Origin: an uncultured Planctomycetia bacterium
GTDB lineage: Bacteria; Omnitrophota; Gorgyraeia; Duberdicusellales; 4484-171
DNA length: 64,000 nucleotides
Direction of reading: 5' to 3'
Assembly (NCBI GenBank): GCA_964635565.1
Contig: CAZWON010000001.1
Coordinates: 71,020-135,019, forward strand
Position numbers and translations under genes: made by a program. Of this stretch, positions 1 through 64,000 are shown in pieces (within the stretch, counting starts at the first letter, position 1; every line of letters starts with the position of its first letter). A model generated the notes under the pieces. That model saw nothing but the letters and a program-made list of their open reading frames with translations. It ran no database searches and was not told the DNA's origin.

Positions 1-2294
1 CAAGAGCAATAACTTTGACTGTTATAAAACGGGAAAATGGCGATATTCTTAAGATTGTTGATAATATCAAACGAATAATTAAAGAGTTTAAAAGAAAGAG
101 CCCGCCTGAGCTTAAAATATCTACTTTCTATGATATGTCGTATTATGTAAGAAGAAGATTGGGAGTCTTACGTTCTAATGGTTTGATTGGTTTTATTTTG
201 GTAGTATGGGTATTATTTTTATTCTTGCATCCGGTCTCTGCTACTTTCACTGCTTTAGGAATTCCTATTGCTATGTTTACTACCTTCTGGGTTATGGATT
301 TTATTGGTTTAAGCATAAACCTTATTACTATGTTTGGTCTTATCCTTGTTTTGGGAATGGTAGTAGATGATGGGATTATTATTTCTGAAAATACTTATCG
401 TTATATAGAAAAAGGTTTCTCCCCAAAGGAAGCAGCTATTAAAGGAACTTCTGAGGTATTGCTTCCTGTATTAGCAACAGTGCTTACTACAATTGCTGCT
501 TTATCTCCTCTTATGTTTATGAAAGGGCTTATTGGGAGATTTGTAAAATATATTCCTTTTGTAGCAATAATAGCTTTAAGTGCCTCTTTAATAGAGGCTT
601 TTATTATTTTACCTTCTCATTTAGCTGATTTTGCCCGTCCTATAACTTCTAAGAAAAAAGGTAAGTCAGAGAAGAAATGGTTTAAATATATATTAAGGAA
701 GTACCAAAGGCTTTTAACAGTATCTTTACGGAATCGGTATAAAGTACTTGGTATAGCGTGTAGTGCTTTTATTTTATCTATAATTGTTGCTAAATTTTTT
801 ATGCCTTTTATTCTTTTTTCTGCAAAAGGTGTAGAACAATTTTCTATAAGAATGGAAGCAAAACCAGGGATATCTTTAGAAGAAACCAATCGATTAATAA
901 AGAAAGTGGAAGATATTGTTTCTGCTATATCCCCCAAATACTTAGATACATACGAGACAATTGTAGGAAGACTAAGGGAGGAGAGAGGTTACGATCCTAA
1001 TGCCAAACAGGGTAGTAATTTTGCTCAAATTAATGTATATCTTACGCCTTCAGGAAAACGCGATAAAACTGCTCACCAGATTATTAAGGACATTACTCCT
1101 AAGTTGAATGAGGTTTTTAGCCAATTGAAGCAAGAAGGAGTAATAAAATTATATCCCCAGGAGTTTAAGGAGGGTCCTCCGGTGGGTAGGCCAGTAGACT
1201 TAAGAATTAGAGGAACAAACTTTTCTAAATTAAAAGATATTACTTTAGAAATTGAAGATTATTTACAGACTCTAAAAGGAGTGTCTTCTATAAGTAATAG
1301 TTACGATTTAGGTAACAAAGAGATAAACGTTGTGGTTGATGAAAATAAAGCAGCTAAAGCATACCTTACTAACTCTGATATTGCTTTTGCTATCCGATGT
1401 GCTTTTAGTGGAGTAGTAGCTACCACAATCAAACGGTCAAAAGCAGAGAAAGAGATAAAAGTTTTAGTGCGTCTTCCTAAAGATAAGAGAGATAATTTAA
1501 AGGTATTTGAAAAGATAGTAGTTCGTAATAAGTTTGATAACCTCATTCCTCTTAAAGAAGTTGTTAAAATTGAATATAGACAGTCTTTGCGTTCCATAAA
1601 ACATCTTAATGGGAAACGGTTCATTTCTGTAACTGCTGATGTTGATAATCGCCATATAACTTCTATGAAAGTAAATGCCCTTCTTAAGAATAGATTTAAA
1701 AACTTAGGAGTTAAATACCCGGGATATACTCTACATTTTAGTGGAGAAAATGAAGAGACAAGAGAATCTTTAGCCAGTTTATTTAAGGCTTTTATCATTG
1801 CTGTTTTGGTAATATATTTAATTCTTGCCACTCTTTTTGGTTCATTATCTCAGCCATTTATTGTAATGCTTACGATACCTTTTGCTCTTATAGGAGTAGT
1901 GGTTGCTTTTGTGTTTCATTTTGAACCTATAAGTTTTTTAGCTCTTTTAGGATTGGTAGGGTTGTGTGGTGTTGTGGTTAATGATTCTATTGTTTTGGTT
2001 GACTTTATAAATAAATTAAAGATAAAAAACCGAGACCGACCTTTAATTGAAATAGTAAAAGAAGCGGGCACTCTACGTTTACGGCCAGTAATTCTTACTA
2101 CTATTACTACAGTAGCAGGTTTAGGCACCGTAGCTTATGGTATTGGGGGAATGGACCCTTTTTTAAAGCCAATGGCTTTAGCAATATCATGGGGACTTCT
2201 TTTTGCTACTTTTCTTACTCTTATCGTTATTCCCTGCGTTTATCTTATAAGTGAGGATGTCAAGAAATTTTTAAGAAGAATTCCCTCTAAATAA
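1..2294 (+). CDS. RND family efflux transporter permease (AcrB/CzcA-like), 5'-truncated by the window edge (C-terminal ~760 aa)
   Basis: ORF 15..2294 translation has polytopic RND architecture: repeated 12-TM-type hydrophobic blocks with large periplasmic loops, and the conserved TM4 region 'GLILVLGMVVDDGII'. The frame is open to position 1, so the gene starts upstream of the window. Confidence 0.8.
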   Translation, partial: RAITLTVIKRENGDILKIVDNIKRIIKEFKRKSPPELKISTFYDMSYYVRRRLGVLRSNGLIGFILVVWVLFLFLHPVSATFTALGIPIAMFTTFWVMDFIGLSINLITMFGLILVLGMVVDDGIIISENTYRYIEKGFSPKEAAIKGTSEVLLPVLATVLTTIAALSPLMFMKGLIGRFVKYIPFVAIIALSASLIEAFIILPSHLADFARPITSKKKGKSEKKWFKYILRKYQRLLTVSLRNRYKVLGIACSAFILSIIVAKFFMPFILFSAKGVEQFSIRMEAKPGISLEETNRLIKKVEDIVSAISPKYLDTYETIVGRLREERGYDPNAKQGSNFAQINVYLTPSGKRDKTAHQIIKDITPKLNEVFSQLKQEGVIKLYPQEFKEGPPVGRPVDLRIRGTNFSKLKDITLEIEDYLQTLKGVSSISNSYDLGNKEINVVVDENKAAKAYLTNSDIAFAIRCAFSGVVATTIKRSKAEKEIKVLVRLPKDKRDNLKVFEKIVVRNKFDNLIPLKEVVKIEYRQSLRSIKHLNGKRFISVTADVDNRHITSMKVNALLKNRFKNLGVKYPGYTLHFSGENEETRESLASLFKAFIIAVLVIYLILATLFGSLSQPFIVMLTIPFALIGVVVAFVFHFEPISFLALLGLVGLCGVVVNDSIVLVDFINKLKIKNRDRPLIEIVKEAGTLRLRPVILTTITTVAGLGTVAYGIGGMDPFLKPMALAISWGLLFATFLTLIVIPCVYLISEDVKKFLRRIPSK

Positions 2295-2457
2295 TTTTCT
2301 TTTGCATAAGATAAATGTCTTTTTGAATATTTCTATTATCTATGATAAGCTTTTAGGCTATTTTTAGTTAATATTCTACCTTAAATTCCCCTAAAAACAT
2401 TTTGATAAATTAATTAAATATGATATTATTTATATTGTTAAGGAAGAAGGCAAAAAG

Positions 2458-3783
2458 ATGAGCAATAAACTTTGGGGCGCAAGATTCAAAAAGAAGACTG
2501 ATAAGGATTTTGAAGAATTTTCAAAATCTATAGAGTACGATTATAAGCTTGCTGAGTATGATATTCTTCATTCCTTGATACATGTTGAGGCTTTAGCCGA
2601 GGAGAAGATTATTACAAAAAAAGAGAAAGAACGATTTATTTTAGCATTAGAAAACATTTTATTATCGGCAAAGAGAGGTAAGTTTAAGTTTGATATTACC
2701 TCTGAGGATATTCATACGGACATTCAAAACAAAGTTGAAAAAAAAGTTGGCAAACTTGCTTATAAATTTCATACTTTTCGTTCAAGAAATGAACAGATTG
2801 CTTTTGATGAGAAGTTTTACTGTGTAGAAGAAGCAACAGCTATTTCTTTTCTTATAGAGAGTATTTTGGATTCGCTGAGTTATCTTTCCTATAAGTATAA
2901 AAATAAATTTTTTCCTGGGTATACCCATACTCAAAGAGCGCAGGTGGTAAATTTTTCTGACTATTTGGGTGCATATTCTGCTATGTTTAAAAGGGATAGA
3001 GAGAAATTAAAACATTTTATAAAGAACACTATTTTATATGTAAAAAGTGGTGCATTAGCAGGCAGTTTCATAAAAAGAAGCTCTTATATAAAAGCTATTA
3101 AAAAAGTTGTAGTTAAGTATAGAATAAAGAATGTAAACATACAGGTTGTATCTAACCCTTTAGATAATGTGGCAAGTCGTGATTTTATTGTGGAGTTGTT
3201 AAGTATTCTTTCTCTTATTCAAATGCATCTATCCAGAATGGCAGAGGATTTTATTCTTTATTCTACCCGTGAGTTTAGTTTCTTTAGTTTGCCGGAAGAG
3301 TTCTGCACAGGAAGTAGTCTTATGCCCCATAAGAAAAATCCTGATTTTTTAGAACTTGTCCGCGGGTATACAGGAAAAATATATGGAAATATGGTCTCCC
3401 TTCTTGTAACAATGAAAGGATTACCATTGACTTATAATCGCGATATGCAATTGGATAAAGAACCCATTTTTTCTTCTGTTAAGATCATAAAGGATGAGCT
3501 TAAAATTATGGCGAAACTAATAAGAGGTATAAAACTCAATCTTTCTACGACAGAGAAGGTTCTTGGCGATGATAGTTTTTATGCTACTGAGTTAGCAAGA
3601 TTTTTGGTTTATAAAGGAGTGCCTTTTAAAGAGGCACATAATATTGTCGGTAGAATGCTAAAGTATTGTGAAGATAAGATGGTGAGTTTAAAGGATATGT
3701 CGGAAAATGTGCTTAAGGGCTTTCATACCTCGCTTACTCCTGCTGTGATAAAAGAAATAATTACGGCGAAATCCTATAGGTAG
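2458..3783 (+). CDS. argH: argininosuccinate lyase
   Basis: N-terminus 'LWGARF'. Fumarate-lyase signature 'GSSLMPHKKNPD'. The ~440 aa length is typical. RBS-like 'aggaaggaagg' lies upstream. Confidence 0.85.
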   Translation: MSNKLWGARFKKKTDKDFEEFSKSIEYDYKLAEYDILHSLIHVEALAEEKIITKKEKERFILALENILLSAKRGKFKFDITSEDIHTDIQNKVEKKVGKLAYKFHTFRSRNEQIAFDEKFYCVEEATAISFLIESILDSLSYLSYKYKNKFFPGYTHTQRAQVVNFSDYLGAYSAMFKRDREKLKHFIKNTILYVKSGALAGSFIKRSSYIKAIKKVVVKYRIKNVNIQVVSNPLDNVASRDFIVELLSILSLIQMHLSRMAEDFILYSTREFSFFSLPEEFCTGSSLMPHKKNPDFLELVRGYTGKIYGNMVSLLVTMKGLPLTYNRDMQLDKEPIFSSVKIIKDELKIMAKLIRGIKLNLSTTEKVLGDDSFYATELARFLVYKGVPFKEAHNIVGRMLKYCEDKMVSLKDMSENVLKGFHTSLTPAVIKEIITAKSYR

Positions 3784-3809
3784 CAAAAAATAGAAACCCC
3801 ATTTTCATA

Positions 3810-5072
3810 ATGCATAGTTTTCACTATAAAGGTAATACTCTTTATTGCGAAGAGGTAGAGGTTCAGGCAATAGTAGAGGAGTATGGAACTCCTCTTTATA
3901 TTTATAGTTACAACGCCATAATAGACCATTTCTTGAAACTGAAAAATGCTTTCCGTAAGGTTTCTCCTCTTATCTGTTATTCTGTGAAGGCGAATTCCAA
4001 CCTTTCTATTTTAAAAATAATGGTGGGAAAGGGTGCAGGTTTAGATATTGTTTCCGGAGGAGAACTCTTGCGGGCAAAGCTTGTAAACTGTTCACCAGAG
4101 AAAATAGTCTATGCTTCAGTAGGAAAAACTGAGAAGGAAATAAAAGAAGCAATTAAATTTGGCATTTTTATGTTTAATGTAGAGTCAGTCCCTGAGCTTG
4201 AAAAAATAAATGTTATTTCTCAACGGTTAAAGAAGATAGCTTGTGTGGCTTTAAGGATTAATCCACAGGTCCATCCTAAAACCCATAAGTATATTACAAC
4301 CGCTAAGAAAGAGACAAAATTCGGTATGGATATAAAGACAGCGCGGAAGATTTTTTTAAATTCTTCACATTACAAATATTTAAGAATCATTGGTATTCAT
4401 ATTCATATTGGTTCCCAGATTACTACTGCTACACCTTTTTTAAAAGCAATAAAAAAAGTAATACCCTTAATAAGGGAGTTAAGAAAAAGAAGATTCCCTA
4501 TTAATTATTTTAATATTGGCGGGGGGATGGGTATAGTATACTATAAAGAGAATTTTCAGAGCGCTTCTGCATTTGCCCAAAAAGTAATACCATTACTTAA
4601 AACTACAGGGTTAAAAGTTATTTTAGAGCCAGGAAGATTTATTGTGGGTAATGCAGGAATTTTAGTTACAAAAGTACTTTATATAAAAGATACGGTGTAT
4701 AAGAGATTTGTTGTAGTTGATTCTGCAATGAATGATTTAATTCGACCTGCTCTTTATGAAGCATATCATGAAATTATTCCTTTGAATAGAAGTCACAAAG
4801 TCACAAAGTCACAAAGTCACAAGTTAGTAGATGTGGTAGGGCCTGTATGTGAAAGTGGGGATTTTTTAGGTAAGGGGCGCAAACTTAATGTTAAGGAAGG
4901 CGATTATCTTGCAATTTTGGGTGCAGGGGCATACGGGTTTAGTATGAGTTCTAATTATAATAGTCGGCCACGAGCAGCCGAAGTTCTTATTAAAGGCAGA
5001 AAATGTTATCTTATAAGAAAAAGAGAGACCTATAAGGATTTAGTAGATAAGGAGATTATTGTAAAGATATAG
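3810..5072 (+). CDS. lysA: diaminopimelate decarboxylase
   Basis: Fold-III PLP decarboxylase. N-terminus 'VEEYGTPLYIY'. 'GGGMGI', 'EPGRFIVGNAG' and 'VVGPVCESGDFL' motifs are present. It contains an internal period-8 tandem repeat (see repeat feature). Confidence 0.9.
   Translation: MHSFHYKGNTLYCEEVEVQAIVEEYGTPLYIYSYNAIIDHFLKLKNAFRKVSPLICYSVKANSNLSILKIMVGKGAGLDIVSGGELLRAKLVNCSPEKIVYASVGKTEKEIKEAIKFGIFMFNVESVPELEKINVISQRLKKIACVALRINPQVHPKTHKYITTAKKETKFGMDIKTARKIFLNSSHYKYLRIIGIHIHIGSQITTATPFLKAIKKVIPLIRELRKRRFPINYFNIGGGMGIVYYKENFQSASAFAQKVIPLLKTTGLKVILEPGRFIVGNAGILVTKVLYIKDTVYKRFVVVDSAMNDLIRPALYEAYHEIIPLNRSHKVTKSQSHKLVDVVGPVCESGDFLGKGRKLNVKEGDYLAILGAGAYGFSMSSNYNSRPRAAEVLIKGRKCYLIRKRETYKDLVDKEIIVKI
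4790..4825. repeat. perfect tandem repeat (AAGTCACA)x4 plus partial fifth unit, inside the lysA coding sequence
   Basis: Read directly from sequence: gaAAGTCACAAAGTCACAAAGTCACAAAGTCACAagtt. The period is 8 nt, not a multiple of 3, and it encodes 'SHKVTKSQSHKL'. Confidence 0.9.
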
Positions 5073-5099
5073 AAGAAGTATTCTGTAGAGAAAAGTTAA

Positions 5100-5972
5100 A
5101 TGGGAAAAGAAAAGAGGGTGGAGTTTTTTAAATTGCAAGCGTCAGGTAACGATTTTATCTTAATAGATAATCTTAAAAAGAATATTTCTTCCTTTCAATT
5201 GAGGAAATTAGCAAAAGATTTTTGCCAGAGAAAATTTGGGGTTGGGGCAGACGGTCTTTTAGTAATTGAGCTTTCTAAGAAGTACGATTTTAGAATGCAT
5301 ATATTCAACCCTGATGGGTCAGAGGCAGAAATGTGTGGGAATGGTGCGCGTTGCGTTGGTTTATGGGCAGAAATAGCCCTGGGGAAGAATTATGTGAAAT
5401 TTGATACTAAAGCAGGAGCTATAGAGGTAGAAATAGAGAAGGGTTCTTTAAAAAGAGATAAGATTAGTATGGGAGAATATAAACGAGTGCGAATAAAGAT
5501 GAGTGAACCACGGGGATTACGTCTTGATTTTCCTGTAAGGGTTTCCAAGCGGTTAATTAAAGTAAATTGTATAAATACAGGGGTTCCTCATATAGTTGTT
5601 TTTGTAGAAGGGCTGGATAAAATTGATATAGAGAGAATCGGTAGAAAACTGCGATTTCATAAGGCGTTTATGCCTGCAGGGACGAATGTTGACTTTGTTG
5701 AAGTGGTAGATGATGAGTTCATAAAAATACGTACCTATGAAAGGGGTGTGGAGGCAGAAACTTTTGCCTGTGGAACGGGTGTTGTAGCGTCAGCAATTGT
5801 TACGGGTTGTAAAATCATAAAATCACAAAGTCACAGATATAAATTTGATGTCTTAACGAGAAGCGGTGATATATTACAAGTTTATTTCACAAAAGATGGT
5901 AGTAAAATAAGTGATGTGTGGCTTAAGGGGAAAGCGTATTTTGTGTATAAGGGACAGCTTAACGCAGATTAA
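5100..5972 (+). CDS. dapF: diaminopimelate epimerase
   Basis: 'ASGNDFILID' N-terminal motif. Catalytic 'CGNGARC' and a second Cys motif 'ACGTGVVAS' are present. ~290 aa. Confidence 0.9.
   Translation: MGKEKRVEFFKLQASGNDFILIDNLKKNISSFQLRKLAKDFCQRKFGVGADGLLVIELSKKYDFRMHIFNPDGSEAEMCGNGARCVGLWAEIALGKNYVKFDTKAGAIEVEIEKGSLKRDKISMGEYKRVRIKMSEPRGLRLDFPVRVSKRLIKVNCINTGVPHIVVFVEGLDKIDIERIGRKLRFHKAFMPAGTNVDFVEVVDDEFIKIRTYERGVEAETFACGTGVVASAIVTGCKIIKSQSHRYKFDVLTRSGDILQVYFTKDGSKISDVWLKGKAYFVYKGQLNAD
5812..5835. repeat. degenerate period-8 tandem repeat (AAATCATA / AAATCACA / AAGTCACA) inside dapF
   Basis: Same 8-mer family as the lysA repeat. It encodes 'IKSQSHRY', sharing the 'KSQSH' peptide with the lysA insert. 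Confidence 0.7.
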
Positions 5973-6096
5973 CAGTAAGGATATACAGATTATCGCAGAC
6001 AATAAAATAAAAAAAGTAAAATTATCAATTAACATTTTAAAATGTTCTTTTCAATCTTAATCGTTAACTTTTCATCGCTAATTTTGAATTTGTAAT

Positions 6097-6138
6097 AAAT
6101 CTGTGTTAATCTGTTATAAATCAGCGGTAATCTGTGTA
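6097..6138 (+). promoter_or_regulatory. three direct repeats of TAATCTGT(G/T)T immediately upstream of the dapA RBS; candidate operator/regulator binding array
   Basis: Copies begin at about 6097, 6108 and 6129, with spacings of 11 and 21 nt. They end 4 nt before the 'aaggagg' RBS (6142-6148). Confidence 0.3.
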
Positions 6139-6152
6139 TAAAGAAGGAGGTA

Positions 6153-7034
6153 GTGATGTTTTCAGGAAGTATTCCTGCTTTAGTTACTCCTTTTAAGAGA
6201 GACGGTAGTATCGATGAAGAACGCCTGCGTTTTCTTATTAACTGGCATATTAAAAACAGAAGTGATGCTATTTTAGTATGTGGAACCACAGGAGAAAGTG
6301 CTACTTTGTCTCACCAGGAGCATAAACATATAGTAAAAATAGCTACAGAAGAAGCAAGAAGACGCATTCCTATTATTGCGGGGGCAGGGTCGAATTCTAC
6401 CGAGGAAGCATTGGATTTGGCACATTTTGCCAAGAAGGTAAAAGCTGATGCCATCTTGGTGATTACTCCTTATTACAATAAGCCAACACAGGAAGGATTG
6501 TACCAGCATTATAAAAAAATATCACGAGAAGTTAAGATACCCCTTATTGTTTACAATGTTCCTTCCCGGACAGGGACTAACATTTTACCACAGACGGTAG
6601 CACGTCTCTATAAAGATTGTAAAACAGTTATTGGAATAAAGGAAGCCAGTGGTTCTTTAGACCAGATAACGAAGCTTATGACTCTTGTGGATAGGAGGTT
6701 TGTTCTTCTTTCAGGAAGTGATGAAATAACCTTACCTATTCTTTCTATAGGAGGTAAAGGTGTAATTTCTGTTGTAGCAAATATAATGCCTCGCCAGACT
6801 CATGATCTTGTTGCAAGTTTCTTAAAAGGAAATATTGAGAAAGCAAGAAAGTTACAACTTTATCTTTACCCCTTAATTAAAATACTTTTTATAGAGACTA
6901 ATCCTATCCCTGTTAAGACAGCTTTAGGTCTTATGGGACTTATTGAGCCAAACTTACGGCTTCCTCTCTATAGGATGAATAAGGAAAACTTTAAAAAACT
7001 TAAGGCAATTATTAAGAAGTACAATCTCAGTTAA
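6153..7034 (+). CDS. dapA: 4-hydroxy-tetrahydrodipicolinate synthase
   Basis: 'ALVTPF...DG.ID', 'GTTGES', the 'YNVPSRTG' motif and the Schiff-base lysine region 'IGIKEASG' are all present. Confidence 0.9.
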   Translation: MMFSGSIPALVTPFKRDGSIDEERLRFLINWHIKNRSDAILVCGTTGESATLSHQEHKHIVKIATEEARRRIPIIAGAGSNSTEEALDLAHFAKKVKADAILVITPYYNKPTQEGLYQHYKKISREVKIPLIVYNVPSRTGTNILPQTVARLYKDCKTVIGIKEASGSLDQITKLMTLVDRRFVLLSGSDEITLPILSIGGKGVISVVANIMPRQTHDLVASFLKGNIEKARKLQLYLYPLIKILFIETNPIPVKTALGLMGLIEPNLRLPLYRMNKENFKKLKAIIKKYNLS

Positions 7035-7067
7035 CCCTTTTTTCTACTAATATAAAATTGATTTCAT

Positions 7068-8459
7068 ATGGAAGATATTAAATTGTCAATAATAATCCCT
7101 GTATATAATGAGATAAATACTGTTTTAGAAATAATAAGATTAGTGAAAGAAGAGAGACATAAAAAAGAGATTATAGTTGTTGATGATTGCTCTACGGATG
7201 GGACACACGAGGTACTAAAACAGATTGAAGAAGAGAACATTAGAGTTTTATTCAATGATGTTAATAGAGGCAAAGGTTATGGGATAAGAAAGGCATTAAA
7301 GTATGTGGCAGGGGATATTGTAATTATTCAAGATGCAGACCTTGAATATTATCCTGATGAGTATGGGATTTTAATAGAAAAAATTATTCAAAATAAAGCG
7401 GACGTTGTTTATGGGAGCAGATTTATAGGGGGTGCACACCGTGTATTTAATTTCTATCATTACATAGGGAACTTGGTTATTAATACAATTGCTAATATTT
7501 TCTTGAATGCCAATTTTACAGATTTAATGACTTGCTATAAAGCATTTAGAAGCGATGTATTGAAGAGTTTAAAACTGGAAGCAAATGGATTTGGGATAGA
7601 AACAGAGATTACTGCAGAGGTTTTTAAAAGAAGATATAGAGTATATGAGGTGCCTATTTCTTATAACGGCAGAACCTATGAAGAGGGGAAGAAAATAAGA
7701 TGGACAGATTTCTTTACGTGTTTGTATTGGCTTCTAAGATCGATAATTAGAGGGGTTGATTTAGGAGAAGACACATTATTGAAGACGATAATTATGAAAA
7801 ACAATAACTGGTGGGTTTATAAAAAAATTGAACCTTTTTTAGGGAAGAAAATATTAGAATTAGGTTCTGGTATAGGAGCAATATCGAAATACCTGGTGAA
7901 AAAAAATAGAAAAGTAACTCTTACTGATATTAATAAAAAATATACCACATATTTAAAAAGAAGATTTGTTGGCAATCCTCACGTAGAAGTTAAGAATATA
8001 GATATTTTAAACATAGATACTGTGTTTTCTGAGGGAGAGTTTGATACTATTATAGGAATAAATATTTTAGAACATATAGAGCACGATATAGAATCTATTA
8101 AGAAATTAAAAAAGGTACTTATTAAAGAAGGAAATCTCATACTATTGGTTCCTGCTCATAAAAGTTTGTTCGGGAAATTGGATAGCAAATTGGGCCATTT
8201 TCGGAGATACTCAAGGGATGAGTTAAAAACCAAGCTTAAAAATGAAGGTTTTTATATAGAAAGAATAGAATTTATGAATTTTTTAGGAGCAGTAGGATGG
8301 TTTATAAATTTCAAACTTTTAAGAAGAGAAAGAATGTCAAAATTAGTAATTCAGATTTTTGATGGGACCATACCGGTTATTGCTTTTATAGAGAGATTTT
8401 TAAAATTTCCTTTTGGACTTTATCTGTTATGTATTGCAAAAAATAAATTAGATTTTTAG
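7068..8459 (+). CDS. fusion protein: N-terminal GT2 polyprenyl-phosphate sugar synthase-like glycosyltransferase (DPM1/ArnC/GtrB-like) + C-terminal class I SAM-dependent methyltransferase domain
   Basis: N-terminus 'LSIIIPVYNE...VVDDCSTDGT...DADLEY' is GT-A/GT2. C-terminus 'ILELGSGIGAIS...VTLTDIN...NILEHIEHD' is the SAM motif I plus post-I acidic residue and motif III. 463 aa total. Confidence 0.75.
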   Translation: MEDIKLSIIIPVYNEINTVLEIIRLVKEERHKKEIIVVDDCSTDGTHEVLKQIEEENIRVLFNDVNRGKGYGIRKALKYVAGDIVIIQDADLEYYPDEYGILIEKIIQNKADVVYGSRFIGGAHRVFNFYHYIGNLVINTIANIFLNANFTDLMTCYKAFRSDVLKSLKLEANGFGIETEITAEVFKRRYRVYEVPISYNGRTYEEGKKIRWTDFFTCLYWLLRSIIRGVDLGEDTLLKTIIMKNNNWWVYKKIEPFLGKKILELGSGIGAISKYLVKKNRKVTLTDINKKYTTYLKRRFVGNPHVEVKNIDILNIDTVFSEGEFDTIIGINILEHIEHDIESIKKLKKVLIKEGNLILLVPAHKSLFGKLDSKLGHFRRYSRDELKTKLKNEGFYIERIEFMNFLGAVGWFINFKLLRRERMSKLVIQIFDGTIPVIAFIERFLKFPFGLYLLCIAKNKLDF

Positions 8460-8699
8460 ATATACTCCTTTCATTTTAAATATTTTTCCCTCTACATAAA
8501 ATATTATAGGCTTTGTTCTTTACCTAGTGATTTCATTCTAAGGTAAAGATAATAAACAATCTAACACGGGAAGAATAAAGAATATACAATTTTCTTGATG
8601 ATAAGAAGCTGTTTGTTATTTTAAATCTATAATTTTATGTTACAATATTTAAAATAATATATTTTACTCATAATAGATGAATTAACTTAATAAAAAGTA

Positions 8700-9580
8700 A
8701 TGAATGAGAAAGAATGTGTATTGTGTGGCTCAACAGAAATAAAAATAATCTTTTCTTCTCCCCTAAATAATACAAAAAAGATAGAACAATTTGGTTTTTC
8801 ACCTACTGTCTCCGATTTTGGTGTTTTTTATAAGCTAGCACAGTGTCAGGAATGCGGAGTGGTATTTTCTTTACTAGATAATCAAGATTTAACTTTATCA
8901 TACTCAGCCTCTAATGATGATTTATATTTAAATCAAGCTTTAGAGAGGACAGTTACTTATAAGCGTATATTGCGAGATATTAAAAAATTTGTTTCTGATA
9001 ATGCTTGTTTTTTAGATGTTGGATGTTCTTATGGATTATTGCTAAAGTTAGCTAAAGAAGTTGGTTCTAAAGTTTATGGAGTTGAGCTAAGCGAAAATGC
9101 TTGCAGATATGCAAGAGAAAAATTAGGGTTAAATGTTGTATGCGCAGATGTAGCAGAGATTAAATTTTCTAATAATTATTTCGATGTAATTACAGCTATA
9201 GAAATAATTGAACATTTAAGTAATCCTAAAAATTTTATACTCCATATGTATAAAATATTAAAACCGGGGGGATATTATATTTAGTGACTCCTAACCTAAG
9301 AAGCCTTTCGGCAAAGATTTTTGGATACCAGTGGTGGTTTTACAGAAGAATGTATTTATATTATTTTTCTGACAGTGCGCTTCAGAATTTTTTAAATAGA
9401 AATGGATTTTTAGTAATATCTGCTAAACCCTATAAGAAAACTTTTAAGATTAATTACATACTGCGTCAACTTTCTAAATCTAAAATAAATAAAATATTTT
9501 ACAATATACTCAATAAAATAGTTAATTTCTTGAGGGTTAGGAACTTATATTTACAGGTAGTTTTGGCGATGTCGTTATGA
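8700..9580 (+). CDS. class I SAM-dependent methyltransferase with N-terminal CxxC..CxxC zinc-ribbon; reading frame interrupted by an apparent -1 frameshift in a G6 homopolymer (9265-9270)
   Basis: ORF 8700..9284 ends '...LKPGGYYI*'. ORF 9284..9580 continues 'VTPNLRSL...' in the -1 frame. Re-reading one G gives 'LKPGGILYLVTPN', the canonical methyltransferase 'LKPGG.L...TPN' post-motif II/III. 'LDVGCSYG' is SAM motif I. Confidence 0.6.
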
Positions 9581-9602
9581 TAGCAAAAAAGATATAGGCA
9601 TA

Positions 9603-10820
9603 TTGATGAATTGGAAACTAGTACGATGGATAGATATTTATATAGGAATACCTCTGGTATATTTAATATTTCTTATAAAGAAAATATTCAGATTATCTAA
9701 CATTTCTTCAGAAGAATATAATAATCTTTTGTTTATTAAATTTTGGGGTATAGGTAATATCATTATGATTTTACCTGCAGCGAGTGCATTAAAGAAGAAG
9801 TATAAAAATGCAAATATAGACTTATTAACTTTAACAAACAATAAGGATGCTTCTCGTTCTGCAGGGATTTTTAGGGATATTTATACTATAGATACAACCC
9901 ATATAGTTAAATTTCTTATTACCTCTATAAGGACATTTAAAATATTGATTAAGAAAGATTATGATGTAATAGTTGACTTTGAACAGTTCGCAAGGTTTTC
10001 AGCAATATGGTGTGCTCTTATAGGAAGAAAAAAAACTGTGGGGTTTAATACTAAAGGGCAACATCGCTTTATATTATATACAAATCCTACTGTCTATAGA
10101 GACGACATTCATATTACAAAATCTTTTTATAGTTTAGTAGAGTCTTTGGGAGTTCTTGCTATAGACGAGATAGAGCCTTTTCCTTTAAACTGCCATGATC
10201 ATTGTATTAGGACGGTAAGAAGCATATTATCTAAGGAAGGAGTTTTTCCTGAAGATATTATAATTATTCTTCATGTAGGAACAAGTAAGAATTTTGCACT
10301 TAGACGCTGGCCCTTTGAGCATTTTGCTGAATTATCTGACAGATTAATAAATAATTTTGACGTAAAGATAATTTTTACAGGATTGACAGAAGAAAAGGTT
10401 TTAATAGAAAGAGTTTTTGCAATGATAAAGAATAAAAAAGGAGCAATTAATCTAAGTGGAAAGTTTAATTTTGAAGAATTTATAGCCTTAATTAGACTAA
10501 GTGACTTAGTTGTCTCAGCTGATACCGCCCCTGTTCATATTGCTACTTCTTTGGGAGTCCCTGTAGTAGGACTTTATGGCCCAAACACCCCCTTTCTATA
10601 TGGACCATGGGGTAAGAAGAGTATATGGTTTTATAGACAATTAGAGTGTGCTCCTTGCATAACAAATTATAATGCTAAAATAAACAAATGTGGGCATCCC
10701 GAAGGTCAAGGGGCATGTATGAGAAAGATTAGCCCAGATGAGGTATTTTTGGGAATAGTTACTAATTACTTTGACGAAAAATCACCTTTTAGGTTGGAGA
10801 AGTTGAAAGTAAATGCGTAG
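9603..10820 (+). CDS. glycosyltransferase family 9 (LPS heptosyltransferase-like), with N-terminal TM segment and Cys-rich C-terminal tail
   Basis: The GT9 donor-binding region 'ADTAPVHIATSLGVPVVGLYGPNTP' matches the RfaF/RfaC-type 'DSGPMHLA..G.P.V.LFGPT'. The C-terminus 'CAPC...KCGHPEGQGAC' is cysteine-rich. Confidence 0.7.
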   Translation: MMNWKLVRWIDIYIGIPLVYLIFLIKKIFRLSNISSEEYNNLLFIKFWGIGNIIMILPAASALKKKYKNANIDLLTLTNNKDASRSAGIFRDIYTIDTTHIVKFLITSIRTFKILIKKDYDVIVDFEQFARFSAIWCALIGRKKTVGFNTKGQHRFILYTNPTVYRDDIHITKSFYSLVESLGVLAIDEIEPFPLNCHDHCIRTVRSILSKEGVFPEDIIIILHVGTSKNFALRRWPFEHFAELSDRLINNFDVKIIFTGLTEEKVLIERVFAMIKNKKGAINLSGKFNFEEFIALIRLSDLVVSADTAPVHIATSLGVPVVGLYGPNTPFLYGPWGKKSIWFYRQLECAPCITNYNAKINKCGHPEGQGACMRKISPDEVFLGIVTNYFDEKSPFRLEKLKVNA

Positions 10821-11877
10821 ATTGATAGGATTAGCAAAGAATATACTCGTTAGTAATTTTACCGATTTAAGGTATCCCTATAGATTTACTTATATTTTAA
10901 CCTACCGATGTAATCTTAGATGTAATATGTGTAATATTTGGCAAGAACATAAGGAAGAAGAGCTATCCGTCGCTCAGATAAAGAAGTTTTTTAAAAATTT
11001 TTGCAAATTTTCGTGGATTAATGTAAGTGGGGGAGAAATATTTTTAAGAGAAGATTTGTTAGATATTTTTGATATTATTCTCACAACTTGCAAAGATCTG
11101 TATCTTTTAGATTTTCCTACGAATGGTTTCCAGACCAAACTTATTCTTGAGGTAATAAACAGGTTGTTAGTTAATTATAAGATACCCAAGATATTAGTCA
11201 CTATCAGTTTAGATGGTCCGCAAAAGTTACATGATCAGATACGGGGAGTTGAGGGTTCTTGGGATAGAGCTGTGGAAACTTTCAGGCAATTACGTAAATT
11301 AAGAAGTGCAAGGTTTAATGTATTTTTCGGCACTACCTTACAGCCAGCGAATATAGGAAAATTTGATGAGACAGTTAAATCTGTAGAAGAAAAAATTGGT
11401 AATATCCGTTATAATGACTTCCATGTAAATTTAATTCAGTATTCCCCTCATTATTATAAAAATATAGATACATCAGATTCTAATGATTATGATAAATTAT
11501 GGCCTCAGTTAGAAAGAATTATTAGAAGACGTAAGATTTTTTTGTTTAGCCCTATTGGTTTTCTTGAATATGAATATCAGAAATTAGCCAGAATTTATTT
11601 ATCAGAAAAAAAGACGCCTATTACTTGTCAGGCTTTTTCCGCATCTTTTTTTATGGATCCAGAGGGTAATATTTTTCCTTGTAGTATATATAATAAGTCT
11701 ATAGGTAATATCGTTGACTTTGATTATGATATAAATAAGATGTGGGATACTGTTTCTAGATATAGAATAAGAGAAGAGATTCGCAAGCAAAAGTGCCCTC
11801 AATGTTGGACACCTTGTGAAGCATATCAAAGTATTTTGGCTAATTTATTTGTTGTCTTTAAAAGGGGTAGACTATGA
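10813..11877 (+). CDS. radical SAM enzyme with C-terminal SPASM/twitch-like Cys-rich domain
   Basis: Radical-SAM cluster 'YRCNLRCNMCNIW' (CxxxCxxC). Glycine-rich 'SGGEIFL' SAM-binding motif. C-terminal Cys cluster 'CQAF..FPCS...KCPQCWTPCEAY'. Confidence 0.8.
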   Translation: MRRLIGLAKNILVSNFTDLRYPYRFTYILTYRCNLRCNMCNIWQEHKEEELSVAQIKKFFKNFCKFSWINVSGGEIFLREDLLDIFDIILTTCKDLYLLDFPTNGFQTKLILEVINRLLVNYKIPKILVTISLDGPQKLHDQIRGVEGSWDRAVETFRQLRKLRSARFNVFFGTTLQPANIGKFDETVKSVEEKIGNIRYNDFHVNLIQYSPHYYKNIDTSDSNDYDKLWPQLERIIRRRKIFLFSPIGFLEYEYQKLARIYLSEKKTPITCQAFSASFFMDPEGNIFPCSIYNKSIGNIVDFDYDINKMWDTVSRYRIREEIRKQKCPQCWTPCEAYQSILANLFVVFKRGRL

Positions 11878-12974
11878 TTAGAAAAGTCTATATTGATTTT
11901 ATAAAAAATAAAGTTGTTGAAGGAAAGTGGGATTGGTTTTTTAAAAGATTCTGGCAATACTTTATTATTCATATTTCTTTTATTGCGGGTCGGCCTTTCT
12001 GTGGTCCGATTTTAGGTACTTTTGTTGTTAATTATCGATGTAACTATAAGTGTAAAATGTGTGATTTGCCATTGAGAGATAAGTTTATCCAAAAGCAGGG
12101 GTTAAAAGAATTCTCAACCTTACAGTTAAAAAAAATTCTTAAGGAATTTGCAAGCTTGGGGACAGCGGGTATAGGTTTTACAGGAGGAGAGCCACTTTTA
12201 CGAGAAGATATATTTGAGCTTATGAAGTATTCAAAGGAATTAGGTATGATTACTCACTTAAATACTAATGGGTTTTTCCTTGATAGCGAAAATATCAAAA
12301 GGCTTCTATATGCTAATGTTGACTCTATAAATATTTCTTTAGATGGAGCCTATGCTTCTACTCACGATGCAATTAGAGGTTATCGGGGGGCATTTGATAG
12401 GGTAGTTTATGCTGTAGAGTGTATTGATTTCATGCGAAAGAAAATGGGTGTTCCTATACGCGTGAAAGTAGTGACTGTAATAGGTAAAGATAATATCGAT
12501 GAGATACCCGATTTGTTTAAACTAGCTCATAGTTTAAAAGTAGACTGTATTGAGTTTATCCCACAACAGCCTTTTTCTGTTTTGACAGATGATACTCCTG
12601 TGAATTTTGATAATATTTTTTTAGAAAAGATAGATACAGTGGTTGATTATATTTTGAAGGAGGGGAAGAAGATAGTAAGGGTAGAAAATTCACCTCGTCA
12701 TTTAAAATTATTTAAGAATTCTTTTGGGGGTGAAAAGTCACCCCTTATTTGTTTTGCGGGATATAATTCTTATGCTGTGGATTGCTATGGTCAAATTTTT
12801 CCCTGTATGCCATGGGTTAATTGGGGGAAATCCGTGGGAAATGTAAAAGAGAGTTCCCTTAAGAAATTTTGGTATTCAGCAATGTATAATAAGATACGGC
12901 GTGATATTTCAAAGTGCAGAGATTGTTATCTGAATTGTCAGGCAGAGTTAAATATTTTGTTTAATATAATTTAA
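11874..12974 (+). CDS. radical SAM enzyme with C-terminal SPASM-like domain (paralog of the upstream gene), with a hydrophobic N-terminal extension
   Basis: 'YRCNYKCKMCDL' (CxxxCxxC). 'TGGEPLL'. C-terminal 'CFAGYNSYAVDCYGQIFPC...CRDCYLNCQ'. Start overlaps upstream stop (ATGA). Confidence 0.8.
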   Translation: MIRKVYIDFIKNKVVEGKWDWFFKRFWQYFIIHISFIAGRPFCGPILGTFVVNYRCNYKCKMCDLPLRDKFIQKQGLKEFSTLQLKKILKEFASLGTAGIGFTGGEPLLREDIFELMKYSKELGMITHLNTNGFFLDSENIKRLLYANVDSINISLDGAYASTHDAIRGYRGAFDRVVYAVECIDFMRKKMGVPIRVKVVTVIGKDNIDEIPDLFKLAHSLKVDCIEFIPQQPFSVLTDDTPVNFDNIFLEKIDTVVDYILKEGKKIVRVENSPRHLKLFKNSFGGEKSPLICFAGYNSYAVDCYGQIFPCMPWVNWGKSVGNVKESSLKKFWYSAMYNKIRRDISKCRDCYLNCQAELNILFNII

Positions 12975-13012
12975 AAAAGAGTTTAATTATTTTATAGAGG
13001 TTAAATTAATTA

Positions 13013-14821
13013 ATGAAGAATAAAAAAAACCTTTTTCTTCGTTCTACAATACCATTACCATTCTGTATTATAAGTGCAGTTTTTTTATATTTTCTTGCTT
13101 TAAGCTGGTTAAAATGGGGCAACCCTGTTGTCGATACTTTTAGAGACCAGTGGGTAGCTTATAACTTAACTGTAGGAAAAACTTTATATAAAGATATTTT
13201 TTACCATTATGGTTTTTTAGCGCCTTATTCTATTTCTTTTTTGTATAAAATATTTGGTGTAAATATAATATACTCAGTTTTTTTAGGGATATTTATTACT
13301 GGTTTTTCCTGTTATTTTCTTTATAAACTTTCTCGCCTTTTTCTTAATAGGGCATTTTCTACAGTTCTTTTATTAAACTTTCTTTTAGTTTTTGCTTTTG
13401 GATGTTATTGTTCTAACTGTATTTTTAATTTTATATTACCTTATAGTTTTTCTTCTACTTTTCTTATAATGTTTATTCTTTCTTCACTATACTTCTATAT
13501 TAAATTTATAAGAAAAAAGCACTATAGATATTTGGTCTTTTGGGCGCTTTCTATATATTTTGTTTTTTTATCTCGTGTAGATTTTGGTGTTTTTATTTGG
13601 TTAGTATTTGTTGCGATTTTTATAGGATGTATCCCCAAAGAAAGAAAATCGAAGGTTATTATATATATGTTTATTCCTTTTTTGATGAGTTTATTGTCTT
13701 ACTGGCTATTTTTATATCTTAATAATGCCTTTTTTTATTTCCGTGAATCTATAATTAATATGATTTCTTTCTGTTTAGAAGGAGGGAATAAGTTTGATTA
13801 TATTATCTCAGGGTTTGATAATCTTTCTTATAATTTAAAAAATATTATTATCTCTTTTTTTTCTCAGTTTATAATAGCTTTTCTATTTTATTTAATGAGT
13901 GTTGTAATACATATTTTCCTTAAAAGAACAACAATAAAATTATTTCCTCTTTTATTATATACTATATTAGGAATAGTTTCGTTTAGAGTTACTTTTCTTT
14001 TTGTCGGAGTTGTTAACTTTTTCCTTCAATACAGATTAATACCTCTAGTGCTTCTTGGGGGAATAATGATATATATTTTTAGGTTATTTTTTAGTAAAGA
14101 AAAAGAGAAGATTTCTTCATATTTAGTTTTATTTGTTATTTCACTTTTGCTTATATTAAGGATAATATTTCTTGCTTCTCCTAATGGGTATGGTTTTTTT
14201 CTTTTAGTTCCCAGTTTAGTCTGTTATTATATTTTCTTTAAAGATATATGTTTTCCTTTGTTTACCTTTATCATAAGAGTTGCAATTAATAAAAATGTAA
14301 AACGCTATTATCTGTTTTCTGTTTCTATTTTCTTTGTTTTACTGTCTTTGTTATTTGCCAGATTTAATTATGAGAGTTATAGTATGAAAAAATGCTCTAT
14401 TTTTACTCCGAGGGGAAATTTGTATTTTTTCTGCACGCCCTGCACGCAGAGATTCTGGGAAACGGTTTATTTTTTAAGAAAGCATACTGCTAAGAATGCA
14501 AAAGTTGTTGTTTTCCCCGAAGGAATAGGAATAAATTTTTTTTCTCAAAGAGATAACCCTTTACGGTATCATACTTTTCTTCCTCCTATAGTCAGAATTG
14601 TTACGGAAAATAAAATAATAAAGAACTTAAATAAATACAAAATAGATTATATAATAATACTTTCCAGAGCTACATATGAATATGGATATCCTTTTTTTGG
14701 TATTCACTATGGGGAAAATATTTATCATTGGATATTAAATAATTATGAACTTATTAAAGTCTTTGGTCCTTATCCTTTTACTTCTTTAGAATTTGGGGTG
14801 GCGATATTTAAGAGAAAATAA
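13013..14821 (+). CDS. polytopic (~13 TM) integral membrane protein with C-terminal soluble domain; GT-C-fold glycosyltransferase-like (ArnT/PMT/oligosaccharyltransferase-type) candidate
   Basis: Translation is very hydrophobic with many predicted helices. The first extracytoplasmic loop after TM1 carries an acidic 'VVDTFRDQW' motif, the usual position of the GT-C catalytic D/E. A ~130 aa non-hydrophobic C-terminal domain follows. Fold assignment is inference. Confidence 0.45.
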   Translation: MKNKKNLFLRSTIPLPFCIISAVFLYFLALSWLKWGNPVVDTFRDQWVAYNLTVGKTLYKDIFYHYGFLAPYSISFLYKIFGVNIIYSVFLGIFITGFSCYFLYKLSRLFLNRAFSTVLLLNFLLVFAFGCYCSNCIFNFILPYSFSSTFLIMFILSSLYFYIKFIRKKHYRYLVFWALSIYFVFLSRVDFGVFIWLVFVAIFIGCIPKERKSKVIIYMFIPFLMSLLSYWLFLYLNNAFFYFRESIINMISFCLEGGNKFDYIISGFDNLSYNLKNIIISFFSQFIIAFLFYLMSVVIHIFLKRTTIKLFPLLLYTILGIVSFRVTFLFVGVVNFFLQYRLIPLVLLGGIMIYIFRLFFSKEKEKISSYLVLFVISLLLILRIIFLASPNGYGFFLLVPSLVCYYIFFKDICFPLFTFIIRVAINKNVKRYYLFSVSIFFVLLSLLFARFNYESYSMKKCSIFTPRGNLYFFCTPCTQRFWETVYFLRKHTAKNAKVVVFPEGIGINFFSQRDNPLRYHTFLPPIVRIVTENKIIKNLNKYKIDYIIILSRATYEYGYPFFGIHYGENIYHWILNNYELIKVFGPYPFTSLEFGVAIFKRK

Positions 14822-14854
14822 AATTTGTTATAATATTAAGAGAAAGGGGTAAAG

Positions 14855-15580
14855 ATGTTAAGAGCAGGGATAAGTGGTATTTGTGGGAGAATGGGAAGGA
14901 GAATTCTTAATTTGAGTAAAAAAGATAAAGATATTGAAGTTGTTATAGGGTTAGAAAAAACTGGCCATAAGGATGTAGGAAATATAGTTGAAGGGGTAAA
15001 AGTCACAGATAAATTAATAGAATTAGAAAGGTGCGATTGCCTCATTGAATTTTCTACGCCCACTGCTACTTTAGAACATCTTAGATATTTAGTTACATTA
15101 AAAAAAACAGCAGTAGTAGGGACAACAGGTTTTAGTGACGATGAGGCTGATGAGGTAAAAAGAATAGCAGAAAAGATTCCTATAGTATTTTCTCCTAATA
15201 TGAGCATTGGTGTTAACTTAGTTTTTCGTCTGGTGAAAGAAGCAGCAAAAGTATTAAAAGAGTATGAGGTTTATATTGAAGAGGCTCATCATATTCATAA
15301 AAAAGATGCCCCTAGCGGAACCGCCAAAAAAATAGCAAATATTATAAATAGTGAGGGTTTCAGCATAAAGACAGAAGATATTGTTTCTATTCGTGAAGAT
15401 GAGATTGTAGGTGACCATAGCGTTATCTTTAAGAGCACATTAGATGAGATTGAACTTTCCCATTCCGCAAAGACACGTGATATATTTGCTCAAGGAGCAA
15501 TTGTAGCAGCAAAATGGATAAAAGATAAAAAGAAAGGCCTTTACTCTATGGAGGATGTACTTTTTGGAAGGGATTCATAA
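14855..15580 (+). CDS. dapB: 4-hydroxy-tetrahydrodipicolinate reductase
   Basis: N-terminal Rossmann 'GISGICGRMGRR'. Signature 'EAHHIHKKDAPSGTA'. ~240 aa. Confidence 0.85.
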   Translation: MLRAGISGICGRMGRRILNLSKKDKDIEVVIGLEKTGHKDVGNIVEGVKVTDKLIELERCDCLIEFSTPTATLEHLRYLVTLKKTAVVGTTGFSDDEADEVKRIAEKIPIVFSPNMSIGVNLVFRLVKEAAKVLKEYEVYIEEAHHIHKKDAPSGTAKKIANIINSEGFSIKTEDIVSIREDEIVGDHSVIFKSTLDEIELSHSAKTRDIFAQGAIVAAKWIKDKKKGLYSMEDVLFGRDS

Positions 15581-15606
15581 ATCTCTTTAAGATAAAGAGG
15601 AGGGAT

Positions 15607-16764
15607 ATGAAAAAGAAAAAATTACTTTTATCACAACGATTACAGAGATTACCTCCTTATCTTTTTGCTCAAATTGAACGTAAGAAACAAAAGTTAAGAA
15701 AAAGAAGGGTTGTGCTAAAAGATTTAAGTATAGGTGATCCGGATATTTTAGCTCCTTGGGGGGTAATCAACACTCTTTATAGGTCCGCTAAACAAAAAGA
15801 TAATCAGAAGTATGCTTTAGACCAGGGCAAAGAAAATTTAAGAAATTCTATAAAAAAATGGATGAAAAAAAGATTCGGAATTAATTTAGATAAGGAAAGA
15901 GAAATTTTACCTTTAATTGGTTCCAAAGAAGGATTAGTACATTTACCATTAGCATTTGTTAATCCCGGCGAGTATGTTCTTGTTCCTTCTCCTGGTTATC
16001 CTGGTTATAGAGGAGCTGTGGTTTTAGCTTTAGGGAAAATTTATGAGATGCCCCTAAGAGAAGATAATAATTTTTTACCCTCTTTAGAGAAGATACCGTT
16101 GGGGATAAGAAATAAAAGTAAACTTATGTATTTAAATTATCCTAATAATCCTACAACTGCTTTAGCGCCTCGTGAGTTCTTAAAAGAAGTGGTTAAGTTC
16201 TGCTCTCATTATGGTATTATTCTTGCTTACGATAATGCCTATTCAGAAATTTACTTTGAGAGAAAACCTTTAAGTATCTTTCAGATAAAAGGAGCTGAAG
16301 AAATAGCTATTGAGTTTCACTCTTTTTCCAAGACCTTTTGTATGACAGGCTTTCGTATTGGTTGGGCTTCTGGTAACAAAGGTTTGATTAAGTGTCTCTT
16401 GAAAATAAAGACGAATATTGATTCAGGAATTTTTGGTGCCATTCAGGATGCAGGAGCTTATGCCTTAGATAAAGAGAAAGGGTATGTTAGAAACTTAAGA
16501 AAGATTATTAGAGAAAGAAGAGATTTTTTTGTTAAAGGGTTAAATCAGAAAGGATTTAAGAAGATATACGCTTATAGCACTTTCTATGTATGGGTGAAGA
16601 TACCTCTATCTTTTAAATCTTCTATGGATTTTTCCCATTATCTTTTAAATAAAAAAATTGTTGCCACGCCAGGAATAGGTTTTGGTAAATATGGTGAAGG
16701 ATTTGTAAGATTTGCTCTTACAGTAGATATTACCGAACTAAAAGAAGCAATTAGAAGGATATAG
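15607..16764 (+). CDS. class I/II PLP aminotransferase, probable LL-diaminopimelate aminotransferase (DapL-type) given dap context
   Basis: N-terminus 'LQRLPPYLFAQIERKK'. PLP-lysine region 'FHSFSKTFCMTGFRIGWA'. It sits directly after dapB in the lysine block. Assignment to DapL rather than a general Asp/Ala aminotransferase rests on context. Confidence 0.55.
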   Translation: MKKKKLLLSQRLQRLPPYLFAQIERKKQKLRKRRVVLKDLSIGDPDILAPWGVINTLYRSAKQKDNQKYALDQGKENLRNSIKKWMKKRFGINLDKEREILPLIGSKEGLVHLPLAFVNPGEYVLVPSPGYPGYRGAVVLALGKIYEMPLREDNNFLPSLEKIPLGIRNKSKLMYLNYPNNPTTALAPREFLKEVVKFCSHYGIILAYDNAYSEIYFERKPLSIFQIKGAEEIAIEFHSFSKTFCMTGFRIGWASGNKGLIKCLLKIKTNIDSGIFGAIQDAGAYALDKEKGYVRNLRKIIRERRDFFVKGLNQKGFKKIYAYSTFYVWVKIPLSFKSSMDFSHYLLNKKIVATPGIGFGKYGEGFVRFALTVDITELKEAIRRI

Positions 16765-16853
16765 CATAGAGCAGGTAGAAAGTTAGTTTATAGCTTTTAG
16801 CTTCTGAAGATAATTAACAGTAAAATAGGAAAAGTTTATTATTTTATGATGGG

Positions 16854-17315
16854 ATGAGAAAAAAAGTGGCATTCATTTCATTAGGGTCTAATTTAGGAGA
16901 CCGAAGAGAAAATCTGAAAAAAGCTCTTGAATATATGGAGGCACATCCAGAGATAACTATCGAGAAGGTTTCTTCATTTATTGAGAGCAAACCTGTTGGC
17001 GGACCACCTCAGGGTGACTATCTTAACGGTGTAGTTAAAATAAACACAACGCTTTCTCCTTATGAGCTTCTTTCTACTCTTAAAGATATAGAGAAAAAAC
17101 TCGGACGAAAAAGAACAATAAGATTTGGACCACGTACAATTGATTTGGATATTCTTTTGTATAGAAAAGAGGTTATAGATGAGGATACATTGAAGATTCC
17201 TCATCCCCGTATGTTTGAACGTGAGTTCGTTTTAAAGCCTCTTTTTGAGATAGAACCGGAAATGAGAAAGTTTATTTGTAATTTTAAGAAAACACAAATA
17301 CGGTCTAGAAAATAA
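16854..17315 (+). CDS. folK: 2-amino-4-hydroxy-6-hydroxymethyldihydropteridine pyrophosphokinase (HPPK)
   Basis: 'AFISLGSNLGDR' and 'FGPRTIDLDILLY' motifs. ~150 aa. Confidence 0.85.
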   Translation: MRKKVAFISLGSNLGDRRENLKKALEYMEAHPEITIEKVSSFIESKPVGGPPQGDYLNGVVKINTTLSPYELLSTLKDIEKKLGRKRTIRFGPRTIDLDILLYRKEVIDEDTLKIPHPRMFEREFVLKPLFEIEPEMRKFICNFKKTQIRSRK

Positions 17316-18160
17316 TGATTGTTTTAAGGAATGTAAAAAAAGTAAGAGAAATTATCAATAAAGTTAAAAAAAGAGGAGATACAGTAGGGTTTATTCCTAC
17401 TATGGGGGCGCTTCATGAGGGGCATATTTCTTTAATTAAAGAAGCAAAGAAAAATACCAGCTTCGTAGTGGTAAGTATTTTTGTCAATCCTACCCAGTTT
17501 GGGCCGCATGAAGATTATAGAAAATATCCTCGTAATTTCAAAAAAGACAAGGAAATTCTTAAACAAGAAGGGGTAGATTTAATTTTTTATCCCAATGTAA
17601 AAGCGATGTACAGTAAGAAATTTTCTACCTATGTAGAGGAAATAGAATTAAGTAAATATCTCTGTGGGAAGCGCCGTCCAGGGCATTTTAAAGGCGTATG
17701 TACTATTGTCGCTAAACTATTTAATATTGTATTACCTGACATCGCTTATTTTGGGCAGAAGGATTATCAACAGGCAGTGATTATAAAGAGGATGGTTAAG
17801 GATTTGAACTTTTCTCTCAAAATAAAAGTTATGCCTATTGTAAGGGAGAAAGATGGTTTGGCTTTAAGCTCAAGAAATACATACCTTACTTCCCATCAAC
17901 GCAAAGAGGCTTTATCTTTATACCATGCCTTAAAATTAGCCTATAGGATGGTAAAAAATAAAAAACAGCCTCCCACAATCATTAAGGCTATGCAGAAACT
18001 AATAAAAAAAGAGGCACCTTCTTCAAAAATTGACTATATAAACATTGTGGATCCTTTTACCTTGCAAGATGTAAGGAAGATAGAAAAAAGAGTGTTAGTA
18101 GCTTTAGCTATATATATAGGAAAGGCACGTTTAATCGACAATATGTTAATAAAAAGATGA
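17315..18160 (+). CDS. panC: pantoate--beta-alanine ligase
   Basis: 'GFIPTMGALHEGHISL' HIGH-type motif. 'FGQKDYQQ'. ~280 aa. Confidence 0.9.
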   Translation: MIVLRNVKKVREIINKVKKRGDTVGFIPTMGALHEGHISLIKEAKKNTSFVVVSIFVNPTQFGPHEDYRKYPRNFKKDKEILKQEGVDLIFYPNVKAMYSKKFSTYVEEIELSKYLCGKRRPGHFKGVCTIVAKLFNIVLPDIAYFGQKDYQQAVIIKRMVKDLNFSLKIKVMPIVREKDGLALSSRNTYLTSHQRKEALSLYHALKLAYRMVKNKKQPPTIIKAMQKLIKKEAPSSKIDYINIVDPFTLQDVRKIEKRVLVALAIYIGKARLIDNMLIKR

Positions 18161-18972
18161 TATTATCAAGAGGTAAGTTAAAAGTAGGTATTATTGGTTG
18201 TGGAGCGATTGGCTCAGAAGTTGCTTATTTTATTGATAGAAAGTTAAATAAGTTTTTTACATTAATAGGCATTTACGATATTAATAAGGATAAAGTAGAG
18301 TCTGTGATAGCACATCTAAATAAGAAACCCAGAATATTCAGCTTTCATGCTCTTATAGCCTCTTCTGATATTATTATTGAGTGTGCTTCTATAGAATGTG
18401 CTAAAAAATTAATAGAAAAAACAAGAAGAGATAAAATACTATTTATTTTAAGTAGCGGTGTTTTTAGTATATACCCTCGTGTTTTAAAAAAAATTTTCTC
18501 TTTTAAAAGAATTTTTATTCCTTCGGGGGCTATTTGTGGAATTGATGGTATTGAGTCTTTTGCCTTAAGTAAGATAAAATCTTTAAAGCTCATCACATCT
18601 AAGCCACCATTTTCGCTTGAAGGTATAAAATTTTTAGAAAGAAAGGACATAGATATTAGAAAAATAAAGAAAGAAAAAATTTTATTTCGGGGGAATATAG
18701 AAAAAGCTATTAAATACTTTCCCAAAAATATCAATGTTGCTTCAACTTTATTTTTGGCAACAGGTTTTAAAAATATAGAGGTTACAATAAAAATCGACCC
18801 CCATATTAAAAGAAATACTCATCGTATTGAATTGATTGCTGATAAAGGCAAACTCTCTATTACCTTAGAAAATGTTCCTTCAAGAGTTAACCCGAAGACA
18901 AGTGTTGTTACGATTCTTTCTGTAAAAAATCTTCTTAAAAAGCTTGTAAATACTCTCTGGGTGGGTAGTTGA
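18157..18972 (+). CDS. aspartate dehydrogenase-like NAD(P)-binding protein (NadX/DUF108-type), putative
   Basis: N-terminal Rossmann '[14 protein letters not shown]'. ~270 aa with a C-terminal domain typical of the L-aspartate dehydrogenase family. Functional assignment is tentative. Confidence 0.45.
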
Positions 18973-21779
18973 TTATGGAGTTTCTTTCTATCTATGGCGC
19001 AAAAGAGCACAATCTTAAGAATATAAATCTTAAACTTCCTAAGAATAAACTTATTGTCATTACAGGTGTTTCAGGTTCGGGAAAATCTTCATTGGCTTTT
19101 GATACCATATATGCTGAAGGTCAACGTCGATATGTGGAAAGCCTTTCTAGTTATGCTCGCCAATTTTTAGAGCAGCTTAAGAAGCCTGATGTAGAATACA
19201 TTGAAGGTTTATCACCTGCAATTGCTATTGAACAACGCACTGCAGGGGGTTCTCCACGGTCTATTGTTGCTACCCAGACAGAAGTTTATGATTATTTACG
19301 TCTTCTTTTTGCTCGTATTGGTAAACCATATTGTTATAAGTGTAAGAAGCCTATAACTAAAATGACTCCCGATGAAATTATAGATAAAATTATCAATTCA
19401 TTTAGAGATAAAAAGGTCTACATCCTTTCTCCTTTAATAAGAGGGAAAAAAGGAGAATATGTTGCTTTATTTAAACGATTACTTAAAGAGGGGTTTGTGA
19501 GAGTAAGAGTTGATAAGAAGATATGCGAGTTAGAGGAGGAAATTAAACTGAATAAATATCGTCAACATCATATTGAAATAGTAGTGGATAGGGTTGTCGT
19601 TTCTAAAACCTTAAAGAAAAGAATTGCCGATTCTGTAGAGACTGCTTTACATTATTCAGAAGGTCTATTAATAGTTTATCTTGAAGATGAGAATAGAGAA
19701 GTCATATTCAATACAAAATTTAGTTGCCCAGGATGTGGAATATCTTTAGAGGAGGTTGCCCCCCGAATGTTTAGTTTTAATTCTCCCTATGGAGCGTGTC
19801 CTGCTTGTAATGGATTAGGAACTAAGTTTGAGTTTGACCCTGATTTGGTTATCCCTGACAAAAATAAGTCGTTAAATGAAGGAGCGATTGAACCTTGGAG
19901 GAGAGGTAGCAGGGGTTACATTCTTTATTATCGTTCTTTATTAAGAGAGTTGTCAAGAGAAGTGGGTTTTAGCTTGGATATCCCTTTTAGAAAACTACCT
20001 AAAAAAATACAGAAACTCATTATTTTTGGGGATAAGAATATATGGATATGGGGTAAGCCCTTTGAAGGTGTGATTCCTCATTTAATGCGTATTTTTAAGA
20101 ATACGGATAGTGCTTATGTTAAAGAAGAGACAGCAAAATTTATGTCTCGTCTTCCCTGTCCTTCTTGTGAAGGAAAACGTCTTCGTGAGGAAAGTCTTTC
20201 TGTATATATACACGATAAATCTATTTGGGATATTGTAAGGATGAGTATTGGTGAAGCTTTTGATTTTTTTTCTTCATTTCCTCTTAACGCTTACGAAAAA
20301 AAGATAGCAGAGCACATTCTTAAAGAGGTAAAGAATCGTCTTTCTTTTTGTATTAATGTAGGTATTTCTTATTTGACTTTGGATAGGTTGAGTTCTACTC
20401 TTTCAGGGGGAGAAGCCCAGCGTATCCGTTTAGCAACTCAGGTTGGCTCTGCTCTTAGTGGTGTAATTTATATCTTAGACGAACCTACTATTGGTCTTCA
20501 TCCTTATGATAATAAAAAGTTAATTTATACTTTAAGAAAACTGCGTGACCTCTCTAATACGGTTATTGTTGTTGAGCATGATGCAGATGTTATCAAGAAT
20601 AGTGATTGGATTGTAGATTTAGGACCGGGGGCAGGTGATTATGGTGGAAGGGTGGTTTATTCGGGGAATTTAGAGGGAATAGAGAATTCGTCTTCTTTGA
20701 CAGGAAAGTATCTAAGGGAGGAGGAGAAAATATTTTTTTCTTTTCGCAGGCGTTCTTATCGAGATAAACCTTGTCTTTTCATAAGAGGAGCATCTCAATA
20801 TAATTTAAAGAATATAGATGTTAAAATACCTTTAGGGGTGTTTGTGTGTGTTACAGGAGTGTCGGGTTCAGGAAAATCTACCCTTGTTAATGAGATTCTT
20901 TATAAAGCATTAACGAAGAGGTTGTATAAGGCGAGAGAGAAACCTGGTTTACATACTTCTATAGAAGGGATAGAAATAATTGATAAGGTAGTAATTGTTG
21001 ACCAATCTCCCATTGGAAGGACTCCCCGTTCAAATCCTGCTACTTACACAGGAGTATTTACTTATATTCGGCAGGTTTTTAGTAAAATTGATGAGGCAAG
21101 GAGGCGGGGATATAAGCCGAGTAGATTTAGTTTCAATGTTAAAGGAGGAAGATGCGAGGCATGTAGGGGGGAGGGGGAGAGAAAAATCGAGATGCACTTT
21201 CTTCCCGATGTGTATGTTCCCTGTGAGGTATGTAAAGGTAAAAGATTTAACGAACAGACTCTTGAAGTTAAATTTAAAGGGCTTTCTATTTCCGATGTCT
21301 TAAATATGAATGTAGATAGCGCTTTCTCTCTTTTTAACAATTTTCCTCACATTAAAAACATCTTGCAGACCTTAAAGGATGTTGGTTTAGGCTATATTAC
21401 TTTGGGACAACCAGCAACTACCCTTTCAGGGGGAGAGGCTCAGAGGATAAAGCTTGCTTCCCAGTTAAGGAAACGTCCCACAGGTAAAACCCTCTATATT
21501 CTTGATGAACCCACGACAGGCCTTCATTTCGATGATGTAAAAAAACTACTTTTATGTTTAGAGAGATTAGTAGATAGAGGCAATACGGTTTTAGTGATAG
21601 AGCATAATTTGGATGTAATAAAATGCGCTGATTATATAATAGATTTAGGACCTGAAGGAGGAGAAGAGGGGGGGTATTTGGTTGCCTGTGGTTCGCCCGA
21701 AGAGATAATAAATAATAGATTGTCTTATACTGCAAAGTTTCTTAAAAGTAAACTGAGAGAAGTTTCTTATGAAAAGTAG
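18969..21779 (+). CDS. uvrA: excinuclease ABC subunit A
   Basis: Two ABC ATPase modules: '[28 protein letters not shown]' and '[16 protein letters not shown]'. Two 'LSGGEAQRI' signature motifs. Zinc-finger Cys pairs. 936 aa. Confidence 0.95.
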
Positions 21780-24168
21780 GATAATTTTTATTGAGGCAAT
21801 ATTTTTCTTTTCTTTTCTTTCTTTTCGTATTTTTGCATTAGACAGAGAGGATGATGTTTTTTATAAAGCAGTAGATGTATATTCTGAAGGACGTTATAAA
21901 GAAAGTGAAAAGTTATTTAATAGTTTTATAAAGTCTTACCCTGATTCTTTTAAAATGCCTTCAGCTGAGCTTTATTTAGCTAAGTCTTTATATTTTCAAG
22001 GTAATTACAAAGATACAATTAGAATTTTAAATTCTATTGTGGGAAAGGAAGACTATAAGAATGTCTATGATGAAACATATTATTGGCTGTCAAAGACTTA
22101 TTATATTTTAGGAGATTATTCTAAAGCCTTTAAGTATATAGAAAAAATTATAAAAGATTATCCTAATTCCTATTTTATATGGAAAAGTAAATATTTACTT
22201 GCACAGTTATATTTAAAAAATAGCAGAGGAAAAGACGCTCTTGTTATCTTAAAAGAAATTATTAATAGTTGTAGAGAGAATGAAATTGTTGAGAATGCCT
22301 ATTTAGGACTGTTATACTTATTACGTAAATACGATGATTATAAAGAGATAAATATTTTAACCTCTCAATATTTAGATAAGAATCCCACAGGAAAATTGCA
22401 GGATAAAATGCATTTTTATCGTGCGGAAAGTTACTATAAAGATAATGAATACAATAAAGCTATAGAAGAGTATACTTTTGCTCTTAGTATAACAGATGAT
22501 AGGCAACTAAAAGATTTAATTCATCAAAAAAGAGGCTTGTCTTTTCTTGCCCAAGGAGATTTGACTCAAGCAGAGAAAGATTTTTCAAATATTTATTTGG
22601 AAGAATATAAACTTTTTTCATATGGAGTATATTACTTTAATAAGAAAGAATATAGCTTAAGTTTAGATAAATTAAGTAAATTCTTAGAGAAGTTTTCTGA
22701 AAGTGAGTATACTCCTTTAGCTTATTTATATAAAGCAGAGATTTTCTACCGTATGGGACGGATAAAAGATGCTCTATCTATCTATAAGGATATTATTGAT
22801 AACTGCGATAAGTATTATTATAAAAGTATAGCTGATGACGCTTATTATGGACTGGGGTGGTGTTATATAAAAGATGGTGATTTTAAAAAAGCTATACAAG
22901 CCTTTCAACATACCGCTCATAATACCAATAATCTCATGATTAAAATAACTTCAGAGATTCAAATAGCTAATTCCTATAAGAATAAAGGAAAGTTAGATAA
23001 AGCAGTAAGGTATTATAAAAATATATTAGAGAATTACCCCGATAGCCTTTATAGTGATTATATTTATTTTCAGATAGGAATGATTATGATAGAGAAACAT
23101 AACTGGGAAGAAGCTCTTTCTAATTTTTCTATATTAAAAAACAACTTTCCTTCTTCCAGCTTAATACCAGAAGTGCTTTATTATACAGGAGTTGTTTACC
23201 TTTCTAAAAAGGATTTTAGAGAGGCCCAAAATGCTTTTTTAAAATTTACAAAGTGTTATCAAGGACATAGATTATTTTGGCAATCGTATTATCTTTATGG
23301 AGAGGCTCTTTTGGGGGGTGGGTTGTATAGAAAAGCTGTGGAAGTTTTTAGTGAGGTTTTAAAAAGAAAAGAAAAAGGATTAGAGGAATTATCGCTTCTG
23401 GGAATGATTGAGGCGTATTATGGACTTTCTGATTTCAATAATGTTATTAAAAAAGCAAGGAAATTTTTACGTTTGTTTCCCTATAGTGATAATATTCCTT
23501 TTGTTTATTTGTATCTGGGGAAAATTTATGAAGCTCAGAGTGATTTTTCTAAAGCAGAATATTTTTATGAGCTCATAATAGAGGAGTATAATAATAGTGA
23601 AATTAAAGATGAAGCTATGTTTTCCTTAGGAGTTCTTTATTTTAATAAAGGATACTTAGATAAAGCCCAGTATTATTTTAATATACTCAGAGAGACATCT
23701 TTAAGAGAAGAAGCACAGATGTATATAGCGAAAATATTTATTTTTAAAGGTAAAGGTAAAGAAGCCTTAGAAATTTATAGAGAGATATCAAAAACAAAAA
23801 ATAAATTTAGTAAAGAGGCTCTTTTAGAAGAGGCTTTTCTTTTAAAGGAAATGAAGAGATATGACGAAGCAGAAAATATATTTAAAGAGATAATTAGAGT
23901 AGGTGAGAGCTCGCCACGTATCCATTTTGCTTTTGGGTTTTGTTTAGAGAAACTTAACAAATTAGAGGAAGCTATTGAAGAATATTATAAAGTAGTTTAT
24001 AATTCCAATTCTACAGAGGATAAAATTAAGGCTTACTTCCGTTTAGCACGTATCTATGAACGTAAAGATGATATTGAAAAGGCAAGGGGGATGTATAATA
24101 AGATAATTTCCACAGGTTACCCTGAGGCAAAAGTTGCAGAAAAAAGGTTAAGCAGTCTTATAAGGTAA
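21769..24168 (+). CDS. large secreted tetratricopeptide-repeat (TPR) protein
   Basis: N-terminal signal-peptide-like hydrophobic segment. Throughout, the TPR periodicity recurs ('Y..A...Y..G.Y..A...F..') over 799 aa. Confidence 0.75.
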
Positions 24169-24206
24169 GTACATATTAAGCTAAAATTTAAAAATTAGGA
24201 GGGAAA

Positions 24207-24848
24207 ATGATTGATTTAATGTTAAAGAGTTTTGGCTTTATTGCCAAAGGGGGATGGTTGATGTGGCCGTTGATGGCTTGTTCAATAGTCTCTTTAGCAA
24301 TTATTATTGAACGGTTTTTATTTTTTGCGAGTTTTAAAAAATATAATAGCCAAAAAATAATAGAAAAAATTTTGAAATGTTTCTCTGAAGGGAATATAAA
24401 AGAAGCCATAAGCTTATGCGAGAAAAATCCTTATTATCTTACCAATATTATTAAAGCAGGAATATACCATTATAACTATCCTAAAGGGGTTATAAAAGAA
24501 GCAATGGAAAATTCTTCTTTGTATGAAATACCTAAGTTAGAAAAAAATCTGAATTTTTTAAGTACCTTAGCACATGTTTCTCCTCTTATAGGACTTTTGG
24601 GAACAGTTGTGGGTTTGGTGAAGAGTTTTTATGCCATTGAGCAGAAAGCTGTTACTGCAGGAATGATTAATCCTTCTGATATTGCTGGGGGGATATGGGA
24701 GGCTTTGCTTACTACCGTAGCAGGATTATGTATTGCCATTATTAGTTATCTTGCCTATAATTATTTTGTCCATAAGGTTAATATGTATGTATTAGAGGCA
24801 GAAAGAGCTTCTACAGAACTCTTAGAAGTTACTTCAGGAGCAAAGTAA
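24207..24848 (+). CDS. MotA/TolQ/ExbB family proton-channel protein
   Basis: 'GGWLMWPLMACSIVSLAIIIERF' N-terminal TM. C-terminal TM2/TM3 'LGTVVGLV...GIWEALLTT'. ~210 aa. Confidence 0.8.
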   Translation: MIDLMLKSFGFIAKGGWLMWPLMACSIVSLAIIIERFLFFASFKKYNSQKIIEKILKCFSEGNIKEAISLCEKNPYYLTNIIKAGIYHYNYPKGVIKEAMENSSLYEIPKLEKNLNFLSTLAHVSPLIGLLGTVVGLVKSFYAIEQKAVTAGMINPSDIAGGIWEALLTTVAGLCIAIISYLAYNYFVHKVNMYVLEAERASTELLEVTSGAK

Positions 24849-25247
24849 ATGAGATTTAAAAGGCATATAAATATTGAGGCAGGGTTGAAACAATTAGAGA
24901 TTACACCTCTTATAGATTGTGTATTTTTATTACTGATTTTTTTTATGCTCACTTCTAATTTTGTAGTTTCTCCTGGTATTAATATAAGATTACCAAAATC
25001 TTCTGTATCAGAAGTTGTGCGGACAAAAACAGTTATGATTACTATTTCTTCAGAGGACCTTATATACGTAGAAGGGAAGATATTTACTTCTTCTGAACTG
25101 GAGCAGTATCTAAAGAAGGCAGATTGCAAGTCTATATTTATAAAGGCAGATAGAGATTCAAGTTTAGGAGCAGTAGTGGGAATATGGGATATATGTAAGC
25201 GCGTAGGAATAGATAAGATAGGGATTGCCACGATTTCTCGGGAATGA
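24849..25247 (+). CDS. ExbD/TolR family biopolymer transport protein
   Basis: 'EITPLIDCVFLLLIFFMLTS' single TM plus periplasmic domain. ~130 aa. Immediately follows the TolQ/ExbB-like gene. Confidence 0.75.
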   Translation: MRFKRHINIEAGLKQLEITPLIDCVFLLLIFFMLTSNFVVSPGINIRLPKSSVSEVVRTKTVMITISSEDLIYVEGKIFTSSELEQYLKKADCKSIFIKADRDSSLGAVVGIWDICKRVGIDKIGIATISRE

Positions 25248-25307
25248 AGCTTATTGATTATTAAAAAATTCTGGACATCTATGGCTATTTAATGGTAAAA
25301 TTAGATT

Positions 25308-25505
25308 ATGATTACAGAAATAGGGATTGTTGCAGGAGAGATATGGGATTTATTAGAAAAGTCAAAAGAAACTTCTTTAAAGAATATTATAAAAAAGATT
25401 GATAAATCACCAAAGCTTATTTTTATGAGCATAGGGTGGTTGGCTCGGGAAGGGCATATTATATTAAAAAAAGAAAATAATGACTATAAAGTCTGTTTAC
25501 GGTAG
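25308..25505 (+). CDS. small hypothetical protein, possible winged-helix fold
   Basis: 65 aa ORF with no strong motif. Weak call. Confidence 0.25.
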   Translation: MITEIGIVAGEIWDLLEKSKETSLKNIIKKIDKSPKLIFMSIGWLAREGHIILKKENNDYKVCLR

Positions 25506-25839
25506 AAAAAAAGGTGTAGTCCTTGTTGTGGTAATAGGAGTGATGCTTACAATTGTTTTTCTTTGCTTAGCTGTTCTTTATGTTATGTCTCAACAGGCAC
25601 GCATAGCAGAGCATAAAATTAGAAGGTTACGAGCTTACTATGCAGCTATGGCAGGTGTGGTGTATGCTTTTGACCAGTTAAGGCAAGGTAATGACCCTTC
25701 GGGAACACCAGCTTTTCGTATTGGCAGTGGCATTAGAGGATATCCTTTCTTAGGTTTACCTGTGAATATTAATGTTGTTCATGGAGGGGGAGTAGATAAT
25801 ACAGATAAAATAGAGGTAACGGTAGATTATAATCTTTAG
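25480..25839 (+). CDS. PilX-like type IV pilus minor-pilin/assembly protein (PilX_N-type N-terminus)
   Basis: N-terminus 'KKGVVLVVVIGVMLTIVFLCLAVLYVMSQQARIA' resembles the PilX N-domain 'G.ALV..L..L...T.LGLA'. It lies upstream of the pilus assembly operon. Confidence 0.4.
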   Translation: MTIKSVYGRKKGVVLVVVIGVMLTIVFLCLAVLYVMSQQARIAEHKIRRLRAYYAAMAGVVYAFDQLRQGNDPSGTPAFRIGSGIRGYPFLGLPVNINVVHGGGVDNTDKIEVTVDYNL

Positions 25840-26073
25840 AATTCCTGCCTTCTTACATTATCAAGATACCTTTCTACAAACAATTTTAGAAATATAACTT
25901 TTTAATAATGTCCTTATAAGCGTAATTGAATATTCTAATTTTATTATTGGGGAGAATTATTATGCAGAACGCTCTTTTAAGACCGCATTTAACTTTGATT
26001 ATACAACATATAGTGTAAGGAAAGAAATGTCACAATATATAGAAATAAAGTAACAAATTATAATAAATTATAC

Positions 26074-26107
26074 TTGACATAAGTAAATAAAAATAATTAA
26101 ATATAAT
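26074..26107 (+). promoter_or_regulatory. possible sigma70-type promoter for the pilus operon (TTGACA at 26074-26079, AT-rich -10 candidates 26097-26107)
   Basis: Perfect -35 hexamer 'TTGACA' ~50 nt upstream of the HTH gene start. Several TAAAT/ATAAT-like hexamers sit 17-22 nt downstream. Specificity is low in this AT-rich DNA. Confidence 0.25.
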
Positions 26108-26126
26108 TGTATTTAAATTATAAAAA

Positions 26127-26315
26127 ATGAAAGAATCGAGAACAGTACGATTAATGAGTATTAGTGAATTAGCAGAATATTTGGGTCTTAGAAGACAGAC
26201 CATTTATAATTGGTTGCATCAGAAGAAAATTTCAGGGATAAAAATCGGTAAGGTATGGCGTTTTGACCGTAGAGAAATAGAGAAATGGCTTAAAAACTGT
26301 AGTAAAAATAAATGA
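26127..26315 (+). CDS. small helix-turn-helix DNA-binding protein (excisionase/HTH_17-like)
   Basis: 'MSISELAEYLGLRRQTIYNWL...GKVWRFDRREIEKWL' is typical of the MerR-superfamily excisionase-type HTH. Its stop overlaps the pilM start (ATGA). Confidence 0.6.
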   Translation: MKESRTVRLMSISELAEYLGLRRQTIYNWLHQKKISGIKIGKVWRFDRREIEKWLKNCSKNK

Positions 26316-27796
26316 GTAAAGAATATCTGGGAATATATATAGGGGAGAGCTTCGTTGTTTGTGTACGTTTAGAAGATAAAAACTTAGTAGCTTTTACAAA
26401 ACTTAATATTTCATCATTAGAGGAAGATGTAAAAGAGGGTGTTGTTAAAAGAGATGTATTATGGGAGGCTTTAATAAATAAAGTGGTAAGAGAAGTAGGA
26501 GGAGGTAAGAATAATGAGGCGTTTGTTTCTTTAGAAGATAAGGAGTTTATTTACCGCTGTTTTGATATGCCTCTAATGAGTAAAAGAGAGGTAGAGGCAT
26601 CTATTAAGTATGAAATAGAAAAATATATCCCTTTTAGTATAGAGGATTTAGTTTGGGATTACGATTATGTTAAGATTCCCAAAGATAAAAAAATAAATTT
26701 ATCTTTTATAGGAATAAAGAAAATTACTTTAGAAAGATATCTCTTCTTACTTAAAGGTGCCAATATAAGGATATTAAATATTGAACCTTCTGCAGTGGCG
26801 CTTATGAGAGTGGTGAGGTCTCTAAAAATTGCAAAGAAGATAAATAATTTTATTATCCTTGATTTCTCTCCTGATGCCTCTTATATTACTTTTTTTTATA
26901 ATGATTTACCCATATTTAATAGGTTTTTAGGTAGTTACGGAAAAGAGAAAGAGAATGCTGTTGATAAAATAATAGATGAGGTAAGAATTTCTATTCAGTA
27001 TTTTAGAAGAGAATTTAGAAATTATTCTTTAGATAAGTTGTTCATTATTGGAGACTTGGATACGCAAGATATCCTTTCTTCGATAAAAAAAGAGATAGAT
27101 GTAGATTCTTTACTTGTCACTACGGAGGATATTCTAAATATTAAAGAAGCAAATGTGGGACATCTCAAAGCTTATGCAGTGGCAACTTCTTTTTTCCTTC
27201 CTGCACGATTTAAACCTACCTTTTATGGTGAACAGAAGTTATCTGTTGAAAAAATTGTTACAACAGAACTGCTTGCTTTTAATTATGTACTTTTAGGAGC
27301 AGTAATATTGATTGGTATTTTAGGTTGTTTCTTCTTTTATGCTTTGTTAGATAACAATCTTTCTGTAAAGCGCTACCGTATAAGAAAGGAAGTAAAAAAA
27401 ATAGTTCTTCCTCCTAGTGTAAAAGATAAGTCAATAGAGGAGATTAAAAGGTATATAAAAGGCAAAAAGAGCCAGATGGAAAATTTGAGAAATATTTTTG
27501 GAAAGGTTAAAGAGATTACTCCTTTTTTAGATATTATGCCTGATATTATCCCTCAAGGTTTATGGCTTGAGGATTTTTCTTTGAGAAAAGATAAGGGGAG
27601 ATTGAGTTTATCTATTACCGGTTATGTATTTCTTGCCTCTAAAGAAGAAGAGACAAAGTCATTGGATAATTTTATTTATTCCCTTAGAAATAATGAAACT
27701 ATTAAATCATATTTTTCTCAGCTGGAAATTATTTCTATTAAAAGAAAGAAAGTAGAGGGGTATGATTCTCTCAGCTTTTCTGTGAAGTTAAAATAG
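26312..27796 (+). CDS. type IV pilus assembly protein PilM fused to a PilN-like TM + periplasmic domain
   Basis: Actin-like PilM motifs 'EASIKYEIEKYIPFSIEDLVWDYDYV' and 'ILNIEPSAVALMR'. Then one TM helix 'LLAFNYVLLGAVILIGILGCFFFYAL' and a ~150 aa C-terminal domain, as in PilN. 494 aa. Confidence 0.7.
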   Translation: MSKEYLGIYIGESFVVCVRLEDKNLVAFTKLNISSLEEDVKEGVVKRDVLWEALINKVVREVGGGKNNEAFVSLEDKEFIYRCFDMPLMSKREVEASIKYEIEKYIPFSIEDLVWDYDYVKIPKDKKINLSFIGIKKITLERYLFLLKGANIRILNIEPSAVALMRVVRSLKIAKKINNFIILDFSPDASYITFFYNDLPIFNRFLGSYGKEKENAVDKIIDEVRISIQYFRREFRNYSLDKLFIIGDLDTQDILSSIKKEIDVDSLLVTTEDILNIKEANVGHLKAYAVATSFFLPARFKPTFYGEQKLSVEKIVTTELLAFNYVLLGAVILIGILGCFFFYALLDNNLSVKRYRIRKEVKKIVLPPSVKDKSIEEIKRYIKGKKSQMENLRNIFGKVKEITPFLDIMPDIIPQGLWLEDFSLRKDKGRLSLSITGYVFLASKEEETKSLDNFIYSLRNNETIKSYFSQLEIISIKRKKVEGYDSLSFSVKLK

Positions 27797-27803
27797 AAAG
27801 CAG

Positions 27804-28280
27804 ATGGATTCACTAATAAAGCATAAAAATATAATTGCAGTTTTTCTTATCAGTATAATTTTTGTTTTTATAGCTCGGCAGATTCATTCAAGTTTTATAC
27901 AGAAATATAGAAAGCTGGATAAAGAAAAAAAAGAATTTGAAGAAAAAAAAGTTTTAGCTAATACGTTATCAAATATTGAGGAAGAGTTTAATAATCTTAA
28001 AAAGAGAGTATTTAAAGGAGACATCTTTGATTTTAAGAAGGTAATAGAGAATAACGCTGCTAAGAGAAAAATTATTGTTGATTCTCTTATTCCTAAAGAA
28101 TTAGAGAATAGGAAGGAATATAAGAAGGTAAGATTTATCCTTGAGCTTAAAACGGATTATGATTCTTTGAGAAAGTTTGTTAGCAACTTAGAATCAACCG
28201 GGTGTGTAGATATAAGATATTTAGAGAGAAGAGGGTTCCATAAATATCTTTTAGAGGTGGTTGTAATATTGAAAGAATAG
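27804..28280 (+). CDS. PilO-like inner-membrane pilus assembly protein
   Basis: N-terminal TM 'IIAVFLISIIFVFIA', a coiled-coil region and a C-terminal alpha/beta domain. Position between pilMN and pilP/Q. Confidence 0.45.
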   Translation: MDSLIKHKNIIAVFLISIIFVFIARQIHSSFIQKYRKLDKEKKEFEEKKVLANTLSNIEEEFNNLKKRVFKGDIFDFKKVIENNAAKRKIIVDSLIPKELENRKEYKKVRFILELKTDYDSLRKFVSNLESTGCVDIRYLERRGFHKYLLEVVVILKE

Positions 28281-28282
28281 AT

Positions 28283-28699
28283 ATGCGAGTATATATAATA
28301 GCTTTAGGAACAGGGCTGCTTTTATATCTGCCCTATGTAGGATTAACAGAGGAGGAAAGTTTTAAAAGAGACCTTTTTACTCCTCCTTTCAGGAAGATTG
28401 AAAAGAAGACAATGAAGGTTAAGGAACGTCCTTTTAAAAAACCTACTCCTATAAAGAGGGAATTTATTAAGAAGCAAAAAGTTAAACCCCAATATTTAGA
28501 CTTGGAGGTAGAAGGTATAATTTTAAGCGATAATCTCAAACATGCTATAATTGATGGACATCTTTATAAAGAGGGAGATATTGTAGAAAATAAAGACGCT
28601 AAAATAGTAAAGATAGATAAAGGGAGAATTTTTCTTATGTTTAGTGGTGTTTTGTATGAAGTGCCTATTGGAAAAAATATAGAGGAAAAATATAGATGA
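28283..28699 (+). CDS. PilP-like pilus assembly protein
   Basis: Signal/TM segment, proline/lysine-rich linker, C-terminal beta domain 'GIILSDNLKHAIIDGHLYKEGDIV'. Position directly before the secretin. Confidence 0.4.
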   Translation: MRVYIIALGTGLLLYLPYVGLTEEESFKRDLFTPPFRKIEKKTMKVKERPFKKPTPIKREFIKKQKVKPQYLDLEVEGIILSDNLKHAIIDGHLYKEGDIVENKDAKIVKIDKGRIFLMFSGVLYEVPIGKNIEEKYR

Positions 28700-30210
28700 G
28701 AGATAAAAGGAGGGAAAAAATGAGATTTATAATATTATTGATATTTATTATCTTACCTTTTAATTTATTTTGTTTTGACTATGAAATTGATAATATATAT
28801 GGAGAGTATCTTATTTCCGATATTAAACATAATATCTCTATGGATTTAGAAAAAGCTCCTTTAATGGAAGTTTTAAAGGCTCTCTCTCAGCAGAGTGGAC
28901 TTAATTTTGTTTCTACAGAAGCAGTAAAAGATAGAGAGATTACTCTTTATCTTGATAATGTTCCTTTAAAAGAGGCAATGGATATAATTTTTAAAGCCAA
29001 CGGTCTTAGTTATGACTATTTCCCTCAGGCAAAGATTTTTGTTGTTAAAGAGATAGGTAAGCCTAAAATAGAATTGAAGACAAAAGTATACACTTTAAAA
29101 TATATTAGATTAGCTTCTTCTCGGTTTCAACAGGAAGTAAATGATTTATTGAATTTAGAAGGAACAGAAGGAGAGAGTGGAGAGATTTCAAGTACTTCTA
29201 CAGAAAGTACTAGCAAAGAGAAAGATATAAAAGATGTTATAGAAAAAGTATTGACTGACAATGGCAAAGTAATAGAAGATACTTATACTAATTCTTTAGT
29301 AGTAGTAGATGTTCCTTCCCAGTTTGTTATAATTGATAAGGTAATTGAACAGTTGGATAAACCACAGCCTCGAGTAATGATTGAAGTGGAGATGTTGGAT
29401 GTTTCCAAGCGTTTAATAGACCAGTTGGGCATAAATTATGAGAATGGTTTTACTATGACTCTTACAGGAGGCAGTTTTAGTACACCGTTTCCTTTTAGGA
29501 AAGGATTTTTAGAAAATCATTCCTCTAGTGAGGTTGAATATACAGCTACTCCTTCTACTTTAAGCCTTACTTCTTTAAGTGCTATGCTTAAGTTTTTTTC
29601 TAAAGACACCTCTACACGCTTTTTGGCGAGGCCAAAAATATTAACATTGTCTAATGAGACTGCTGAAGTTAATTTATCTACCAATGCTGCCATAGGAGTA
29701 ACCACTACTACCTCTGATACTGGTACTACTCAGGAAGTAGAGCGAGCATACTTAGGCACAAAGTTAAGAGTTACTCCCCATATTAATCTTGCCACAAAAG
29801 AAATTACGATGGTAGTAGAGGTGTACAATCGAGAAGCCACAGACAGTGGTTTAAGCATTTCAGGGCTAACTACAGGGAATTTAAAAGACCCAGAGGAGAG
29901 AGGAACAAAGTCTATCGTTCGCCTTAAAGATGGGCAGACTCTTCTTATTGGTGGTCTTATTCGGCAAGATAAGACAGAGACTTTTGAAAAAGTTCCCTTT
30001 TTAGGTGATATACCGTTGTTAGGGGCAATGTTTAGATATAAAAACAAGGATAATACTGAAAGGGAACTGCTTGTATTTTTGACACCCCATATTATAGAAA
30101 ATGAAGGGGATAGCTTTGCTTTTTCTAAGTTGAATAAGTTAAGAGAGCAGAGTTTTTATTCTCGCAGAGAAGCAGTTACCGATGCTTTAGATAGTTTTTC
30201 TAAGAGGTAA
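28696..30210 (+). CDS. type IV pilus / T2SS secretin (PilQ/GspD family)
   Basis: Signal peptide. Secretin C-domain 'LIGGLIRQDKTETFEKVPFLGDIPLLGAMFRYKNK...LLVFLTPHII'. Ser/Thr-rich low-complexity linkers. Confidence 0.85.
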   Translation: MRDKRREKMRFIILLIFIILPFNLFCFDYEIDNIYGEYLISDIKHNISMDLEKAPLMEVLKALSQQSGLNFVSTEAVKDREITLYLDNVPLKEAMDIIFKANGLSYDYFPQAKIFVVKEIGKPKIELKTKVYTLKYIRLASSRFQQEVNDLLNLEGTEGESGEISSTSTESTSKEKDIKDVIEKVLTDNGKVIEDTYTNSLVVVDVPSQFVIIDKVIEQLDKPQPRVMIEVEMLDVSKRLIDQLGINYENGFTMTLTGGSFSTPFPFRKGFLENHSSSEVEYTATPSTLSLTSLSAMLKFFSKDTSTRFLARPKILTLSNETAEVNLSTNAAIGVTTTTSDTGTTQEVERAYLGTKLRVTPHINLATKEITMVVEVYNREATDSGLSISGLTTGNLKDPEERGTKSIVRLKDGQTLLIGGLIRQDKTETFEKVPFLGDIPLLGAMFRYKNKDNTERELLVFLTPHIIENEGDSFAFSKLNKLREQSFYSRREAVTDALDSFSKR

Positions 30211-30214
30211 TAGT

Positions 30215-31921
30215 ATGGCAGTTCACAGGAGGTTAGGAGAGATTCTTCTTGCAGAAGGGATGATTACCGAAGAGCAGATTGCTGAAGCAGTTTCTATTCA
30301 AAAAAAAGAAGGAGGAAGGTTAGGAGAATTATTAATTAAGTTAGGGTATATAGATGAAGAGCAGATAGTTTATGCCTTAAGTAAACAGTTGGCTATTCCC
30401 CGTATTAGTTTATCTTCAGGAAGATTAAAACCCACCGATGATGCTGAGTTAAAAAATATTATTCCTTATGATTTTGCCATAAAAAATTTAGTTTTACCTT
30501 TATCGCGCAACCTTAATGTTCTTACTATTGCTCTTTTTGATCCCCTTGATTTGATTCTTATTGATAACTTAAAAAAATTAACAGGTTATGAAATTAACCC
30601 TGTTATTAGTACGCGTTCTGATATTATAGAGGCTATTGAGAATTTTTATGGTAAAGAGAGAGCGTTTCAGCAGGCAATAAAAGATTCCTACAAAAAAACA
30701 GAGGATACTACTATTGTAGAGGATTATTCTGGTATAGAGCTTAGTTTAGATAAGCTTATTGCTAAAACTGAAGAGGCACCTGTAGTTAAATTAGTGGATT
30801 TAATCATAAGACAGGCTATAGAAGAAAATGCCTCTGACATTCATATTGAGCCTCAGCGTGATAAATTGAGTTTGAGATATAGGATTGATGGTGTACTTTA
30901 TGAGATTCCTCCTCCCTCAAAAACATTACAGTTGGCTTTAATTTCTCGAATAAAAATCCTTTCTAAAATGAATATTGCTGAGAAGCGTCTCCCTCAGGAT
31001 GGGGGGTTTATGGTTAAAATGGAAGATAGACTTATTGATTTACGAGTTTCTACTATTCCCACAATTTATGGAGAAAAAATAGTCCTTAGAATTCTTGATA
31101 GGTCACGTGTCCCTTTAGAATTAGAAAAACTTGGTTTTTTATCGCAGGAACTTAGTCTTATAAAACAGGGGATATCTTTCTCTTATGGTTTAGTTTTTCT
31201 TACAGGTCCAACAGGAAGCGGAAAATCAACTACTCTTTATGCATCTTTAAGTGAACTCAATGATAATTCTCGTAATATAATTACTATTGAGGATCCTGTG
31301 GAGTATCGTTTGGATGGGATAAATCAAGTCCAGGTTAAAGCTGAGATAGGTTTAACTTTTGGTAATGTTTTAAGAAGTTTTCTAAGGCAGGATCCTGATA
31401 TTATTCTCGTAGGAGAGGTGAGAGATTTAGAGACAGCAGAAATATGTGTAAGAGCTGCTCTTACGGGGCATCTTGTATTATCTACATTACATACTAATAA
31501 TGCCAGCGGAGCAATTGTTAGATTGGTAGATATGGGAATACCAAATTATCTTGTTGCTTCCTCTTTACGTTTAATTGTTGCCCAAAGATTGGTAAGAAAA
31601 TTATGCCCTTTTTGTAAAGAGCCTTATGAAGTGAAGCAGATAAATCTTCCTGCCAACTTCACTCTGAATACTTCCTTAATTTATAAACCCCGCGGTTGCA
31701 AAAAATGTAACTTTGTAGGTTTTAGGGGAAGGACGGTGATAGCAGAGGTTATTTTTGTAGATGAAGAGATTAGAGATGCTATATATAAAAATCTCAACCC
31801 TAAACAGATACTAGAGATTGCTAAAAAGAAAGGGACATTAAGTTTATTAGAAAGCGGGCTAAGAAGAGTGGAAGAAGGTTTAACTTCTTTAGAAGAAGTT
31901 TTATCTGTAGCTATATATTAA
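30215..31921 (+). CDS. type IV pilus assembly ATPase (PilB/GspE family) with N-terminal tandem MshEN-type motifs
   Basis: Walker A 'GPTGSGKSTT'. Asp box. His box. Tetracysteine 'CPFC...CKKC'. N-terminus has two 24-residue 'RLGE(I/L)L...G.I..EQI...(V/L)..Q' motifs separated by a 5-aa spacer. Confidence 0.9.
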   Translation: MAVHRRLGEILLAEGMITEEQIAEAVSIQKKEGGRLGELLIKLGYIDEEQIVYALSKQLAIPRISLSSGRLKPTDDAELKNIIPYDFAIKNLVLPLSRNLNVLTIALFDPLDLILIDNLKKLTGYEINPVISTRSDIIEAIENFYGKERAFQQAIKDSYKKTEDTTIVEDYSGIELSLDKLIAKTEEAPVVKLVDLIIRQAIEENASDIHIEPQRDKLSLRYRIDGVLYEIPPPSKTLQLALISRIKILSKMNIAEKRLPQDGGFMVKMEDRLIDLRVSTIPTIYGEKIVLRILDRSRVPLELEKLGFLSQELSLIKQGISFSYGLVFLTGPTGSGKSTTLYASLSELNDNSRNIITIEDPVEYRLDGINQVQVKAEIGLTFGNVLRSFLRQDPDIILVGEVRDLETAEICVRAALTGHLVLSTLHTNNASGAIVRLVDMGIPNYLVASSLRLIVAQRLVRKLCPFCKEPYEVKQINLPANFTLNTSLIYKPRGCKKCNFVGFRGRTVIAEVIFVDEEIRDAIYKNLNPKQILEIAKKKGTLSLLESGLRRVEEGLTSLEEVLSVAIY

Positions 31922-31958
31922 CTCCTGTTTAACTAATATTTTAATTAAATTTAAAAGA

Positions 31959-33191
31959 ATGGCACTATATAGGTATGTTGCCAAAACAAAAGACGGAAGG
32001 ACAATAAAGGAAGTAGCAGATGCTAGTAGCCAGAAAGAGCTTATTAATAGGCTGCGGGCGAAAAATTTATTTATCATTTCTATTATTGACTTGAGAAAAG
32101 AAGAGAAGAGAGGGGGTAAAAAATTTTCTTTTATAAAAAGAAGCAGAAGGCATGCAGGAATAAAGGCATTAGATATGTGTTACTTTGCTCGTAATCTTTC
32201 TGTTGCTCTTTCTACAGGCGTTCCTCTCTTAAAGAGCTTAGAGGTTATCAGTGTTGAAGTAGAAAGCATAGGTCTTTCTAGGATACTGGAAAAAATAAAG
32301 GAAGATATAAGGAGTGGACTTTCTTTAAGTGAGTCAATAGAGAAATATCCCCGGATTTTTTCTTCTCTATGGAAAGGAATTATAGAAGTAGGAGAGGCTT
32401 CAGGTAATCTTCCTTTTGTATTAGAAAAATTAGCAGAATATTTAGAAATGAGGATTGAATTTGAGAGGAAAATAAAAAGCGCTCTCATTTATCCTGTAAT
32501 AGTATGTAGTTTTGGTGTCATTGCTGTTACTGTGTTTTTTAAATTTGTTCTTCCTCGGTTTACTACAATTTTTAAGCAGTTTAATATTGAATTACCTTTT
32601 CTTACTAACATCCTTATAGGTATAAGCAGGTTTTTTAATGAACATTTTTTTCTTCTCGTAGGTTCTCTATTGGCCATTATCGTTATTTTTTTCCAGTTAA
32701 GAAAACTAGAGTTTGGTAGAAATTTTATTGATAGAACCAAGCTAATTCTACCTTTGATAAATGATTTTGTTATTCTTGTTAGTGTGGAAAGGTTTTCTTC
32801 TACAATGTATATTCTTCTAGAGAGCGGAGTACCTATTATTTATACATTAGAAATTATTGGAAAAAGCATTGGTAATGTAGTGTTAGAGAAAGTAATTTTT
32901 CTTATAAGAGATAATGTAAAAAAAGGAAGGAATCTTTCTGCAGAACTTGCAAGAATGGAAATTTTTCCCTCTTTGGTTTCGGCAATAGCAAAAATAGGAG
33001 AAGAGACAGGTAATATGCCTGAGGTATTTAAGAGATTGTCTGGGCACTATCGCCAGGAATTAAACACAAAGATGGAGCGGATTATTGCTCTTTTTGAGCC
33101 GTTGATAATTGTTCTTTTAGGAATAATAATTGGGACAGTTGTTATAGCTCTTTTTCTTCCTATCTTTAAATTATCCACATTAGGTAGTTAA
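31959..33191 (+). CDS. type IV pilus / T2SS inner-membrane platform protein (PilC/GspF family)
   Basis: Duplicated GspF domain with 'LSESIEKYPRIF' and 'LARMEIFP' regions. 3 TM blocks. ~410 aa. Confidence 0.85.
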   Translation: MALYRYVAKTKDGRTIKEVADASSQKELINRLRAKNLFIISIIDLRKEEKRGGKKFSFIKRSRRHAGIKALDMCYFARNLSVALSTGVPLLKSLEVISVEVESIGLSRILEKIKEDIRSGLSLSESIEKYPRIFSSLWKGIIEVGEASGNLPFVLEKLAEYLEMRIEFERKIKSALIYPVIVCSFGVIAVTVFFKFVLPRFTTIFKQFNIELPFLTNILIGISRFFNEHFFLLVGSLLAIIVIFFQLRKLEFGRNFIDRTKLILPLINDFVILVSVERFSSTMYILLESGVPIIYTLEIIGKSIGNVVLEKVIFLIRDNVKKGRNLSAELARMEIFPSLVSAIAKIGEETGNMPEVFKRLSGHYRQELNTKMERIIALFEPLIIVLLGIIIGTVVIALFLPIFKLSTLGS

Positions 33192-33280
33192 AAATCATCT
33201 TACTTATTTTCATATTTCCTATTTTAAAATATAATAAATAAAATATAATATAAATATAGAAGGATAAGAGCAAATGTGGA

Positions 33281-35116
33281 ATGAAATATGATGTGATTGT
33301 TGTAGGGGCTGGTCATGCAGGGATTGAGGCTAGTTTTTCCGCAGCAAAACTAGGCGCAAAAGTCCTTTTAACTACTTTAGACATAGACGCTATAGGTAAA
33401 CTTTCTTGTAATCCTGCTGTGGGAGGGGTTTCCAAAGGTCATCTGGTAAGAGAAGTAGATGCCCTGGGAGGTCTTATAGGAAAGATAACCGATAGTTGTG
33501 CTATTAGCTATAGAAGGTTAAATAAAAGTAAAGGTAAGGCAGTGTGGGCTACACGGGCTCAAGTAGATAGATTTGTTTATCCTCGTATAGCTAGAAATTA
33601 TTTAGAAAAAAAAGAAAATATTCATATTTTAGAATGTCAAATAGACCATATAATAACTAAGAATAAAAAAGTTTATGGCGTGGAAACAAACTTTGGCGAA
33701 GTTTTTTTAGGAAAAAAGATTATTATTTGCGCAGGAACCTTTCTTAGAGGTATCATTCATATAGGAATGAAAAGTTTTCCCGGAGGAAGATTAGATGAGC
33801 CTTCAAGTGATATGTTATTCACTTCCATTTGTAAGTTGGGATTTAGGACAAAACACTTTAAAACAGGTACCTGTGCACGTTTAGATAAAAGAACAATAGA
33901 TTTTTCAAAGATGATTGAACAGCTTCCTGATGAGGACGTTGAGACCTTTTCTTTATCCAATAATAAAATTAATTCCTCTCAGTTAAGTTGTTATGTAACA
34001 TATACCAATCCTAAAACACATAGAGTTATTATGCGCAATTTAAAATATTCCCCTCTTTATACAGGGAAAATAAAATCTTGCGGCGTTAGATATTGTCCTT
34101 CTTTAGAGGATAAGGTAGTTAAGTTTTCTGACAAAGATAGGCATCAGGTATTTATTGAGCCAGAAGGTAGAGAATCATTAGAGGTTTATCCCAACGGCAT
34201 TTCTACCTCTCTTCCTTTAGGGGTTCAGTATAAATTTATTCATACTATAGAGGGGTTAGAAGAGGCACGGATTGTACGACCTGGATATGGTATTGAACAT
34301 GGATTAATTGATCCGTGCCAGCTTTATCCTACTTTGGAATCTAAACTTATTGAAGGATTGTATTTTGCTGGCCAGGTAAATGGTACCACAGGGTATGAGG
34401 AGGCGGCAGCGCAAGGGATTATTGCAGGGATAAATGTTGGTTTAAGCTTGCAGAAGAAGAAACCGTTTATTGTTACCAGACATATGGGTTTTATTGGTGT
34501 TTTAATTGATGACCTTGTTACTAAAGGAGTTGATGAACCTTATCGGATGTTTACTTCTCGTTCTGAGTTAAGATTATCCCTGCGAGAATCCAATGCTGAT
34601 TTGCGTTTAGGAAAGTATGCTTACGGTATGGGATTAATAGACAGAAAGGATTATGAAATGATAATTAGAAAACATCAATTGATAGATAAAGAGATAAAAA
34701 AGTTAAAATCAACAAAAATTTTTTTTAAAGGAACAAAAAGGACTATCTATGAAATTCTTAAGATGCCCCAGACTTCTTATGATGATTTCAAAAAATACAT
34801 TGGTTCTGATTTAGATGATAGTTTAGCTAAAAGAGAAGTGGAAATCATAATAAAATACGAAGGGTTTATTAAAAGAGAAGAGCAGAGTTTAAAATTTTTT
34901 GATAATTTCAAGAAAATCAAAATACCTTCTAATATTAATTTTAATTATATTCCATCTTTATCTTGCGAGATTAGAGAAAAATTGTCAAAATTTAGACCTG
35001 AAAGTTTAGAGGAGGCTTTAAGAATTAGCGGAGTAACGCCAGCAGCAGTCCTGCACATTTTGAATTATATTAACCGAAGAAGAAAGGAGGACGATGGATC
35101 TAAAAGTGTTTCTTAA
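33281..35116 (+). CDS. mnmG: tRNA uridine 5-carboxymethylaminomethyl modification enzyme MnmG (GidA)
   Basis: FAD-binding 'YDVIVVGAGHAGIEA'. 'GPRYCPSIE'-type 'CGVRYCPSLEDK'. 611 aa. Confidence 0.9.
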   Translation: MKYDVIVVGAGHAGIEASFSAAKLGAKVLLTTLDIDAIGKLSCNPAVGGVSKGHLVREVDALGGLIGKITDSCAISYRRLNKSKGKAVWATRAQVDRFVYPRIARNYLEKKENIHILECQIDHIITKNKKVYGVETNFGEVFLGKKIIICAGTFLRGIIHIGMKSFPGGRLDEPSSDMLFTSICKLGFRTKHFKTGTCARLDKRTIDFSKMIEQLPDEDVETFSLSNNKINSSQLSCYVTYTNPKTHRVIMRNLKYSPLYTGKIKSCGVRYCPSLEDKVVKFSDKDRHQVFIEPEGRESLEVYPNGISTSLPLGVQYKFIHTIEGLEEARIVRPGYGIEHGLIDPCQLYPTLESKLIEGLYFAGQVNGTTGYEEAAAQGIIAGINVGLSLQKKKPFIVTRHMGFIGVLIDDLVTKGVDEPYRMFTSRSELRLSLRESNADLRLGKYAYGMGLIDRKDYEMIIRKHQLIDKEIKKLKSTKIFFKGTKRTIYEILKMPQTSYDDFKKYIGSDLDDSLAKREVEIIIKYEGFIKREEQSLKFFDNFKKIKIPSNINFNYIPSLSCEIREKLSKFRPESLEEALRISGVTPAAVLHILNYINRRRKEDDGSKSVS

Positions 35117-35366
35117 TACTTTTATGGTAATATTTATTGCGGAGATATTTGATAAAACAGAATTAGCAATTTTCTCTTTTTCATTAAGAAATCAAGGAAG
35201 ATTTTCTATCTTCTTAGGTGCAATGATAGCTTTTCTAATCTCTACTATTTTAGCATTAGTTTTAGGAAGTTTTATAAGTCACATCATTAGCGCTAAGTTT
35301 ATTCGCTATATAAGTTCTGGCATATTCTTGATTACAAGTATACTTATTTTTATAGGTAAGATTTAA
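35094..35366 (+). CDS. UPF0016 (GDT1/TMEM165/MneA) family single-repeat membrane protein, putative Mn2+/Ca2+:H+ transporter subunit
   Basis: 'FIAEIFDKTELAI' matches the family's E-x-G-D-(K/R)-(T/S) signature, with a G->F variant. ~90 aa with 3 TM. Overlaps the mnmG 3' end by 23 nt, so the true start may be the internal Met at ~35124. Confidence 0.5.
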   Translation: MDLKVFLNTFMVIFIAEIFDKTELAIFSFSLRNQGRFSIFLGAMIAFLISTILALVLGSFISHIISAKFIRYISSGIFLITSILIFIGKI

Positions 35367-35437
35367 CACTCAGCTTTCTGTATAGCTTAAAATTTTATCT
35401 TGTTTTGTGATATAAAAATCTTTCCTTATAAAATTTT

Positions 35438-36523
35438 CTAAATGATATTAAGATATTTTCCAATATAATTGGAGAATTTATCGGTTGCTCCATAAGGCGT
35501 TAATATCTCTTTTACTTCTCTAAGTTTTCTCTGTATGAGGGTATATTTATCCTTATTATTTATATACTCAAGGGTTACTTCTGCTATTTTTTGAGGATTA
35601 ATATCTTTTTGCAGAAGTTCTTCTACTATTCTATGAGAGGATAATATATTTACCATCCCTATATATTTTGTTTTGACCATTTTCTTTAGGAGATACCAGC
35701 TTAAAGGATTTATTTTATAGATTATTAAATGAGGGATTTCTAATATAGCCATTTCAATAGTTGCTGTTCCTGAAGAGGCAATTATAAACTTTGATTCTCC
35801 TAATGCCTTGTAAGAATGAGGGATTAAAGAAAGGCCACGAGCATATTTTTTATAATAATTATCTTCAATATTTTCTGATTTTATTATTCTAAAAAGATAA
35901 TCATTAAGTTTTTCTTTTAGAATTTTGTAGGTTTTATTTAAAATAGGAAGATGATGTTTTATTTCGTTTTTACGTGAGCCGGGAAGGAAAGAAATAATAT
36001 TTTTTCTTTTATACTCACTGGCAGGACTAATTATTTCTAAGAGAGGATGCCCAAAATATAGCGTTTTGATTCCTTTTTTAATATAGAAATCTTGCTCAAA
36101 CTTAAAGATAACTACCATTTTATCTATATATTTTCTAATAATTTCTATTCTTTTTTCTCTCCATGCCCATACTTGAGGGCTTACATAATAGAAGATAGGA
36201 TAATTTTTATTAAGTTTCTTTGCCAATCTTAGATTGAAATCAGGAAAATCAATAAGAATTATTAAGTCAGGTTTAATATCGTCAATATACCAGAGGGCTT
36301 TCTGGAATATGTTTATAAATTTATTTAGTTTTATTAAAGCTTCATATATACCCGAGACAGAATAAGATGTAAGATTTATGAGTTGATGAGAATATTGACG
36401 AAGAGCATTTCCTCCTAAGGAATAAATCTTAAGGGAAGAAAATTTGTTTTTTAATTTTTCGCTTAATAGTGCTCCATAGATATCACCTGATTTATCTCCT
36501 GCAACAATAATTATTTTCTTCAT
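35438..36523 (-). CDS. lpxB: lipid-A-disaccharide synthase
   Basis: N-terminus 'KIIIVAGDKSGDIYGA' matches the LpxB 'AGE.SGD..GA' motif. GT19-size protein of 361 aa. Confidence 0.85.
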   Translation of the reverse strand: MKKIIIVAGDKSGDIYGALLSEKLKNKFSSLKIYSLGGNALRQYSHQLINLTSYSVSGIYEALIKLNKFINIFQKALWYIDDIKPDLIILIDFPDFNLRLAKKLNKNYPIFYYVSPQVWAWREKRIEIIRKYIDKMVVIFKFEQDFYIKKGIKTLYFGHPLLEIISPASEYKRKNIISFLPGSRKNEIKHHLPILNKTYKILKEKLNDYLFRIIKSENIEDNYYKKYARGLSLIPHSYKALGESKFIIASSGTATIEMAILEIPHLIIYKINPLSWYLLKKMVKTKYIGMVNILSSHRIVEELLQKDINPQKIAEVTLEYINNKDKYTLIQRKLREVKEILTPYGATDKFSNYIGKYLNII

Positions 36524-36529
36524 TTGACT

Positions 36530-37426
36530 TTATGTTATTGCTTTTTGAATATTCAATGATACCAAGAGAGCATCTTTTGCTTTCTTTGCATAGAGAGTAG
36601 AGAAGTGTTTCTTTTTAACTAACTCTATAAATTCATGAATTTCTTTTTTTAATGGTTCTTCTCTGTTAATACGAAGAGTAGAAGCAATAATTTTTTCTCT
36701 AATCTTTTTATATACTTCTACCTTTTGCTGGGCATAGTCTAAGGAAATGTAACAATTTTTCATAAATATTCTTATTTTTCTTTCTTTCTTCTGAGATATG
36801 CGAGAAGAAGTTATGTTAGCAACACATCCTTTCTTAAAAGTAATACGAGCATTAGCAATATCTTCTGTAGAAGAAAGAACCTTTACGCCTTTTGCTTCTA
36901 TTTTTTTTACTTTATCTTTAACAAGGTCAAGAATAATATCAACATCATGAATCATCAAATCCAGCACTACACTTATATCTAAAGACCGATGAGGATAGGG
37001 GTTCAAACGGTGGCATTCGATAAATTTTGGCTCTTTTACCATTTTTTTAACCGCTAAGTATGCATTATTGTATCTTTCTACATGTCCTACAAAAAGAAGT
37101 GTTTTGTACTGTTGAGAAAGGAAAATAAGTTTTGATGCTTCTTTTACGGTATTAGTTAGTGGTTTCTCCACAAGAACAGGAATTCTATATTTTAAAAAGA
37201 AAGAGGCGATTTCATAATGGAAAAGAGTGGGGGTAGCAATACTTACTAAATTGACTTTACCTAAGAGATTTCTGTAGTTAACAAGAAATTCTTCTTTAAA
37301 TTCTCTTTTTCTTGCAGGATTTGTATCTACAAGGTATATTTTTTCTATCTCTTTAATTTGGTTATAGATACGATAATGAATTCTTCCTATATTTCCTATA
37401 CCAATAATTCCTACATTTAGCTTCAC
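36530..37426 (-). CDS. Gfo/Idh/MocA family NAD(P)-dependent oxidoreductase
   Basis: N-terminal Rossmann 'LNVGIIGIGNIGRIH' and the 'EKP' motif 'VLVEKPL'. It is in an operon with lpxB on the minus strand. Confidence 0.75.
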   Translation of the reverse strand: MKLNVGIIGIGNIGRIHYRIYNQIKEIEKIYLVDTNPARKREFKEEFLVNYRNLLGKVNLVSIATPTLFHYEIASFFLKYRIPVLVEKPLTNTVKEASKLIFLSQQYKTLLFVGHVERYNNAYLAVKKMVKEPKFIECHRLNPYPHRSLDISVVLDLMIHDVDIILDLVKDKVKKIEAKGVKVLSSTEDIANARITFKKGCVANITSSRISQKKERKIRIFMKNCYISLDYAQQKVEVYKKIREKIIASTLRINREEPLKKEIHEFIELVKKKHFSTLYAKKAKDALLVSLNIQKAIT

Positions 37427-37524
37427 ACAACAATATTATCAAATACCTTGTTAAAAGTCAATCAATGTGGTAAAATCCTCACTATCTATTATCATCTATT
37501 AGGTAAAATTTATAGAGGCAAGTT

Positions 37525-39318
37525 ATGCGAGAGTATTTTAAATTATTAAGATTTGTTAAGCATCACATAGGTATTTTGGTGGTTGCTTCTTTTTGTATGT
37601 TTATCTCTACTATTTTTAACGGGGTGTCTTTAGGGATGATAGTACCTTTAAGTGATAGGGTTCTTACTAACAAGAAAATTATTGTTCCTACCCCTGTTCC
37701 TCATTTTGTCAGTCGTATTATAGATAAACTTAATTCTTTAGAGCCTATATATGTATTAAAGATGATGGCTATTATTTTGGTTATTCTTTTTTTTCTTAAA
37801 GGGGTAGTATTTTTTTTCCAAAATTATCTTATGAATATGGTGGGTCAGCGGTGTGTAAGGGATGTAAGGAATGCCCTTTATAGAAAATTTCAGGAGTTAT
37901 CTTTAGATTTTTATGGAAAAAAGAGAACAGGCGAATTAATCTCCCGGATAACTAACGATGTAAGTCTTATAACTCAGGCGATAAGTTATGCTTTAACGGA
38001 CCTTATTTATCAGTCAATGCAGATAGCATTTTTTACTTTTCTTGTTTTTTATATCTACTGGAAGATGGCGTTGATTTCTTTTGTAGTATTCCCTTTGATT
38101 GTTTTTCCTGTGATAGTATTGGGGAAAAGGATAAAAAAATTTTCCATATATACTCAGAGAAAAATGGCTGACCTTAATTCTCAGCTGGCAGAGACAATTC
38201 AAGGAGTATATATTGTAAAGGTATTTGGGAGAGAAAGTTACGAATATAATCGGTTTAGAGATGTTAATCAGCAGTATTATAAGTTTATTTTAAAGTCTAT
38301 TAAAAGAATGATAGTGCTTTCTCCATTGACAGAATTTATTGGGGCGGTAGGAGCTGTATTTATTCTTCTTCTGGCAGGCAGAGACGTTATAGCAGGCAAA
38401 ATTTCTTTTGGAGTATTTGGTCTATTTTTAGGTTCCCTTATGTCTATGATAAGGCCATTTAAAAAATTATCTGGTGTCTATTCTATAACTCAACAGGCGT
38501 TAGGTGCTTCAAAAAGAATATACGATATTCTTGAAGAGAAACCCACAGTAATAGAGAAAGAACACGCATTGCTTAAAGATGATTTTACGCATGGTATAAT
38601 TTTTGAAGGGGTATGGTTTAAGTACGGAAAAAGTGAAGATTTTGTTCTGAAAGATATCAATCTTAAAGTAAATAAAAATAATATTATTGCTATAGTAGGC
38701 CACTCAGGAGCAGGAAAATCTACATTGGTTAGTTTAATACCGAGGTTATACGATCCTGTCCGAGGCAAAGTTTTAATTGATGGGTTAGACTTAAGGGATT
38801 TGACTCTGCGCTCTTTAAGAAATTTAATTTCGGTTGTTTCCCAGGAGATGGTGATTTTTAACAATACCGTCCGGGAAAATATTGCTTACGGTAAAGAAGG
38901 GTCATCTTTTAGTGAGATAGTTACAGCGGCAAGGAAAGCTTTTGCTTATGATTTTATCCAAAAGTTACCTCAGGGATTTGATACAGTTCTGGGAGATAGG
39001 GGATTTAGACTCTCCGGGGGAGAGAAGCAGAGGATAGCTATTGCCCGTGCCTTTTTGAAAGATTCTCCAATTCTTATCTTGGATGAAGCCACCAGCCATC
39101 TTGACTCTGAGTCAGAGCGTCTTATTAAGGAAGCACTTTATAACCTTATGCAAGGTAAGACAGTTTTTGTAATTGCCCATCGACTTTCTACTGTTCAACA
39201 TGCTACAAAAATAATAGTAATGGAGAAAGGAAAAATAGTAGAAGAGGGCACACATAAGGAACTTATTAAGTTAGGGAAAGTATATCAGAGGATTTACCAG
39301 TTACAATTTAATGTATAG
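37525..39318 (+). CDS. msbA: ABC transporter permease/ATPase, lipid A exporter MsbA-like
   Basis: 6-TM N-domain. NBD Walker A 'GHSGAGKST'. Signature 'LSGGEKQRIAIARA'. Walker B 'ILILDEATS'. Divergently adjacent to lpxB. Confidence 0.75.
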   Translation: MREYFKLLRFVKHHIGILVVASFCMFISTIFNGVSLGMIVPLSDRVLTNKKIIVPTPVPHFVSRIIDKLNSLEPIYVLKMMAIILVILFFLKGVVFFFQNYLMNMVGQRCVRDVRNALYRKFQELSLDFYGKKRTGELISRITNDVSLITQAISYALTDLIYQSMQIAFFTFLVFYIYWKMALISFVVFPLIVFPVIVLGKRIKKFSIYTQRKMADLNSQLAETIQGVYIVKVFGRESYEYNRFRDVNQQYYKFILKSIKRMIVLSPLTEFIGAVGAVFILLLAGRDVIAGKISFGVFGLFLGSLMSMIRPFKKLSGVYSITQQALGASKRIYDILEEKPTVIEKEHALLKDDFTHGIIFEGVWFKYGKSEDFVLKDINLKVNKNNIIAIVGHSGAGKSTLVSLIPRLYDPVRGKVLIDGLDLRDLTLRSLRNLISVVSQEMVIFNNTVRENIAYGKEGSSFSEIVTAARKAFAYDFIQKLPQGFDTVLGDRGFRLSGGEKQRIAIARAFLKDSPILILDEATSHLDSESERLIKEALYNLMQGKTVFVIAHRLSTVQHATKIIVMEKGKIVEEGTHKELIKLGKVYQRIYQLQFNV

Positions 39319-39450
39319 TACTATTTAATCTTCCAATAGGAGTTAGTTTTTTTGGATAATTTATGTACGTAATAATATGTTGAAAGTGTAAAGAGTTGTG
39401 GTATACTTTTATTTCCAAAGATAAACTAAGTTAATAAAGAGAGGAGGTTT

Positions 39451-40239
39451 ATGGTTTTACCTGAAATTATAAGAGACCTGTTGGAGAATGGAGTACATTT
39501 TGGACATTTGAGCAAACATTGGAGTCCCAAAATGAAGCAATTTATTTTTGGGAAAAAAAAGAATATATATATAATTGACTTAGAGAAAACTGCTCAGAAG
39601 ATAGAAGAGAGCAAAGATTTTCTTAAGAAAATTGCTTCTGAAGGGAAAAAGATTCTTTTTGTCGCTACTAAGAGACAGCTTAAAGAGGTTATAGAGCAGT
39701 TTGCTATCTCGTGCCAGATGCCTTATATTGTAGAGAGATGGATAGGGGGTTTTCTTACTAATTTTTCTACTATACGCAGTAGGATTGATAAGTATATTGA
39801 GCTTAGAGAGAAGAAGGAAAAGGGTGAATTGGGTAAGGTTTCTAATAAGGAATTACTCAGAATTAACAGAGAGTTAGAGAAGATGGAGAAGAATTACCGG
39901 GGAGTAGTATCTTTAGAAAGTTTACCTGCATGCATTTATATTGTTGACCCTAAGAGAGAAGTGACTGCAGTAAGAGAAGCACGTAAGCTTAATATTCCTA
40001 TTGTCGCCCTTATTGATACTGATTCAGATCCTGAAGTTATAGATTATCCCATTCCTGGAAATGACGATGCTATAAAATCTGTAAGTTACATTACTCGTTG
40101 CCTTGTAGAAGCAATAAAAGAAGGAATGAAAGATAGCGTTGATTCTAATTATTTTGAGGGAGATAATAAAGATACTGAAGAAAGTGATAGTTATTCAGAA
40201 GAAAATACTTCTACAGAAAATTTACAATCTACTTCTTAA
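39451..40239 (+). CDS. rpsB: 30S ribosomal protein S2
   Basis: 'LLENGVHFGH' N-terminal signature, plus an acidic C-terminal tail. Confidence 0.9.
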   Translation: MVLPEIIRDLLENGVHFGHLSKHWSPKMKQFIFGKKKNIYIIDLEKTAQKIEESKDFLKKIASEGKKILFVATKRQLKEVIEQFAISCQMPYIVERWIGGFLTNFSTIRSRIDKYIELREKKEKGELGKVSNKELLRINRELEKMEKNYRGVVSLESLPACIYIVDPKREVTAVREARKLNIPIVALIDTDSDPEVIDYPIPGNDDAIKSVSYITRCLVEAIKEGMKDSVDSNYFEGDNKDTEESDSYSEENTSTENLQSTS

Positions 40240-40251
40240 GAAGGAGGTGCA

Positions 40252-40779
40252 ATGAACAATCTTGATAAGATTAAAAAATTAAGAGAGTTGACCTCTTTAG
40301 GCGTATTGGAGTGTAAGAAAGCCTTGCAGGAAAGCAAGGGAGACTTTGATACTGCTCTTGGTTTGCTTAAGAAAAGAGGCATAGAGATTACAGAGAAAAA
40401 GAAAGGTCGTAAAACTGCTCAAGGGTTGATAGATTCTTACATCCATTTTGGAGGAAATCTTGGTGTATTGGTAGAGGTGAACTGCGAGACAGATTTTGTT
40501 GCTAAGACAGATGTTTTTAAATCCTTTGTGAGGGATTTAGCTATACATATTGCTGCTTGTTCTCCCGAGTATATATCTAAAGATGATATTCCTGAAGAAA
40601 AACTGCGCAATATTTCTGATATTAAAGAATATACAAAAGAACACTGCCTAATGGAGCAACTTTTTGTAAAGGATAATTCTAAAACTGTCGGGGACTGTTT
40701 AAGAGAGGTAATTTCTAAAACAGGGGAAAATATTGTAATAAAAAGATTTGCGAGATTTTCTTTAGAAGATGCACTCTAA
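40252..40779 (+). CDS. tsf: elongation factor Ts (short form)
   Basis: UBA-like N-terminus 'IKKLRELTSLGVLECKKAL...GDFDTALGLL' and 'VEVNCETDFVAK'. 175 aa, at the small end of the family. Confidence 0.8.
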   Translation: MNNLDKIKKLRELTSLGVLECKKALQESKGDFDTALGLLKKRGIEITEKKKGRKTAQGLIDSYIHFGGNLGVLVEVNCETDFVAKTDVFKSFVRDLAIHIAACSPEYISKDDIPEEKLRNISDIKEYTKEHCLMEQLFVKDNSKTVGDCLREVISKTGENIVIKRFARFSLEDAL

Positions 40780-41482
40780 ATATAAACGAATCCTTCTTAA
40801 ATTAAGCGGAGAGGCATTCTTGGGTAGAAAGCCTCATGGTATTGATACTTCGATGTGTGCCCATCTGGCAGAGCAGATTAAAGAAGTTGTTTCTCTTAAG
40901 GTTGAAGTGGCTATTGTTGTAGGAGGAGGAAATATTTTCCGAGGAGCTTCTCGTTCAAAGGAATTTGAGATGGAACGTACTGTTGCAGATTATATGGGCA
41001 TGTTAGCTACTGTATTAAATGGATTAGCTTTGCAGAATGCCTTGGAAAATAAAGGAATACCTACAAGAGTGATGACAGCTATTCAGATGCATCAGGTGGC
41101 AGAGCCCTATATAAGAAGAAGGGCTATTAGGCATTTAGAGAAGAAGCGTGTAGTTATATTTGTAGGGGGGACAGGCAATCCCTATTTTACTACAGATACA
41201 GCAGCCGCTTTAAGGAGCATTGAAATTAATGCTGATGTTCTCCTTAAAGGTACAAAGGTTGAGGGAATATATTCAGGAGATCCCCTTAAAAGTAAAAAAG
41301 CAAGATTATTTAAAAAGCTTAGTTATATGGATATTATAAAAAAAGAGCTTAAAATTATGGATTCTACAGCAATAACTTTATGCATGGAGAACAAATTGCC
41401 TATAGTTGTGTTTAATTTTATGAAGAAAAATAACCTTAAGAATATTATTTTAGGAAAAGAGGCAGGTACACTCGTTAGGTAG
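40769..41482 (+). CDS. pyrH: UMP kinase
   Basis: 'KRILLKLSGEA', 'VVGGGNIFRG', 'TGNPYFTTDTAAALR'. Confidence 0.9.
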   Translation: MHSKYKRILLKLSGEAFLGRKPHGIDTSMCAHLAEQIKEVVSLKVEVAIVVGGGNIFRGASRSKEFEMERTVADYMGMLATVLNGLALQNALENKGIPTRVMTAIQMHQVAEPYIRRRAIRHLEKKRVVIFVGGTGNPYFTTDTAAALRSIEINADVLLKGTKVEGIYSGDPLKSKKARLFKKLSYMDIIKKELKIMDSTAITLCMENKLPIVVFNFMKKNNLKNIILGKEAGTLVR

Positions 41483-41490
41483 GAGGCAAT

Positions 41491-42051
41491 ATGGTTATTA
41501 AAGAGTTTCTTAAAGAAGTAGAAAGTTCAATGAAGAAAACTATAGAAGCCACAAAAAGAGAATTCGGAGAATTACGTTCTGGCAGAGCCAATCCTAAAAT
41601 CGTAGAGGGGATTAGGGTTAATTATTATGGTACTCCTACTCTTCTTAAAGATATTGCCACTATTAGTGTGCCTGAAGCAAGGCTTATAGTTATTAATCCT
41701 TGGGATCCTAATTCAGTTAAAGAAATAGAACGTGCTATTTTTCAGTCTGATTTAGGAATAGCTCCTCTTGTTGAGGGAAAGGTAATTCGTTTAGTTATCC
41801 CTCCTCTTTCAGAAGAAAGAAGAGGCGAGCTTATAAAATTAGCAAAGAAAATATCTGAGGAAGGGAAAATATCTATAAGGACAATAAGAAGGGATGCAAA
41901 GGAAAAAATAAGAAGTTTAGAAAAGAGCAAGAAAGTATCTGAGGACGATAGATTTAGAGGGGAGGAGGAACTTCAGAAGCTTACTGATAAGTACATTGAG
42001 GAAATAGAGTCTCTTCTTAAGGAAAAAGAAAAAGAATTAAAAGAGTTTTAA
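41491..42051 (+). CDS. frr: ribosome recycling factor
   Basis: 'RTIRRDA' and C-terminal charged helix. 186 aa. Follows pyrH as in the conserved tsf-pyrH-frr cluster. Confidence 0.9.
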   Translation: MVIKEFLKEVESSMKKTIEATKREFGELRSGRANPKIVEGIRVNYYGTPTLLKDIATISVPEARLIVINPWDPNSVKEIERAIFQSDLGIAPLVEGKVIRLVIPPLSEERRGELIKLAKKISEEGKISIRTIRRDAKEKIRSLEKSKKVSEDDRFRGEEELQKLTDKYIEEIESLLKEKEKELKEF

Positions 42052-42124
42052 GAGCCGCTAGCTCATCAGGTAGAGCACCGGCCTTTTAAGCCGGGAGTGC
42101 CGAGTTCGAGCCTCGGGCGGCTCA
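42052..42124 (+). tRNA. tRNA-Lys (anticodon UUU)
   Basis: Manual cloverleaf: acceptor GAGCCGC/GCGGCTC, D-arm GCTC..GAGC, anticodon stem CCGGC/GCCGG with loop CTTTTAA, T-arm CCGAG-TTCGAGC-CTCGG, discriminator A. 73 nt, CCA not encoded. Confidence 0.85.
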
Positions 42125-42368
42125 TATTTAGTAACCCTTAATAAAAATTATAAATTTGTAGATATTTTGTTATTTAAAAGATAGCATTATTATTAAGATA
42201 GAAAAGTGCTCCATTCAAGATAGAAAGGGAATATTTTTAGAGTTAAGAAATAGATCTGTATTAAATAATCCAATGTTAAAATTTAAAGTAGTTTTTACAG
42301 AAAACTTTAGTTTTTAATCCGATGTAAATAAAGGGTTTAATTCTTTTGATAATAAAGTGTTCATCTGT

Positions 42369-42451
42369 GCCGCGGTGGCGGAACGGGCAGACGCGCATGG
42401 CTTAGGACCATGTCCTTTATGGGGGTGGGAGTTCAACTCTCCCCCGCGGCA
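42369..42451 (+). tRNA. tRNA-Leu (anticodon UAG), long variable arm
   Basis: Acceptor GCCGCGG/CCGCGGC. Anticodon stem CATGG/CCATG with loop CTTAGGA. Long variable arm. T-arm GGGAG-TTCAACT-CTCCC. Discriminator A. 83 nt. Confidence 0.8.
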
Positions 42452-42494
42452 GAAAATTATAAAAATGTATTCTTCTAAGGAATTCTGCTATTTT

Positions 42495-42566
42495 TGCGAG
42501 GGTAGCTCAATGGAAGAGCACCACGTTGCCAACGTGGTGGTTGCGGGTTCAAGCCCCGTCCCTCGC
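42495..42566 (+). tRNA. tRNA-Gly (anticodon GCC)
   Basis: Acceptor GCGAGGG/CCCTCGC. Anticodon stem CCACG/CGTGG with loop TTGCCAA. T-arm GCGGG-TTCAAGC-CCCGT. Discriminator U. 72 nt. Confidence 0.8.
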
Positions 42567-42769
42567 TCTCAAGCGATAAAAAGGTAAACTTTTTAATAGA
42601 CCAAAGAAAAATTCTTTTTTATAAAAATTGATTCTTCTGTTATTTAAGGAAAGATATTTAGATTGATATACTTCAAGAATTAAATTGAAAGAGGGAAGTA
42701 TTGTTGCTAGAGGATTTATATTTTTAGATGAGATTTTAAGAAAAAGGAGTAAAGACGGGGAGCGATATT

Positions 42770-43231
42770 ATGGAGTATTTGCATCCTGACGATATAATTC
42801 TTAATATAAAAGGTAGAAGTAAAAAAAACATAATTTCTTTTCTCTTAGAACATTTATCCAAGAGAAAAAGAATTAATAAAAAAGATAAAAAAAATATACT
42901 TAAGGCAATAATGCAGAGAGAAAGTATGGGGTCTACCGCTATTGGAGGATATATTGCCTTACCGCATGCTCGCTTAAGTTGCATAAAGGATATAATAATC
43001 TGTGTTGGTATATCAAAGGAAGGAGTTAATTTTGATTCTTTGGATGAAGAGCCCGTTCATATTATTGTCCTTTTACTTTCTAATCAAAAAAACGCAGGTT
43101 TACATCTAAAAACATTAGCTCACTTGGCAAAAATTTTAAGAGATAGGTCTTTTGTACAGAAATTAAAGAATATTCAGACTAAAGAGGAGGCCATTGATTT
43201 AGTTAATCGTCAGCATAATTTGTTGAAATAG
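42770..43231 (+). CDS. ptsN: PTS EIIA-Ntr-type regulatory protein (PtsN-like, PTS_EIIA_2 domain)
   Basis: 'STAIGGYIALPHAR' with the phosphorylatable His. ~150 aa. Sits in a permease-less PTS cluster. Confidence 0.7.
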   Translation: MEYLHPDDIILNIKGRSKKNIISFLLEHLSKRKRINKKDKKNILKAIMQRESMGSTAIGGYIALPHARLSCIKDIIICVGISKEGVNFDSLDEEPVHIIVLLLSNQKNAGLHLKTLAHLAKILRDRSFVQKLKNIQTKEEAIDLVNRQHNLLK

Positions 43232-43240
43232 AGGGATGGG

Positions 43241-44509
43241 ATGAAGAAATTTATAAAATTTATTCGGTGGTTTTATCCTGGTTTGAAGATAAAAAGGTGG
43301 ATAAGTTTACTTTTAGCAGGGGTACTTTTTATTTTTATTTCTTCTTCTCATTTATCTAAAGATACATATTTTCTTTTTAGAATTGTATATAAAGGGATAT
43401 TTATAATAGGAGTTATTTTGCTTGTAGGGGGCGTAGCCTATCTTATTAAAAGTTTTTTTGAGGCTATTTATCCCCATAAAGAAAAAGATCTAATAGACAT
43501 TATTTATGAAAAGAGATTCTTGTCTAAGGGGCCTAAGATTGTAGCAATAGGAGGAGGCACAGGGTTATCGACAATTTTGGAGGGTTTAAAAGAATATACT
43601 TCCAATATCTCTGCTATTGTAACTGTGGCAGATGAAGGGGGATCCTCGGGAAGGCTTCGTGAGGAATTTGGTATTTTACCACCCGGAGACATAAGGAACT
43701 GTTTAGTTTCTTTAGCAGAAGCTCCCCAACTTATGCGGGATTTATTTCAGTATCGTTTCCAAGAGGGAGAAGGGATAAAAGGGCATAGTTTTGGAAATAT
43801 TTTTATAACTGCCCTTACAGAAGTAACAGGAAGTTTTAAGGCAGCAGTAGAAGAGTCAAGTAAGGTTCTAGCTATACGGGGAAGAGTTATCCCTGCAAGT
43901 CTTAATAGAGTAAGATTAAGAGCAGAATATTTAGATGGTTCAGTTAAAGAAGGAGAAGATAAAATTTCCCAAGTAGAAAAACCTATTAAAAAGATTTATC
44001 TTATACCCCCATCTACTCAGTCAAATCCTGAAGCAGTAGAAGCTATAAAAGAGACAGAGATTATTATTTTGGGTCCGGGGAGTCTTTTTACGAGTGTATT
44101 GCCCAATCTTCTTATCAAAGAGATAAGAGAAGAGATTATTAGAAGAGATGTTTTGAAGATTTATATTTGTAATGTTATGACCCAGCATGGAGAGACCGAT
44201 GGATTTACTGCTGCTGATCATATAGAAGTTTTATTTAAACATACTGATAATAAAATTATTAACTGTTGTTTGGTTAACTCCGGACGCTTAGACTATAACT
44301 TACTTTTAAGGTATTCTAAAGAGAAATCATTCCCTGTGATTCCTGACAAGAAACGTCTGGAAAAAATGGGGATAATGGTTATAGAAGATAGTTTAGTGAG
44401 TAGGACTGATTATTTAAGGCACGATCCTCATAAGACCGCTAAAGTAATAATTAATATTTATAATAACTGGAAAAGAAAATGGAAAGGTTTGAACAAGAAA
44501 TTATTGTAG
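43241..44509 (+). CDS. YvcK/GlmR-family (UPF0052, CofD-like) gluconeogenesis-factor protein with N-terminal two-helix membrane anchor extension
   Basis: Core 'KIVAIGGGTGLSTILEGLK...VADEGGSSGRLR...GDIRNC' is YvcK-like. The first ~75 aa are hydrophobic ('WISLLLAGVLFIFISS', 'IFIIGVILLVGGVAYLI'), an unusual extension. Confidence 0.75.
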   Translation: MKKFIKFIRWFYPGLKIKRWISLLLAGVLFIFISSSHLSKDTYFLFRIVYKGIFIIGVILLVGGVAYLIKSFFEAIYPHKEKDLIDIIYEKRFLSKGPKIVAIGGGTGLSTILEGLKEYTSNISAIVTVADEGGSSGRLREEFGILPPGDIRNCLVSLAEAPQLMRDLFQYRFQEGEGIKGHSFGNIFITALTEVTGSFKAAVEESSKVLAIRGRVIPASLNRVRLRAEYLDGSVKEGEDKISQVEKPIKKIYLIPPSTQSNPEAVEAIKETEIIILGPGSLFTSVLPNLLIKEIREEIIRRDVLKIYICNVMTQHGETDGFTAADHIEVLFKHTDNKIINCCLVNSGRLDYNLLLRYSKEKSFPVIPDKKRLEKMGIMVIEDSLVSRTDYLRHDPHKTAKVIINIYNNWKRKWKGLNKKLL

Positions 44510-44745
44510 GTAATCTCCATGGGTTACATGCACGTCCCGCAGCGATTTTTGTGCAGATAGCTAATAAATTTGATTCTTCAGTGAAAATAGAAAAAGACAG
44601 TGAGGTAGTTGATGGAAAATCTATTATTGCTGTGTTAAGTTTAGGTGTATCAAAAGGGACGAGAATCCGTTTAATTATTGAAGGGAACGATGCTGAAGAA
44701 GCAGGTAGAGAGCTGAAAAAATTTTTGGAGAGCAATAATGGTTAA
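44479..44745 (+). CDS. ptsH: phosphocarrier protein HPr
   Basis: 'GLHARPAAIFV' active-site His15 region. 88 aa. Confidence 0.85.
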   Translation: MERFEQEIIVGNLHGLHARPAAIFVQIANKFDSSVKIEKDSEVVDGKSIIAVLSLGVSKGTRIRLIIEGNDAEEAGRELKKFLESNNG

Positions 44746-46492
44746 ATTAAAAGGGATAGCAGCTTCAGGTGGTATCGCTGTAGGAAAGGTTTATTATTTG
44801 GGGGGCGATGAATTTTGTATCCTTAAGAAGAGAATCTCCTATGAGGAGATATCTCGGGAGATATACAGATTAGAGGAGGCTTTAATTGCTACACGGAAAG
44901 AGATTGTTAATCTTCAGAAAAAAATATCTGATGAGTTGGGATTCTTGGAGGCAAAGATTTTTGAAGCGCACTTATTGGTGCTTGAGGATAGAGTATTGAT
45001 AGAGGATGTTATTCAGCAGATAAAAAAGAGAGTAAATGTTGAATATGCCTTTTCCCAGAGTATAAAAAAATATATAGATATCTTGACTAATATTGATGAC
45101 AATTATTTAAAAGAAAGAGCTGCAGATATAAAAGATATAGGTAAAAGAGTATTAAGAAAGTTGCTCAAAAAAGATTTTCCTCAGATACATGAACTTAAAG
45201 AGAAAGTTGTTGTAGTAGCTCATGATTTGTCACCTGCAGATACTGCCAGTTTACCGAAGGATAAAATCATTGGCTTTGTTACTGATATCGGTGGTAGTAC
45301 ATCTCATACAGCAATTTTAGCACGCAATTTAAGTATTCCTGCAGTAGTAGGAACAGAAGTAGCAACCCAGCATATAAAAGGAGGAGAATTAGTTGTTGTG
45401 GATGGCTTTGAAGGGGTTGTTGTTGTAAATCCTACAGAAAGGACAATTAAAGTTTACCAAAAGAAGTCTGCCCAGATACGTCGCACAATAAAAGTTACTT
45501 TTGCGCCTAAAACTCTTAAGCCTCAGACAATCGACGGTAAAAGATTGGTTATTTCTGCTAATATTGAGTTTCCTGAGGAACTTCCTTTAGTAGAACATTT
45601 TGGAGCAGAAGGTGTAGGATTATATAGGACAGAATATATTTTTGTAGGAAAGACTCATTTGCCTTCTGAAGAAGAGCAGTTTAAAGCTTATTATAATGTA
45701 GCGAGAAAAATTAAACCCAATCCTGTTATCATAAGGACCATTGATATAGGGGGAGATAAATTTCTCTCTCGACCTGAGGTCCCCCAAGAGTTTACTCCTT
45801 TTTTAGGGTGGCGAGCAATAAGATTTTGTTTGGCGCGACCAGAGATATTTAAATCACAATTGAGAGCAATCTTAAGAGCTTCGACAGAAAAAAATATAAA
45901 AATAATGTTTCCTATGATTTCCGGTATAGAAGAGTTGAGAAAAGCAAAAATTATTCTTCAAGAATGTAAGGAAGCACTTAAAAAAGAAGGGAAAAGCTTT
46001 GATGAGGATATATCTGTAGGAGTAATGATTGAGGTTCCTTCAGCTGCTTTGACTGCTGACATATTGGCTAAAGAGTGTGATTTTTTTAGCATTGGAACCA
46101 ATGATTTAATTCAGTATGCTCTTGCTGTGGATAGGGCTAATGAGAAGGTAGCTTATCTTTATGAACCTGCGCATCCTGCAGTATTGCGTCTAATAAGAGA
46201 TGTTATATCTATTGCCCACCGTAATAATATTTGGGTAGGGATGTGTGGAGAGATGGCAGGAGAGGCTATGTTTGCTTTTTTGCTTTTAGGAATGGGATTG
46301 GATGAATTTAGCATACCACCTCCACGAGTACCTAAAATAAAAAGACTGATAAGTAAGGTAAAGTTTTCTGATGCTCAAAAAACAGTAGATGCAGTTATAA
46401 AATTATCTACACCAAAAGAGGTGGAAAAGCATCTTCAAAATATTTTAAGAGAAATTTTAAAAGATGATTTCTATACTATTATAGGAAGATAA
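44738..46492 (+). CDS. ptsI: phosphoenolpyruvate--protein phosphotransferase (PTS Enzyme I)
   Basis: 'GIAASGGIAVGKVYY' N-terminus. Phospho-His region 'GGSTSHTAILAR'. PEP-utilising C-domain 'GLYRTEYIF...IRTIDIGGDK...SIGTNDLIQY'. Confidence 0.9.
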   Translation: MVKLKGIAASGGIAVGKVYYLGGDEFCILKKRISYEEISREIYRLEEALIATRKEIVNLQKKISDELGFLEAKIFEAHLLVLEDRVLIEDVIQQIKKRVNVEYAFSQSIKKYIDILTNIDDNYLKERAADIKDIGKRVLRKLLKKDFPQIHELKEKVVVVAHDLSPADTASLPKDKIIGFVTDIGGSTSHTAILARNLSIPAVVGTEVATQHIKGGELVVVDGFEGVVVVNPTERTIKVYQKKSAQIRRTIKVTFAPKTLKPQTIDGKRLVISANIEFPEELPLVEHFGAEGVGLYRTEYIFVGKTHLPSEEEQFKAYYNVARKIKPNPVIIRTIDIGGDKFLSRPEVPQEFTPFLGWRAIRFCLARPEIFKSQLRAILRASTEKNIKIMFPMISGIEELRKAKIILQECKEALKKEGKSFDEDISVGVMIEVPSAALTADILAKECDFFSIGTNDLIQYALAVDRANEKVAYLYEPAHPAVLRLIRDVISIAHRNNIWVGMCGEMAGEAMFAFLLLGMGLDEFSIPPPRVPKIKRLISKVKFSDAQKTVDAVIKLSTPKEVEKHLQNILREILKDDFYTIIGR

Positions 46493-46495
46493 TAA

Positions 46496-48291
<1,796 letters not shown>

Positions 48292-48308
<17 letters not shown>

Positions 48309-49383
48309 TATAAGAAAATTGAAGGTTTATAAACCAGGAAAGCCTATTGAGGAGTTAAGAAGGAGTCTTAAATTGGATAAGGTTTATAAACTGGCATCTA
48401 ATGAGAATCCCTTCTCTCCTTTATATATAAAAAAGGCAGTTTTAAAAGAATTAGCGAATATCAATCGTTATCCCGAAGCAGATTGTTTTTATTTGCGCAA
48501 AATATTAGCGCATAAGTTGAAGGTAAATGGAGAACAGCTTGTTTTTGGAAATGGCTCTGATGAAATTATTGTTATGACTTTAAGAGGATTCTGTAAATAC
48601 GATACTACTGTAATTGTTGGATACCCTACTTTTCTTATATATGAGATTCAGGCTAAGGTCTCCCGTCTAAAGACAAAGAGGGTTTTGTTCAAGAATTATC
48701 GTTATGATTTAGATGGTATAGCAAGAAGCATTGATAAGAAGACAGGTATTATTTTTATTGCCAATCCTGATAACCCTCACGGGACTTATTTATCCCATAA
48801 AGAAATAGAAAATTTTTTGTCCAAAATACCTCCCCATATACTCATATTTTTTGATGAGGCATATTTTGAATTTGCAAGAAAAAAAGATTTCCCCCAGAGC
48901 ATAAAATTTTTAAAAGAGAGAGGAAACATTATTATTACGAGAACATTTTCTAAGGCTTATGGTCTTGCAGGCTTACGAATAGGATATGCTATTACTACTT
49001 CTTCCATTGCTCAGATATTAAATAAAGTAAGAGAGCCATTTAATGTAAATAGATTTGCTCAAGTAGCAGCAATAGCCGCTTTAAAAAACAGAAGCTTTTT
49101 AGAGAAGACAGTAAATCATATAGATAAAGAAAAGAAATTTCTTTATCGTTGTTTAAAGGAATTAAATATAGAATATATAGAAAGTGCTACTAATTTCATT
49201 CTTATAAATTTTAAAAAAGACACTCAAGCTCTCTATCGCTATTTATTAAATAAGGGTATTATTATTAGAGAAATGGGGGGTTGGGGTTTAAGTAATTTTT
49301 TTAGGGTTACTATAGGAACGCATAAAGAAAATATAGCTTTTATACGGTACTTAAAGCATTATCTTAAAGGAGAGACTATATAA
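48292..49383 (+). CDS. hisC: histidinol-phosphate/aromatic aminotransferase (HisC family)
   Basis: 'LASNENPFSP'. PLP-lysine 'RTFSKAYGLAGLRIGYA'. 363 aa. Location in the aromatic block suggests a role in Phe/Tyr transamination. Confidence 0.75.
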
Positions 49384-49408
49384 AAAACATATAATAAGGG
49401 GGTAAATA

Positions 49409-50425
49409 ATGATTATTGTGTTTAAGAAAGGAGCAACTGACAGAGAGGTTCAGCATGTTATTGATAAAGTTCACAAGTTGGGTCTTAAGACAATGGTTTC
49501 TAAAGGAGTAGAAAGAACAATAGTGGGAGTTATTGGGCCTGAGGAGGTAGTACGTCTTCAGCCATTTGAGGTTTTTAGCGGAGTAGAAAAAGTTATGCCT
49601 GTTCTTTCTCCCTATAAATTAGTTTCTCAGGAGTTTAAAAAGGAGCGTTCTTTAATAAAAATAAATAGTAAGGTTGTGTTTGGAGGAAAGAATATCGTAG
49701 TGATTGCTGGTCCTTGTTCTATAGAATCAGAGGAACAGTTATTTGATGCAGCAAAGAAGGTAAAGAATGCAGGAGCAAGTGTCTTGCGAGGAGGTGCTTT
49801 TAAGCCCCGTACTTCTCCTTATAGCTTTCAGGGTTTAGGAGAAGACGGTTTAAAGATGCTGAAGGAAGCTTCTTTGAAATTTGATATATCTACAGTAAGT
49901 GAGGTAATGGACCCCCGCGATGTTCCTCTTGTGGCAAAATATGTGGATATTTTTCAGATTGGAGCAAGGAATATGCAGAACTTTAATCTTTTAAAAGAAG
50001 TAGGGCAAACTCAAAAACCTGTGATTTTAAAAAGAGGTTTAAGTGCGACGATAAAAGAATTATTAATGAGCGCAGAATATATTCTTTCGGGAGGAAACTT
50101 TAATGTAATTCTTTGCGAGCGAGGCATTCGAACATTTGAAGATTATACACGGAATACACTTGATTTAAGTGCTGTTCCTATTATTAAGAATCTTTCACAT
50201 CTTCCTATTATTGTTGACCCTTCTCATGCTACAGGAAGATGGAATTTGGTATTACCTTTAAGTAAAGCTGCTGTGGCCTGTGGAGCTGATGGGTTGCTTA
50301 TTGAGGTTCACCCTAATCCTGAAGAAGCTCTAAGTGACGGTCCCCAACAGCTTATTCCTGAGAAATTTGTTAGCTTAATGAAAGAGCTTAAGAAGCTAGC
50401 GGAATATGTAAATCGTAGTTTATGA
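49409..50425 (+). CDS. 3-deoxy-7-phosphoheptulonate (DAHP) synthase, type I-beta with N-terminal regulatory domain
   Basis: Catalytic core 'VIAGPCSIES...LRGGAFKPRTSPYSFQG...ILCERGIRTFE...VDPSHATG'. ~70 aa N-terminal ferredoxin-like extension. Confidence 0.8.
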   Translation: MIIVFKKGATDREVQHVIDKVHKLGLKTMVSKGVERTIVGVIGPEEVVRLQPFEVFSGVEKVMPVLSPYKLVSQEFKKERSLIKINSKVVFGGKNIVVIAGPCSIESEEQLFDAAKKVKNAGASVLRGGAFKPRTSPYSFQGLGEDGLKMLKEASLKFDISTVSEVMDPRDVPLVAKYVDIFQIGARNMQNFNLLKEVGQTQKPVILKRGLSATIKELLMSAEYILSGGNFNVILCERGIRTFEDYTRNTLDLSAVPIIKNLSHLPIIVDPSHATGRWNLVLPLSKAAVACGADGLLIEVHPNPEEALSDGPQQLIPEKFVSLMKELKKLAEYVNRSL

Positions 50426-51252
50426 AGGTAAGATTAGAGAAAATAAGCATAATAGGTGTAGGGTTGATGGGAGGTTCTTTAGCATTAGCTATCAAAAAGG
50501 TTTACCCAAATGTTTCTGTATGGGGATATGCGCGTTCAGAAAAATCCTATAGGAAACTTAATAAGCTAAAATTGGTAGATGAAGTATCAGTAGATTTAAA
50601 TGATTTGCTTAAGGGAAGTAATATGATTATTTTAGCAACGCCTGTTTTAACAATCATTGATTATTTTAAAAGAATTGCTCCTTTCCTTGAAAAGGAAAGC
50701 ATAGTGATTGATTTAGGCAGTACAAAATTTACAATAGAAAAGATGGCAAAGAAATATCTACCTAAATATGTAAATTTTGTGGGGTGTCATCCTTTATGTG
50801 GCAGTAATAGATGTGGGCCCCAGAATGCTTATGGGGAGATTTATAAAGGTTCAGTGTGTATTATTACTTCTCTTAATAAAGCAACACCTTTTGTTAAGAG
50901 GTTCTGGGAAAAGTTGGGATGTAAGGTATATTTTATGAGTCCTTCTTTACACGACAAAGTGCTTTCTTATGTTTCTCATCTTCCCCATGTTGTTTCTTAT
51001 GCTCTTTCTTGTGCTGTTCCTAAGAAATATTTTGTTTTTTCTTCGGGAAGCTTTCGTGACGTTACGCGGATATCTGCCTCATCTCCTCAAATATGGCATG
51101 ATGTATTCCTCTCTAATAATAGAAATGTTATAAAACAGATAGACCGTTATATAAAAGTACTGGAGAGTTTTAGAAAAGCAATAAAGAACAGCGATACAAA
51201 AGGTATTCTTAAATTGATTAGAATGGCGAATAAAAAACATATTTGTATTTAA
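50422..51252 (+). CDS. tyrA: prephenate dehydrogenase
   Basis: Rossmann 'ISIIGVGLMGGSLALAI'. 'HPLCGS' catalytic His region. 276 aa. Confidence 0.8.
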   Translation: MKVRLEKISIIGVGLMGGSLALAIKKVYPNVSVWGYARSEKSYRKLNKLKLVDEVSVDLNDLLKGSNMIILATPVLTIIDYFKRIAPFLEKESIVIDLGSTKFTIEKMAKKYLPKYVNFVGCHPLCGSNRCGPQNAYGEIYKGSVCIITSLNKATPFVKRFWEKLGCKVYFMSPSLHDKVLSYVSHLPHVVSYALSCAVPKKYFVFSSGSFRDVTRISASSPQIWHDVFLSNNRNVIKQIDRYIKVLESFRKAIKNSDTKGILKLIRMANKKHICI

Positions 51253-51896
51253 TAATGGTTATTGCCATAGATGGTCCTGCAGGTTCAGGAAAAACAACCA
51301 TTGCTAAATTTTTAGCACAGAGATTAAACATATTATATTTAGATACTGGTGCTACCTATCGTGTTCTTACCTTAAAGGCCCTTCAAGAAAAAGTCGATTT
51401 AAGCAATGAGAAGAGTCTTGTGGAGTTAGTATTGGCAATGAAAATAAGATTTGAGGGAGATAGAGTTTTTCTTGAAGGGGAAGATGTGACAGATAAAATA
51501 AGAAGCCCTGAAGTTGACAAAACCATATCTTTACCTGTTTCTTTTAAAAAGGTGAGAGAAGAAATGGTATCTCTTCAAAGGAGGCTCGTAGATAATAAAG
51601 ATGTTGTAGTAGAAGGTAGAGACACTACTACTGTAGTTTTTCCTAATGCGGAATATAAATTTTATCTCGATGCAGATATTGATGAGAGAACAAAAAGGCG
51701 CCAAGAGTATTTGAAGGAAAAGGGATATTTTCTTAGCTATGAAGATGTAAAGAGACAGATATTAAAACGTGATAGTGCTGATTTAAAAAGAGAATTCGGT
51801 GCGCTTAAGAAAGCAGACGATGCTGTTTATGTGGATACTACTTCTTTAAACATAGAAGAAGTATTGGATACTTTACTTTCCTATATAAGAAAATGA
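51243..51896 (+). CDS. cmk: cytidylate kinase
   Basis: P-loop 'IAIDGPAGSGKTT', 'LDTGATYR', 'VVEGRD'. Confidence 0.9.
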   Translation: MYLIMVIAIDGPAGSGKTTIAKFLAQRLNILYLDTGATYRVLTLKALQEKVDLSNEKSLVELVLAMKIRFEGDRVFLEGEDVTDKIRSPEVDKTISLPVSFKKVREEMVSLQRRLVDNKDVVVEGRDTTTVVFPNAEYKFYLDADIDERTKRRQEYLKEKGYFLSYEDVKRQILKRDSADLKREFGALKKADDAVYVDTTSLNIEEVLDTLLSYIRK

Positions 51897-53686
51897 TAGA
51901 TAAGAATTTAATAAGAAATTTTTGCATAATTGCTCATATTGATCACGGGAAATCAACTTTAGCCGATAGATTCCTGGAAGAATGTGGCGCTGTAGATGAA
52001 CGTACCATGCGCAGTCAGATTCTTGATAGAATGGAGTTAGAGAGAGAACGAGGCATAACTATTAAAGCCAAAGCAGTAAGTATAAATTACACATTAAAAG
52101 AAAAGACCTATATTCTTAATTTGATAGATACACCAGGACATGTAGACTTTACTTATGAAGTTGCTAAATCACTTAAGGCTTCAGATGGAGCAATTCTTTT
52201 GGTTGATGCTTCTCAAGGTGTAGAGGCACAAACCGTAGCTAATTTTTATCTTGCCTTAGAGAATAATTTAAAGATATTACCTGTAGTTAATAAGATTGAT
52301 TTACCCAATGCGGATATAGAAAGGACAGTTAACCAGCTTATTGATATCTTTGGTTTTAAAAGAGAGGAGGTTTCCCTTATCTCTGCTAAAGAAGGTAAAG
52401 GTGTTAAGAAGGTGATAGAAAGAATTATAAAAGAGATACCCCCTCCCAGTGGTGATATTGAGAGACCTTTTAAGGCGATACTTTTTGATACAAGTTTTGA
52501 CCCTTATCGGGGAATAATTCTTTTTGTGAGAATTTTTGATGGCAAAATTTCTTCAGGAGATGAAGTATTATTTATGAATACTAAAAAGAAATACAAAATA
52601 GAGGAGTTAGGTATTTTTGTTCTTTCTTCTCAAAAGAAAAAAGAGCTTGTATGTGGAGAGGTGGGTTATATTTTTTGTAATATAAAAAATCCTCAAGAGA
52701 TAGATATCGGCGATACATTAACTTCTTTTCTTAACCCTGCATCTTCACCTTTTAGTGGATATAAAAGTATACCTCCTATGGTTTTTTGCGGTATTTTCCC
52801 TATCTCTCCCCGAGAGTATGACTTGTTAAGAGAAGCTATAGAAAAGATGAAACTATCCGACCCTTCCTTTATATATGAACTAGATAGTTTAGGTTCACTG
52901 GGGTATGGATTTAGATGTGGATTTTTAGGACTTCTTCATATGGAGGTTGTTCAGGAAAGATTAGAGAGAGAATATAATTTAGATTTGATTCTTACTTCAC
53001 CTACTGTGCTTTATAAAGTTATGAAGAAAAATAGAGTAGTTATTGATGTTGGTAGTCCCCATCAGTTTCCCGATTCTACACAGATTGAAGAGGTTATGGA
53101 GCCTTTCGTTAAAGCTACTATTATTTCTCCTTTAGAATATATGGAACCTATCTGTGAAATTTCTAAAGCACGAAGGGGGAAATTTGTAAAAATGGATTAT
53201 CTGGGAAAGGATAGATTATGTATAGTTTTTGAGTTACCTTTAGCAGAAGTGATTGTTGATTTTTATGATAAACTCAAGTCAATAAGTCGTGGCTATGCCT
53301 CACTGGACTATGAATTTATAGGATATAAAAAAGCGGAGATAATAAAGATAGATATTTTATTCAATAAGAAAAAAATAGAGGCCTTTTCTTTTTTAGTAAA
53401 CAAAGAAAAAAGTAATTATAAGGCTAAAGCTATTGTAGAAAAATTAAAGGAAGTTATTCCCCGTCAGATGTTTGAAGTAAACATCCAAGCTGCCTACGGT
53501 TCAAAGATTATCGCTTCTAGTCGCATTCCTCCCTTAAGAAAAAATGTTACTGCGAAATGCTATGGGGGTGATATAACTCGAAAGCGAAAATTGTGGGAAA
53601 GACAGAAAAAGGGCAAGAAAAAGATGAAGCAATTGGGGAATATTCAAATACCCCATCAGGCATTTTTAGAAGTTTTTAAGATGTAA
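51893..53686 (+). CDS. lepA: elongation factor 4 (LepA)
   Basis: 'RNFCIIAHIDHGKSTLADR', 'DTPGHVDF' and 'NKIDL' GTPase motifs. LepA-specific C-terminal domain. 597 aa. Confidence 0.95.
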   Translation: MIDKNLIRNFCIIAHIDHGKSTLADRFLEECGAVDERTMRSQILDRMELERERGITIKAKAVSINYTLKEKTYILNLIDTPGHVDFTYEVAKSLKASDGAILLVDASQGVEAQTVANFYLALENNLKILPVVNKIDLPNADIERTVNQLIDIFGFKREEVSLISAKEGKGVKKVIERIIKEIPPPSGDIERPFKAILFDTSFDPYRGIILFVRIFDGKISSGDEVLFMNTKKKYKIEELGIFVLSSQKKKELVCGEVGYIFCNIKNPQEIDIGDTLTSFLNPASSPFSGYKSIPPMVFCGIFPISPREYDLLREAIEKMKLSDPSFIYELDSLGSLGYGFRCGFLGLLHMEVVQERLEREYNLDLILTSPTVLYKVMKKNRVVIDVGSPHQFPDSTQIEEVMEPFVKATIISPLEYMEPICEISKARRGKFVKMDYLGKDRLCIVFELPLAEVIVDFYDKLKSISRGYASLDYEFIGYKKAEIIKIDILFNKKKIEAFSFLVNKEKSNYKAKAIVEKLKEVIPRQMFEVNIQAAYGSKIIASSRIPPLRKNVTAKCYGGDITRKRKLWERQKKGKKKMKQLGNIQIPHQAFLEVFKM

Positions 53687-53691
53687 TTAAT

Positions 53692-54291
53692 ATGGTTGGG
53701 AAAGATAAGATGAGGGAAAAGAGCGCTATAAGAGAGTGGATAGAAGCAATAGTTGTTGCTGCTTCTTTGGCAATATTTGTAAGAACTTTTTTTTTCCAGA
53801 TTTATAAAATACCCACAGGTTCGATGATTCCCACTTTGATGCCAGGAGATAAGATTTTTGTAAGTAAACTTGTCTATGGAGCGAAAGTTCCTTTCACAGA
53901 TTGGCGCCTTCCCGGGTTAAGAAAGCCTAAGCGAGCAGATGTAGTTGTGTTTGTTCCTCCTCAAGAAAAGAATAAGTTTTTCTTGAAGAGGAAAGTTTTT
54001 ATTAAAAGATTAATTGGTTTAGGAGGAGAACATATTAAGATAGAAGATGGTAATATCAAAGTAAATGGTAAGATTGTTATTGACCCCTTAATTGCCAAGA
54101 ATTATTATACTAATGGGGGTGAGTATGGAGAAAAAGAAATTGCCGTTCCTAAGGGAAAATACTTCTTTTTGGGTGATAATTCCAATAATTCCTTGGATAG
54201 TAGGTTTTGGGGGTTTGTAGATGAAAAAGATATTGTGGGGAAGGCAATTTTTATCTGGTGGCCACCGAGAAGAATAGGTATAATAGAATAG
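53692..54291 (+). CDS. lepB: signal peptidase I
   Basis: Catalytic Ser region 'PTGSMIPTL'. Lys box 'KRLIGLGGE'. 'GDNSNNSLDSRFWG'. Confidence 0.8.
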   Translation: MVGKDKMREKSAIREWIEAIVVAASLAIFVRTFFFQIYKIPTGSMIPTLMPGDKIFVSKLVYGAKVPFTDWRLPGLRKPKRADVVVFVPPQEKNKFFLKRKVFIKRLIGLGGEHIKIEDGNIKVNGKIVIDPLIAKNYYTNGGEYGEKEIAVPKGKYFFLGDNSNNSLDSRFWGFVDEKDIVGKAIFIWWPPRRIGIIE

Positions 54292-54310
54292 TAAATAGTA
54301 AATAGAAATT

Positions 54311-54862
54311 ATGAGTTTTGCTGATAAAGTTTCTATTTTAAGAATACTACTGATACCTTTTTTTGTTTCTTCCCTTATTACTTATAGACGTTTTGGTGAT
54401 ACTTATTTTAAAGATGTTGCTTTGGGAATATTTATTATAGCTATTATTACAGATTTTTTAGATGGCCTGGTGGCAAGAATAAAAAAAGAAAAATCAAGCA
54501 TCGGCAAAGTAATTGACCCTTTAGCAGATAAGTTACTTTTACTTACCGCATTTATTTCCCTTTATTTTTTAAAATTTTCTATACCCTGGTGGGTAGTATT
54601 TGTGGTAGTTAGTAGGGATTTTATCATTCTTACAGGAGTTATGATTTTTAACTTTCTTAAGTTGGATGTTCCTATTTTTCCTTCAATATGGGGTAAATTA
54701 ACTACTTTTTTTCAAATGTTTACTATTTTAAGTGTGTTAGTTGATTTTAGTTTCTCGTCTTTTATTTGGAGCATAGCGGTATTTTTTACAATTGTTTCAG
54801 GTATAGATTATATTACTAGAGGGGTACGTTGCATAAATGTTATTAATTATCCCCATCATTAG
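54311..54862 (+). CDS. CDP-alcohol phosphatidyltransferase (PgsA-like)
   Basis: 'DFLDGLVARIKK...GKVIDPLADK' matches the D-G-x2-A-R...G-x3-D-x3-D motif. Multi-TM. Confidence 0.6.
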   Translation: MSFADKVSILRILLIPFFVSSLITYRRFGDTYFKDVALGIFIIAIITDFLDGLVARIKKEKSSIGKVIDPLADKLLLLTAFISLYFLKFSIPWWVVFVVVSRDFIILTGVMIFNFLKLDVPIFPSIWGKLTTFFQMFTILSVLVDFSFSSFIWSIAVFFTIVSGIDYITRGVRCINVINYPHH

Positions 54863-55433
54863 TTATCTTTTAGGAAGCATTCCTTTTGGGTTTATTCTTG
54901 CTTACGGGGTAAAAAGGATTGATATCCGTAAATGTGGTTCTGGCAATATTGGGGCGACTAATGTAGCCAGAGTAGTAGGTAAAAAATGGGGATTGTTAGT
55001 TTTTGCTTTTGACTTTTTAAAGGGTTTATTGCCCATTGTTTTGCTTTATTTTATATTCTCTTCTTCATCTTTATTTATTTATATTTTAACTGCTTTTGGT
55101 GCCATAGCTGGCCATAACTGGAGCATTTTTCTTAAGTTTAAAGGAGGAAAAGGCGTAGCCACAAGTATAGGAGCGGTAACGGGTTTATGCTTTAAGTATC
55201 GTCTTTTATTTTTTCCTCTTTTAGGAGGATTGGGTGCGTGGGTGATTATTTTTATGATTTTTCGTATTGTTTCTTTAGCCTCATTATCGGCTAGTTTTGT
55301 TTTTTTTATCCTTTCTTTATTCTTCTTAGAGAATAATTTTAAATTAGTTGCTTTCCTAATATTTTTATTTATTCTTATCAGACATAGAGAAAACATTAGT
55401 AACCTATTACATAAAAAAGAGTTACCTATTTGA
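54837..55433 (+). CDS. plsY: glycerol-3-phosphate acyltransferase PlsY
   Basis: 'LLGSIPFGFILA', 'GSGNIGATNVAR', 'FKGGKGVAT'. Confidence 0.85.
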   Translation: MLLIIPIISYLLGSIPFGFILAYGVKRIDIRKCGSGNIGATNVARVVGKKWGLLVFAFDFLKGLLPIVLLYFIFSSSSLFIYILTAFGAIAGHNWSIFLKFKGGKGVATSIGAVTGLCFKYRLLFFPLLGGLGAWVIIFMIFRIVSLASLSASFVFFILSLFFLENNFKLVAFLIFLFILIRHRENISNLLHKKELPI

Positions 55434-55514
55434 TTGATATCGTTTAATCGTATTGTTAATAGGCTTATTATTTTTTACAATTTATGTTATTTTAAGGCCT
55501 TGCAGATTTTTTTC

Positions 55515-55543
55515 TTGACAAAAAAAATTTTTATAGTATGATT
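55515..55543 (+). promoter_or_regulatory. possible promoter upstream of tRNA-Thr (TTGACA -35 at 55515-55520, TATAGTATGAT -10 region)
   Basis: 'cTTGACAaaaaaaatttttaTAGTATgat' ends ~10 nt before the tRNA-Thr 5' end. Confidence 0.3.
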
Positions 55544-55552
55544 TTTTTTCAT

Positions 55553-55625
55553 GCCCACGTAGCTCAGACGGTAGAGCACCTCCTTGGTAAGGAGGTGGTC
55601 ACCGGTTCAATTCCGGTCGTGGGCT
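55553..55625 (+). tRNA. tRNA-Thr (anticodon GGU)
   Basis: Acceptor GCCCACG/CGTGGGC. D-arm GCTC..GAGC. Anticodon stem CCTCC/GGAGG with loop TTGGTAA. T-arm ACCGG-TTCAATT-CCGGT. 73 nt. Confidence 0.85.
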
Positions 55626-55734
55626 AATTAAAGAATAAAAAAGATAAAAGAAAAACCACCAGAAGTGGAAAGGGATTTTTTTAGCCTTTTAAAGGAAAAT
55701 TATTTTTCTTCTCTTTAAAGCTTATTATGAGATT

Positions 55735-55887
55735 ATGAGAGAATTGATTGCTTTACAATGTACTGTTTGTAAAGGAAAAAATTATTATACTACCAAGAAT
55801 AAAAGAAAACATTCAGGTAAGTTTACTATAAATAAGTTTTGTAAATTTTGCCGTAAATATTCTTCGCATAAAGAGGCAAAGCCATAA
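55735..55887 (+). CDS. rpmG: 50S ribosomal protein L33
   Basis: Not in the ORF track because it is only 50 aa. Translation 'MRELIALQCTVCKGKNYYTTKNKRKHSGKFTINKFCKFCRKYSSHKEAKP' has the L33 C-x2-C ... C-x2-C zinc ribbon. It lies between tRNA-Thr and tRNA-Trp, as in the conserved locus. Confidence 0.8.
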   Translation: MRELIALQCTVCKGKNYYTTKNKRKHSGKFTINKFCKFCRKYSSHKEAKP

Positions 55888-55897
55888 AGGGTTTAGA

Positions 55898-55972
55898 AGG
55901 TGAGTAGCTCAATTTGGCTAGAGCACCGGTCTCCAAAACCGGGGGTTGCAGGTTCAAGTCCTGCCTCACCTG
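55898..55972 (+). tRNA. tRNA-Trp (anticodon CCA)
   Basis: Acceptor AGGTGAG/CTCACCT. D-arm GCTC..GAGC. Anticodon stem CCGGT/ACCGG with loop CTCCAAA. T-arm GCAGG-TTCAAGT-CCTGC. Discriminator G. 75 nt. Confidence 0.8.
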
Positions 55973-56027
55973 TAAGAATTCTACAAATCTTATTGAAAGT
56001 AAAAAAACAATTTAAAATTATAAATTA

Positions 56028-56240
56028 ATGGGAGTAATAAAAAAAATAATAGGTTTCCCTCATTTTATAAAAAATTTCTTAAAGGAAGTGCATTTAGAAC
56101 TCAAAAAAGTTACCTGGTCAACAAAAGAAGAGCTTGTAGCTGCTACAGCGATTGTTCTTGTGGCGTCTATTTTTTTAACTATTTATGTTGCCTTGGTAGA
56201 TTTTTGTTTTTCAAAAATAATGCAGTTTATTATTCAATGA
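56028..56240 (+). CDS. secE: preprotein translocase subunit SecE
   Basis: 70 aa. 'LKEVHLELKKVTWSTKEEL' followed by a single TM. Position after tRNA-Trp and before nusG. Confidence 0.8.
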   Translation: MGVIKKIIGFPHFIKNFLKEVHLELKKVTWSTKEELVAATAIVLVASIFLTIYVALVDFCFSKIMQFIIQ

Positions 56241-56764
56241 AAAAGTGGTATATACTACATACTTTAAGTGGGGCAGAAGAGAAAGCAAAAGCTAATTTAG
56301 AGGCAAGAATACAGGCATTTAATATGCAGGATTTTATTGGTAAAATAGTAATCCCTAAAGAACAGGTTACTGAAGTGCGTTTGGGTAAAAAGAGGATTTT
56401 AGAGAGGAAGTTTTTTCCGGGTTATATTCTTGTGTATATGGAGTTGAATGATACAACATGGCTTTTTGTTAAGAAAACTCCTGGTATAGCTACATTTATT
56501 GGACCAGCAAGGAAACCCACGCCTCTTTCTGAGGAAGAGGTAGAAAAAATTCTTATGAAATCAGAAGAGACAAAAGTTAATCCTCCTCCCAAAGTTAGTT
56601 TTGAGAAAGGTGAGAATGTAAGGGTTATAGAAGGTCCTTTTGTGAATTTTAATGGAGTGGTAGAAGAAGTGAATTTGCAAAAAGGGAAGCTAAAAGTTAG
56701 TGTGACTATTTTTGGTAGAACTACGCCTGTAGAATTAGAATTATGGCAAGTAGAGAAAATATAG
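56237..56764 (+). CDS. nusG: transcription termination/antitermination factor NusG
   Basis: The likely start is ATG 56237, overlapping the secE stop as ATGA. The ORF track extends to 56204 in the same frame. NGN domain 'KWYILHTLSGAEEKA'. KOW motif 'GENVRVIEGPFVNFNGVV'. Confidence 0.85.
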   Translation: MKKWYILHTLSGAEEKAKANLEARIQAFNMQDFIGKIVIPKEQVTEVRLGKKRILERKFFPGYILVYMELNDTTWLFVKKTPGIATFIGPARKPTPLSEEEVEKILMKSEETKVNPPPKVSFEKGENVRVIEGPFVNFNGVVEEVNLQKGKLKVSVTIFGRTTPVELELWQVEKI

Positions 56765-56773
56765 TAGAGTAAT

Positions 56774-57214
56774 ATGGCAAAGAAGAAAAAAAAGAAAAGG
56801 CCCGTTGTCTTTATTAAACTTCAAATTCCTGCAGGTAGTGCTAATCCCGCACCACCTGTAGGTCCTGCTTTAGGACAGCATGGAGTTAATATCATGCAGT
56901 TCTGTAAGGCTTTTAATGATGCTACAAAAAATAAGGAAGGGATAATTCTTCCTGTCGTTATTAATGTTTATGAAGATAGAAGCTTTGATTTTATTATAAA
57001 GACTCCTCCTGCTTCTGTTCTTATTAAAAGGGCGGCTAATCTTGCAAAGGCCTCAGGGTTAGCAGGAAAAGAGATTATTGGAGAAATTACTAAAGAGCAA
57101 GTTACTCAGATCGCTAAAGAAAAAATGACTGATTTAAATACCATTGATTTAACTTCAGCTGTAAAGATAATAGAGGGGACAGCAAAAAGTATGGGGATAA
57201 AGGTGAAGGAATGA
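56774..57214 (+). CDS. rplK: 50S ribosomal protein L11
   Basis: '[34 protein letters not shown]'. Confidence 0.9.
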
Positions 57215-57897
57215 GAAGAAGCAAAAGATATAAATCTGCAAGTACCCTCATAGAGAAAGAAAAGATATATTCGCTTAAGGAAGCCATAGATATTTTAAAA
57301 AGTATACCCCATGTAAAATTTGATGAGACAGTGGAGATAAGTTGTAAGTTAAATGCTGATCCCAAAAAATCTGACCAGATGATAAGAAGCTTTGTAGTTT
57401 TACCTTATGGTACAGGTAAAGAAGTTAAAGTGTTGGTCTTCTGTGAGCCAGAAAAGGAAAAGTTGGCAAAAGAAGCAGGAGCAGATTTTGTAGGAGGACA
57501 GGATTTAATAGATAAGATTGTGAAGGAAAGCTGGTTAGAATTTGATTCTTGTATATCTACCCCTCAAATGATGCGTTTAGTAAGTCGTTTAGGGAAGATA
57601 TTAGGACCACGCGGTTTGATGCCTTCTCCTAAAACAGGAACTGTGACGGAGGATATAGAGAGTGCAATAAAGGAAGCAAAGGCAGGGAAGGTTGAGTTTC
57701 GCATGGATAAGTTTGGGTGTTTAGCTATAGGAGTGGGAAAAATATCTTTTCCTCAGGAATTTTTAATAAACAATATCGAAACATTCCTAGAGGCGCTTAA
57801 TAATGCTAAGCCACAAGCAGTAAAAGGAGAACTTGTAAAAAGTATGTATATTTCTACAACCATGAGTCCTTCTTTAAAGCTGAAGGTATCTTTATGA
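57211..57897 (+). CDS. rplA: 50S ribosomal protein L1
   Basis: The ~228 aa length and the '[12 protein letters not shown]' / '[12 protein letters not shown]' motifs fit L1. Overlaps the rplK stop. Confidence 0.9.
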
Positions 57898-58430
57898 AAA
57901 AAGTAGGTTTGCTTTACAGGGAAAAAATAGTGGAAAAAATAATCGAGGACTGGAAGAATTCTGAAGGTTGTATATTTGCAAGTTTCAGTAAAGTATCTGC
58001 TTTTAATTTCAATGCCTTACGTAATTCCTTAAAGAAGGAAGGTTCTTATGCTTTTATTTCCAAGAATTCTTTAATTAAAAGAGCTGTTGAGAAATTAGAA
58101 ATTAAAGAAGCTGAGCAATTTATTGAGGGGTCTACTGCTTTATTTTTTGTGAATCAGCAGAATCTGGTGAAAGTAGCGAGGGTACTTTTTGATTTCTCTC
58201 AAGAAAACGAAAGTTTTATTTTAAAAGGAGCATTTTTAAATAGTAATAGATTAGGAGAAAAAGAATTAGAGGCAATATCTAAATTACCGTCTCGAGAAGT
58301 TCTTATAGGTGAGGCAGTAATGGGAATAGCTTCACCTCTTGTAGGATTTGTAGGAATGTTGAACAATATTATTTTAGAATTTGCATGGATAATAGAAGGG
58401 ATAAAAAAGAAAAAGGCCCCTAAGGTATAA
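57894..58430 (+). CDS. rplJ: 50S ribosomal protein L10
   Basis: Position between rplA and rplL. 178 aa. 'LRNSLKKEGSYAFISKNSL'. Confidence 0.85.
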   Translation: MKKVGLLYREKIVEKIIEDWKNSEGCIFASFSKVSAFNFNALRNSLKKEGSYAFISKNSLIKRAVEKLEIKEAEQFIEGSTALFFVNQQNLVKVARVLFDFSQENESFILKGAFLNSNRLGEKELEAISKLPSREVLIGEAVMGIASPLVGFVGMLNNIILEFAWIIEGIKKKKAPKV

Positions 58431-58481
58431 ATAATGGAAGTAAAATTAGAGCATAAAGATATAATGGTAAGGAGGTAAGTT

Positions 58482-58856
58482 ATGTCTAAGGTAGAGGATA
58501 TTTTGAAAATGTTAGAGGGGATGACTGTTTTAGAGCTTTCCGAGTTAATAAAAGCTTGTGAAGAGAAATTTGGCATAAAAGCCTCTGCTCCTGTAGTAAC
58601 TGCTCAAGCAGCGCCAGCAGCGGTTCAAGAAGAGGAGGAGGAAAAAACATCTTTTAATATTATTCTCTCTGCAGTAGGAGGCAATAAGATTGCTGTAATA
58701 AAAGAAATAAGGACAATTACTGATTTAGGTTTAAAAGAAGCGAAGGCATTGGTAGACTCTGCTCCTAAGACGGTTAAAGAGAATGTATCAAAAGAAGAAG
58801 CAGAAGAGATAAAGAAAAAATTGGAAGGAGCAGGAGCCACGGTGGAACTTAAGTAA
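58482..58856 (+). CDS. rplL: 50S ribosomal protein L7/L12
   Basis: N-terminal dimerisation helix, Ala/Pro/Glu hinge '[12 protein letters not shown]', C-terminal '[13 protein letters not shown]...GATVELK'. Confidence 0.9.
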
Positions 58857-58902
58857 TAATAAGAGAAAAAATTTCTATAGTAATAAAATAAAGGGAGTAA
58901 AA

Positions 58903-61900
58903 ATGAGGTGGGTCAAAAGAAAGTCCTTTTCTCAAATAAAATGTAGTATTTCTATGCCTCATTTTTTGGAGCATCAACTTCGTTCATTTTGCGAGTTTCT
59001 TCAAGCAGACATTTTGCCAGAGAGACGGAAGAATGTAGGACTACAGGAGATTTTTAAAGAAGTATTTCCTATGATTAGCCCTGACGGCAGATTTAATTTG
59101 GAGTTTATAAGTTACAGTTTAAGTAGACCACGTTATGGAATAGAGGAGTGTAAGCGTCGGTCCCAGACCTATGCTGCCCCTTTAAGGGTCAGATTAAGAT
59201 TAACAGAAGATGCCAAATCAATCAGAGAGCAAGAAATCTATTTAGGAGATATACCTCTTATTACTGATGTAGCTTCTTTTATTATTAATGGAGATGAGCG
59301 GGTGGTAGTAAGTCAACTTCAACGTTCTCCGGGAGTTTTTTTTGAAGAGGAGGTTCATCCCACTGGTAAAAGGATATATTATGCTCGTATCATTCCTTAT
59401 CGTGGTTATTGGCTTGAATTTAGATGTGATATAAATGATGTTATTACAGCAGTTGTAGATAGGCGTAAAACATTTCCTGCTACTCAAATTTTACGTATGT
59501 TCGGGCTTTCTGCTAGTGATGAAATATATAATTGTTTCTCAGATAAACCTTATCCTGAGGTTGTTAATACTGTAAAGAAAGATGTTACCACTAGCAGGGA
59601 AGAAGCGTTTTTAGATTTCTACAAGAAAATGCGTCCCACTGAACCTGTTACTTTGGAAGCGGCAAAAGAGGTATTTCATAGGATGTTTCGTGACAGTAAA
59701 AGATACGATTTAGCGCGCGTAGGAAGATATATGCTTAACAAAAAACTTTCTTTAGATGCTTCTTTAAACAAGCGGGTGTTGGATCTTGAGACTGTTATAG
59801 AGGTAATAAAGAATCTTTTAAAAGTAAAGAACGGAGAAAGAGATATCGATGATATTGATCATTTAAGCAACCGTCGTGTGAAACTCATTGGAGAAATGCT
59901 TCAGCATCAAGTAAGGGTAGGGCTTCTTAGAGTAGAGAGAACTTTTTTAGAAAGATGTTCTCTTATTTCCAATAATGATTTTTCTATACAACATCTTATT
60001 AATTCGCGTGCTTTTTCTTCCCAGATCAATGATTTCTTTGCTCGTAGTCCCCTTTCTCAATTTATGGATCAGACTAATCCTTTAGCAGAAGTTACTCATA
60101 AGCGCCGTCTTTCCGCAATGGGACCAGGAGGGTTATCCCGTGAACGTGCAGGATTTGAAGTAAGAGATGTTCACCCTTCTCACTATGGAAGGATTTGCCC
60201 CATTGAAACACCTGAAGGTCCAAACATCGGTCTTTTATCGAGTCTTACTACTTATGCAAAAGTAAATTCTTTAGGATTTCTTATTACTCCTTACAGAAAA
60301 GTAGAAAAAGGTATAGTTTTAGACAGGATAGAATATTTAACTGCTGATGAGGAAGAGAACAGGATGATTGCCCAGGTTACACCTAATATAGACGAGAAAG
60401 GAAGAATTAAAGATACCTGGATTTATTGTCGGCATAAAGGTAAATTTCCCAAAGTAAGCCCCAAAAGAATAGAATATATGGATGTTGCTCCTCATCAGAT
60501 TGTTTCTGTATCTGCTTCTCTTATTCCTTTCTTAGAGCATGATGATGCTAACCGTGCACTTATGGGTTCTAATATGCAACGTCAGGGCGTGCCTTTGCTT
60601 TTTACAGAGGAACCTTTAGTAGCTACTGGTTTAGAGGAGAAAGTAGCAAGAGATAGTGGAGCAGTAGTTATTGCCAAAAATTCAGGTCATGTTACTGAGG
60701 TGGATAGTTTACACATTAAGATAGGAACTATTACATACAGGCTGAAGAAGTTTTATCGTTCCAATGCGGATACCTGTATTAATCAGCGACCCTTAGTAAA
60801 GAAAGGAGATTATGTAAGAAAAGGGGAGATAATTGCTGATGGAGTTGCTACCAAGAATGGAGAATTTGCTTTGGGTAAAAATCTTCTTGTGGCATTTTTA
60901 CCTTGGAGAGGATACAACTTTGAAGATGCTATCGTTATCAGTGAGCGTTTAGTAAAAGACGATGTTTTGACTTCTGTGCATATTGAGAGGTTTGAGATAG
61001 AGTCACGCGAGACACGTCTGGGGAATGAAGAAATAACACGTGATATTCCTAATGTTAGCGAGGAAGCACTTAAGAATTTAGATGAGAATGGAATTGTGCG
61101 TATCGGAGCTGAGGTTATGCCTGACGATATTCTTGTAGGAAGAGTTACTCCTAAAACAGAAAAAGAATTGTCGCCCGAAGAGAGATTGTTAAGGGCTATC
61201 TTTGGAGAAAAAGCAGCGGAAGTCAAGGATACTTCTTTAAGGGTTCCTCCGGGTGTTAATGGGGTAGTTATTCACGTTGATATTTTTCAGCGGAAAGATA
61301 GGGGAAGAAAATCTAAGAAAGAAAAGACTAACGAGCTTAAGAGGTTAAAGGAAGTAGAAAAGTATTACGAAGAAGAAATCAAGATTATGGAAAAGGAGAA
61401 GATTAAACGTTTAGCCGCAGTTTTAGGTAAAAGCGAGTCAAGGATTAATTCTAAGGATATCGAAGATAATGAAGAGGCAAGAGATGTTGTAAATATTTAT
61501 GAGGAAAGATTACAGGAATTACAGATGGAGAAGGAGTTGGAAATCGCCAAGATAAAAAAAGGAGATGAGCTTCCTATAGGAGTTTTAAAAAGAGTAGTTG
61601 TGTTTGTAGCAATGAAAAGAAAGGTTGCTGAAGGAGATAAATTGTCGGGAAGACATGGTAATAAGGGAGTTATAGGTAAAATTCTTCCTGAGGAAGATAT
61701 GCCTTATCTTGAAGATGGAACCCCTGTTGATATTATTCTTAACCCTTTAGGTGTGCCTTCGAGAATGAATGTTGGTCAACTTCTAGAGACCCATTTAGGA
61801 TGGGCAGCAGATAGGCTGGGGATAAAAATTATGAGTCCTGTTTTTGATGGCGTAAAAGAGGAGAAGATTAGGGAATTATTAAGAGAAGCAAATCTTCCTA

Positions 61901-62322
61901 GTGATGGAAAAGTTACTCTCTATGATGGTTATACAGGTAAACCTTTTGATCAGAAAGTTACCGTAGGGAAAATGTATGTGATGAAGTTAATTCATATGGT
62001 AGAGGATAAGATTCATGCCCGTGCAATTGGTCCTTATTCTCTTATAACTCAGCAACCTTTGGGAGGAAAGGCTCAATTTGGTGGTCAACGCTTTGGAGAG
62101 ATGGAAGTGTGGGCACTAGAAGCCTATGGTGCTGCTTTTACTTTGCAGGAAATTCTTACTGTAAAAAGTGATGATGTAGAAGGTAGGACTAGAATTTATG
62201 AAGCTATTGTGAGAGGAGAACAGCGTTTTAATCCTTCAGTGCCAGAATCGTTTAATGTCTTAATGAGAGAATTACAAGGGTTGTGCCTTGATTTAAAAGC
62301 AGAAAGGGAGTCAAAACTATGA
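58903..62322 (+). CDS. rpoB: DNA-directed RNA polymerase subunit beta (compact, 1139 aa)
   Basis: 'RKSFSQI...LEHQLRSF' N-terminus. Rif-cluster region '[27 protein letters not shown]'. 'GRHGNKGV' and '[18 protein letters not shown]' motifs. Confidence 0.95.
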
Positions 62323-64000
62323 TTAAGGAAGTAAGTTTTTTTGATAGGATAAGTATTCGTCTTGCTTCTCCCCAAGTTATAAAATCATGGTCATATGGAG
62401 AAGTAAAGAAAGCAGAGACCCTTAACTATCGGACACTTAAGCCAGAAAAAGATGGTCTTTTCTGCGAGAAGATATTTGGCCCAGTAAGAGATTGGGAGTG
62501 CCACTGCGGGAAGTTAAAAGGGATTAAATATAAAGGTTCCAAATGTGACCGTTGTGGTGTAGAGATTATCCATTCTTCAGCACGACGTCAACGCATGGGG
62601 CACATTGAGTTAGCTGCACCCGTAACTCATATTTGGTTTTTTAAAGTTATTCCCTCACGGTTAGGTGCTATTTTAGATATGAGTTTACGGGATTTAGAAA
62701 AGGTTATCTATTATGAACAGCATATAGTAGTGGATTCTGGTGAGAGTTCTTTAAAGAAGAAACAGCTTCTTACTGAAGAGGAATATCAAAATGTTATAAA
62801 GGAGTATAAAAATAATATTAAGGTAAAAATAGGAGCAGAAGCAATATTGTATTTATTGAAAGAAGTGGAGTTGGACAAAATTAGCAGAGGTATTCGCAAA
62901 GAGTTATCTTCTGTAAAGACCTCTGCTACTGCCAAAAGACTTCTTAAACGTCTTAAGATTGTAGAGGATTTTCGTCGTTCACAAAATAAACCTGAGTGGA
63001 TGGTATTAACTGCTCTTCCTGTTATTCCTCCTGACTTACGTCCTTTAGTACCTCTGGAAGGAGGAAGATTTGCTTCTAGTGATTTAAACGATCTTTATCG
63101 TCGAGTTATTAATAGAAATAACCGTCTTAAGAAATTAATGAGTTTAGGGGCTCCTGAAGTAATTATTCGTAATGAAAAAAGAATGCTTCAAGAAGCTGTT
63201 GATGCTTTATTAGAAAATGGACGACACGGTCGTCCTGTAATGGGACCTCAAAATAGACCTCTTAAGAGCTTATCTGATATGCTGAAAGGTAAACAAGGTA
63301 GATTCCGTCAGAATCTTTTGGGTAAACGGGTGGATTATTCTGGCAGAAGTGTTATTGTAGTGGGACCTCAGCTTAAATTATACGAGTGTGGTATTCCTAA
63401 ACAGATGGCTTTAGAACTTTTTGAACCATTTATTATAAGAAAATTAAGAGAGCGTGGCTTCGTTCATACTATAAGAGGAGCACGAAGAATGGTAGAACGG
63501 GCAAGAGTTGAAGTATGGGATATTTTAGAGGAAGTTATAGAGGGACACCCTGTATTACTCAATCGCGCTCCTACTTTACACCGTTTAGGTATCCAGGCTT
63601 TTTATCCTATTCTTGTAGAGGGCAAAGCAATAAAGCTTCATCCTCTGGTATGCGCTCCTTTTAATGCTGACTTTGATGGGGACCAGATGGCAGTGCATGT
63701 TCCTTTATCTTTAGAAGCGCAAGCAGAAGCTAAGTTGATGATGTTAGCAGCTAACAATATTTTTTCCCCTGCTGACGGAAGGCCTATTATTACCCCTAGT
63801 CAGGATATAATTTTGGGATGTCGATTTTTAAGTATAGAGAAAAAAGGGGCAAAAGGAGAAGGAATTGTTTTTTCTGATCCTTCTGAGACCATTACTGCTT
63901 ATCAGGACGAAGAGGTAGATTTACATGCTAAAGTAAAGTTAAGGATTAAAGAAGGTAATGAAGTAAAAATAGTAGAGACCACAGTAGGAAGGATAATTTT
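62319..64000 (+). CDS. rpoC: DNA-directed RNA polymerase subunit beta' (5' portion; continues past window end)
   Basis: ATG at 62319 overlaps the rpoB stop. Translation '[31 protein letters not shown]...CHCGK...KCDRCGVEI' contains the beta' zinc-binding Cys motif, 'NADFDGDQM' (catalytic Asp triad) and 'RLGIQAF'. Confidence 0.9.

Follow-up and report, generated by a model that had tools for sequence, protein, structure and literature searches.

Described systems and the island

Combining a lipid-linked donor synthase with a flippase and a GT-C enzyme, and adding auxiliary enzymes to tailor the donor, is an established concept (PMC11127046). The three-component systems compared here are Gtr O-antigen glucosylation and the GT136 pentofuranose systems of Kelly et al. 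2024 (PMC11127046). The island described here lies in a 64,000-nucleotide stretch of DNA from an uncultured member of the Omnitrophota (below, the window), and it would share with these systems the loading of polyprenyl phosphate in the cytoplasm and transfer by a GT-C enzyme in the periplasm. It also resembles them in that auxiliary enzymes can tailor the lipid-linked sugar, and in that the loci are modular and strain-variable. It differs in that the cassette holds no flippase gene of the GtrA, ArnE/F or MATE type, in that its GT2 domain lacks TM helices and is joined to a methyltransferase, and in that its GT-C enzyme is of another subfamily (PMT_2-like, rather than GT136 or any Gtr type). 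The island adds a GT9 enzyme and two radical-SAM/SPASM enzymes, which are not among the GT136 components listed in PMC11127046.

The initial annotation recognized no named pathway in this combination of enzymes, and our searches bear this out: the equivalog models for ArnC, WaaC/F/Q and AglJ all score far under their cut-offs, and the cassette is neither an arn nor a waa operon. With respect to the arn (pmrHFIJKLM) pathway of lipid A aminoarabinose modification, ArnA, ArnB, ArnD and ArnE/F are not in the island, its GT2 domain reaches 58 bits against an ArnC cut-off of 529, and its GT-C protein has about 8% identity to ArnT, with no sequence-level match. The GT9 enzyme belongs to the same family as WaaC, WaaF and WaaQ, and its C-terminal, nucleotide-sugar-binding half is conserved, aligning to 3tov and to WaaF (1psw). 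However, it scores 99, 95 and 65 bits against the WaaF, WaaQ and WaaC models (cut-offs 135, 170 and 185), and it has an extra N-terminal hydrophobic helix at residues 6-32. It is also coupled to two radical-SAM genes in all loci examined, which to our knowledge is no feature of waa clusters.

Two further pathways invite comparison. In the mycobacterial decaprenyl-phospho-arabinose pathway, DprE1/E2 epimerise a lipid-linked sugar that is then used by GT-C arabinosyltransferases; the tailoring is carried out by flavin/NADH oxidoreductases, and the donor is made from PRPP with no GT2 enzyme. The logic of tailoring a lipid-linked sugar after loading and then passing it to a GT-C enzyme may be similar in the island, as an analogy only, and the island differs in its radical-SAM tailoring enzymes and its GT2-type donor synthesis. 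Archaeal Agl N-glycosylation (AglJ, the AglP methyltransferase and the GT-C enzymes AglS/AglB) likewise combines a dolichol-phosphate-type GT2 enzyme, a sugar methyltransferase and a GT-C enzyme. AglJ is the best NCBIfam match of the island GT2 protein, yet at only 137 bits against a cut-off of 325, and the island host is bacterial. When the GT-C family consensus was read, no WWDXG-like motif was seen in the C-terminal domain, and thus there is no sign of an oligosaccharyltransferase.

We put at roughly 60% the probability that the cassette is a periplasmic glycosylation system of a Gtr/Arn-like kind to which radical-SAM tailoring has been added, forming a variable surface-glycan modification island. 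The module probably represents a so far undescribed form of the known periplasm-side decoration of the bacterial outer surface.

The island within the lysine operon

The open reading frames lie at the coordinates given by the initial annotation, all on the + strand, and profile searches together with structure agree with the gene identities that it had stated (Table 1). The gene assignments also confirm its central proposal, that the cassette physically splits the DAP/lysine operon between dapA and dapB. In three of three Omnitrophota relatives with DapB proteins 61-67% identical to that of the window (L120, L121 and L122), dapA is followed directly by dapB, dapL, folK and panC and the cassette is missing, so that the 7.7 kb block is an insertion. 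Within the Omnitrophota arg-lys/dap-folK-panC-nadX gene array, the site that the island occupies is a conserved one.

Table 1. Features of the island and its flanks, in window coordinates
Feature	Position	Strand	Basis
argH	2458-3783	+	NCBIfam
lysA	3810-5072	+	NCBIfam
dapF	5100-5972	+	NCBIfam
dapA, upstream island flank	6153-7034	+	TIGR00674, 377 bits (cut-off 206)
GT2 polyprenyl-phosphate glycosyltransferase-like domain fused to class-I SAM methyltransferase	7068-8459	+	PF00535 1.7e-35, PF08241 1.7e-10
Conserved non-coding block in 240-bp spacer	8610-8699	+	about 90% identical to L002
Stand-alone class-I methyltransferase pseudogene	8700-9580 (ORFs 8700-9284 and 9284-9580)	+	PF08241 2.5e-21, 5' part
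Divergent GT9 (heptosyltransferase-family) glycosyltransferase	9603-10820	+	PF01075 1.4e-29
Radical-SAM/SPASM enzyme 1	10813-11877	+	PF04055, PF13186
Radical-SAM/SPASM enzyme 2, ATGA overlap with enzyme 1 at its start	11874-12974	+	PF04055 5.5e-23, PF13186 1.2e-10
GT-C-fold glycosyltransferase (ArnT/PMT-like), island anchor gene	13013-14821	+	structure
Extended -10-like TGTTATAAT, between GT-C stop and dapB start	14826-14834	+	read from sequence
dapB, downstream island flank	14855-15580	+	TIGR00036, 212 bits (cut-off 122)
DapL-like product	15607-16764	+	TIGR03540, 495 bits, under cut-off of 593

The location raises the question of whether the cassette acts together with the lysine/DAP operon itself, for instance by modifying peptidoglycan or another envelope component that contains meso-DAP, and is co-transcribed with it for that reason. 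The GT-C gene is found within a dap operon in at least five genomes (35-81% GT-C identity), and in the window all genes point the same way, the gaps between them are short, and neither island boundary shows a terminator-like site. Nevertheless, the three relatives without the cassette have an intact operon, most homologous GT-C genes are found away from dap operons, adjoining sugar-nucleotide genes, and no peptidoglycan-specific family occurs among the cassette enzymes. The -10-like motif before dapB is conserved as well, being TGTTATAAT in L002 and TGGTATAAT in L004 at the matching position, which suggests that dapB expression is decoupled from the island. A functional tie to DAP metabolism is quite improbable on this evidence.

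The motif before dapB may act as a promoter and so restore expression of dapB-dapL beyond the island. A second extended -10-like motif, TGTTACAAT at 8638-8646, falls inside the conserved block of the 240-bp spacer, the rest of which is only 38-67% identical to L002, and this block may be an internal promoter. Extended -10-like motifs occur across the window at the level expected by chance, so that a promoter role is only inferred for both.

Proteins of the cassette

No curated NCBIfam model attains its cut-off with any of the cassette proteins, radical-SAM enzyme 1 included. In the fusion protein, the GT2 domain spans residues 1-235 and the methyltransferase residues 250-400, approximately; the best PDB matches are DPMS (5mlz, 4.5e-19), ArnC (2e-12) and GtrB (5ekp). 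Whereas GtrB, ArnC and the archaeal DPMS have TM segments, no TM or hydrophobic segment is predicted in the fusion protein. The GT9 gene likely starts at the ATG at 9606. Its end overlaps radical-SAM gene 1 by 8 nt (ATGCGTAG), so that of the two ATGA junctions proposed earlier, the one at 11874 holds and the one at 10813 does not.

In the GT-C protein, about 13 TM helices are accompanied by a periplasmic domain of roughly 140 aa at the C-terminus. This protein has no match in Pfam or NCBIfam and no sequence-level match to any solved GT-C enzyme, the fold being recognized by structure; D41 is the putative catalytic residue, assigned by its position alone.

The two radical-SAM proteins both contain the radical-SAM and SPASM domains, with the CxxxCxxC motif and SPASM cysteines intact. 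Enzyme 1 belongs to a family of more than 1,000 members with invariant cysteines at C33, C37, C40, C272, C290, C328, C331 and C335, the CxxxCxxC motif occupying residues 33-40; in enzyme 2 this motif begins at residue 56. They had been described as paralogous, but their mutual identity is just 29%. Other phyla contain a separate orthologue of each, at 47-55% identity, and the duplication is therefore ancient.

A gene set conserved across phyla

Close relatives of radical-SAM enzyme 1 (47-100% identical to the window protein) were examined at seven loci, namely the window, the Omnitrophota sister genome L002, Geobacter sp. AOG1 (L035), a Nitrospirae genome (L036) and the metagenome contigs L117, L118 and L119. 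The order GT9, radical-SAM 1, radical-SAM 2 is found in all seven, and a polytopic membrane protein of 536-650 aa follows radical-SAM 2, directly in six and one gene later in L117. These four genes are a set conserved in several phyla, and no study or curated family model covering it was found. The Geobacter and Nitrospirae orthologues score 380-403 bits for GT9 and 421-463 bits for radical-SAM 2.

Within three positions of radical-SAM 1 relatives, short GT2 genes are enriched (odds ratio 8.6, p = 0.001), as are polytopic proteins with at least eight TM segments (odds ratio 2.7, p = 0.011). Representative neighbours by Pfam are PMT_2 GT-C enzymes, GT2 enzymes and carbamoyltransferases. The Geobacter locus has no GT2 gene within 10 kb of the GT9/radical-SAM set, and the set is therefore not obligatorily tied to the GT2 donor pathway.

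Many SPASM enzymes are peptide maturases, and AlbA, SkfB, WgkB and PapB are among the weak matches here. The GT9 and radical-SAM/SPASM enzymes might accordingly mature a ribosomal peptide or protein (RiPP-like, or by protein O-glycosylation), with the GT-C enzyme glycosylating a periplasmic protein such as pilin. PMT-family GT-C enzymes do O-glycosylate proteins, the Geobacter and Nitrospirae gene sets are flanked by GT-C-like proteins with TPR domains, and the window contains a type IV pilus cluster. This explanation is nonetheless doubtful. No open reading frame of precursor size occurs within the cassette or next to it, nor is one conserved across the loci, no PqqD-like gene is present at the cassette, and the position of CxxxCxxC in both enzymes leaves no space for an N-terminal peptide-recognition domain; these properties favour a small-molecule or sugar substrate. 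In addition, enzyme 2 has its closest solved relative in the sugar-nucleoside decarboxylase BlsE (5e-17, core domain only), and sugar-nucleotide and glycosyltransferase genes dominate the neighbourhoods.

It is improbable that the radical-SAM and GT-C enzymes act not on an envelope glycan but on a membrane lipid, such as by altering the head-group or chain of a glycolipid or phospholipid. In five related Omnitrophota loci, a radical-SAM 1-like gene and the GT-C gene do flank a CDP-alcohol phosphatidyltransferase, but these loci hold a more distant radical-SAM subfamily (250-290 bits, versus 385-409 for true orthologues) and a different GT-C clade. The tetraether synthase Tes is among the weak radical-SAM matches, with similarity restricted to the radical-SAM core, and L004 encodes an MprF-like TM protein, but the window cassette has no lipid-synthesis gene.

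A proposed model for periplasmic glycosylation

The preferred reading, periplasmic glycosylation with radical-SAM tailoring, can be laid out in steps that we infer from the gene identities established above. The GT2 domain would load a sugar from a nucleotide sugar onto polyprenyl phosphate at the cytoplasmic face, like DPMS, GtrB and ArnC, and the fused methyltransferase would O-methylate the loaded sugar or its product. GT9 and the two radical-SAM/SPASM enzymes, which are coupled in translation and kept as a unit in different phyla, would build or tailor a sugar on the same lipid- or nucleotide-linked intermediate or on the acceptor glycan, the candidate radical-SAM reactions being epimerisation, deoxygenation, decarboxylation or C-methylation. 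A flippase encoded elsewhere would move the lipid-linked donor into the periplasm, where the GT-C enzyme would pass the sugar to its acceptor.

The host is a diderm and has genes for lipid A. Our leading guess for the acceptor is LPS core or lipid A, because the GT9 enzyme is of the LPS-core type and lpxB, a GnnA-like dehydrogenase gene and msbA are in the window; the alternative acceptor is a protein, for instance type IV pilin. None of the three roles offered by the initial annotation (arn-like lipid A modification, LPS-core modification, or protein or pilin O-glycosylation) is confirmed, and the arn-like role survives in its general logic of a GT2 plus a GT-C enzyme, but not as membership in an arn operon.

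Age and variability of the island

The block had been viewed as an accessory cassette. Its absence from the three relatives supports that view, but it is not a simple one-off insertion. At least four further genomes carry GT-C orthologues within this operon (L002, 81% identity; L004, 45%; L007, 46%, located after dapB; L024, 35%), with differing partner genes; at the equivalent site in L004, for example, a GT2 gene and a PF03706 (MprF-flippase-like) membrane protein gene accompany the GT-C gene. The dap-linked GT-C genes group together in the tree, as a single clade down to 45% identity.

Among 113 sliding windows of 7.75 kb, the block ranks 1-2 in compositional deviation, which makes it the most deviant such stretch of the window; its GC is the lowest (0.294 versus 0.330) and its tetranucleotide composition the most deviant. 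GC at third codon positions (GC3), however, does not differ from the flanks, ranging from 0.17 to 0.28 in the cassette and from 0.20 to 0.30 in the flanks, and the compositional deviation therefore reflects mostly amino-acid composition. The shared GC3, the dap-linked orthologues and their clustering in the tree show that this is an old, conserved site whose content varies and whose presence is patchy, not a fresh splice. With the GT-C gene as its anchor, the block is a glycan island of variable content, and its insertion is not recent.

The deviant composition, the patchy distribution among relatives and the loss of one gene could also describe a recently acquired horizontal block, a decaying passenger with no stable role. 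This is highly improbable given the GC3 overlap and the dap-linked GT-C clade; moreover, the sister genome L002 retains the layout, its nucleotide identity being about 81% and five of the six genes being intact, and the junctions are translationally coupled.

The gene that is decaying is the stand-alone methyltransferase, which is a dispensable pseudogene. As noted in the initial annotation, it is frameshifted: a 1-nt frame change near 9281 splits a single gene, so that 'GGYYI*' resumes as 'LVTPN', and the joined reading is 'KPGGYYILVTPN'. The identical frameshift is present in L001 (Logan assembly, run SRR6823441), which is 100% identical and possibly derives from the window's own sample. In L002, about 640 bp of the gene have been deleted and remnants of its ends are all that is left.

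Gene content of the block and its flanks

The ORF map agrees exactly with the six co-directional genes that the initial annotation had placed between dapA and dapB (see the table below). The flanks carry a DapL-route lysine set, in which dapA, dapB, dapF and lysA score above their NCBIfam equivalog cut-offs and the DapL-like gene somewhat below; folK, panC, nadX and uvrA, also equivalogs above their cut-offs, follow on the 3' side. Of the two ATGA junctions that had been proposed within the block, the one between the radical-SAM genes is present, but the GT9 and radical-SAM 1 genes are joined instead by an overlap of 8 nt (ATGCGTAG).

Coordinates of the block, the flanking lysine genes and two promoter-like motifs. 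L002 is the closest relative, an Omnitrophota sister; L004 is a more distant genome with a GT-C gene at the same site.
Feature	Position	Strand	Evidence or remarks
argH	2458-3783	+	NCBIfam equivalog above cut-off
lysA	3810-5072	+	NCBIfam equivalog above cut-off
dapF	5100-5972	+	NCBIfam equivalog above cut-off
dapA	6153-7034	+	NCBIfam equivalog above cut-off
GT2 domain then class-I methyltransferase, fused	7068-8459	+	PF00535, 1.7e-35
Extended -10-like motif 1	8638-8646		spacer block ~90% identical to L002; remaining spacer 38-67%
Methyltransferase	8700-9580	+	joined reading; single gene with 1-nt frame change near 9281
GT9-family enzyme	9603-10820	+	PF01075, 103.5 bits vs cut-off 22
Radical-SAM 1	10813-11877	+	PF04055 + PF13186
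Radical-SAM 2	11874-12974	+	PF04055 + PF13186
GT-C protein	13013-14821	+
Extended -10-like motif 2	14826-14834		between GT-C stop codon and dapB; kept in L002 and distant L004
dapB	14855-15580	+	NCBIfam equivalog above cut-off
DapL-like aminotransferase	15607-16764	+	TIGR03540, 495 bits vs cut-off 593; PRK09276, 479 vs 507

The enzymes of the block

Among NCBIfam models, the GT2 domain of the first protein lies nearest to polyprenyl-phosphate glycosyltransferases (AglJ, dolichyl-phosphate hexose transferase, PpgS and ArnC), with every equivalog score far under its cut-off, and its best solved structures are Pyrococcus DPMS (5mlz, 4.5e-19), ArnC (2e-12) and GtrB (2e-6). The DAD motif is present, and membership of this GT2 family would make the protein a candidate for the polyprenyl-phosphate sugar synthase of a three-component glycosylation system. 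No hydrophobic segment or TM anchor was found in it.

The frame change in the second methyltransferase gene is also present in L001, a Logan assembly (run SRR6823441) that is 100% identical over 15.3 kb and possibly derives from the window's own sample. In L002 (~81% nucleotide identity), ~640 bp of the gene have been deleted, leaving the first ~30 and the last ~20 codons recognisable. A programmed frameshift was considered and rejected, since the stretch 9275-9285 contains no slippery heptamer and most of the gene is gone from L002; the gene is a genuine pseudogene in decay.

In the GT9-family protein, the nucleotide-sugar-binding half aligns to 3tov and WaaF, and an additional hydrophobic helix is found at the N-terminus. 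Its scores against the waa models stay below their cut-offs: 99 for TIGR02195 (135), 95 for TIGR02201 (170) and 65 for TIGR02193 (185). Both radical SAM/SPASM proteins have intact cluster motifs (CxxxCxxC and the SPASM auxiliary-cluster domain) with conserved cysteines. They had been described as paralogues, and so they are, but ancient rather than recent ones, since they are only 29% identical. No curated NCBIfam model claims either protein, and the best solved relative of radical-SAM 2 is the sugar-nucleoside decarboxylase BlsE, in the core domain only.

A role for the radical-SAM enzymes in RiPP maturation was also considered. The motif begins at residue 33 of radical-SAM 1 and residue 56 of radical-SAM 2, and no small ORF or precursor peptide was found in the 240-bp spacer or between the cassette genes. 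The lack of a precursor ORF, together with too little room for an RRE or PqqD-like recognition domain (as judged by size and ORF content only), argues against such a role. Assignments to heme (AhbD/NirJ), PQQ, mycofactocin, arn, waa or Agl pathways were likewise discarded, with scores 3-10x under the cut-offs; none of the cassette proteins is named by NCBIfam or Pfam past the level of its superfamily.

Sequence searches of Pfam, NCBIfam and PDB gave no match for the last protein of the block. Its AlphaFold model, built from a 38-sequence alignment, has a pLDDT of 92 and gave Foldseek matches to STT3, PglB, AglB, DPY19 and ArnT, and the family alignment contains an invariant Asp (D41) in the first periplasmic loop. 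As modelled, the protein combines a GT-C fold with an acidic residue in that loop. The PMT_2 domain PF13231 has no match in the protein at E <= 0.01 and a precomputed match in 14 of 42 homologues, some of which are named GT39 or ArnT family by NCBI. A profile of the family found no PDB chain at E <= 1, and the protein is tied to ArnT and PMT by fold comparison only.

An old site for a variable island

The block had been interpreted as an accessory cassette inserted into the lysine operon. The nearest homologues of the window's DapB are in Omnitrophota, all those with a source name being labelled Omnitrophota or Omnitrophica. They include three cassette-free relatives (L120, L121 and L122, the last being the complete genome CP070684.1), whose DapB proteins are 61-67% identical to the window's and whose genes in all three cases run lysA, dapF, dapA, dapB, dapL, folK, panC, with dapB directly 3' of dapA. 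Because this uninterrupted operon exists, the cassette can be taken as extra DNA, and in that respect the accessory interpretation holds. The idea of a fresh insertion does not, for the island is old, conserved in its site and variable in its content.

Evidence for this comes from other genomes with a GT-C orthologue in the dap operon. The orthologue in L002 (81% identity) lies between dapA and dapB among partners laid out as in the window, and that in L004 (45%) lies between the same two genes in the company of a GT2, an MprF-like TM protein, a sulfotransferase and a GT1. A third orthologue (L007, 46%) is found between dapB and dapL, with a methyltransferase, a GT9, a radical-SAM 2 and another methyltransferase as partners, and a fourth (L024, 35%) is immediately 5' of dapB with sugar-nucleotide genes upstream. 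Neighbour joining places the GT-C proteins of the window, L002, L004 and L007 in a single clade, with that of L024 beside it. Carriers and non-carriers of the cassette interleave in a neighbour-joining tree of DapB+DapL+FolK, which with its 740 columns is indicative only.

Recent horizontal transfer would be a competing explanation for the block, and a comparison with the flanks did reveal a deviant composition: the GC content is the lowest in the window (0.294 versus 0.330) and tetranucleotide usage the most deviant. However, the GC3 ranges overlap (0.17-0.28 for the cassette and 0.20-0.30 for the flanks), and the deviation is therefore attributed to amino-acid composition, chiefly that of the Phe/Ile/Leu-rich GT-C protein. 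Although the tetranucleotide deviation is real, recent transfer was rejected on the grounds that flank-like GC3 and synteny indicate long residence.

The picture that these sequence comparisons present is of an old, conserved site in the dap operon holding a variable glycan island, which would be anchored by the GT-C gene and owe its patchy distribution to repeated loss or replacement. That the island lies within the dap operon seems to say something about gene order rather than about function. Omnitrophota are known almost only from metagenomes, and in this phylum the locus would mark a hypervariable surface-glycan site in an otherwise rigidly conserved biosynthetic array, as expected if surface variation is under selection, e.g. 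by phage or host contact.

A gene set shared across phyla

The radical-SAM 1 family contains more than 1,000 sequences, from Omnitrophota, Nitrospirota, Geobacter and other Desulfobacterota. Seven loci were compared as carriers of the module, namely the window, L002, Geobacter sp. AOG1 (L035), a Nitrospirae MAG (L036) and three metagenome contigs (L117-L119), with radical-SAM 1 proteins 47-100% identical to the window's. The order GT9, radical-SAM 1, radical-SAM 2 is kept in 7/7, with tight or overlapping junctions, and the Geobacter and Nitrospirae module proteins score 380-463 bits against the window proteins in phmmer. A polytopic membrane protein of 536-650 aa comes directly after radical-SAM 2 in six of the seven loci and one gene later in L117. 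This protein is PMT_2-like in the window, has no Pfam match in L117 and L118 (with weak PMT similarity in L117 alone), and in L035, L036 and L119 has a multi-TM domain at the N-terminus and TPR repeats at the C-terminus. Recurring extra genes near the module encode a B12-binding radical-SAM protein, a class-I methyltransferase, a GT2 of ~240 aa, a DegT aminotransferase and a GT4.

Scanning metagenomes with the radical-SAM 1 alignment yielded 80 loci, most of them from the wider subfamily (27-47% identity) and lacking the GT9 and radical-SAM 2 genes, and so the scan is informative on the association with GT2 and GT-C genes, not on the GT9/radical-SAM 1/radical-SAM 2 set. Short GT2 genes are enriched within three positions of radical-SAM 1 relatives (16/163 versus 2/160 farther off; odds ratio 8.6, p = 0.001), and so are large polytopic proteins (25/163 versus 10/160; odds ratio 2.7, p = 0.011). 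By Pfam, typical neighbours are PMT_2 GT-C proteins, GT2 enzymes and carbamoyltransferases.

The clades of the GT-C family differ in their partners, which are a GHMP kinase and a nucleotidyltransferase (heptose-like), a radical-SAM-like protein with a CDP-alcohol phosphatidyltransferase, or GT9-like and radical-SAM-like proteins. Such variation would be expected if the donor sugar changes while the logic of transfer stays the same. The first combination occurs in L008, L009, L015, L018, L019, L021 and L024, where the kinase and nucleotidyltransferase resemble a GDP-heptose activation pair and are accompanied by epimerases, a B12-binding radical-SAM protein, a DegT aminotransferase and E1-type TPP enzyme subunits, partners that point to a modified heptose or an amino sugar as the donor. 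The second forms a tight three-gene set of radical-SAM 1-like, CDP-alcohol phosphatidyltransferase (PF01066) and GT-C genes in five loci from Omnitrophota or Elusimicrobiota (L016, L017, L022, L023 and L029; ~8-12 kb in each), and could represent a version of the cassette system that is linked to a phospho-alcohol or a phospholipid. A NodU/CmcH-type carbamoyltransferase of ~565 aa is found beside radical-SAM 1-family genes in 8 of 40 loci (e.g. L036, L040, L041, L057, L061, L067 and L071), in the Nitrospirae MAG together with an SxtJ-like protein and a GDSL lipase (L036 13905-17152), and its recurrence hints at carbamoylated sugars.

A possible glycosylation pathway

GT-C enzymes that use lipid-linked donors produce much of bacterial surface diversity, including O-antigen side chains, mycobacterial arabinan and the lipid A modifications behind polymyxin resistance. 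The established three-component periplasmic glycosylation systems pair a synthase for the lipid-linked donor with a flippase and a GT-C enzyme, and auxiliary enzymes tailor the donor (PMC11127046). For the cassette, the sequence comparisons establish the family or fold of each protein, the conserved gene order, the translational coupling and the statistical association of the radical-SAM 1 family with GT2 and GT-C genes; we infer that it operates like these systems. The GT2 domain would load polyprenyl phosphate with a sugar, which the fused methyltransferase would methylate; the GT9 and the two radical-SAM enzymes would add or tailor a sugar; a flippase encoded elsewhere would export the donor; and the GT-C enzyme would pass the sugar to a periplasmic acceptor. 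No flippase gene of the GtrA, ArnE/F or MATE type, and no further + strand ORF of at least 40 aa, was found within 7068-14821; at the same site, L004 has an MprF-flippase-like gene (PF03706).

The initial annotation could not match the enzyme combination to a named pathway, and the profile searches bear this out, since the defining equivalog matches and accessory genes of arn, waa and Agl are missing. The cassette GT2 scores 58 bits against the ArnC equivalog PRK10714 (cut-off 529), and the domains of ArnA, ArnB and ArnD, which serve Ara4N synthesis, formylation and deformylation, occur in no cassette protein. The Glyco_transf_9 domain is common to the waa systems and the cassette GT9, but the level of the WaaC, WaaF and WaaQ equivalogs is not reached. 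The cassette resembles the Gtr/Arn type in its logic, without its flippase gene, and is not an arn, waa or Agl member. Full-text literature searches turned up no paper in which a GT9 or GT-C enzyme is paired with radical-SAM/SPASM enzymes.

A more far-reaching reading is a tentative one, to which we give a probability of roughly 0.3: the radical-SAM enzymes would tailor a lipid- or nucleotide-linked sugar under anoxic conditions and the GT-C enzyme would install it on the envelope, in an undescribed GT9/radical-SAM/radical-SAM/GT-C pathway of Omnitrophota, Geobacter and other Desulfobacterota, and Nitrospirota. Radical-SAM tailoring would then be an anaerobic counterpart of DprE1/E2 or of the GT136 auxiliary epimerases, and the set would represent a glycosylation system of the three-component type but of a new class, with a radical sugar chemistry that is likewise new.

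The window encodes a diderm envelope with lipid A genes (lpxB, a GnnA-like UDP-GlcNAc 3-dehydrogenase and msbA), Tol proteins and a type IV pilus. Since the GT9 family is one of the LPS core, we favour LPS core or lipid A as the acceptor, with pilin or some other protein as the chief alternative. The main interest of the locus lies in the conserved, uncharacterised set of a GT9, two radical-SAM and a GT-C enzyme, for which Geobacter could serve as a test organism. Anaerobes from several phyla share the set, among them the organism named Geobacter sp. AOG1 in its genome record, and an uncharacterised envelope structure, possibly with new radical sugar chemistry, is thereby open to experiment.

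Regulatory signals

No terminator-like site was found between the island and dapA or dapB, and Rfam gave no match in or near the cassette, lysine riboswitch included. Promoter and terminator scans gave counts not above shuffled expectation, with promoter-like matches at chance. Extended -10-like motifs (TGnTAYAAT) lie at both of the only two sizeable intergenic sites. The window contains 8 such motifs against 8.1 expected, and it is their position and cross-genome conservation alone that give weight to these two and suggest that they may be functional. If real, motif 2 would keep dapB-dapL expressed independently of the island.

Other features of the window

The lpxB gene (35438-36523, - strand) is followed on that strand by a Gfo/Idh/MocA oxidoreductase gene (36530-37426), the best match of which is UDP-GlcNAc 3-dehydrogenase (GnnA-like), and msbA (37525-39318) is divergent from this pair. 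Genes arranged in this way point to a lipid A that contains GlcN3N, like that of Aquifex or Leptospira. The type IV pilus cluster (26312-33191) encodes a long PilM-like protein (494 aa), two small ORFs, the PilQ secretin, the PilB ATPase and PilC; PilB carries an MshE-type c-di-GMP-binding motif at its N-terminus (NF053729, residues 6-58).

The lysine genes belong to a co-directional array (2458-24848) with an unusual mix of amino-acid, cofactor, DNA-repair and envelope genes: argH, lysA, dapF, dapA, dapB, dapL, folK, panC, nadX, uvrA, a TPR protein of ~800 aa with YbgF/BamD-like repeats, and TolQ/ExbB. The array is kept in the Omnitrophota genomes L120, L121, L122, L002 and L004, with DapB+DapL+FolK ~63-71% identical to the window's. 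In L122 (12371-13279) it ends after a short panC (176 aa versus ~280), and rpoA and rplQ take the place of nadX and uvrA, marking a rearrangement breakpoint within the otherwise conserved array. The 180-bp gap between dapF and dapA (5973-6152) is the biggest among the upstream lysine genes and is overlapped by a GTG ORF on the - strand (6029-6289). GC skew reaches 0.41-0.43 over the 3' end of lysA and dapF (4500-6000), roughly double the 0.15-0.25 that is typical of the window. An RND efflux permease gene occupies 15-2294; its 5' part lies outside the window, and the match begins at about position 282 of the 1009 in the model.

Follow-up and report, generated by a model that had tools for sequence, protein, structure and literature searches.

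A methyltransferase-fused polyprenyl-phosphate glycosyltransferase and a GT-C protein as predicted ends of a lipid-linked sugar relay in a dapA–dapB island

Does the interval between dapA and dapB in an Omnitrophota-type diderm encode both ends of a pathway in which a sugar is loaded onto a polyprenyl carrier in the cytoplasm and then transferred outside the membrane? We examined this question in a 64,000-nucleotide stretch of DNA (the window), in which the original prediction had paired a GT2-methyltransferase fusion with a membrane protein encoded downstream. The features of the locus are as follows:

7068..7757, + strand: GT2 domain of the fusion (aa 1–230, GT-A fold)
7761..8459, + strand: class I SAM-dependent methyltransferase domain of the fusion (aa 232–463)
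8700..9597, + strand: second class I methyltransferase, pseudogene (tblastn, two frameshifts)
9603..10820, + strand: GT9-family heptosyltransferase-like glycosyltransferase (Pfam Glyco_transf_9)
10813..11877, + strand: radical SAM/SPASM enzyme 1 (Pfam Radical_SAM and SPASM)
11874..12974, + strand: radical SAM/SPASM enzyme 2 (Pfam Radical_SAM and SPASM)
13013..14821, + strand: GT-C fold glycosyltransferase, 602 aa (AF2 model, Foldseek)

The dapA–dapB interval is probably an insertion site for an envelope-glycan modification island, the ends of which would form a relay resembling ArnC/ArnT or GtrB/GtrC; the gene content of this island differs from genome to genome. By homology, the open reading frames at 7068–8459 and 13013–14821 are both real, conserved genes, because the fusion has thousands of homologs and the membrane protein has 42. 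Both lie where they had been placed, but the first encodes the entire 463-aa fusion and not the GT2 domain alone.

The GT2 domain is predicted to be a polyprenyl-phosphate glycosyltransferase of the DPMS/ArnC/GtrB type; NCBIfam profiles, PDB sequence matches and PDB folds agree on the DPM1/ArnC/GtrB class to which it had been assigned. Pfam places Glycos_transf_2 at aa 7–167 (E 1.7e-35), and the AF2 model of the fusion (pLDDT 88.9) divides it into a GT2 domain of about aa 1–230 and a methyltransferase of about aa 232–463. The DXD motif is D89-A-D91, within the family signature IQDADLEYYPDEY; the homolog alignment shows little or no variation at Q88, D91 and the motif GR..Y.EGKK. Over about aa 5–205, the top NCBIfam matches are polyprenyl-phosphate sugar synthases only, led by archaeal AglJ (E 6.3e-40) and followed by dolichyl-phosphate hexose transferase (2.7e-20), PpgS (3.9e-17, aligned to aa 8–199) and ArnC (6.9e-16). 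All scores fall under the equivalog cut-offs (137 bits vs 325 for AglJ, 62 vs 370 for PpgS, 58 vs 529 for ArnC), and the domain is thus not a PpgS equivalog. The best sequence match among solved structures is the Pyrococcus furiosus dolichyl-phosphate mannose synthase (PfDPMS, 5mlz; E 4.5e-19, ~26% identity, aa 2–219), with ArnC also at the top; in a Foldseek search of the PDB the top 11 matches are ArnC or DPMS, ArnC structures being the best, and GtrB appears lower in the list. Processive or Leloir GT2 families align to aa 5–110 only, and the matches to polyprenyl-phosphate synthases across the whole catalytic domain speak against a processive synthase.

WbdD and WsaE are glycosyltransferase-methyltransferase fusions with capping roles. 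They offer a precedent for another reading, in which the GT2 domain would elongate or terminate a glycan carried on polyprenyl diphosphate and the fused methyltransferase would cap its chain, as WbdD-type or WsaE-type terminators do. The lack of TM helices in the fusion would fit such a role, as would an ABC-2 transporter gene near one split locus (L021). We consider this quite improbable: the top sequence and fold matches, over the full domain, are polyprenyl-phosphate monosaccharide synthases, the Q(Q/R)xRW motif is absent from the fusion sequence, and the neighbors are GT-C enzymes, not Wzm/Wzt or polymerisation genes.

At the other end of the putative relay, the 602-aa protein has a lysine-rich N-terminus, 13 hydrophobic TM helices (aa 14–457) and a soluble periplasmic alpha/beta domain (aa 458–602; 14384–14818), with the motif VVDTFRDQW (aa 39–47) between TM1 (aa 14–31) and the first juxtamembrane helix; this is the topology, including the motif in the first outer loop, that had been described for it. 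All 38 homologs compared keep D41 of this motif (codon 13133–13135), which lies in the first periplasmic loop. With the AF2 model (pLDDT 92, pTM 0.92) as query, the top 20 Foldseek matches in the PDB are all GT-C enzymes (STT3, DPY19, AglB, ArnT, PglB; E 3.7e-7 to 3.2e-3), among them ArnT 5f15 (E 1.7e-4), and later matches have a probability <0.35. The family is small and has no Pfam model of its own, and the window's protein itself has no Pfam match; however, PMT_2 is matched by 29 of the 38 homologs, and homologs carry ArnT-family or PMT_2 annotation. By its predicted structure and its homologs, the protein is a GT-C fold glycosyltransferase, with a putative chemistry. The GT-C fold and the PMT_2 matches exclude a Wzy or O-antigen ligase type or a transporter.

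The proposed partnership between GT2 and GT-C enzymes recurs both in this GT-C family and in other phyla. Of 23 GT-C loci flanked by 4 kb or more of DNA, 11 have a DPM1-like GT2 gene within 6 kb of the GT-C gene and 12 have no GT2 within that distance. In L086 and L126 the fusion directly adjoins the GT-C ortholog, and in L118 and L125 a split set of GT2, methyltransferase and GT2 takes this place. L085, L109 and L114 have a standalone GT2 of this subfamily nearby, and other DPM1-like GT2 genes are nearby in L002, L003, L004, L092, L121 and L123. Elsewhere in the window, across ~56 kb, there is no DPM1-like GT2. Viewed from the fusion, 6 of 10 multi-TM proteins immediately beside it in 10 genomes match the GT-C-clan Pfam families PMT_2, YfhO or GT87, and GT-C-clan matches occur among its near neighbors in at least 10 of 24. 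In Spirulina (L063), a standalone GT2 of the subfamily adjoins a genuine PMT + PMT_4TMC protein. In many phyla the GT2 subfamily, whether fused, split or alone, recurrently adjoins GT-C proteins, which belong to several families, and the co-occurrence is far above chance in this GT-C family and in other phyla.

The methyltransferase half of the fusion matches class I models at aa 258–398 (Pfam Methyltransf_11/12/25/23, E 1e-9 to 1e-10) and carries motif I as LELGSGIG (aa 263–270). The SAM-binding residues E264, G266, G268, G270, D287, D312, E335 and H336 are fully or almost fully conserved in 31 homologs. Its AF2 model is a Rossmann fold that has a hydrophobic helical hairpin (aa 405–444) at its end and no TM helix, and Foldseek retrieves generic small-molecule methyltransferases, including ones that methylate prenyl groups. 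The methyltransferase-domain family comprises 413 clusters (50% identity, E<=1e-30), in which standalone proteins of 230–250 aa predominate. The fusion had been thought unusual; from its homologs it is instead a large, well-conserved family, widespread in nature and not rare. It is common in Omnitrophota, Acidobacteriota, Planctomycetota, Elusimicrobiota and further phyla, and NCBI already names it 'bifunctional glycosyltransferase/class I SAM-dependent methyltransferase'; we found no published biochemical study of any member in the literature. The two parts also occur as adjacent genes in either order, which, together with the fusion, indicates a functional link.

What does the fused methyltransferase modify? 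Our preferred reading is that it would methylate the lipid-linked sugar before flipping, the least certain step of the relay. It is possible, if doubtful, that the relay is real but the methyltransferase acts on a nucleotide sugar, the polyprenyl chain or another cytoplasmic substrate, or mainly docks the protein to the membrane or oligomerises it in place of the TM helices of ArnC and GtrB. The domain sits where ArnC, GtrB and DPMS have their TM helices, it bears the hydrophobic hairpin, prenyl C-methyltransferases (TleD, FPP methyltransferase) and lipid methyltransferases are among its structural neighbors, and 44 of 82 loci of the GT2 subfamily have no methyltransferase nearby. Against this, the invariance of its SAM-binding residues from phylum to phylum argues for catalysis; the fused and split arrangements bind the methyltransferase specifically to this GT2, and the substrate held nearest to it would be the GT2 product.

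Methylation of the lipid-linked sugar would form part of a relay of four steps. At the cytoplasmic face, the GT2 domain would, as its family membership suggests, move one sugar from a nucleotide sugar to polyprenyl (undecaprenyl) phosphate. The AF2 model of this domain has no TM helices, the C-terminal ones of ArnC, GtrB and PfDPMS (four in 5mlz) being absent; the fusion is probably seated on the membrane by an amphipathic interface helix (aa 212–227; 7701–7748) and the hydrophobic hairpin. After methylation, the sugar would be flipped by a transporter encoded elsewhere; we found no flippase gene in the island and saw no recurrent one adjoining the fusion in other phyla. The 13-TM enzyme would then hand the sugar to a periplasmic acceptor via its Asp41 loop.

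Such a relay would be a known kind of extracytoplasmic glycosylation, of the ArnC/ArnT or GtrB/GtrC type, distinguished by its methyltransferase-fused synthase. As in GtrA/GtrB/GtrC systems, a polyprenyl-phosphate-sugar synthase and a GT-C transferase are encoded together; unlike them, the island lacks the third component (GtrA or a MATE flippase), the synthase is fused and the GT-C enzyme belongs to a family without its own Pfam model. An ArnE/F-type flippase gene is likewise missing, and tailoring would fall to a fused methyltransferase where Arn has a separate deformylase. That enzyme, ArnD, deformylates the lipid-linked sugar before flipping and so sets a precedent for tailoring while the sugar is on its carrier. 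In Actinobacteria, PpgS (Rv3631)/Rv3779 and Ppm1/PMT are systems in which short DPM1-like synthases without TM helices supply GT-C transferases; the Spirulina pair resembles them, but these systems have no methyltransferase. Haloferax volcanii AglP is a SAM methyltransferase that acts on a dolichyl-phosphate-bound glycan. It provides a precedent for sugar methylation on a polyprenyl-phosphate carrier, although it is a separate protein with a tetrasaccharide substrate in N-glycosylation. The three-component GtrA/GtrB/GtrC type also includes pentofuranose systems, in which auxiliary epimerases can change the lipid-linked sugar (Kelly et al. 2024, PMC11127046).

A plausible acceptor is LPS core or lipid A, given that genes for LpxB and an MsbA-like ABC transporter lie in the window and that a GT9 gene of heptosyltransferase-like type is part of the island; an envelope protein or another glycan would be just as possible.

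The radical SAM pair between the two ends had been read as providing further tailoring. The GT9 gene and the two radical SAM genes that follow it, all with intact reading frames, instead form a separate module conserved across phyla, which tracks GT-C or TPR membrane proteins and not the fusion. The GT9 protein (Glyco_transf_9, E 1.4e-29) has a hydrophobic N-terminal segment and scores 99 and 95 bits against NCBIfam heptosyltransferases II and III, under their cut-offs. Radical SAM enzyme 1 (Radical_SAM 1.3e-12, SPASM 1.6e-4; CX3CX2C motif CNLRCNMC) has no NCBIfam equivalog, and its homologs in Nitrospirota and Desulfobacterota (~48–50% identity) always follow a GT9 gene; enzyme 2 (5.5e-23 and 1.2e-10; CNYKCKMC) has only generic NCBIfam matches, all under cut-off. 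The two enzymes are paired in other phyla too, and the three-gene module is kept in L085, L126, L127, L128, L129 and L130.

This conservation bears on whether the GT-C enzyme is served by the fusion at all. It could use the three-gene module, or a donor made elsewhere, with the fusion belonging to a different pathway that shares the island. The GT-C family occurs together with the module, or with the first of its radical SAM genes, in L085, L090, L099, L103, L105, L113, L120 and L124; multi-TM + TPR proteins whose first loop carries a DD motif flank the module in Geobacter, Nitrospirota and Desulfobacterota; the ortholog island on contig P0004 has GT-C, GT9, radical SAM and methyltransferase genes without a GT2; and the dapA–dapB island is variable in content. 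We judge this unlikely, as a GT-C enzyme requires a lipid-linked donor, no GT9 or radical SAM enzyme is known to make one, and the fusion family adjoins GT-C genes in phyla without the module. The two readings are mutually compatible, because the module could build the acceptor; it probably acts on the same acceptor or product as the GT-C relay.

The second methyltransferase had also been proposed as a tailoring enzyme, but from its sequence it is a decaying pseudogene with an N-terminal Cys4 motif. Its two reading frames (8700–9284 and 9284–9580) are a single gene split by frameshifts at a G6 run (9266–9271) and near 9545–9556; an intact 301-aa homolog (L085:1058–1963) aligns to 8700..9597 in three frames with 52–59% identity. 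In the sister genome L126, the gene is reduced to short remnants.

The genes considered here form a six-gene island in the slot between dapA (6153-7034) and dapB (14855-15580), within a run that reads argH, lysA, dapF, dapA, island, dapB, aminotransferase, folK, panC, aspartate dehydrogenase and uvrA, with housekeeping genes on both sides of it. The window is AT-rich (~32% GC) and its plus strand holds nearly all genes; homologs of the studied proteins come for the most part from Candidatus Omnitrophota metagenome bins. The island contains, in order:

7068-8459, plus strand: fusion of a GT2 domain to a class I SAM methyltransferase domain
8700-9597, plus strand: second methyltransferase
9603-10820, plus strand: GT9 glycosyltransferase
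10813-11877, plus strand: first radical SAM protein (rSAM1)
11874-12974, plus strand: second radical SAM protein (rSAM2)
13013-14821, plus strand: 602-aa membrane protein

Packing is tight: from the GT9 gene through both radical SAM genes the neighbours overlap by 4-8 bp, and 33-38 bp separate dapA from the fusion gene, rSAM2 from the membrane protein gene and the latter from dapB; the exception is a 240-bp AT-rich gap 3′ of the fusion gene. Scans of the window gave no clear excess of promoter-like sites (53, against 49.8 expected in shuffled sequence) or of terminator-like sites (8, against 4.2 +/- 2.6). Within 7068-14821, a flippase ORF of the GtrA, ArnE/F, MATE or LPG_synthase_TM type was not found on either strand, nor did the island yield a short precursor-peptide ORF.

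The original prediction had labelled 7068-8459 as a GT2 domain of the DPM1/ArnC/GtrB type. The domain is there, but Pfam confines it to part of the ORF (Glycos_transf_2, aa 7-167, E 1.7e-35), and those coordinates encode the whole 463-aa fusion. As to type, the four top NCBIfam matches are AglJ (6.3e-40), a haloarchaeal dolichyl-phosphate hexose transferase, PpgS and ArnC, each aligned over about aa 5-205. Because every NCBIfam score lies under its equivalog cut-off (AglJ 137 vs 325, ArnC 58 vs 529, PpgS 62 vs 370 bits), the domain represents a distinct subfamily. A PDB sequence search places Pyrococcus DPMS first (5mlz, E 4.5e-19, aa 2-219) and three ArnC entries next; the alignments to 5mlz and ArnC reach into the acceptor-side region (aa 2-220). 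Compared by fold, an AF2 model of the fusion protein (pLDDT 88.9) matches ArnC and DPMS structures in the first 11 places and GtrB lower. A conserved DXD motif, D89-A-D91, lies within the family signature IQDADLEYYPDEY, and a conserved GR.Y.EGKK aligns to the R.RGESK loop of DPMS.

Processive or Leloir GT2 enzymes (PgaC, TuaG, EpsE) also align to the domain, over its nucleotide-binding half (aa 5-110). We reject a processive polysaccharide synthase on the basis of this aa 5-110-only alignment together with the absence from the fusion sequence of the Q(Q/R)xRW motif and the absence of any TM helix from the AF2 model. Profile, PDB-sequence and fold matches thus agree on the DPM1/ArnC/GtrB type, and we predict with good confidence that this domain acts as a polyprenyl-phosphate sugar synthase. 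C-terminal TM helices are present in GtrB, ArnC and PfDPMS and absent in PpgS and human DPM1; the fusion, with no transmembrane helices, differs in this from the first three. An amphipathic helix (aa 212-227) leads from the GT2 domain into the methyltransferase.

The membrane protein at 13013-14821 had been proposed to be a GT-C enzyme on the grounds of its topology. This topology is confirmed: a basic N-terminus (KNKKN) precedes 13 hydrophobic helices spanning aa 14-457, and a soluble alpha/beta domain follows (aa 458-602), matching the GT-C family trait of eleven to thirteen TM helices, an N-terminus inside and an extracytoplasmic C-terminal domain. The acidic motif VVDTFRDQW, said to lie in the first external loop, is found at aa 39-47, directly after TM1. 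All 38 homologs keep its D41, which sits after TM1 and before the first juxtamembrane helix, and almost all keep R44.

The 602-aa protein has no Pfam or NCBIfam match, and PDB sequence searches with it, alone and as a 38-sequence profile, returned nothing; its classification is based on fold comparison and on the Pfam matches of its homologs. Among the latter, 29 of 38 match PMT_2 (PF13231; best E 4.2e-11), and some carry the NCBI names ArnT-family or GT39. An AlphaFold2 model built from the 38-sequence alignment (pLDDT 92, pTM 0.92) was compared with the PDB by Foldseek; the best 20 matches are all GT-C enzymes (the oligosaccharyltransferase subunit STT3, the C-mannosyltransferase DPY19, AglB, ArnT, PglB), with E from 3.7e-7 to 3.2e-3, probability 1.00 and TM-scores of 0.39-0.51. 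Transporters enter this list only from E 0.03, at probability < 0.35, and the fold evidence rules out a transporter as well as an O-antigen polymerase (Wzy) or O-antigen ligase. Structure prediction and Foldseek, the check proposed at the outset, therefore place GT-C enzymes on top, and judged from the modelled fold and homologous sequences this protein is almost certainly a GT-C. Three of the comparison loci (L088:1347-6736, L093:7285-10886, L109:6359-11695) carry two or three members of the family in tandem, suggesting diversified acceptor or donor specificity.

To understand whether the GT2 is partnered with the GT-C, as had been predicted, we examined the neighbourhoods of both families. 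The whole island is shared with the sister genome L126. In locus L086 the fusion lies directly upstream of a GT-C gene, in L118 and L125 a GT2 - methyltransferase - GT2 arrangement adjoins the GT-C, and in L085, L109 and L114 a standalone GT2 of the same subfamily lies near it. More distant GT-C orthologs (24-45% identity) adjoin other DPM1-like GT2 genes: in L002, which fills the same dapA-dapB slot, a 316-aa GT2 is accompanied by an LPG_synthase_TM protein, a sulfotransferase and a GT4; in L003 sugar-activation genes accompany a GT2 of 224 aa; and in L004 the GT2 comes with YfhO and an LPG_synthase_TM protein. When redundancy is removed and 4 kb or more of flanking DNA is required, 23 GT-C loci remain; 11 of them have such a GT2 within 6 kb and 12 do not. 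The association is thus not universal; the island of contig P0004 holds the GT-C, two methyltransferases, a GT9 and one radical SAM gene but no GT2. A GT2 profile search of the remaining ~56 kb of the window gave no further match.

Seen from the fusion, the pairing extends across phyla. The cross-phyla counts of GT-C proteins are lower bounds, since Pfam fails to recognise some members, the window protein among them: six of the 10 multi-TM proteins immediately adjoining the fusion in 10 genomes match GT-C-clan Pfam families (PMT_2 in three, YfhO in two, GT87 in one; two more of the 10 are DUF92 proteins), and of 24 near neighbours at least 10 do. GT-C proteins also adjoin the subfamily's standalone GT2 genes, among them one true PMT + PMT_4TMC protein in Spirulina. 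This recurring neighbourhood, within the GT-C family and across phyla, argues for the predicted partnership, and the GT2 and the GT-C probably act as a donor-transferase pair.

Some neighbours bear on lipid carriers or acceptors. Candidate flippases stand beside the GT2 in related loci, namely LPG_synthase_TM proteins (L002, L004) and, in L086, a DedA/VTT protein. In the last locus (L086:4157-5697) a second DPM1-like GT2 and the DedA/VTT-domain protein accompany the fusion and GT-C pair; DedA proteins have been implicated in polyprenyl-phosphate transport, and by analogy this one is possibly a carrier-lipid flippase. Small multi-TM proteins encoded near the fusion in other phyla yielded no GtrA-like match. 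Two loci (L006:8449-10014 and L014:201-1856, from bins labelled one Acidobacteriota and one Thermoanaerobaculia) have a 520-550-aa DUF92 membrane protein adjoining the fusion; we take DUF92 to be the family of the plant phytyl-phosphate kinase VTE6, which by analogy would be another link to polyprenyl-phosphate metabolism. In three others (L099:96-4691, L103:1849-6748, L105:3047-6550), a radical SAM gene, an rSAM1 homolog, a 214-aa CDP-alcohol phosphatidyltransferase and the GT-C follow one another in that order, which hints at a phospholipid head group as the GT-C acceptor. In L118 and L125, an inositol-monophosphatase-family gene and an epimerase lie beside the GT2 - methyltransferase - GT2 genes.

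The methyltransferase half of the fusion matches several class I models in Pfam (aa 258-398, E about 1e-10) and has a Rossmann fold in the predicted structure. Motif I reads LELGSGIG (aa 263-270), and aa 405-444 close the domain as a hydrophobic helical hairpin. Across 31 homologs drawn from several phyla, E264, G266, G268, G270, D287 (the acidic residue after strand 2), D312 and an LEH motif (E335, H336) show no or almost no variation, and from these residues the domain looks catalytically competent. Its substrate cannot be read from the fold, because its structural neighbours (ECA1738, TleD, RebM, phosphoethanolamine methyltransferases and FPP methyltransferase) are generic small-molecule enzymes. 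The domain family comprises 413 clusters at 50% identity (E<=1e-30), of which the best 150 are mainly standalone proteins of 230-250 aa.

The fusion itself had been thought unusual; it belongs instead to a large family conserved across many phyla. A word-indexed search returned at least 8000 significant candidates, the best 120 of which are, but for one entry of 359 aa, full-length fusions of 444-493 aa, with 47-85% identity, from Omnitrophota, Elusimicrobiota, KSB1, Pacebacteria and Chitinispirillaceae; NCBI names one of them a ‘bifunctional glycosyltransferase/class I SAM-dependent methyltransferase’. When species-representative genomes were scanned, Acidobacteriota, Planctomycetota, Verrucomicrobiota, Myxococcota, Actinomycetota and others joined this list. 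The scan tallied 31 fused loci (the window and its duplicate contig L001 included), 7 loci with a strong methyltransferase match outside the anchor GT2 gene, and 44 with a standalone ~230-aa GT2 of the same subfamily. Split pairs occur in both orders, GT2 before methyltransferase (L021, L028, L040) and methyltransferase before GT2 (L042, L069). The occurrence of both fused and split forms supports a functional link between the two activities. Our literature search found no experimental work on any family member.

Neighbour clustering of the fusion, contaminated by antisense ORFs in high-GC genomes, left a second standalone GT2 paralog as the sole robust extra partner. In many loci (among them L009, L011, L013, L026 and L035) this same-subfamily GT2 of ~232-255 aa lies within 2-3 kb of the fusion, which suggests two lipid-linked sugars, one methylated and one unmethylated.

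These observations fit a relay in which, by analogy with its family, the GT2 domain would make a polyprenyl-phosphate monosaccharide on the cytoplasmic face, where the fused methyltransferase might modify it; a flippase encoded outside the island would then move the lipid-linked sugar across the membrane, and the GT-C, whose fold comes from a model, would transfer the sugar in the periplasm. That the methyl group goes onto the lipid-linked sugar is a tentative assignment, somewhat short of an even chance, and we rate it about as likely, or slightly less so, that the family as a whole makes a polyprenyl-phosphate O-methylated monosaccharide (e.g. methyl-mannose or methyl-glucose). Pre-flip tailoring of lipid-linked sugars is known in the form of deformylation, deacetylation and epimerisation, and AglP of Haloferax methylates a dolichyl-phosphate-bound glycan; we know of no methylated polyprenyl-phosphate monosaccharide donor described for GT-C enzymes.

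The acceptor could reasonably be LPS core or lipid A, given the GT9 gene, the ArnT-like relatives of the GT-C and the organism's lipid A; a protein or another glycan is also possible. That the organism makes lipid A follows from a group of genes at 35438-39318 in the window, LpxB and a GFO/IDH/MocA oxidoreductase and then an MsbA-like ABC transporter. The first two are the sole sizeable minus-strand genes in the window and coincide with a local GC-skew dip at 36-38 kb.

Extracytoplasmic glycosylation by such a synthase and a GT-C is the basis of resistance to polymyxin (Arn), serotype conversion of the O-antigen (Gtr), decoration of teichoic acids and assembly of the mycobacterial wall. The ‘three-component systems’ of extracytoplasmic glycosylation have been reviewed (PMC11127046). 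Functionally, the window relay would be one of them, of the ArnC/ArnT, GtrB/GtrC or PpgS/Rv3779 type; it differs in that its synthase lacks TM helices and is fused to a methyltransferase, its island has no linked flippase, its GT-C family has no Pfam model of its own, and the pair is co-located with a GT9 - radical SAM - radical SAM module. If the family does make a methylated lipid-linked sugar, methylated envelope sugars in Omnitrophota, Acidobacteriota, Planctomycetota, Elusimicrobiota and Verrucomicrobiota would already bear their methyl group when they are attached, outside the cytoplasm. A widespread synthase equipped with a methyltransferase would bring a further, new kind of tailoring to sugars on the lipid carrier, and phyla for which there is almost no glycobiology would have a simple way of making methylated surface sugars. 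At 463 aa the fusion has the size of a soluble protein and is predicted well, and its family is large and conserved, making the proposal directly testable in vitro.

Further tailoring had been expected from the second methyltransferase and from the radical SAM pair. The former is a pseudogene with two frameshifts: an intact 301-aa homolog (L085:1058-1963) aligns to the window copy in three reading frames, with one shift at a G6 run (9266-9271; KPGG | ILYLVTPN), another near 9545-9556, and the ancestral stop at 9595-9597. Only remnants of about 600 bp persist in the sister genome (L126:2186-2794). The gene is probably being lost in the lineage; a phase-variable switch at the G run, or an assembly error, is less likely.

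A role for the radical SAM pair in tailoring the lipid-linked sugar is unsupported, as the pair belongs to a three-gene module with GT9. The module occurs at:

window 9603-12974, plus strand: GT9 - rSAM1 - rSAM2
L127:8787-12189: the same three-gene module
L128:8803-12164: the same three-gene module
L129:6779-10174: the same three-gene module
L130:4082-7479: the same three-gene module
L085:3474-6873: the same three-gene module

In Omnitrophota it is found in L085 and L126, and at about 48-50% identity it recurs in the cultured Geobacter sp. AOG1 (L127), in Nitrospirota, in a Desulfobacteraceae bin and in a further metagenome contig. In L090 a radical SAM pair adjoins the GT-C, the contig ending upstream before any GT9 would show. 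Because the module is absent from all other fusion loci from other phyla, the radical SAM enzymes track the GT-C side and not the fusion. The GT9 protein (Pfam E 1.4e-29) scores below cut-off for heptosyltransferases II (99 vs 134.6 bits) and III (95 vs 170 bits) in NCBIfam. Both radical SAM proteins match Radical_SAM and SPASM, with the CX3CX2C motifs CNLRCNMC and CNYKCKMC, and neither has an NCBIfam equivalog.

In Geobacter, Nitrospirota and Desulfobacterota the flanks of the module hold a B12-binding radical SAM gene and genes for proteins of 540-650 aa, which combine 6-10 TM helices at the N-terminus and an invariant DD in the first loop with C-terminal TPR repeats. Their architecture is suggestive of TMTC-type GT-C enzymes by analogy; hhalign gives them a probability of 12.6% against the window GT-C family, and one of 12 matches PMT_2. 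The module, with GT-C or TPR proteins, may represent an undescribed envelope or protein modification pathway, and its neighbourhood with the GT-C is a second, unexplained lead.

Comparison of the window (7035-14854) with L002:5813-11816 and the P0004 contig, where methyltransferase, GT9, radical SAM and methyltransferase genes occur without a GT2, indicates that in Omnitrophota the slot between dapA and dapB (or dapB and dapL) holds a glycan island of varying content, in which the GT-C is kept and its partners change. Farther 3′ of the island, at 24207-33191, a MotA/ExbB-family gene is followed by genes for a PilM-like protein, a secretin, the T2SSE ATPase and the T2SSF platform protein, which make up a type IV pilus or type II secretion cluster.

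Follow-up and report, generated by a model that had tools for sequence, protein, structure and literature searches.

What is the substrate of two adjacent radical-SAM enzymes that are encoded among predicted glycosyltransferase genes? The initial annotation of this locus, which is part of a 64-kb stretch of DNA (64,000 nucleotides, hereafter the window), proposed that a tandem pair of such enzymes acts on a sugar, lipid or glycoconjugate without the involvement of a peptide. The genes of the cassette are the following:

7068-8459, plus strand: predicted GT2-methyltransferase fusion (GT2 residues 7-167, class I SAM methyltransferase about residues 258-398)
8700-9580, plus strand: Zn-ribbon and class I methyltransferase gene, split by a frameshift into ORFs 8700-9284 and 9284-9580
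9603-10820, plus strand: predicted GT9-family glycosyltransferase (heptosyltransferase-like, GT-B; Pfam Glyco_transf_9 1.4e-29)
10813-11877, plus strand: R1, 354 aa, ATG start, radical-SAM enzyme with an abbreviated SPASM/twitch-like domain
11874-12974, plus strand: R2, 366 aa, ATG start, paralogous radical-SAM/twitch-like enzyme with a 45-residue N-terminal extension
13013-14821, plus strand: polytopic membrane protein, 602 aa, 12 hydrophobic segments

The tandem arrangement is borne out, and both ORFs lie exactly where the annotation had placed them. R1 and R2 are 29% identical over 345 aa (E 6e-29), and a profile-profile comparison of the two gives a probability of 99.9% (E 1e-33). R1 shares 8 nt with the GT9 gene upstream of it and 4 nt with R2, to which it is translationally coupled. 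In both paralogs there are CX3CX2C and GGE motifs, which take the form CNLRCNMC (residues 33-40) and SGGEIFL in R1, and CNYKCKMC (residues 56-63) and TGGEPLL in R2. The remaining motifs that had been quoted are also present in the translations, including KCPQCWTPCEAY at R1 residues 327-338 and the R2 C-terminal segment CFAGY...DCYGQIFPC...CRDCYLNCQ. Pfam Radical_SAM is matched by R1 (E 1.3e-12) and by R2 (E 5.5e-23), and Pfam SPASM is matched marginally by R1 (22.4 bits, cutoff 21.5) and at 41.9 bits by R2. These motifs and domains are far beyond chance, and both genes are under purifying selection (pN/pS of 0.17 for R1 and 0.15 for R2 against the closest relative, locus L005; the GT9 gene gives 0.20). 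The extension of R2 is a conserved two-helix segment that had been described as hydrophobic and as consistent with membrane association. This needs correction, as the maximum 19-residue Kyte-Doolittle hydropathy of the segment is 1.47 and no transmembrane helix is predicted at the R2 N-terminus, whereas an N-terminal hydrophobic helix of the GT9 protein reaches 1.9 (residues 6-25).

The GT2-methyltransferase, methyltransferase and GT9 neighbours are present at 7068-10820 as had been claimed, and the GT2, GT9 and GT-C assignments are predictions made below equivalog cutoffs or by transitive homology. The first gene product matches Pfam Glycos_transf_2 (1.7e-35) and Methyltransf_11 (1.7e-10). 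Its GT2 part resembles polyprenyl-phosphate hexose synthases: in NCBIfam the protein comes closest to AglJ (137 bits), Dol-P hexose transferase and PpgS, although it reaches the cutoff of none of them. The second gene, whose ORF at 8700-9284 matches Methyltransf_11 (2.5e-21), has a 1-nt frameshift at about 9281-9284, where ...GGATATTATATTTAGTGACTCCTAAC reads GGYYI followed by a stop, and one additional base restores GGYYILVTPN. When the two ORFs are joined, the product aligns with an uninterrupted 259-aa stretch in locus L010 (44% identity) and with the C-terminal half of the GT9-methyltransferase fusion in locus L036, and it has no counterpart in L005. The GT9 protein scores 99 bits against NCBIfam heptosyltransferase II (cutoff 134.6). 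There is no direct Pfam match for the 602-aa membrane protein. Over about 600 aa it shares 24.5% identity (E 1.7e-38) with a 645-aa protein of locus L009 that matches PMT_2 at 40.7 bits (cutoff 26.1). Thus, it is probably a GT-C-fold glycosyltransferase, and the GT-C label is one of transitive homology only.

The R1 family has representatives in 466 species genomes, which span over 10 bacterial phyla as well as CPR and archaea. Gene neighbourhoods were compared for 74 R1 loci, which come from bacteria (including Omnitrophota, Nitrospirota, Geobacterales, Planctomycetota, Ignavibacteria, Acidobacteriota, Elusimicrobia and CPR) and from archaea (including Methanosarcinales, Woesearchaeota and Altiarchaeota). 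A predicted glycosyltransferase (GT9, GT2 or GT-C) is located immediately adjacent to R1 on the same strand in 56 of the 74 loci, so that the proposed coupling holds across bacteria and archaea. The adjacent GT2 is of a polyprenyl-phosphate-sugar-synthase-like type of ~225 aa, and an orthologous GT9 gene is directly upstream of R1 in 30 loci. Within four genes of R1 there is a polytopic GT-C-like protein in 58/74 loci and a GT2 or GT9 in 56/74. The GT2s have AglJ, Dol-P-hexose transferase, PpgS and ArnC-type enzymes as their best matches. The GT-C neighbours are predicted PMT_2 or GT87 proteins, families whose characterised members use polyprenyl-phosphate-sugar donors. The gene at the GT-C position after R2 encodes a PMT_2 protein in locus L012, and in Geobacter and Nitrospirota loci its product is polytopic with a TPR tail. 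R2 is located within four genes of R1 in 28 of the 74 loci and is always accompanied by GT9. Therefore the paralog pair, although real and tandem here, is not the conserved unit. That unit is R1, and R2 is an accessory that is confined to loci of the GT9 type. Other sugar-tailoring genes in R1 loci include a carbamoyltransferase (14 loci) and a B12-rSAM (21 loci).

The coupling is hardened by gene fusions. Protein P0294 joins R1 to a GT2 and is found in identical form in four separate metagenomes, although this fusion is restricted to one lineage. Its GT2 half shares 43-53% identity with the GT2 of ~225 aa that lies near R1 in 19 loci, and 26.5% (E 1.5e-20) with the GT2 part encoded at 7068-8459. 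There are also an rSAM-GT9 fusion (L052), a GT9-methyltransferase fusion (L036) and a GT2-GT9 fusion (L027).

No curated NCBIfam subfamily reaches its cutoff with R1 or R2 in the HMM search that the initial annotation had suggested, and every equivalog is far below. Membership in AhbD, PqqE, MftC, NirJ and PTO1314 was rejected on this basis. The best match of R1 is TIGR03961 ('PTO1314 family radical SAM protein'), an uncharacterised archaeal family to which R1 aligns over almost its full length (residues 21-335 against 21-302 of 332). R2 matches it as well, and neither protein is a member (80 and 92 bits, cutoff 306). R1 itself forms the core of a large family that is uncharacterised.

R1 retains five and R2 four to five of the seven motif cysteines of a full SPASM domain, in the pattern CX12GX4C...CX2CX3C with no Cys beyond. 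This points to a twitch-like domain with one auxiliary cluster (for definitions, see PMC5715301 and PMC9012708), which narrows the earlier SPASM/twitch-like label to an abbreviated, twitch-like form. C33/C37/C40, C272-x12-G285-x4-C290 and C328-x2-C331-x3-C335 are invariant in all 74 R1 loci, and C56/C60/C63, C293, C311, C348 and C351 in all 33 R2 sequences, in which C355, C304 and C43 reach a conservation of at least 90%. Each protein carries a SAM-cleaving [4Fe-4S] cluster and, most likely, one auxiliary [4Fe-4S] cluster in its truncated SPASM domain. The cysteine pattern would supply the ligands for one fully ligated, BtrN-like auxiliary cluster and, in R1, one spare Cys. The AF2 models have a pLDDT of 94.4 for R1 and 92.4 for R2, and their Foldseek matches are generic (TM 0.55-0.71). 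Among the structural neighbours are BlsE, DesII and BtrN, twitch enzymes that act on sugars, and the peptide-modifying SkfB, SuiB and anSME score as well as these.

BtrN, the butirosin 2-deoxy-scyllo-inosamine dehydrogenase and prototype of the twitch-domain enzymes, likewise combines a radical-SAM core with a truncated SPASM domain. It acts on a carbohydrate-like secondary alcohol and requires no peptide substrate. Its auxiliary-cluster cysteines, which we take to be Cys169, Cys187, Cys232 and Cys235, have the same type of spacing as those of R1 and R2 (C-x17-C ... C-x2-C). Four Cys ligate this cluster (PMC9012708). However, sequence similarity is marginal and limited to the twitch region (E about 2e-4), fold similarity is modest (TMq 0.40-0.42), and R1 and R2 are about 100 residues longer with an extra conserved Cys (C335/C355). 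In addition, BtrN belongs to an aminoglycoside cluster rather than to a context of GT2, GT9 and GT-C genes. BlsE, a cytosylglucuronate decarboxylase, is the best overall structural match of R2 (E 2.7e-17, TM 0.64/0.71) and its best PDB sequence match, as well as the second-best structural match of R1. BlsE and DesII perform radical chemistry on an activated (nucleoside- or nucleotide-linked) sugar, but they are only 17-22% identical to R1 and R2, and the NCBIfam BlsE score is 73.6 (cutoff 400). Both serve actinomycete antibiotic pathways with no tie to GT-C or polyprenyl-phosphate systems. The hopanoid enzyme HpnJ remodels a sugar that is already attached to a lipid. Calditol synthase Cds of Sulfolobus, compared here by its described reaction, likewise shows that a radical-SAM enzyme can rearrange a hexose head group while it is linked to a lipid (PMC13459092). 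In both cases, taxa, lipid carriers and gene contexts differ from those of R1 and R2.

There is no nearby peptide gene, and the family adjoins or is fused to glycosyltransferases, which argues for a sugar or glycoconjugate substrate. We therefore consider it reasonably probable that R1 and R2 are not peptide maturases but radical tailoring enzymes, whose target is the sugar of a surface-glycosylation module of the GT2/GT9/GT-C kind. The core of the initial annotation, a substrate that is a sugar or glycoconjugate and not a peptide, withstood all the tests applied. The genes, motifs, family, synteny and fusions are shown here, and the reading built on them is one of guilt by association.

An unlikely alternative is that the target is the lipid moiety of a glycolipid or carrier (a polyprenyl chain or a membrane lipid tail), which the enzymes would modify by C-C coupling, cyclisation or methylation, as do Tes/GDGT-MAS, Grs and Gms. 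Inert lipid carbons are usually handled by radical-SAM enzymes (PMC13459092), the family is present in archaea and anaerobic bacteria, and the products of the cassette are membrane-associated. R2 is weakly similar to tetraether synthase (NF045702, 69 bits; PDB 7tol, E 1.6e-9), as is the R1 profile (7tol, E 4.8e-4), but this similarity is limited to the generic core at residues about 46-236, and the known lipid enzymes are larger, with a full SPASM domain and two auxiliary clusters (PMC13459092). Moreover, the invariant non-cluster residues of R1 are polar (H140, H204, N206, S211, H213, Y214, Y215, N217, E252 and Y255), which suits a ligand that is a sugar or phosphate more than it suits a hydrocarbon, and the genes conserved with R1 encode glycosyltransferases and sugar-tailoring enzymes rather than proteins of lipid synthesis.

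Most characterised SPASM enzymes modify peptides or proteins (PMC5715301, PMC9012708), and SkfB, SuiB and anSME are among the best structural and sequence matches. Thus, R1 and R2 could be RiPP or protein maturases of the sactipeptide, ranthipeptide or anSME type, with a substrate encoded elsewhere in the genome or provided by a surface protein or glycosyltransferase of the cluster. A C39-like peptidase directly after R1 in archaeal locus L069, and a CARDB/NPCBM-associated surface protein encoded upstream in archaeal loci, would be consistent with this view. However, as had been noted for the immediate flanks, precursors are lacking: across the 74 loci, the ~5 kb before R1 and the ~6 kb after it contain no small ORF that is conserved beyond near-identical genomes, and the only Cys- or Gly-rich intergenic ORFs in the window are an rpmG-like one (55735-55887) and some that overlap tRNAs. 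The small ORFs at 11602-11829 (minus strand) and 13540-13722 (plus strand) are wholly inside R1 and the membrane-protein gene, respectively. A Pfam search found no PqqD/RRE domain, and the reported absence of a sulfatase extends to the conserved neighbour clusters of R1, the larger of which were annotated with Pfam. With the peptide-maturase equivalogs far below cutoff, and with R1-GT2 and rSAM-GT9 fusions unlike maturase-substrate pairs, we regard a maturase function as quite improbable.

A role in cofactor synthesis (AhbC/AhbD/NirJ-like tetrapyrrole tailoring or MoaA-like) with incidental glycosylation neighbours is suggested by the top NCBIfam matches of R2 (AhbD at 120 bits, PqqE, NirJ and MoaA), by some database names ('heme b synthase' or 'Fe-coproporphyrin III synthase') and by the ccsA-like and, as read from its sequence, resB-like cytochrome c biogenesis genes that flank the GT9-R1-R2 triad in Nitrospirota loci, but it is very hard to credit, because scores are 4- to 5-fold under equivalog cutoffs, other ahb, nir and moa genes are absent from the cassette, the ccsA/resB context is confined to one phylum whereas GT9/GT2/GT-C adjacency is pan-phylum, and the fusion partners are glycosyltransferases.

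If R1 and R2 are sugar-tailoring enzymes, the module would comprise a polyprenyl-phosphate-sugar-synthase-like GT2, a membrane-anchored GT9 and a polytopic GT-C that passes the sugar on to an acceptor beyond the cytoplasmic membrane, and R1 and R2 are proposed to be cytoplasmic. A comparable combination of a GT2-type lipid-phosphate-sugar-synthase-like enzyme and a polytopic GT-C is known from three-component extracytoplasmic glycosylation systems, which include GtrA/B/C, ArnC/ArnT and a polyprenyl-phosphoribose synthase that works together with a flippase, a GT-C and auxiliary epimerases (Kelly et al. 2024, PMC11127046). As would be the case here, auxiliary enzymes diversify the sugar ahead of transfer. 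In contrast, no radical-SAM enzyme is described for three-component systems, and no paper linking the two was found in the literature searched. Furthermore, GT9 is an extra component, and none of the genes in the window cassette was recognised as a flippase of the GtrA or MATE type.

What R1 and R2 act on, in which order the steps occur and whether the chemistry is dehydrogenation or epimerisation are inferred as follows. The sugar would be loaded or extended on its carrier by GT2 (and GT9). Perhaps, while the sugar is lipid-linked or still nucleotide-activated, the 5'-deoxyadenosyl radical of R1 takes a hydrogen from a sugar carbon. The auxiliary cluster might then oxidise the substrate radical to yield a keto-sugar, as in BtrN, or the spare fifth Cys might instead give a hydrogen to the opposite face, resulting in epimerisation as with NeoN or EpeE. 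R2 would perform a second radical step in GT9-type loci, methyltransferases would add methyl groups, and GT-C would transfer the finished sugar. BtrN and BtrS first oxidise and then transaminate, with a DegT-family enzyme catalysing the step after BtrN, and this pairing is echoed in locus L081 by a DegT sugar aminotransferase gene directly after R1. However, dehydrogenase or epimerase chemistry is weakly supported, because DegT adjoins R1 in only 2/74 loci and an SDR epimerase/dehydratase is within four genes in only 6/74. Whichever reaction is used, R1 and R2 most likely alter a sugar that is destined for the cell surface.

Two open reading frames are present at the positions where the initial annotation placed a tandem pair of radical-SAM enzymes, R1 (10813-11877, + strand, 354 amino acids) and R2 (11874-12974, + strand, 366 amino acids), and all of the motifs it quoted for them are found. 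The last 8 nucleotides of the GT9 glycosyltransferase gene upstream are shared with R1, R1 and R2 overlap by 4 nucleotides (ATGA), and a 38-nucleotide gap separates R2 from the next gene (13013-14821). Both proteins belong to the radical SAM superfamily. R1 matches the Pfam Radical_SAM model (PF04055) with an E value of 1.3e-12 (48.7 bits, against a gathering threshold of 29.5) and R2 does so with an E value of 5.5e-23 (82.4 bits), and each carries the CX3CX2C cluster motif (C33/C37/C40 in R1, C56/C60/C63 in R2) and a GGE motif (residues 73-75 and 104-106, respectively). By sequence comparison they are full-length paralogs, with 29% identity (E = 6e-29) and a profile-profile E value of 1e-33.

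The nearest relative, locus L005, shares 84-85% amino-acid identity, and the pN/pS ratios against it (0.17 for R1, 0.15 for R2 and 0.20 for GT9) indicate that all three are functional genes. The 354-residue start of R1 is supported because conservation in its homologs reaches residue 1, with N15 and P22 invariant. A database gene call of 316 residues (P0001) aligns to 89% of R1; its start appears to be internal, which would remove part of the cluster motif. Scans for promoters and terminators gave the same counts as shuffled sequences, and Rfam and tRNA scans returned nothing relevant.

There are hundreds of homologs of each protein at 45-65% identity. With each species represented by a single genome, a pattern scan located R1 relatives at 466 loci. 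The closest named relatives of the window proteins are from Omnitrophota metagenome-assembled genomes (MAGs). Among the best 80 R1 loci, the bacteria include Omnitrophota, Nitrospirota, Geobacterales, Desulfobacterota, Planctomycetota, Ignavibacteria, Acidobacteriota, Elusimicrobia, Verrucomicrobiota and Gemmatimonadota, and there are also representatives from the CPR (Parcubacteria, Gottesmanbacteria) and archaea (Methanosarcinales, Woesearchaeota, Altiarchaeota, Nanobdellati). When 1.84 billion cluster representatives were searched with a profile, 1870 matched at E <= 1e-30, and the top 150 of these all score below 1e-73, corresponding to at least 150 clusters at 50% identity.

The genomic context of R1 was mapped from ORFs that were called and clustered across the window plus 81 of 84 loci (three duplicates were skipped). 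The proposed association of the pair with glycosyltransferases proved to be conserved, both as a glycosyltransferase gene directly adjoining R1 in 56 of the 74 R1 loci compared and as gene fusions.

Genes near R1 in 74 loci (many of the exceptions are short contigs)
Same-strand GT9, GT2 or GT-C gene directly adjoining R1: 56 of 74
Polytopic GT-C-like protein within 4 genes of R1: 58 of 74
GT2 or GT9 within 4 genes of R1: 56 of 74
GT9 within 4 genes of R1: 34 of 74
GT2 within 4 genes of R1: 29 of 74
R2 within 4 genes of R1: 28 of 74
B12-binding radical-SAM gene within 4 genes of R1: 21 of 74
Carbamoyltransferase within 4 genes of R1: 14 of 74

There are two architectures around R1. Closer relatives (at least 45% identity) have the GT9 type, wherein GT9, R1 and R2 are followed by a polytopic membrane protein, often with a C-terminal TPR tail, and B12-binding radical-SAM genes are often nearby; Geobacter sp. 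AOG1 and Nitrospirota both show the GT9-R1-R2 order. The second architecture is that of the more distant relatives (38-45% identity), which include the archaea and the Gottesmanbacteria locus. Most of them have no R2, GT9 is usually missing as well, and R1 is located beside a GT2 of approximately 225 residues and a GT-C protein of the PMT_2 type, in many cases together with a carbamoyltransferase. PMT_2 proteins also occur among the unclustered neighbours, with one directly after R2 in L012 and three in L081. In an archaeon, a member of another GT-C family, GT87, begins 2 nucleotides after R1, and in an Elusimicrobia genome a GT2 gene overlaps the R1 start.

Several other gene arrangements recur. 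A third, divergent radical-SAM gene (~325-390 codons, weakly R2-like) is often located directly upstream of GT9, or one or two genes before it, giving the order rSAM-GT9-R1(-R2) in L003, L027, L036, L054, L058, L061, L070, L082 and L084. In L018, L020, L026, L028 and L030, a ccsA-like gene for cytochrome c assembly flanks GT9-R1(-R2), and all of these loci except L026 also carry there a gene that reads as resB/ccsB-like, a PMT_2 protein of approximately 425 residues and an unannotated 200-residue protein. These are loci of the Nitrospirota/Thermodesulfovibrio type (L026 is labelled Geobacter), and the order is largely confined to that phylum. Four archaeal loci (L042, L044, L069 and L071) encode an NPCBM-associated/CARDB protein of approximately 270 residues beside the GT2, directly upstream of it in the first three, and three of the four modules also include a carbamoyltransferase and a GT-C protein (GT87-type in L044). 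On reading, both ends of this protein are hydrophobic, with a stretch at the N-terminus and a tail at the C-terminus, and it is a candidate acceptor glycoprotein. A DegT/DnrJ/EryC1 sugar aminotransferase gene lies directly after R1 in an Omnitrophota single-cell genome (L081, 10504-11739) and three genes from R1 in a Latescibacterota MAG (L078, 8602-9789). This association, found in only 2 of the 74 loci, hints that R1 may make a keto-sugar.

In a 595-residue protein, P0294, R1 (residues 6-349) is fused to a GT2 (residues 377-532). Stand-alone GT2 proteins encoded near R1 in 19 loci share 43-53% identity with the GT2 half. P0294 is the only R1-GT2 fusion among the top 120 matches, and it is not a sequencing accident because contigs from four separate metagenome samples carry the identical protein. 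Other loci have further fusions. In an archaeal locus (L052), GT9 has a different radical-SAM domain joined to its N-terminus, an Omnitrophota locus (L036) has GT9 fused to a methyltransferase of the type found at 8700-9580 in the window, and L027 has a GT2-GT9 fusion. Together, these fusions tie the radical-SAM protein, GT2, GT9 and methyltransferase into one pathway.

Among the four P0294 loci (L085-L088), the gene is located beside folK (HPPK), panB and panC in L085 and L086, and genes that read as folK- and panC-like occur 2-3 kb downstream of the window cassette (16854-18160). This shared neighbourhood may reflect common ancestry or coincidence. Longer R1 'fusions' of 446-715 residues in five high-GC loci (L029, L032, L057, L068 and L080) are artefacts of calling ORFs from the most upstream start. 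An additional fusion, P0504 (L089/L090, 10001-11482), joins an R1 homolog to a C-terminal ILEI/PANDER-like domain with faint GT1 matches. It is encoded in a 6.5-Mb genome between transposase and integrase genes and was judged uninformative.

In the window, R1 and R2 are part of a six-gene cassette that consists of a GT2-methyltransferase fusion (7068-8459), a methyltransferase (8700-9580), GT9 (9603-10820), R1, R2 and a 602-residue membrane protein (13013-14821). The cassette is embedded in a string of genes whose translations read as lysine/DAP biosynthesis functions (3810-16764), with lysA-like (3810), dapF-like (5100) and dapA-like (6153) genes before it and a dapB-like gene (14855) and an aminotransferase gene (15607) after it; L005 appears to share the downstream gene order. 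The + strand carries nearly all ORFs of at least 150 codons in the window, where GC skew stays positive throughout (0.15-0.33). The two non-overlapped large minus-strand ORFs (35438-36523 and 36530-37426) mark the only stretch where skew falls to 0.04.

AglJ, Dol-P-hexose transferase, PpgS and ArnC, all lipid-phosphate-sugar synthases, give the top matches to the GT2 proteins of approximately 225 residues, and the GT2 domain of the window fusion likewise matches such synthases. Across both sets the best scores are 137-150 bits, all below equivalog cutoffs. The window GT9 scores 99 bits against the NCBIfam heptosyltransferase cutoff of 134.6, and so it is not assigned as a WaaC, WaaF or WaaQ equivalog of lipopolysaccharide (LPS) synthesis. 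Parcubacteria and archaea are not expected to make LPS. Since the GT9-R1 arrangement also occurs in a Parcubacteria genome (L037) and the radical-SAM-GT9 fusion in an archaeon (L052), a role of GT9 as a classical heptosyltransferase of the LPS inner core is unlikely.

The 602-residue protein has 12 hydrophobic segments, has no direct Pfam match and is missed by HMMs built from the GT-C neighbour clusters. Its BLAST alignment to a 645-residue protein of L009 that scores above the PMT_2 cutoff shows 24.5% identity over approximately 600 residues (E = 1.7e-38). It also occupies the position where other loci have PMT_2 or TPR-polytopic proteins, with direct PMT_2 or GT87 neighbours in related loci. 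Because of this homology and position, assignment as a GT-C transferase is plausible, by transitive support only. Every ORF from 7068 to 14821 was assigned, and a small four-TM (GtrA-like) or MATE flippase is not among them. The methyltransferase gene at 8700-9580 is split by a 1-nucleotide frameshift in a T-run (9270-9290), where GGYYI* replaces GGYYILVTPN. The gene is intact in L010 and fused to GT9 in L036, and it is undetectable in L005, which has a 600-bp gap in its place. The split reflects either gene decay in this lineage or an assembly error.

Radical-SAM/SPASM proteins could instead act on a peptide, as do the RiPP maturases AlbA, SkfB, PapB and SuiB and the enzymes PqqE and MftC. 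The initial annotation found no precursor peptide nearby, and this holds for the 64-kb window as well as for the 74 R1 loci. Among 747 intergenic ORFs of 18-119 codons, surveyed over an interval reaching approximately 5 kb before and 6 kb after R1 in those loci, no family is common to R1 loci except between near-identical Ignavibacteriales genomes. The only Cys-bearing intergenic small ORFs in the window are one that we take to be rpmG-like and others that overlap tRNAs. Two small ORFs singled out previously lie within R1 (antisense) and within the membrane-protein gene. No RRE/PqqD domain was matched by Pfam in R1, R2 or the cassette proteins. The maturase reading is disfavoured because the 74 loci and the 64-kb window show no adjacent co-conserved precursor gene and the cassette proteins no RRE/PqqD domain, although a precursor might be encoded elsewhere in the genome. 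A gene for a Peptidase_C39-like protein located 124 nucleotides downstream of R1 in a Methanosarcinales MAG (L069, 11159-12031) is the only peptide-processing-type gene seen adjoining R1.

Known subfamilies fare no better. The HMM check proposed in the initial annotation gave no subfamily assignment: no NCBIfam model reaches its cutoff with R1 or R2, and every named SPASM subfamily is far below. The best R1 match is the uncharacterised PTO1314 family (TIGR03961), for which R1 scores 80.1 bits and R2 91.8 bits; both fall far short of the cutoff of 306, and membership was rejected. The cofactor and RiPP equivalogs PqqE (113 versus 381 bits), MftC (95 versus 265), AlbA (62 versus 850), PapB (68 versus 340), SkfB, StsB and WgkB were likewise rejected below their curated cutoffs, as was a mycofactocin-like reading based on weak MftC, MftF and MftM matches, for which MftA, MftB, MftD and MftE genes are also lacking. 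Assignment to the tetrapyrrole enzymes AhbD (120 versus 500 bits), NirJ (101 versus 515) or AhbC (91 versus 650) fails on score and on the absence of ahb or nir genes from the cassette. The AhbD, PqqE, NirJ and MftC scores are those of R2. Because similarity is this low, the database names 'heme b synthase' and 'Fe-coproporphyrin III synthase' are over-annotations. An anaerobic sulfatase maturase (anSME) was rejected because no sulfatase family occurs in the conserved neighbour clusters of R1 loci, the larger of which were annotated with Pfam, and the fold match is generic (TM ~0.57, 15-18% identity).

Eight cysteines are invariant in all 74 R1 homologs. C33, C37 and C40 make up the SAM-cluster motif, C272 and C290 form a CX12GX4C motif, and C328, C331 and C335 form a CX2CX3C motif, with no cysteine afterwards. 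In 33 of 33 R2 homologs, C56, C60, C63, C293, C311, C348 and C351 are invariant, and conservation of C355, C304 and C43 is 90% or higher. The R2 C-terminus has the corresponding pattern C293-x12-G306-x4-C311 and C348-x2-C351-x3-C355. The Pfam SPASM model scores R1 at a marginal 22.4 bits (cutoff 21.5) and R2 at 41.9 bits. A canonical SPASM domain has seven cysteines, CX9-15GX4C...CX2CX5CX3C...C, and two auxiliary clusters (PMC5715301), and a twitch domain is without the CX2CX5CX3C block and binds one auxiliary cluster (PMC5715301, PMC9012708). Of the SPASM/twitch-like C-terminus described previously, the full SPASM part is not borne out and an abbreviated, twitch-like pattern is, because the conserved cysteines lack the canonical seven-Cys motif. 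R1 and R2 fit the twitch type, a truncated SPASM with one predicted auxiliary cluster. Their cysteines would suffice to ligate a single auxiliary cluster fully, in the manner of BtrN, with one to spare.

AlphaFold2 models (pLDDT 94.4 for R1 and 92.4 for R2) have generic PDB neighbours, namely SkfB, BlsE, SuiB, anSME, DesII, EpeE, viperin and BtrN, at TM scores of 0.4-0.7 and 12-24% identity. PDB sequence and Foldseek searches returned only such generic radical-SAM, SPASM and twitch proteins and no decisive template. The radical-SAM core begins near residue 25 in R1 and residue 47 in R2, where the model shows the N-terminal 45 residues as two conserved helices. A membrane-associated, hydrophobic N-terminus had been suggested for R2. 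Its maximum 19-residue hydropathy is 1.47, below the transmembrane threshold, and the hydrophobic N-terminal helix belongs to GT9. Polar residues invariant in R1 (H140, H204, N206, S211, H213, Y214, Y215, N217, E252 and Y255) would fit a sugar or phosphate ligand.

These observations support, with corrections, the earlier suggestion of radical-SAM enzymes that act on a sugar or glycoconjugate without a peptide substrate. The family, which probably carries one auxiliary cluster, is coupled physically and evolutionarily to lipid-phosphate-sugar-synthase-like GT2, GT9 and GT-C proteins, with methyl-, carbamoyl- and occasionally aminotransferases nearby. We infer that R1 most likely abstracts a hydrogen from a carbon of a sugar carried by the module. 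Perhaps the spare Cys335 would then return a hydrogen to yield an epimer, following the logic of NeoN and EpeE, wherein a cysteine gives hydrogen back in epimerisation. Another possible outcome is that the auxiliary cluster would take the electron and yield a keto-sugar, as in the two-electron oxidation by BtrN, which uses its auxiliary cluster (PMC9012708). In GT9-type loci R2 would add a second radical step, and the product would be exported by the GT-C protein to an acceptor in the envelope.

The R1-GT2 fusion and the universal GT-C partner cause us to lean slightly towards a lipid-linked substrate for R1 rather than a nucleotide sugar upstream of GT2. A fuller reading is tentative and somewhat doubtful: the R1 family might be a hitherto unrecognised step that converts a polyprenyl-phosphate-linked (or nucleotide-linked) hexose to a new donor sugar, which the GT-C protein places on the surface. 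Keto, epimeric, amino, deoxy and carbocyclic derivatives are candidates for this sugar. If true, the system would give anaerobes their own equivalent of DprE1/E2- or Arn-type donor tailoring, common to bacteria, CPR and archaea.

The nearest functional analogues of R1 and R2 are the twitch-type sugar enzymes BtrN, BlsE and DesII and calditol synthase, which carries out radical-SAM remodelling of a lipid-bound sugar. Three-component GT-C glycosylation systems with auxiliary epimerases are a further kind of analogue. None of these is a family match. In the literature searched, no paper links radical SAM enzymes to GT2/GT-C modules, heptosyltransferase, polyprenyl phosphate, lipid-linked sugars or PTO1314. 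There are approximately 165,000 known SPASM/twitch radical-SAM genes, of which very few have assigned substrates (PMC9012708).

The link between radical-SAM chemistry and glycosylation is a solid and testable lead that is built entirely on genome comparison. It places a large family, with R1 relatives in 466 species-level genomes, in the testable context of polyprenyl-phosphate-sugar synthase-like GT2, GT9 and GT-C proteins. If confirmed, there would be grounds for dropping the labels 'heme b synthase' and 'peptide maturase' from these proteins, and radical chemistry would join the known ways to diversify lipid-linked sugar donors. Uncultured anaerobes, among them Omnitrophota, Nitrospirota, CPR and DPANN-type archaea, would then be expected to carry an unknown sugar on their surface.
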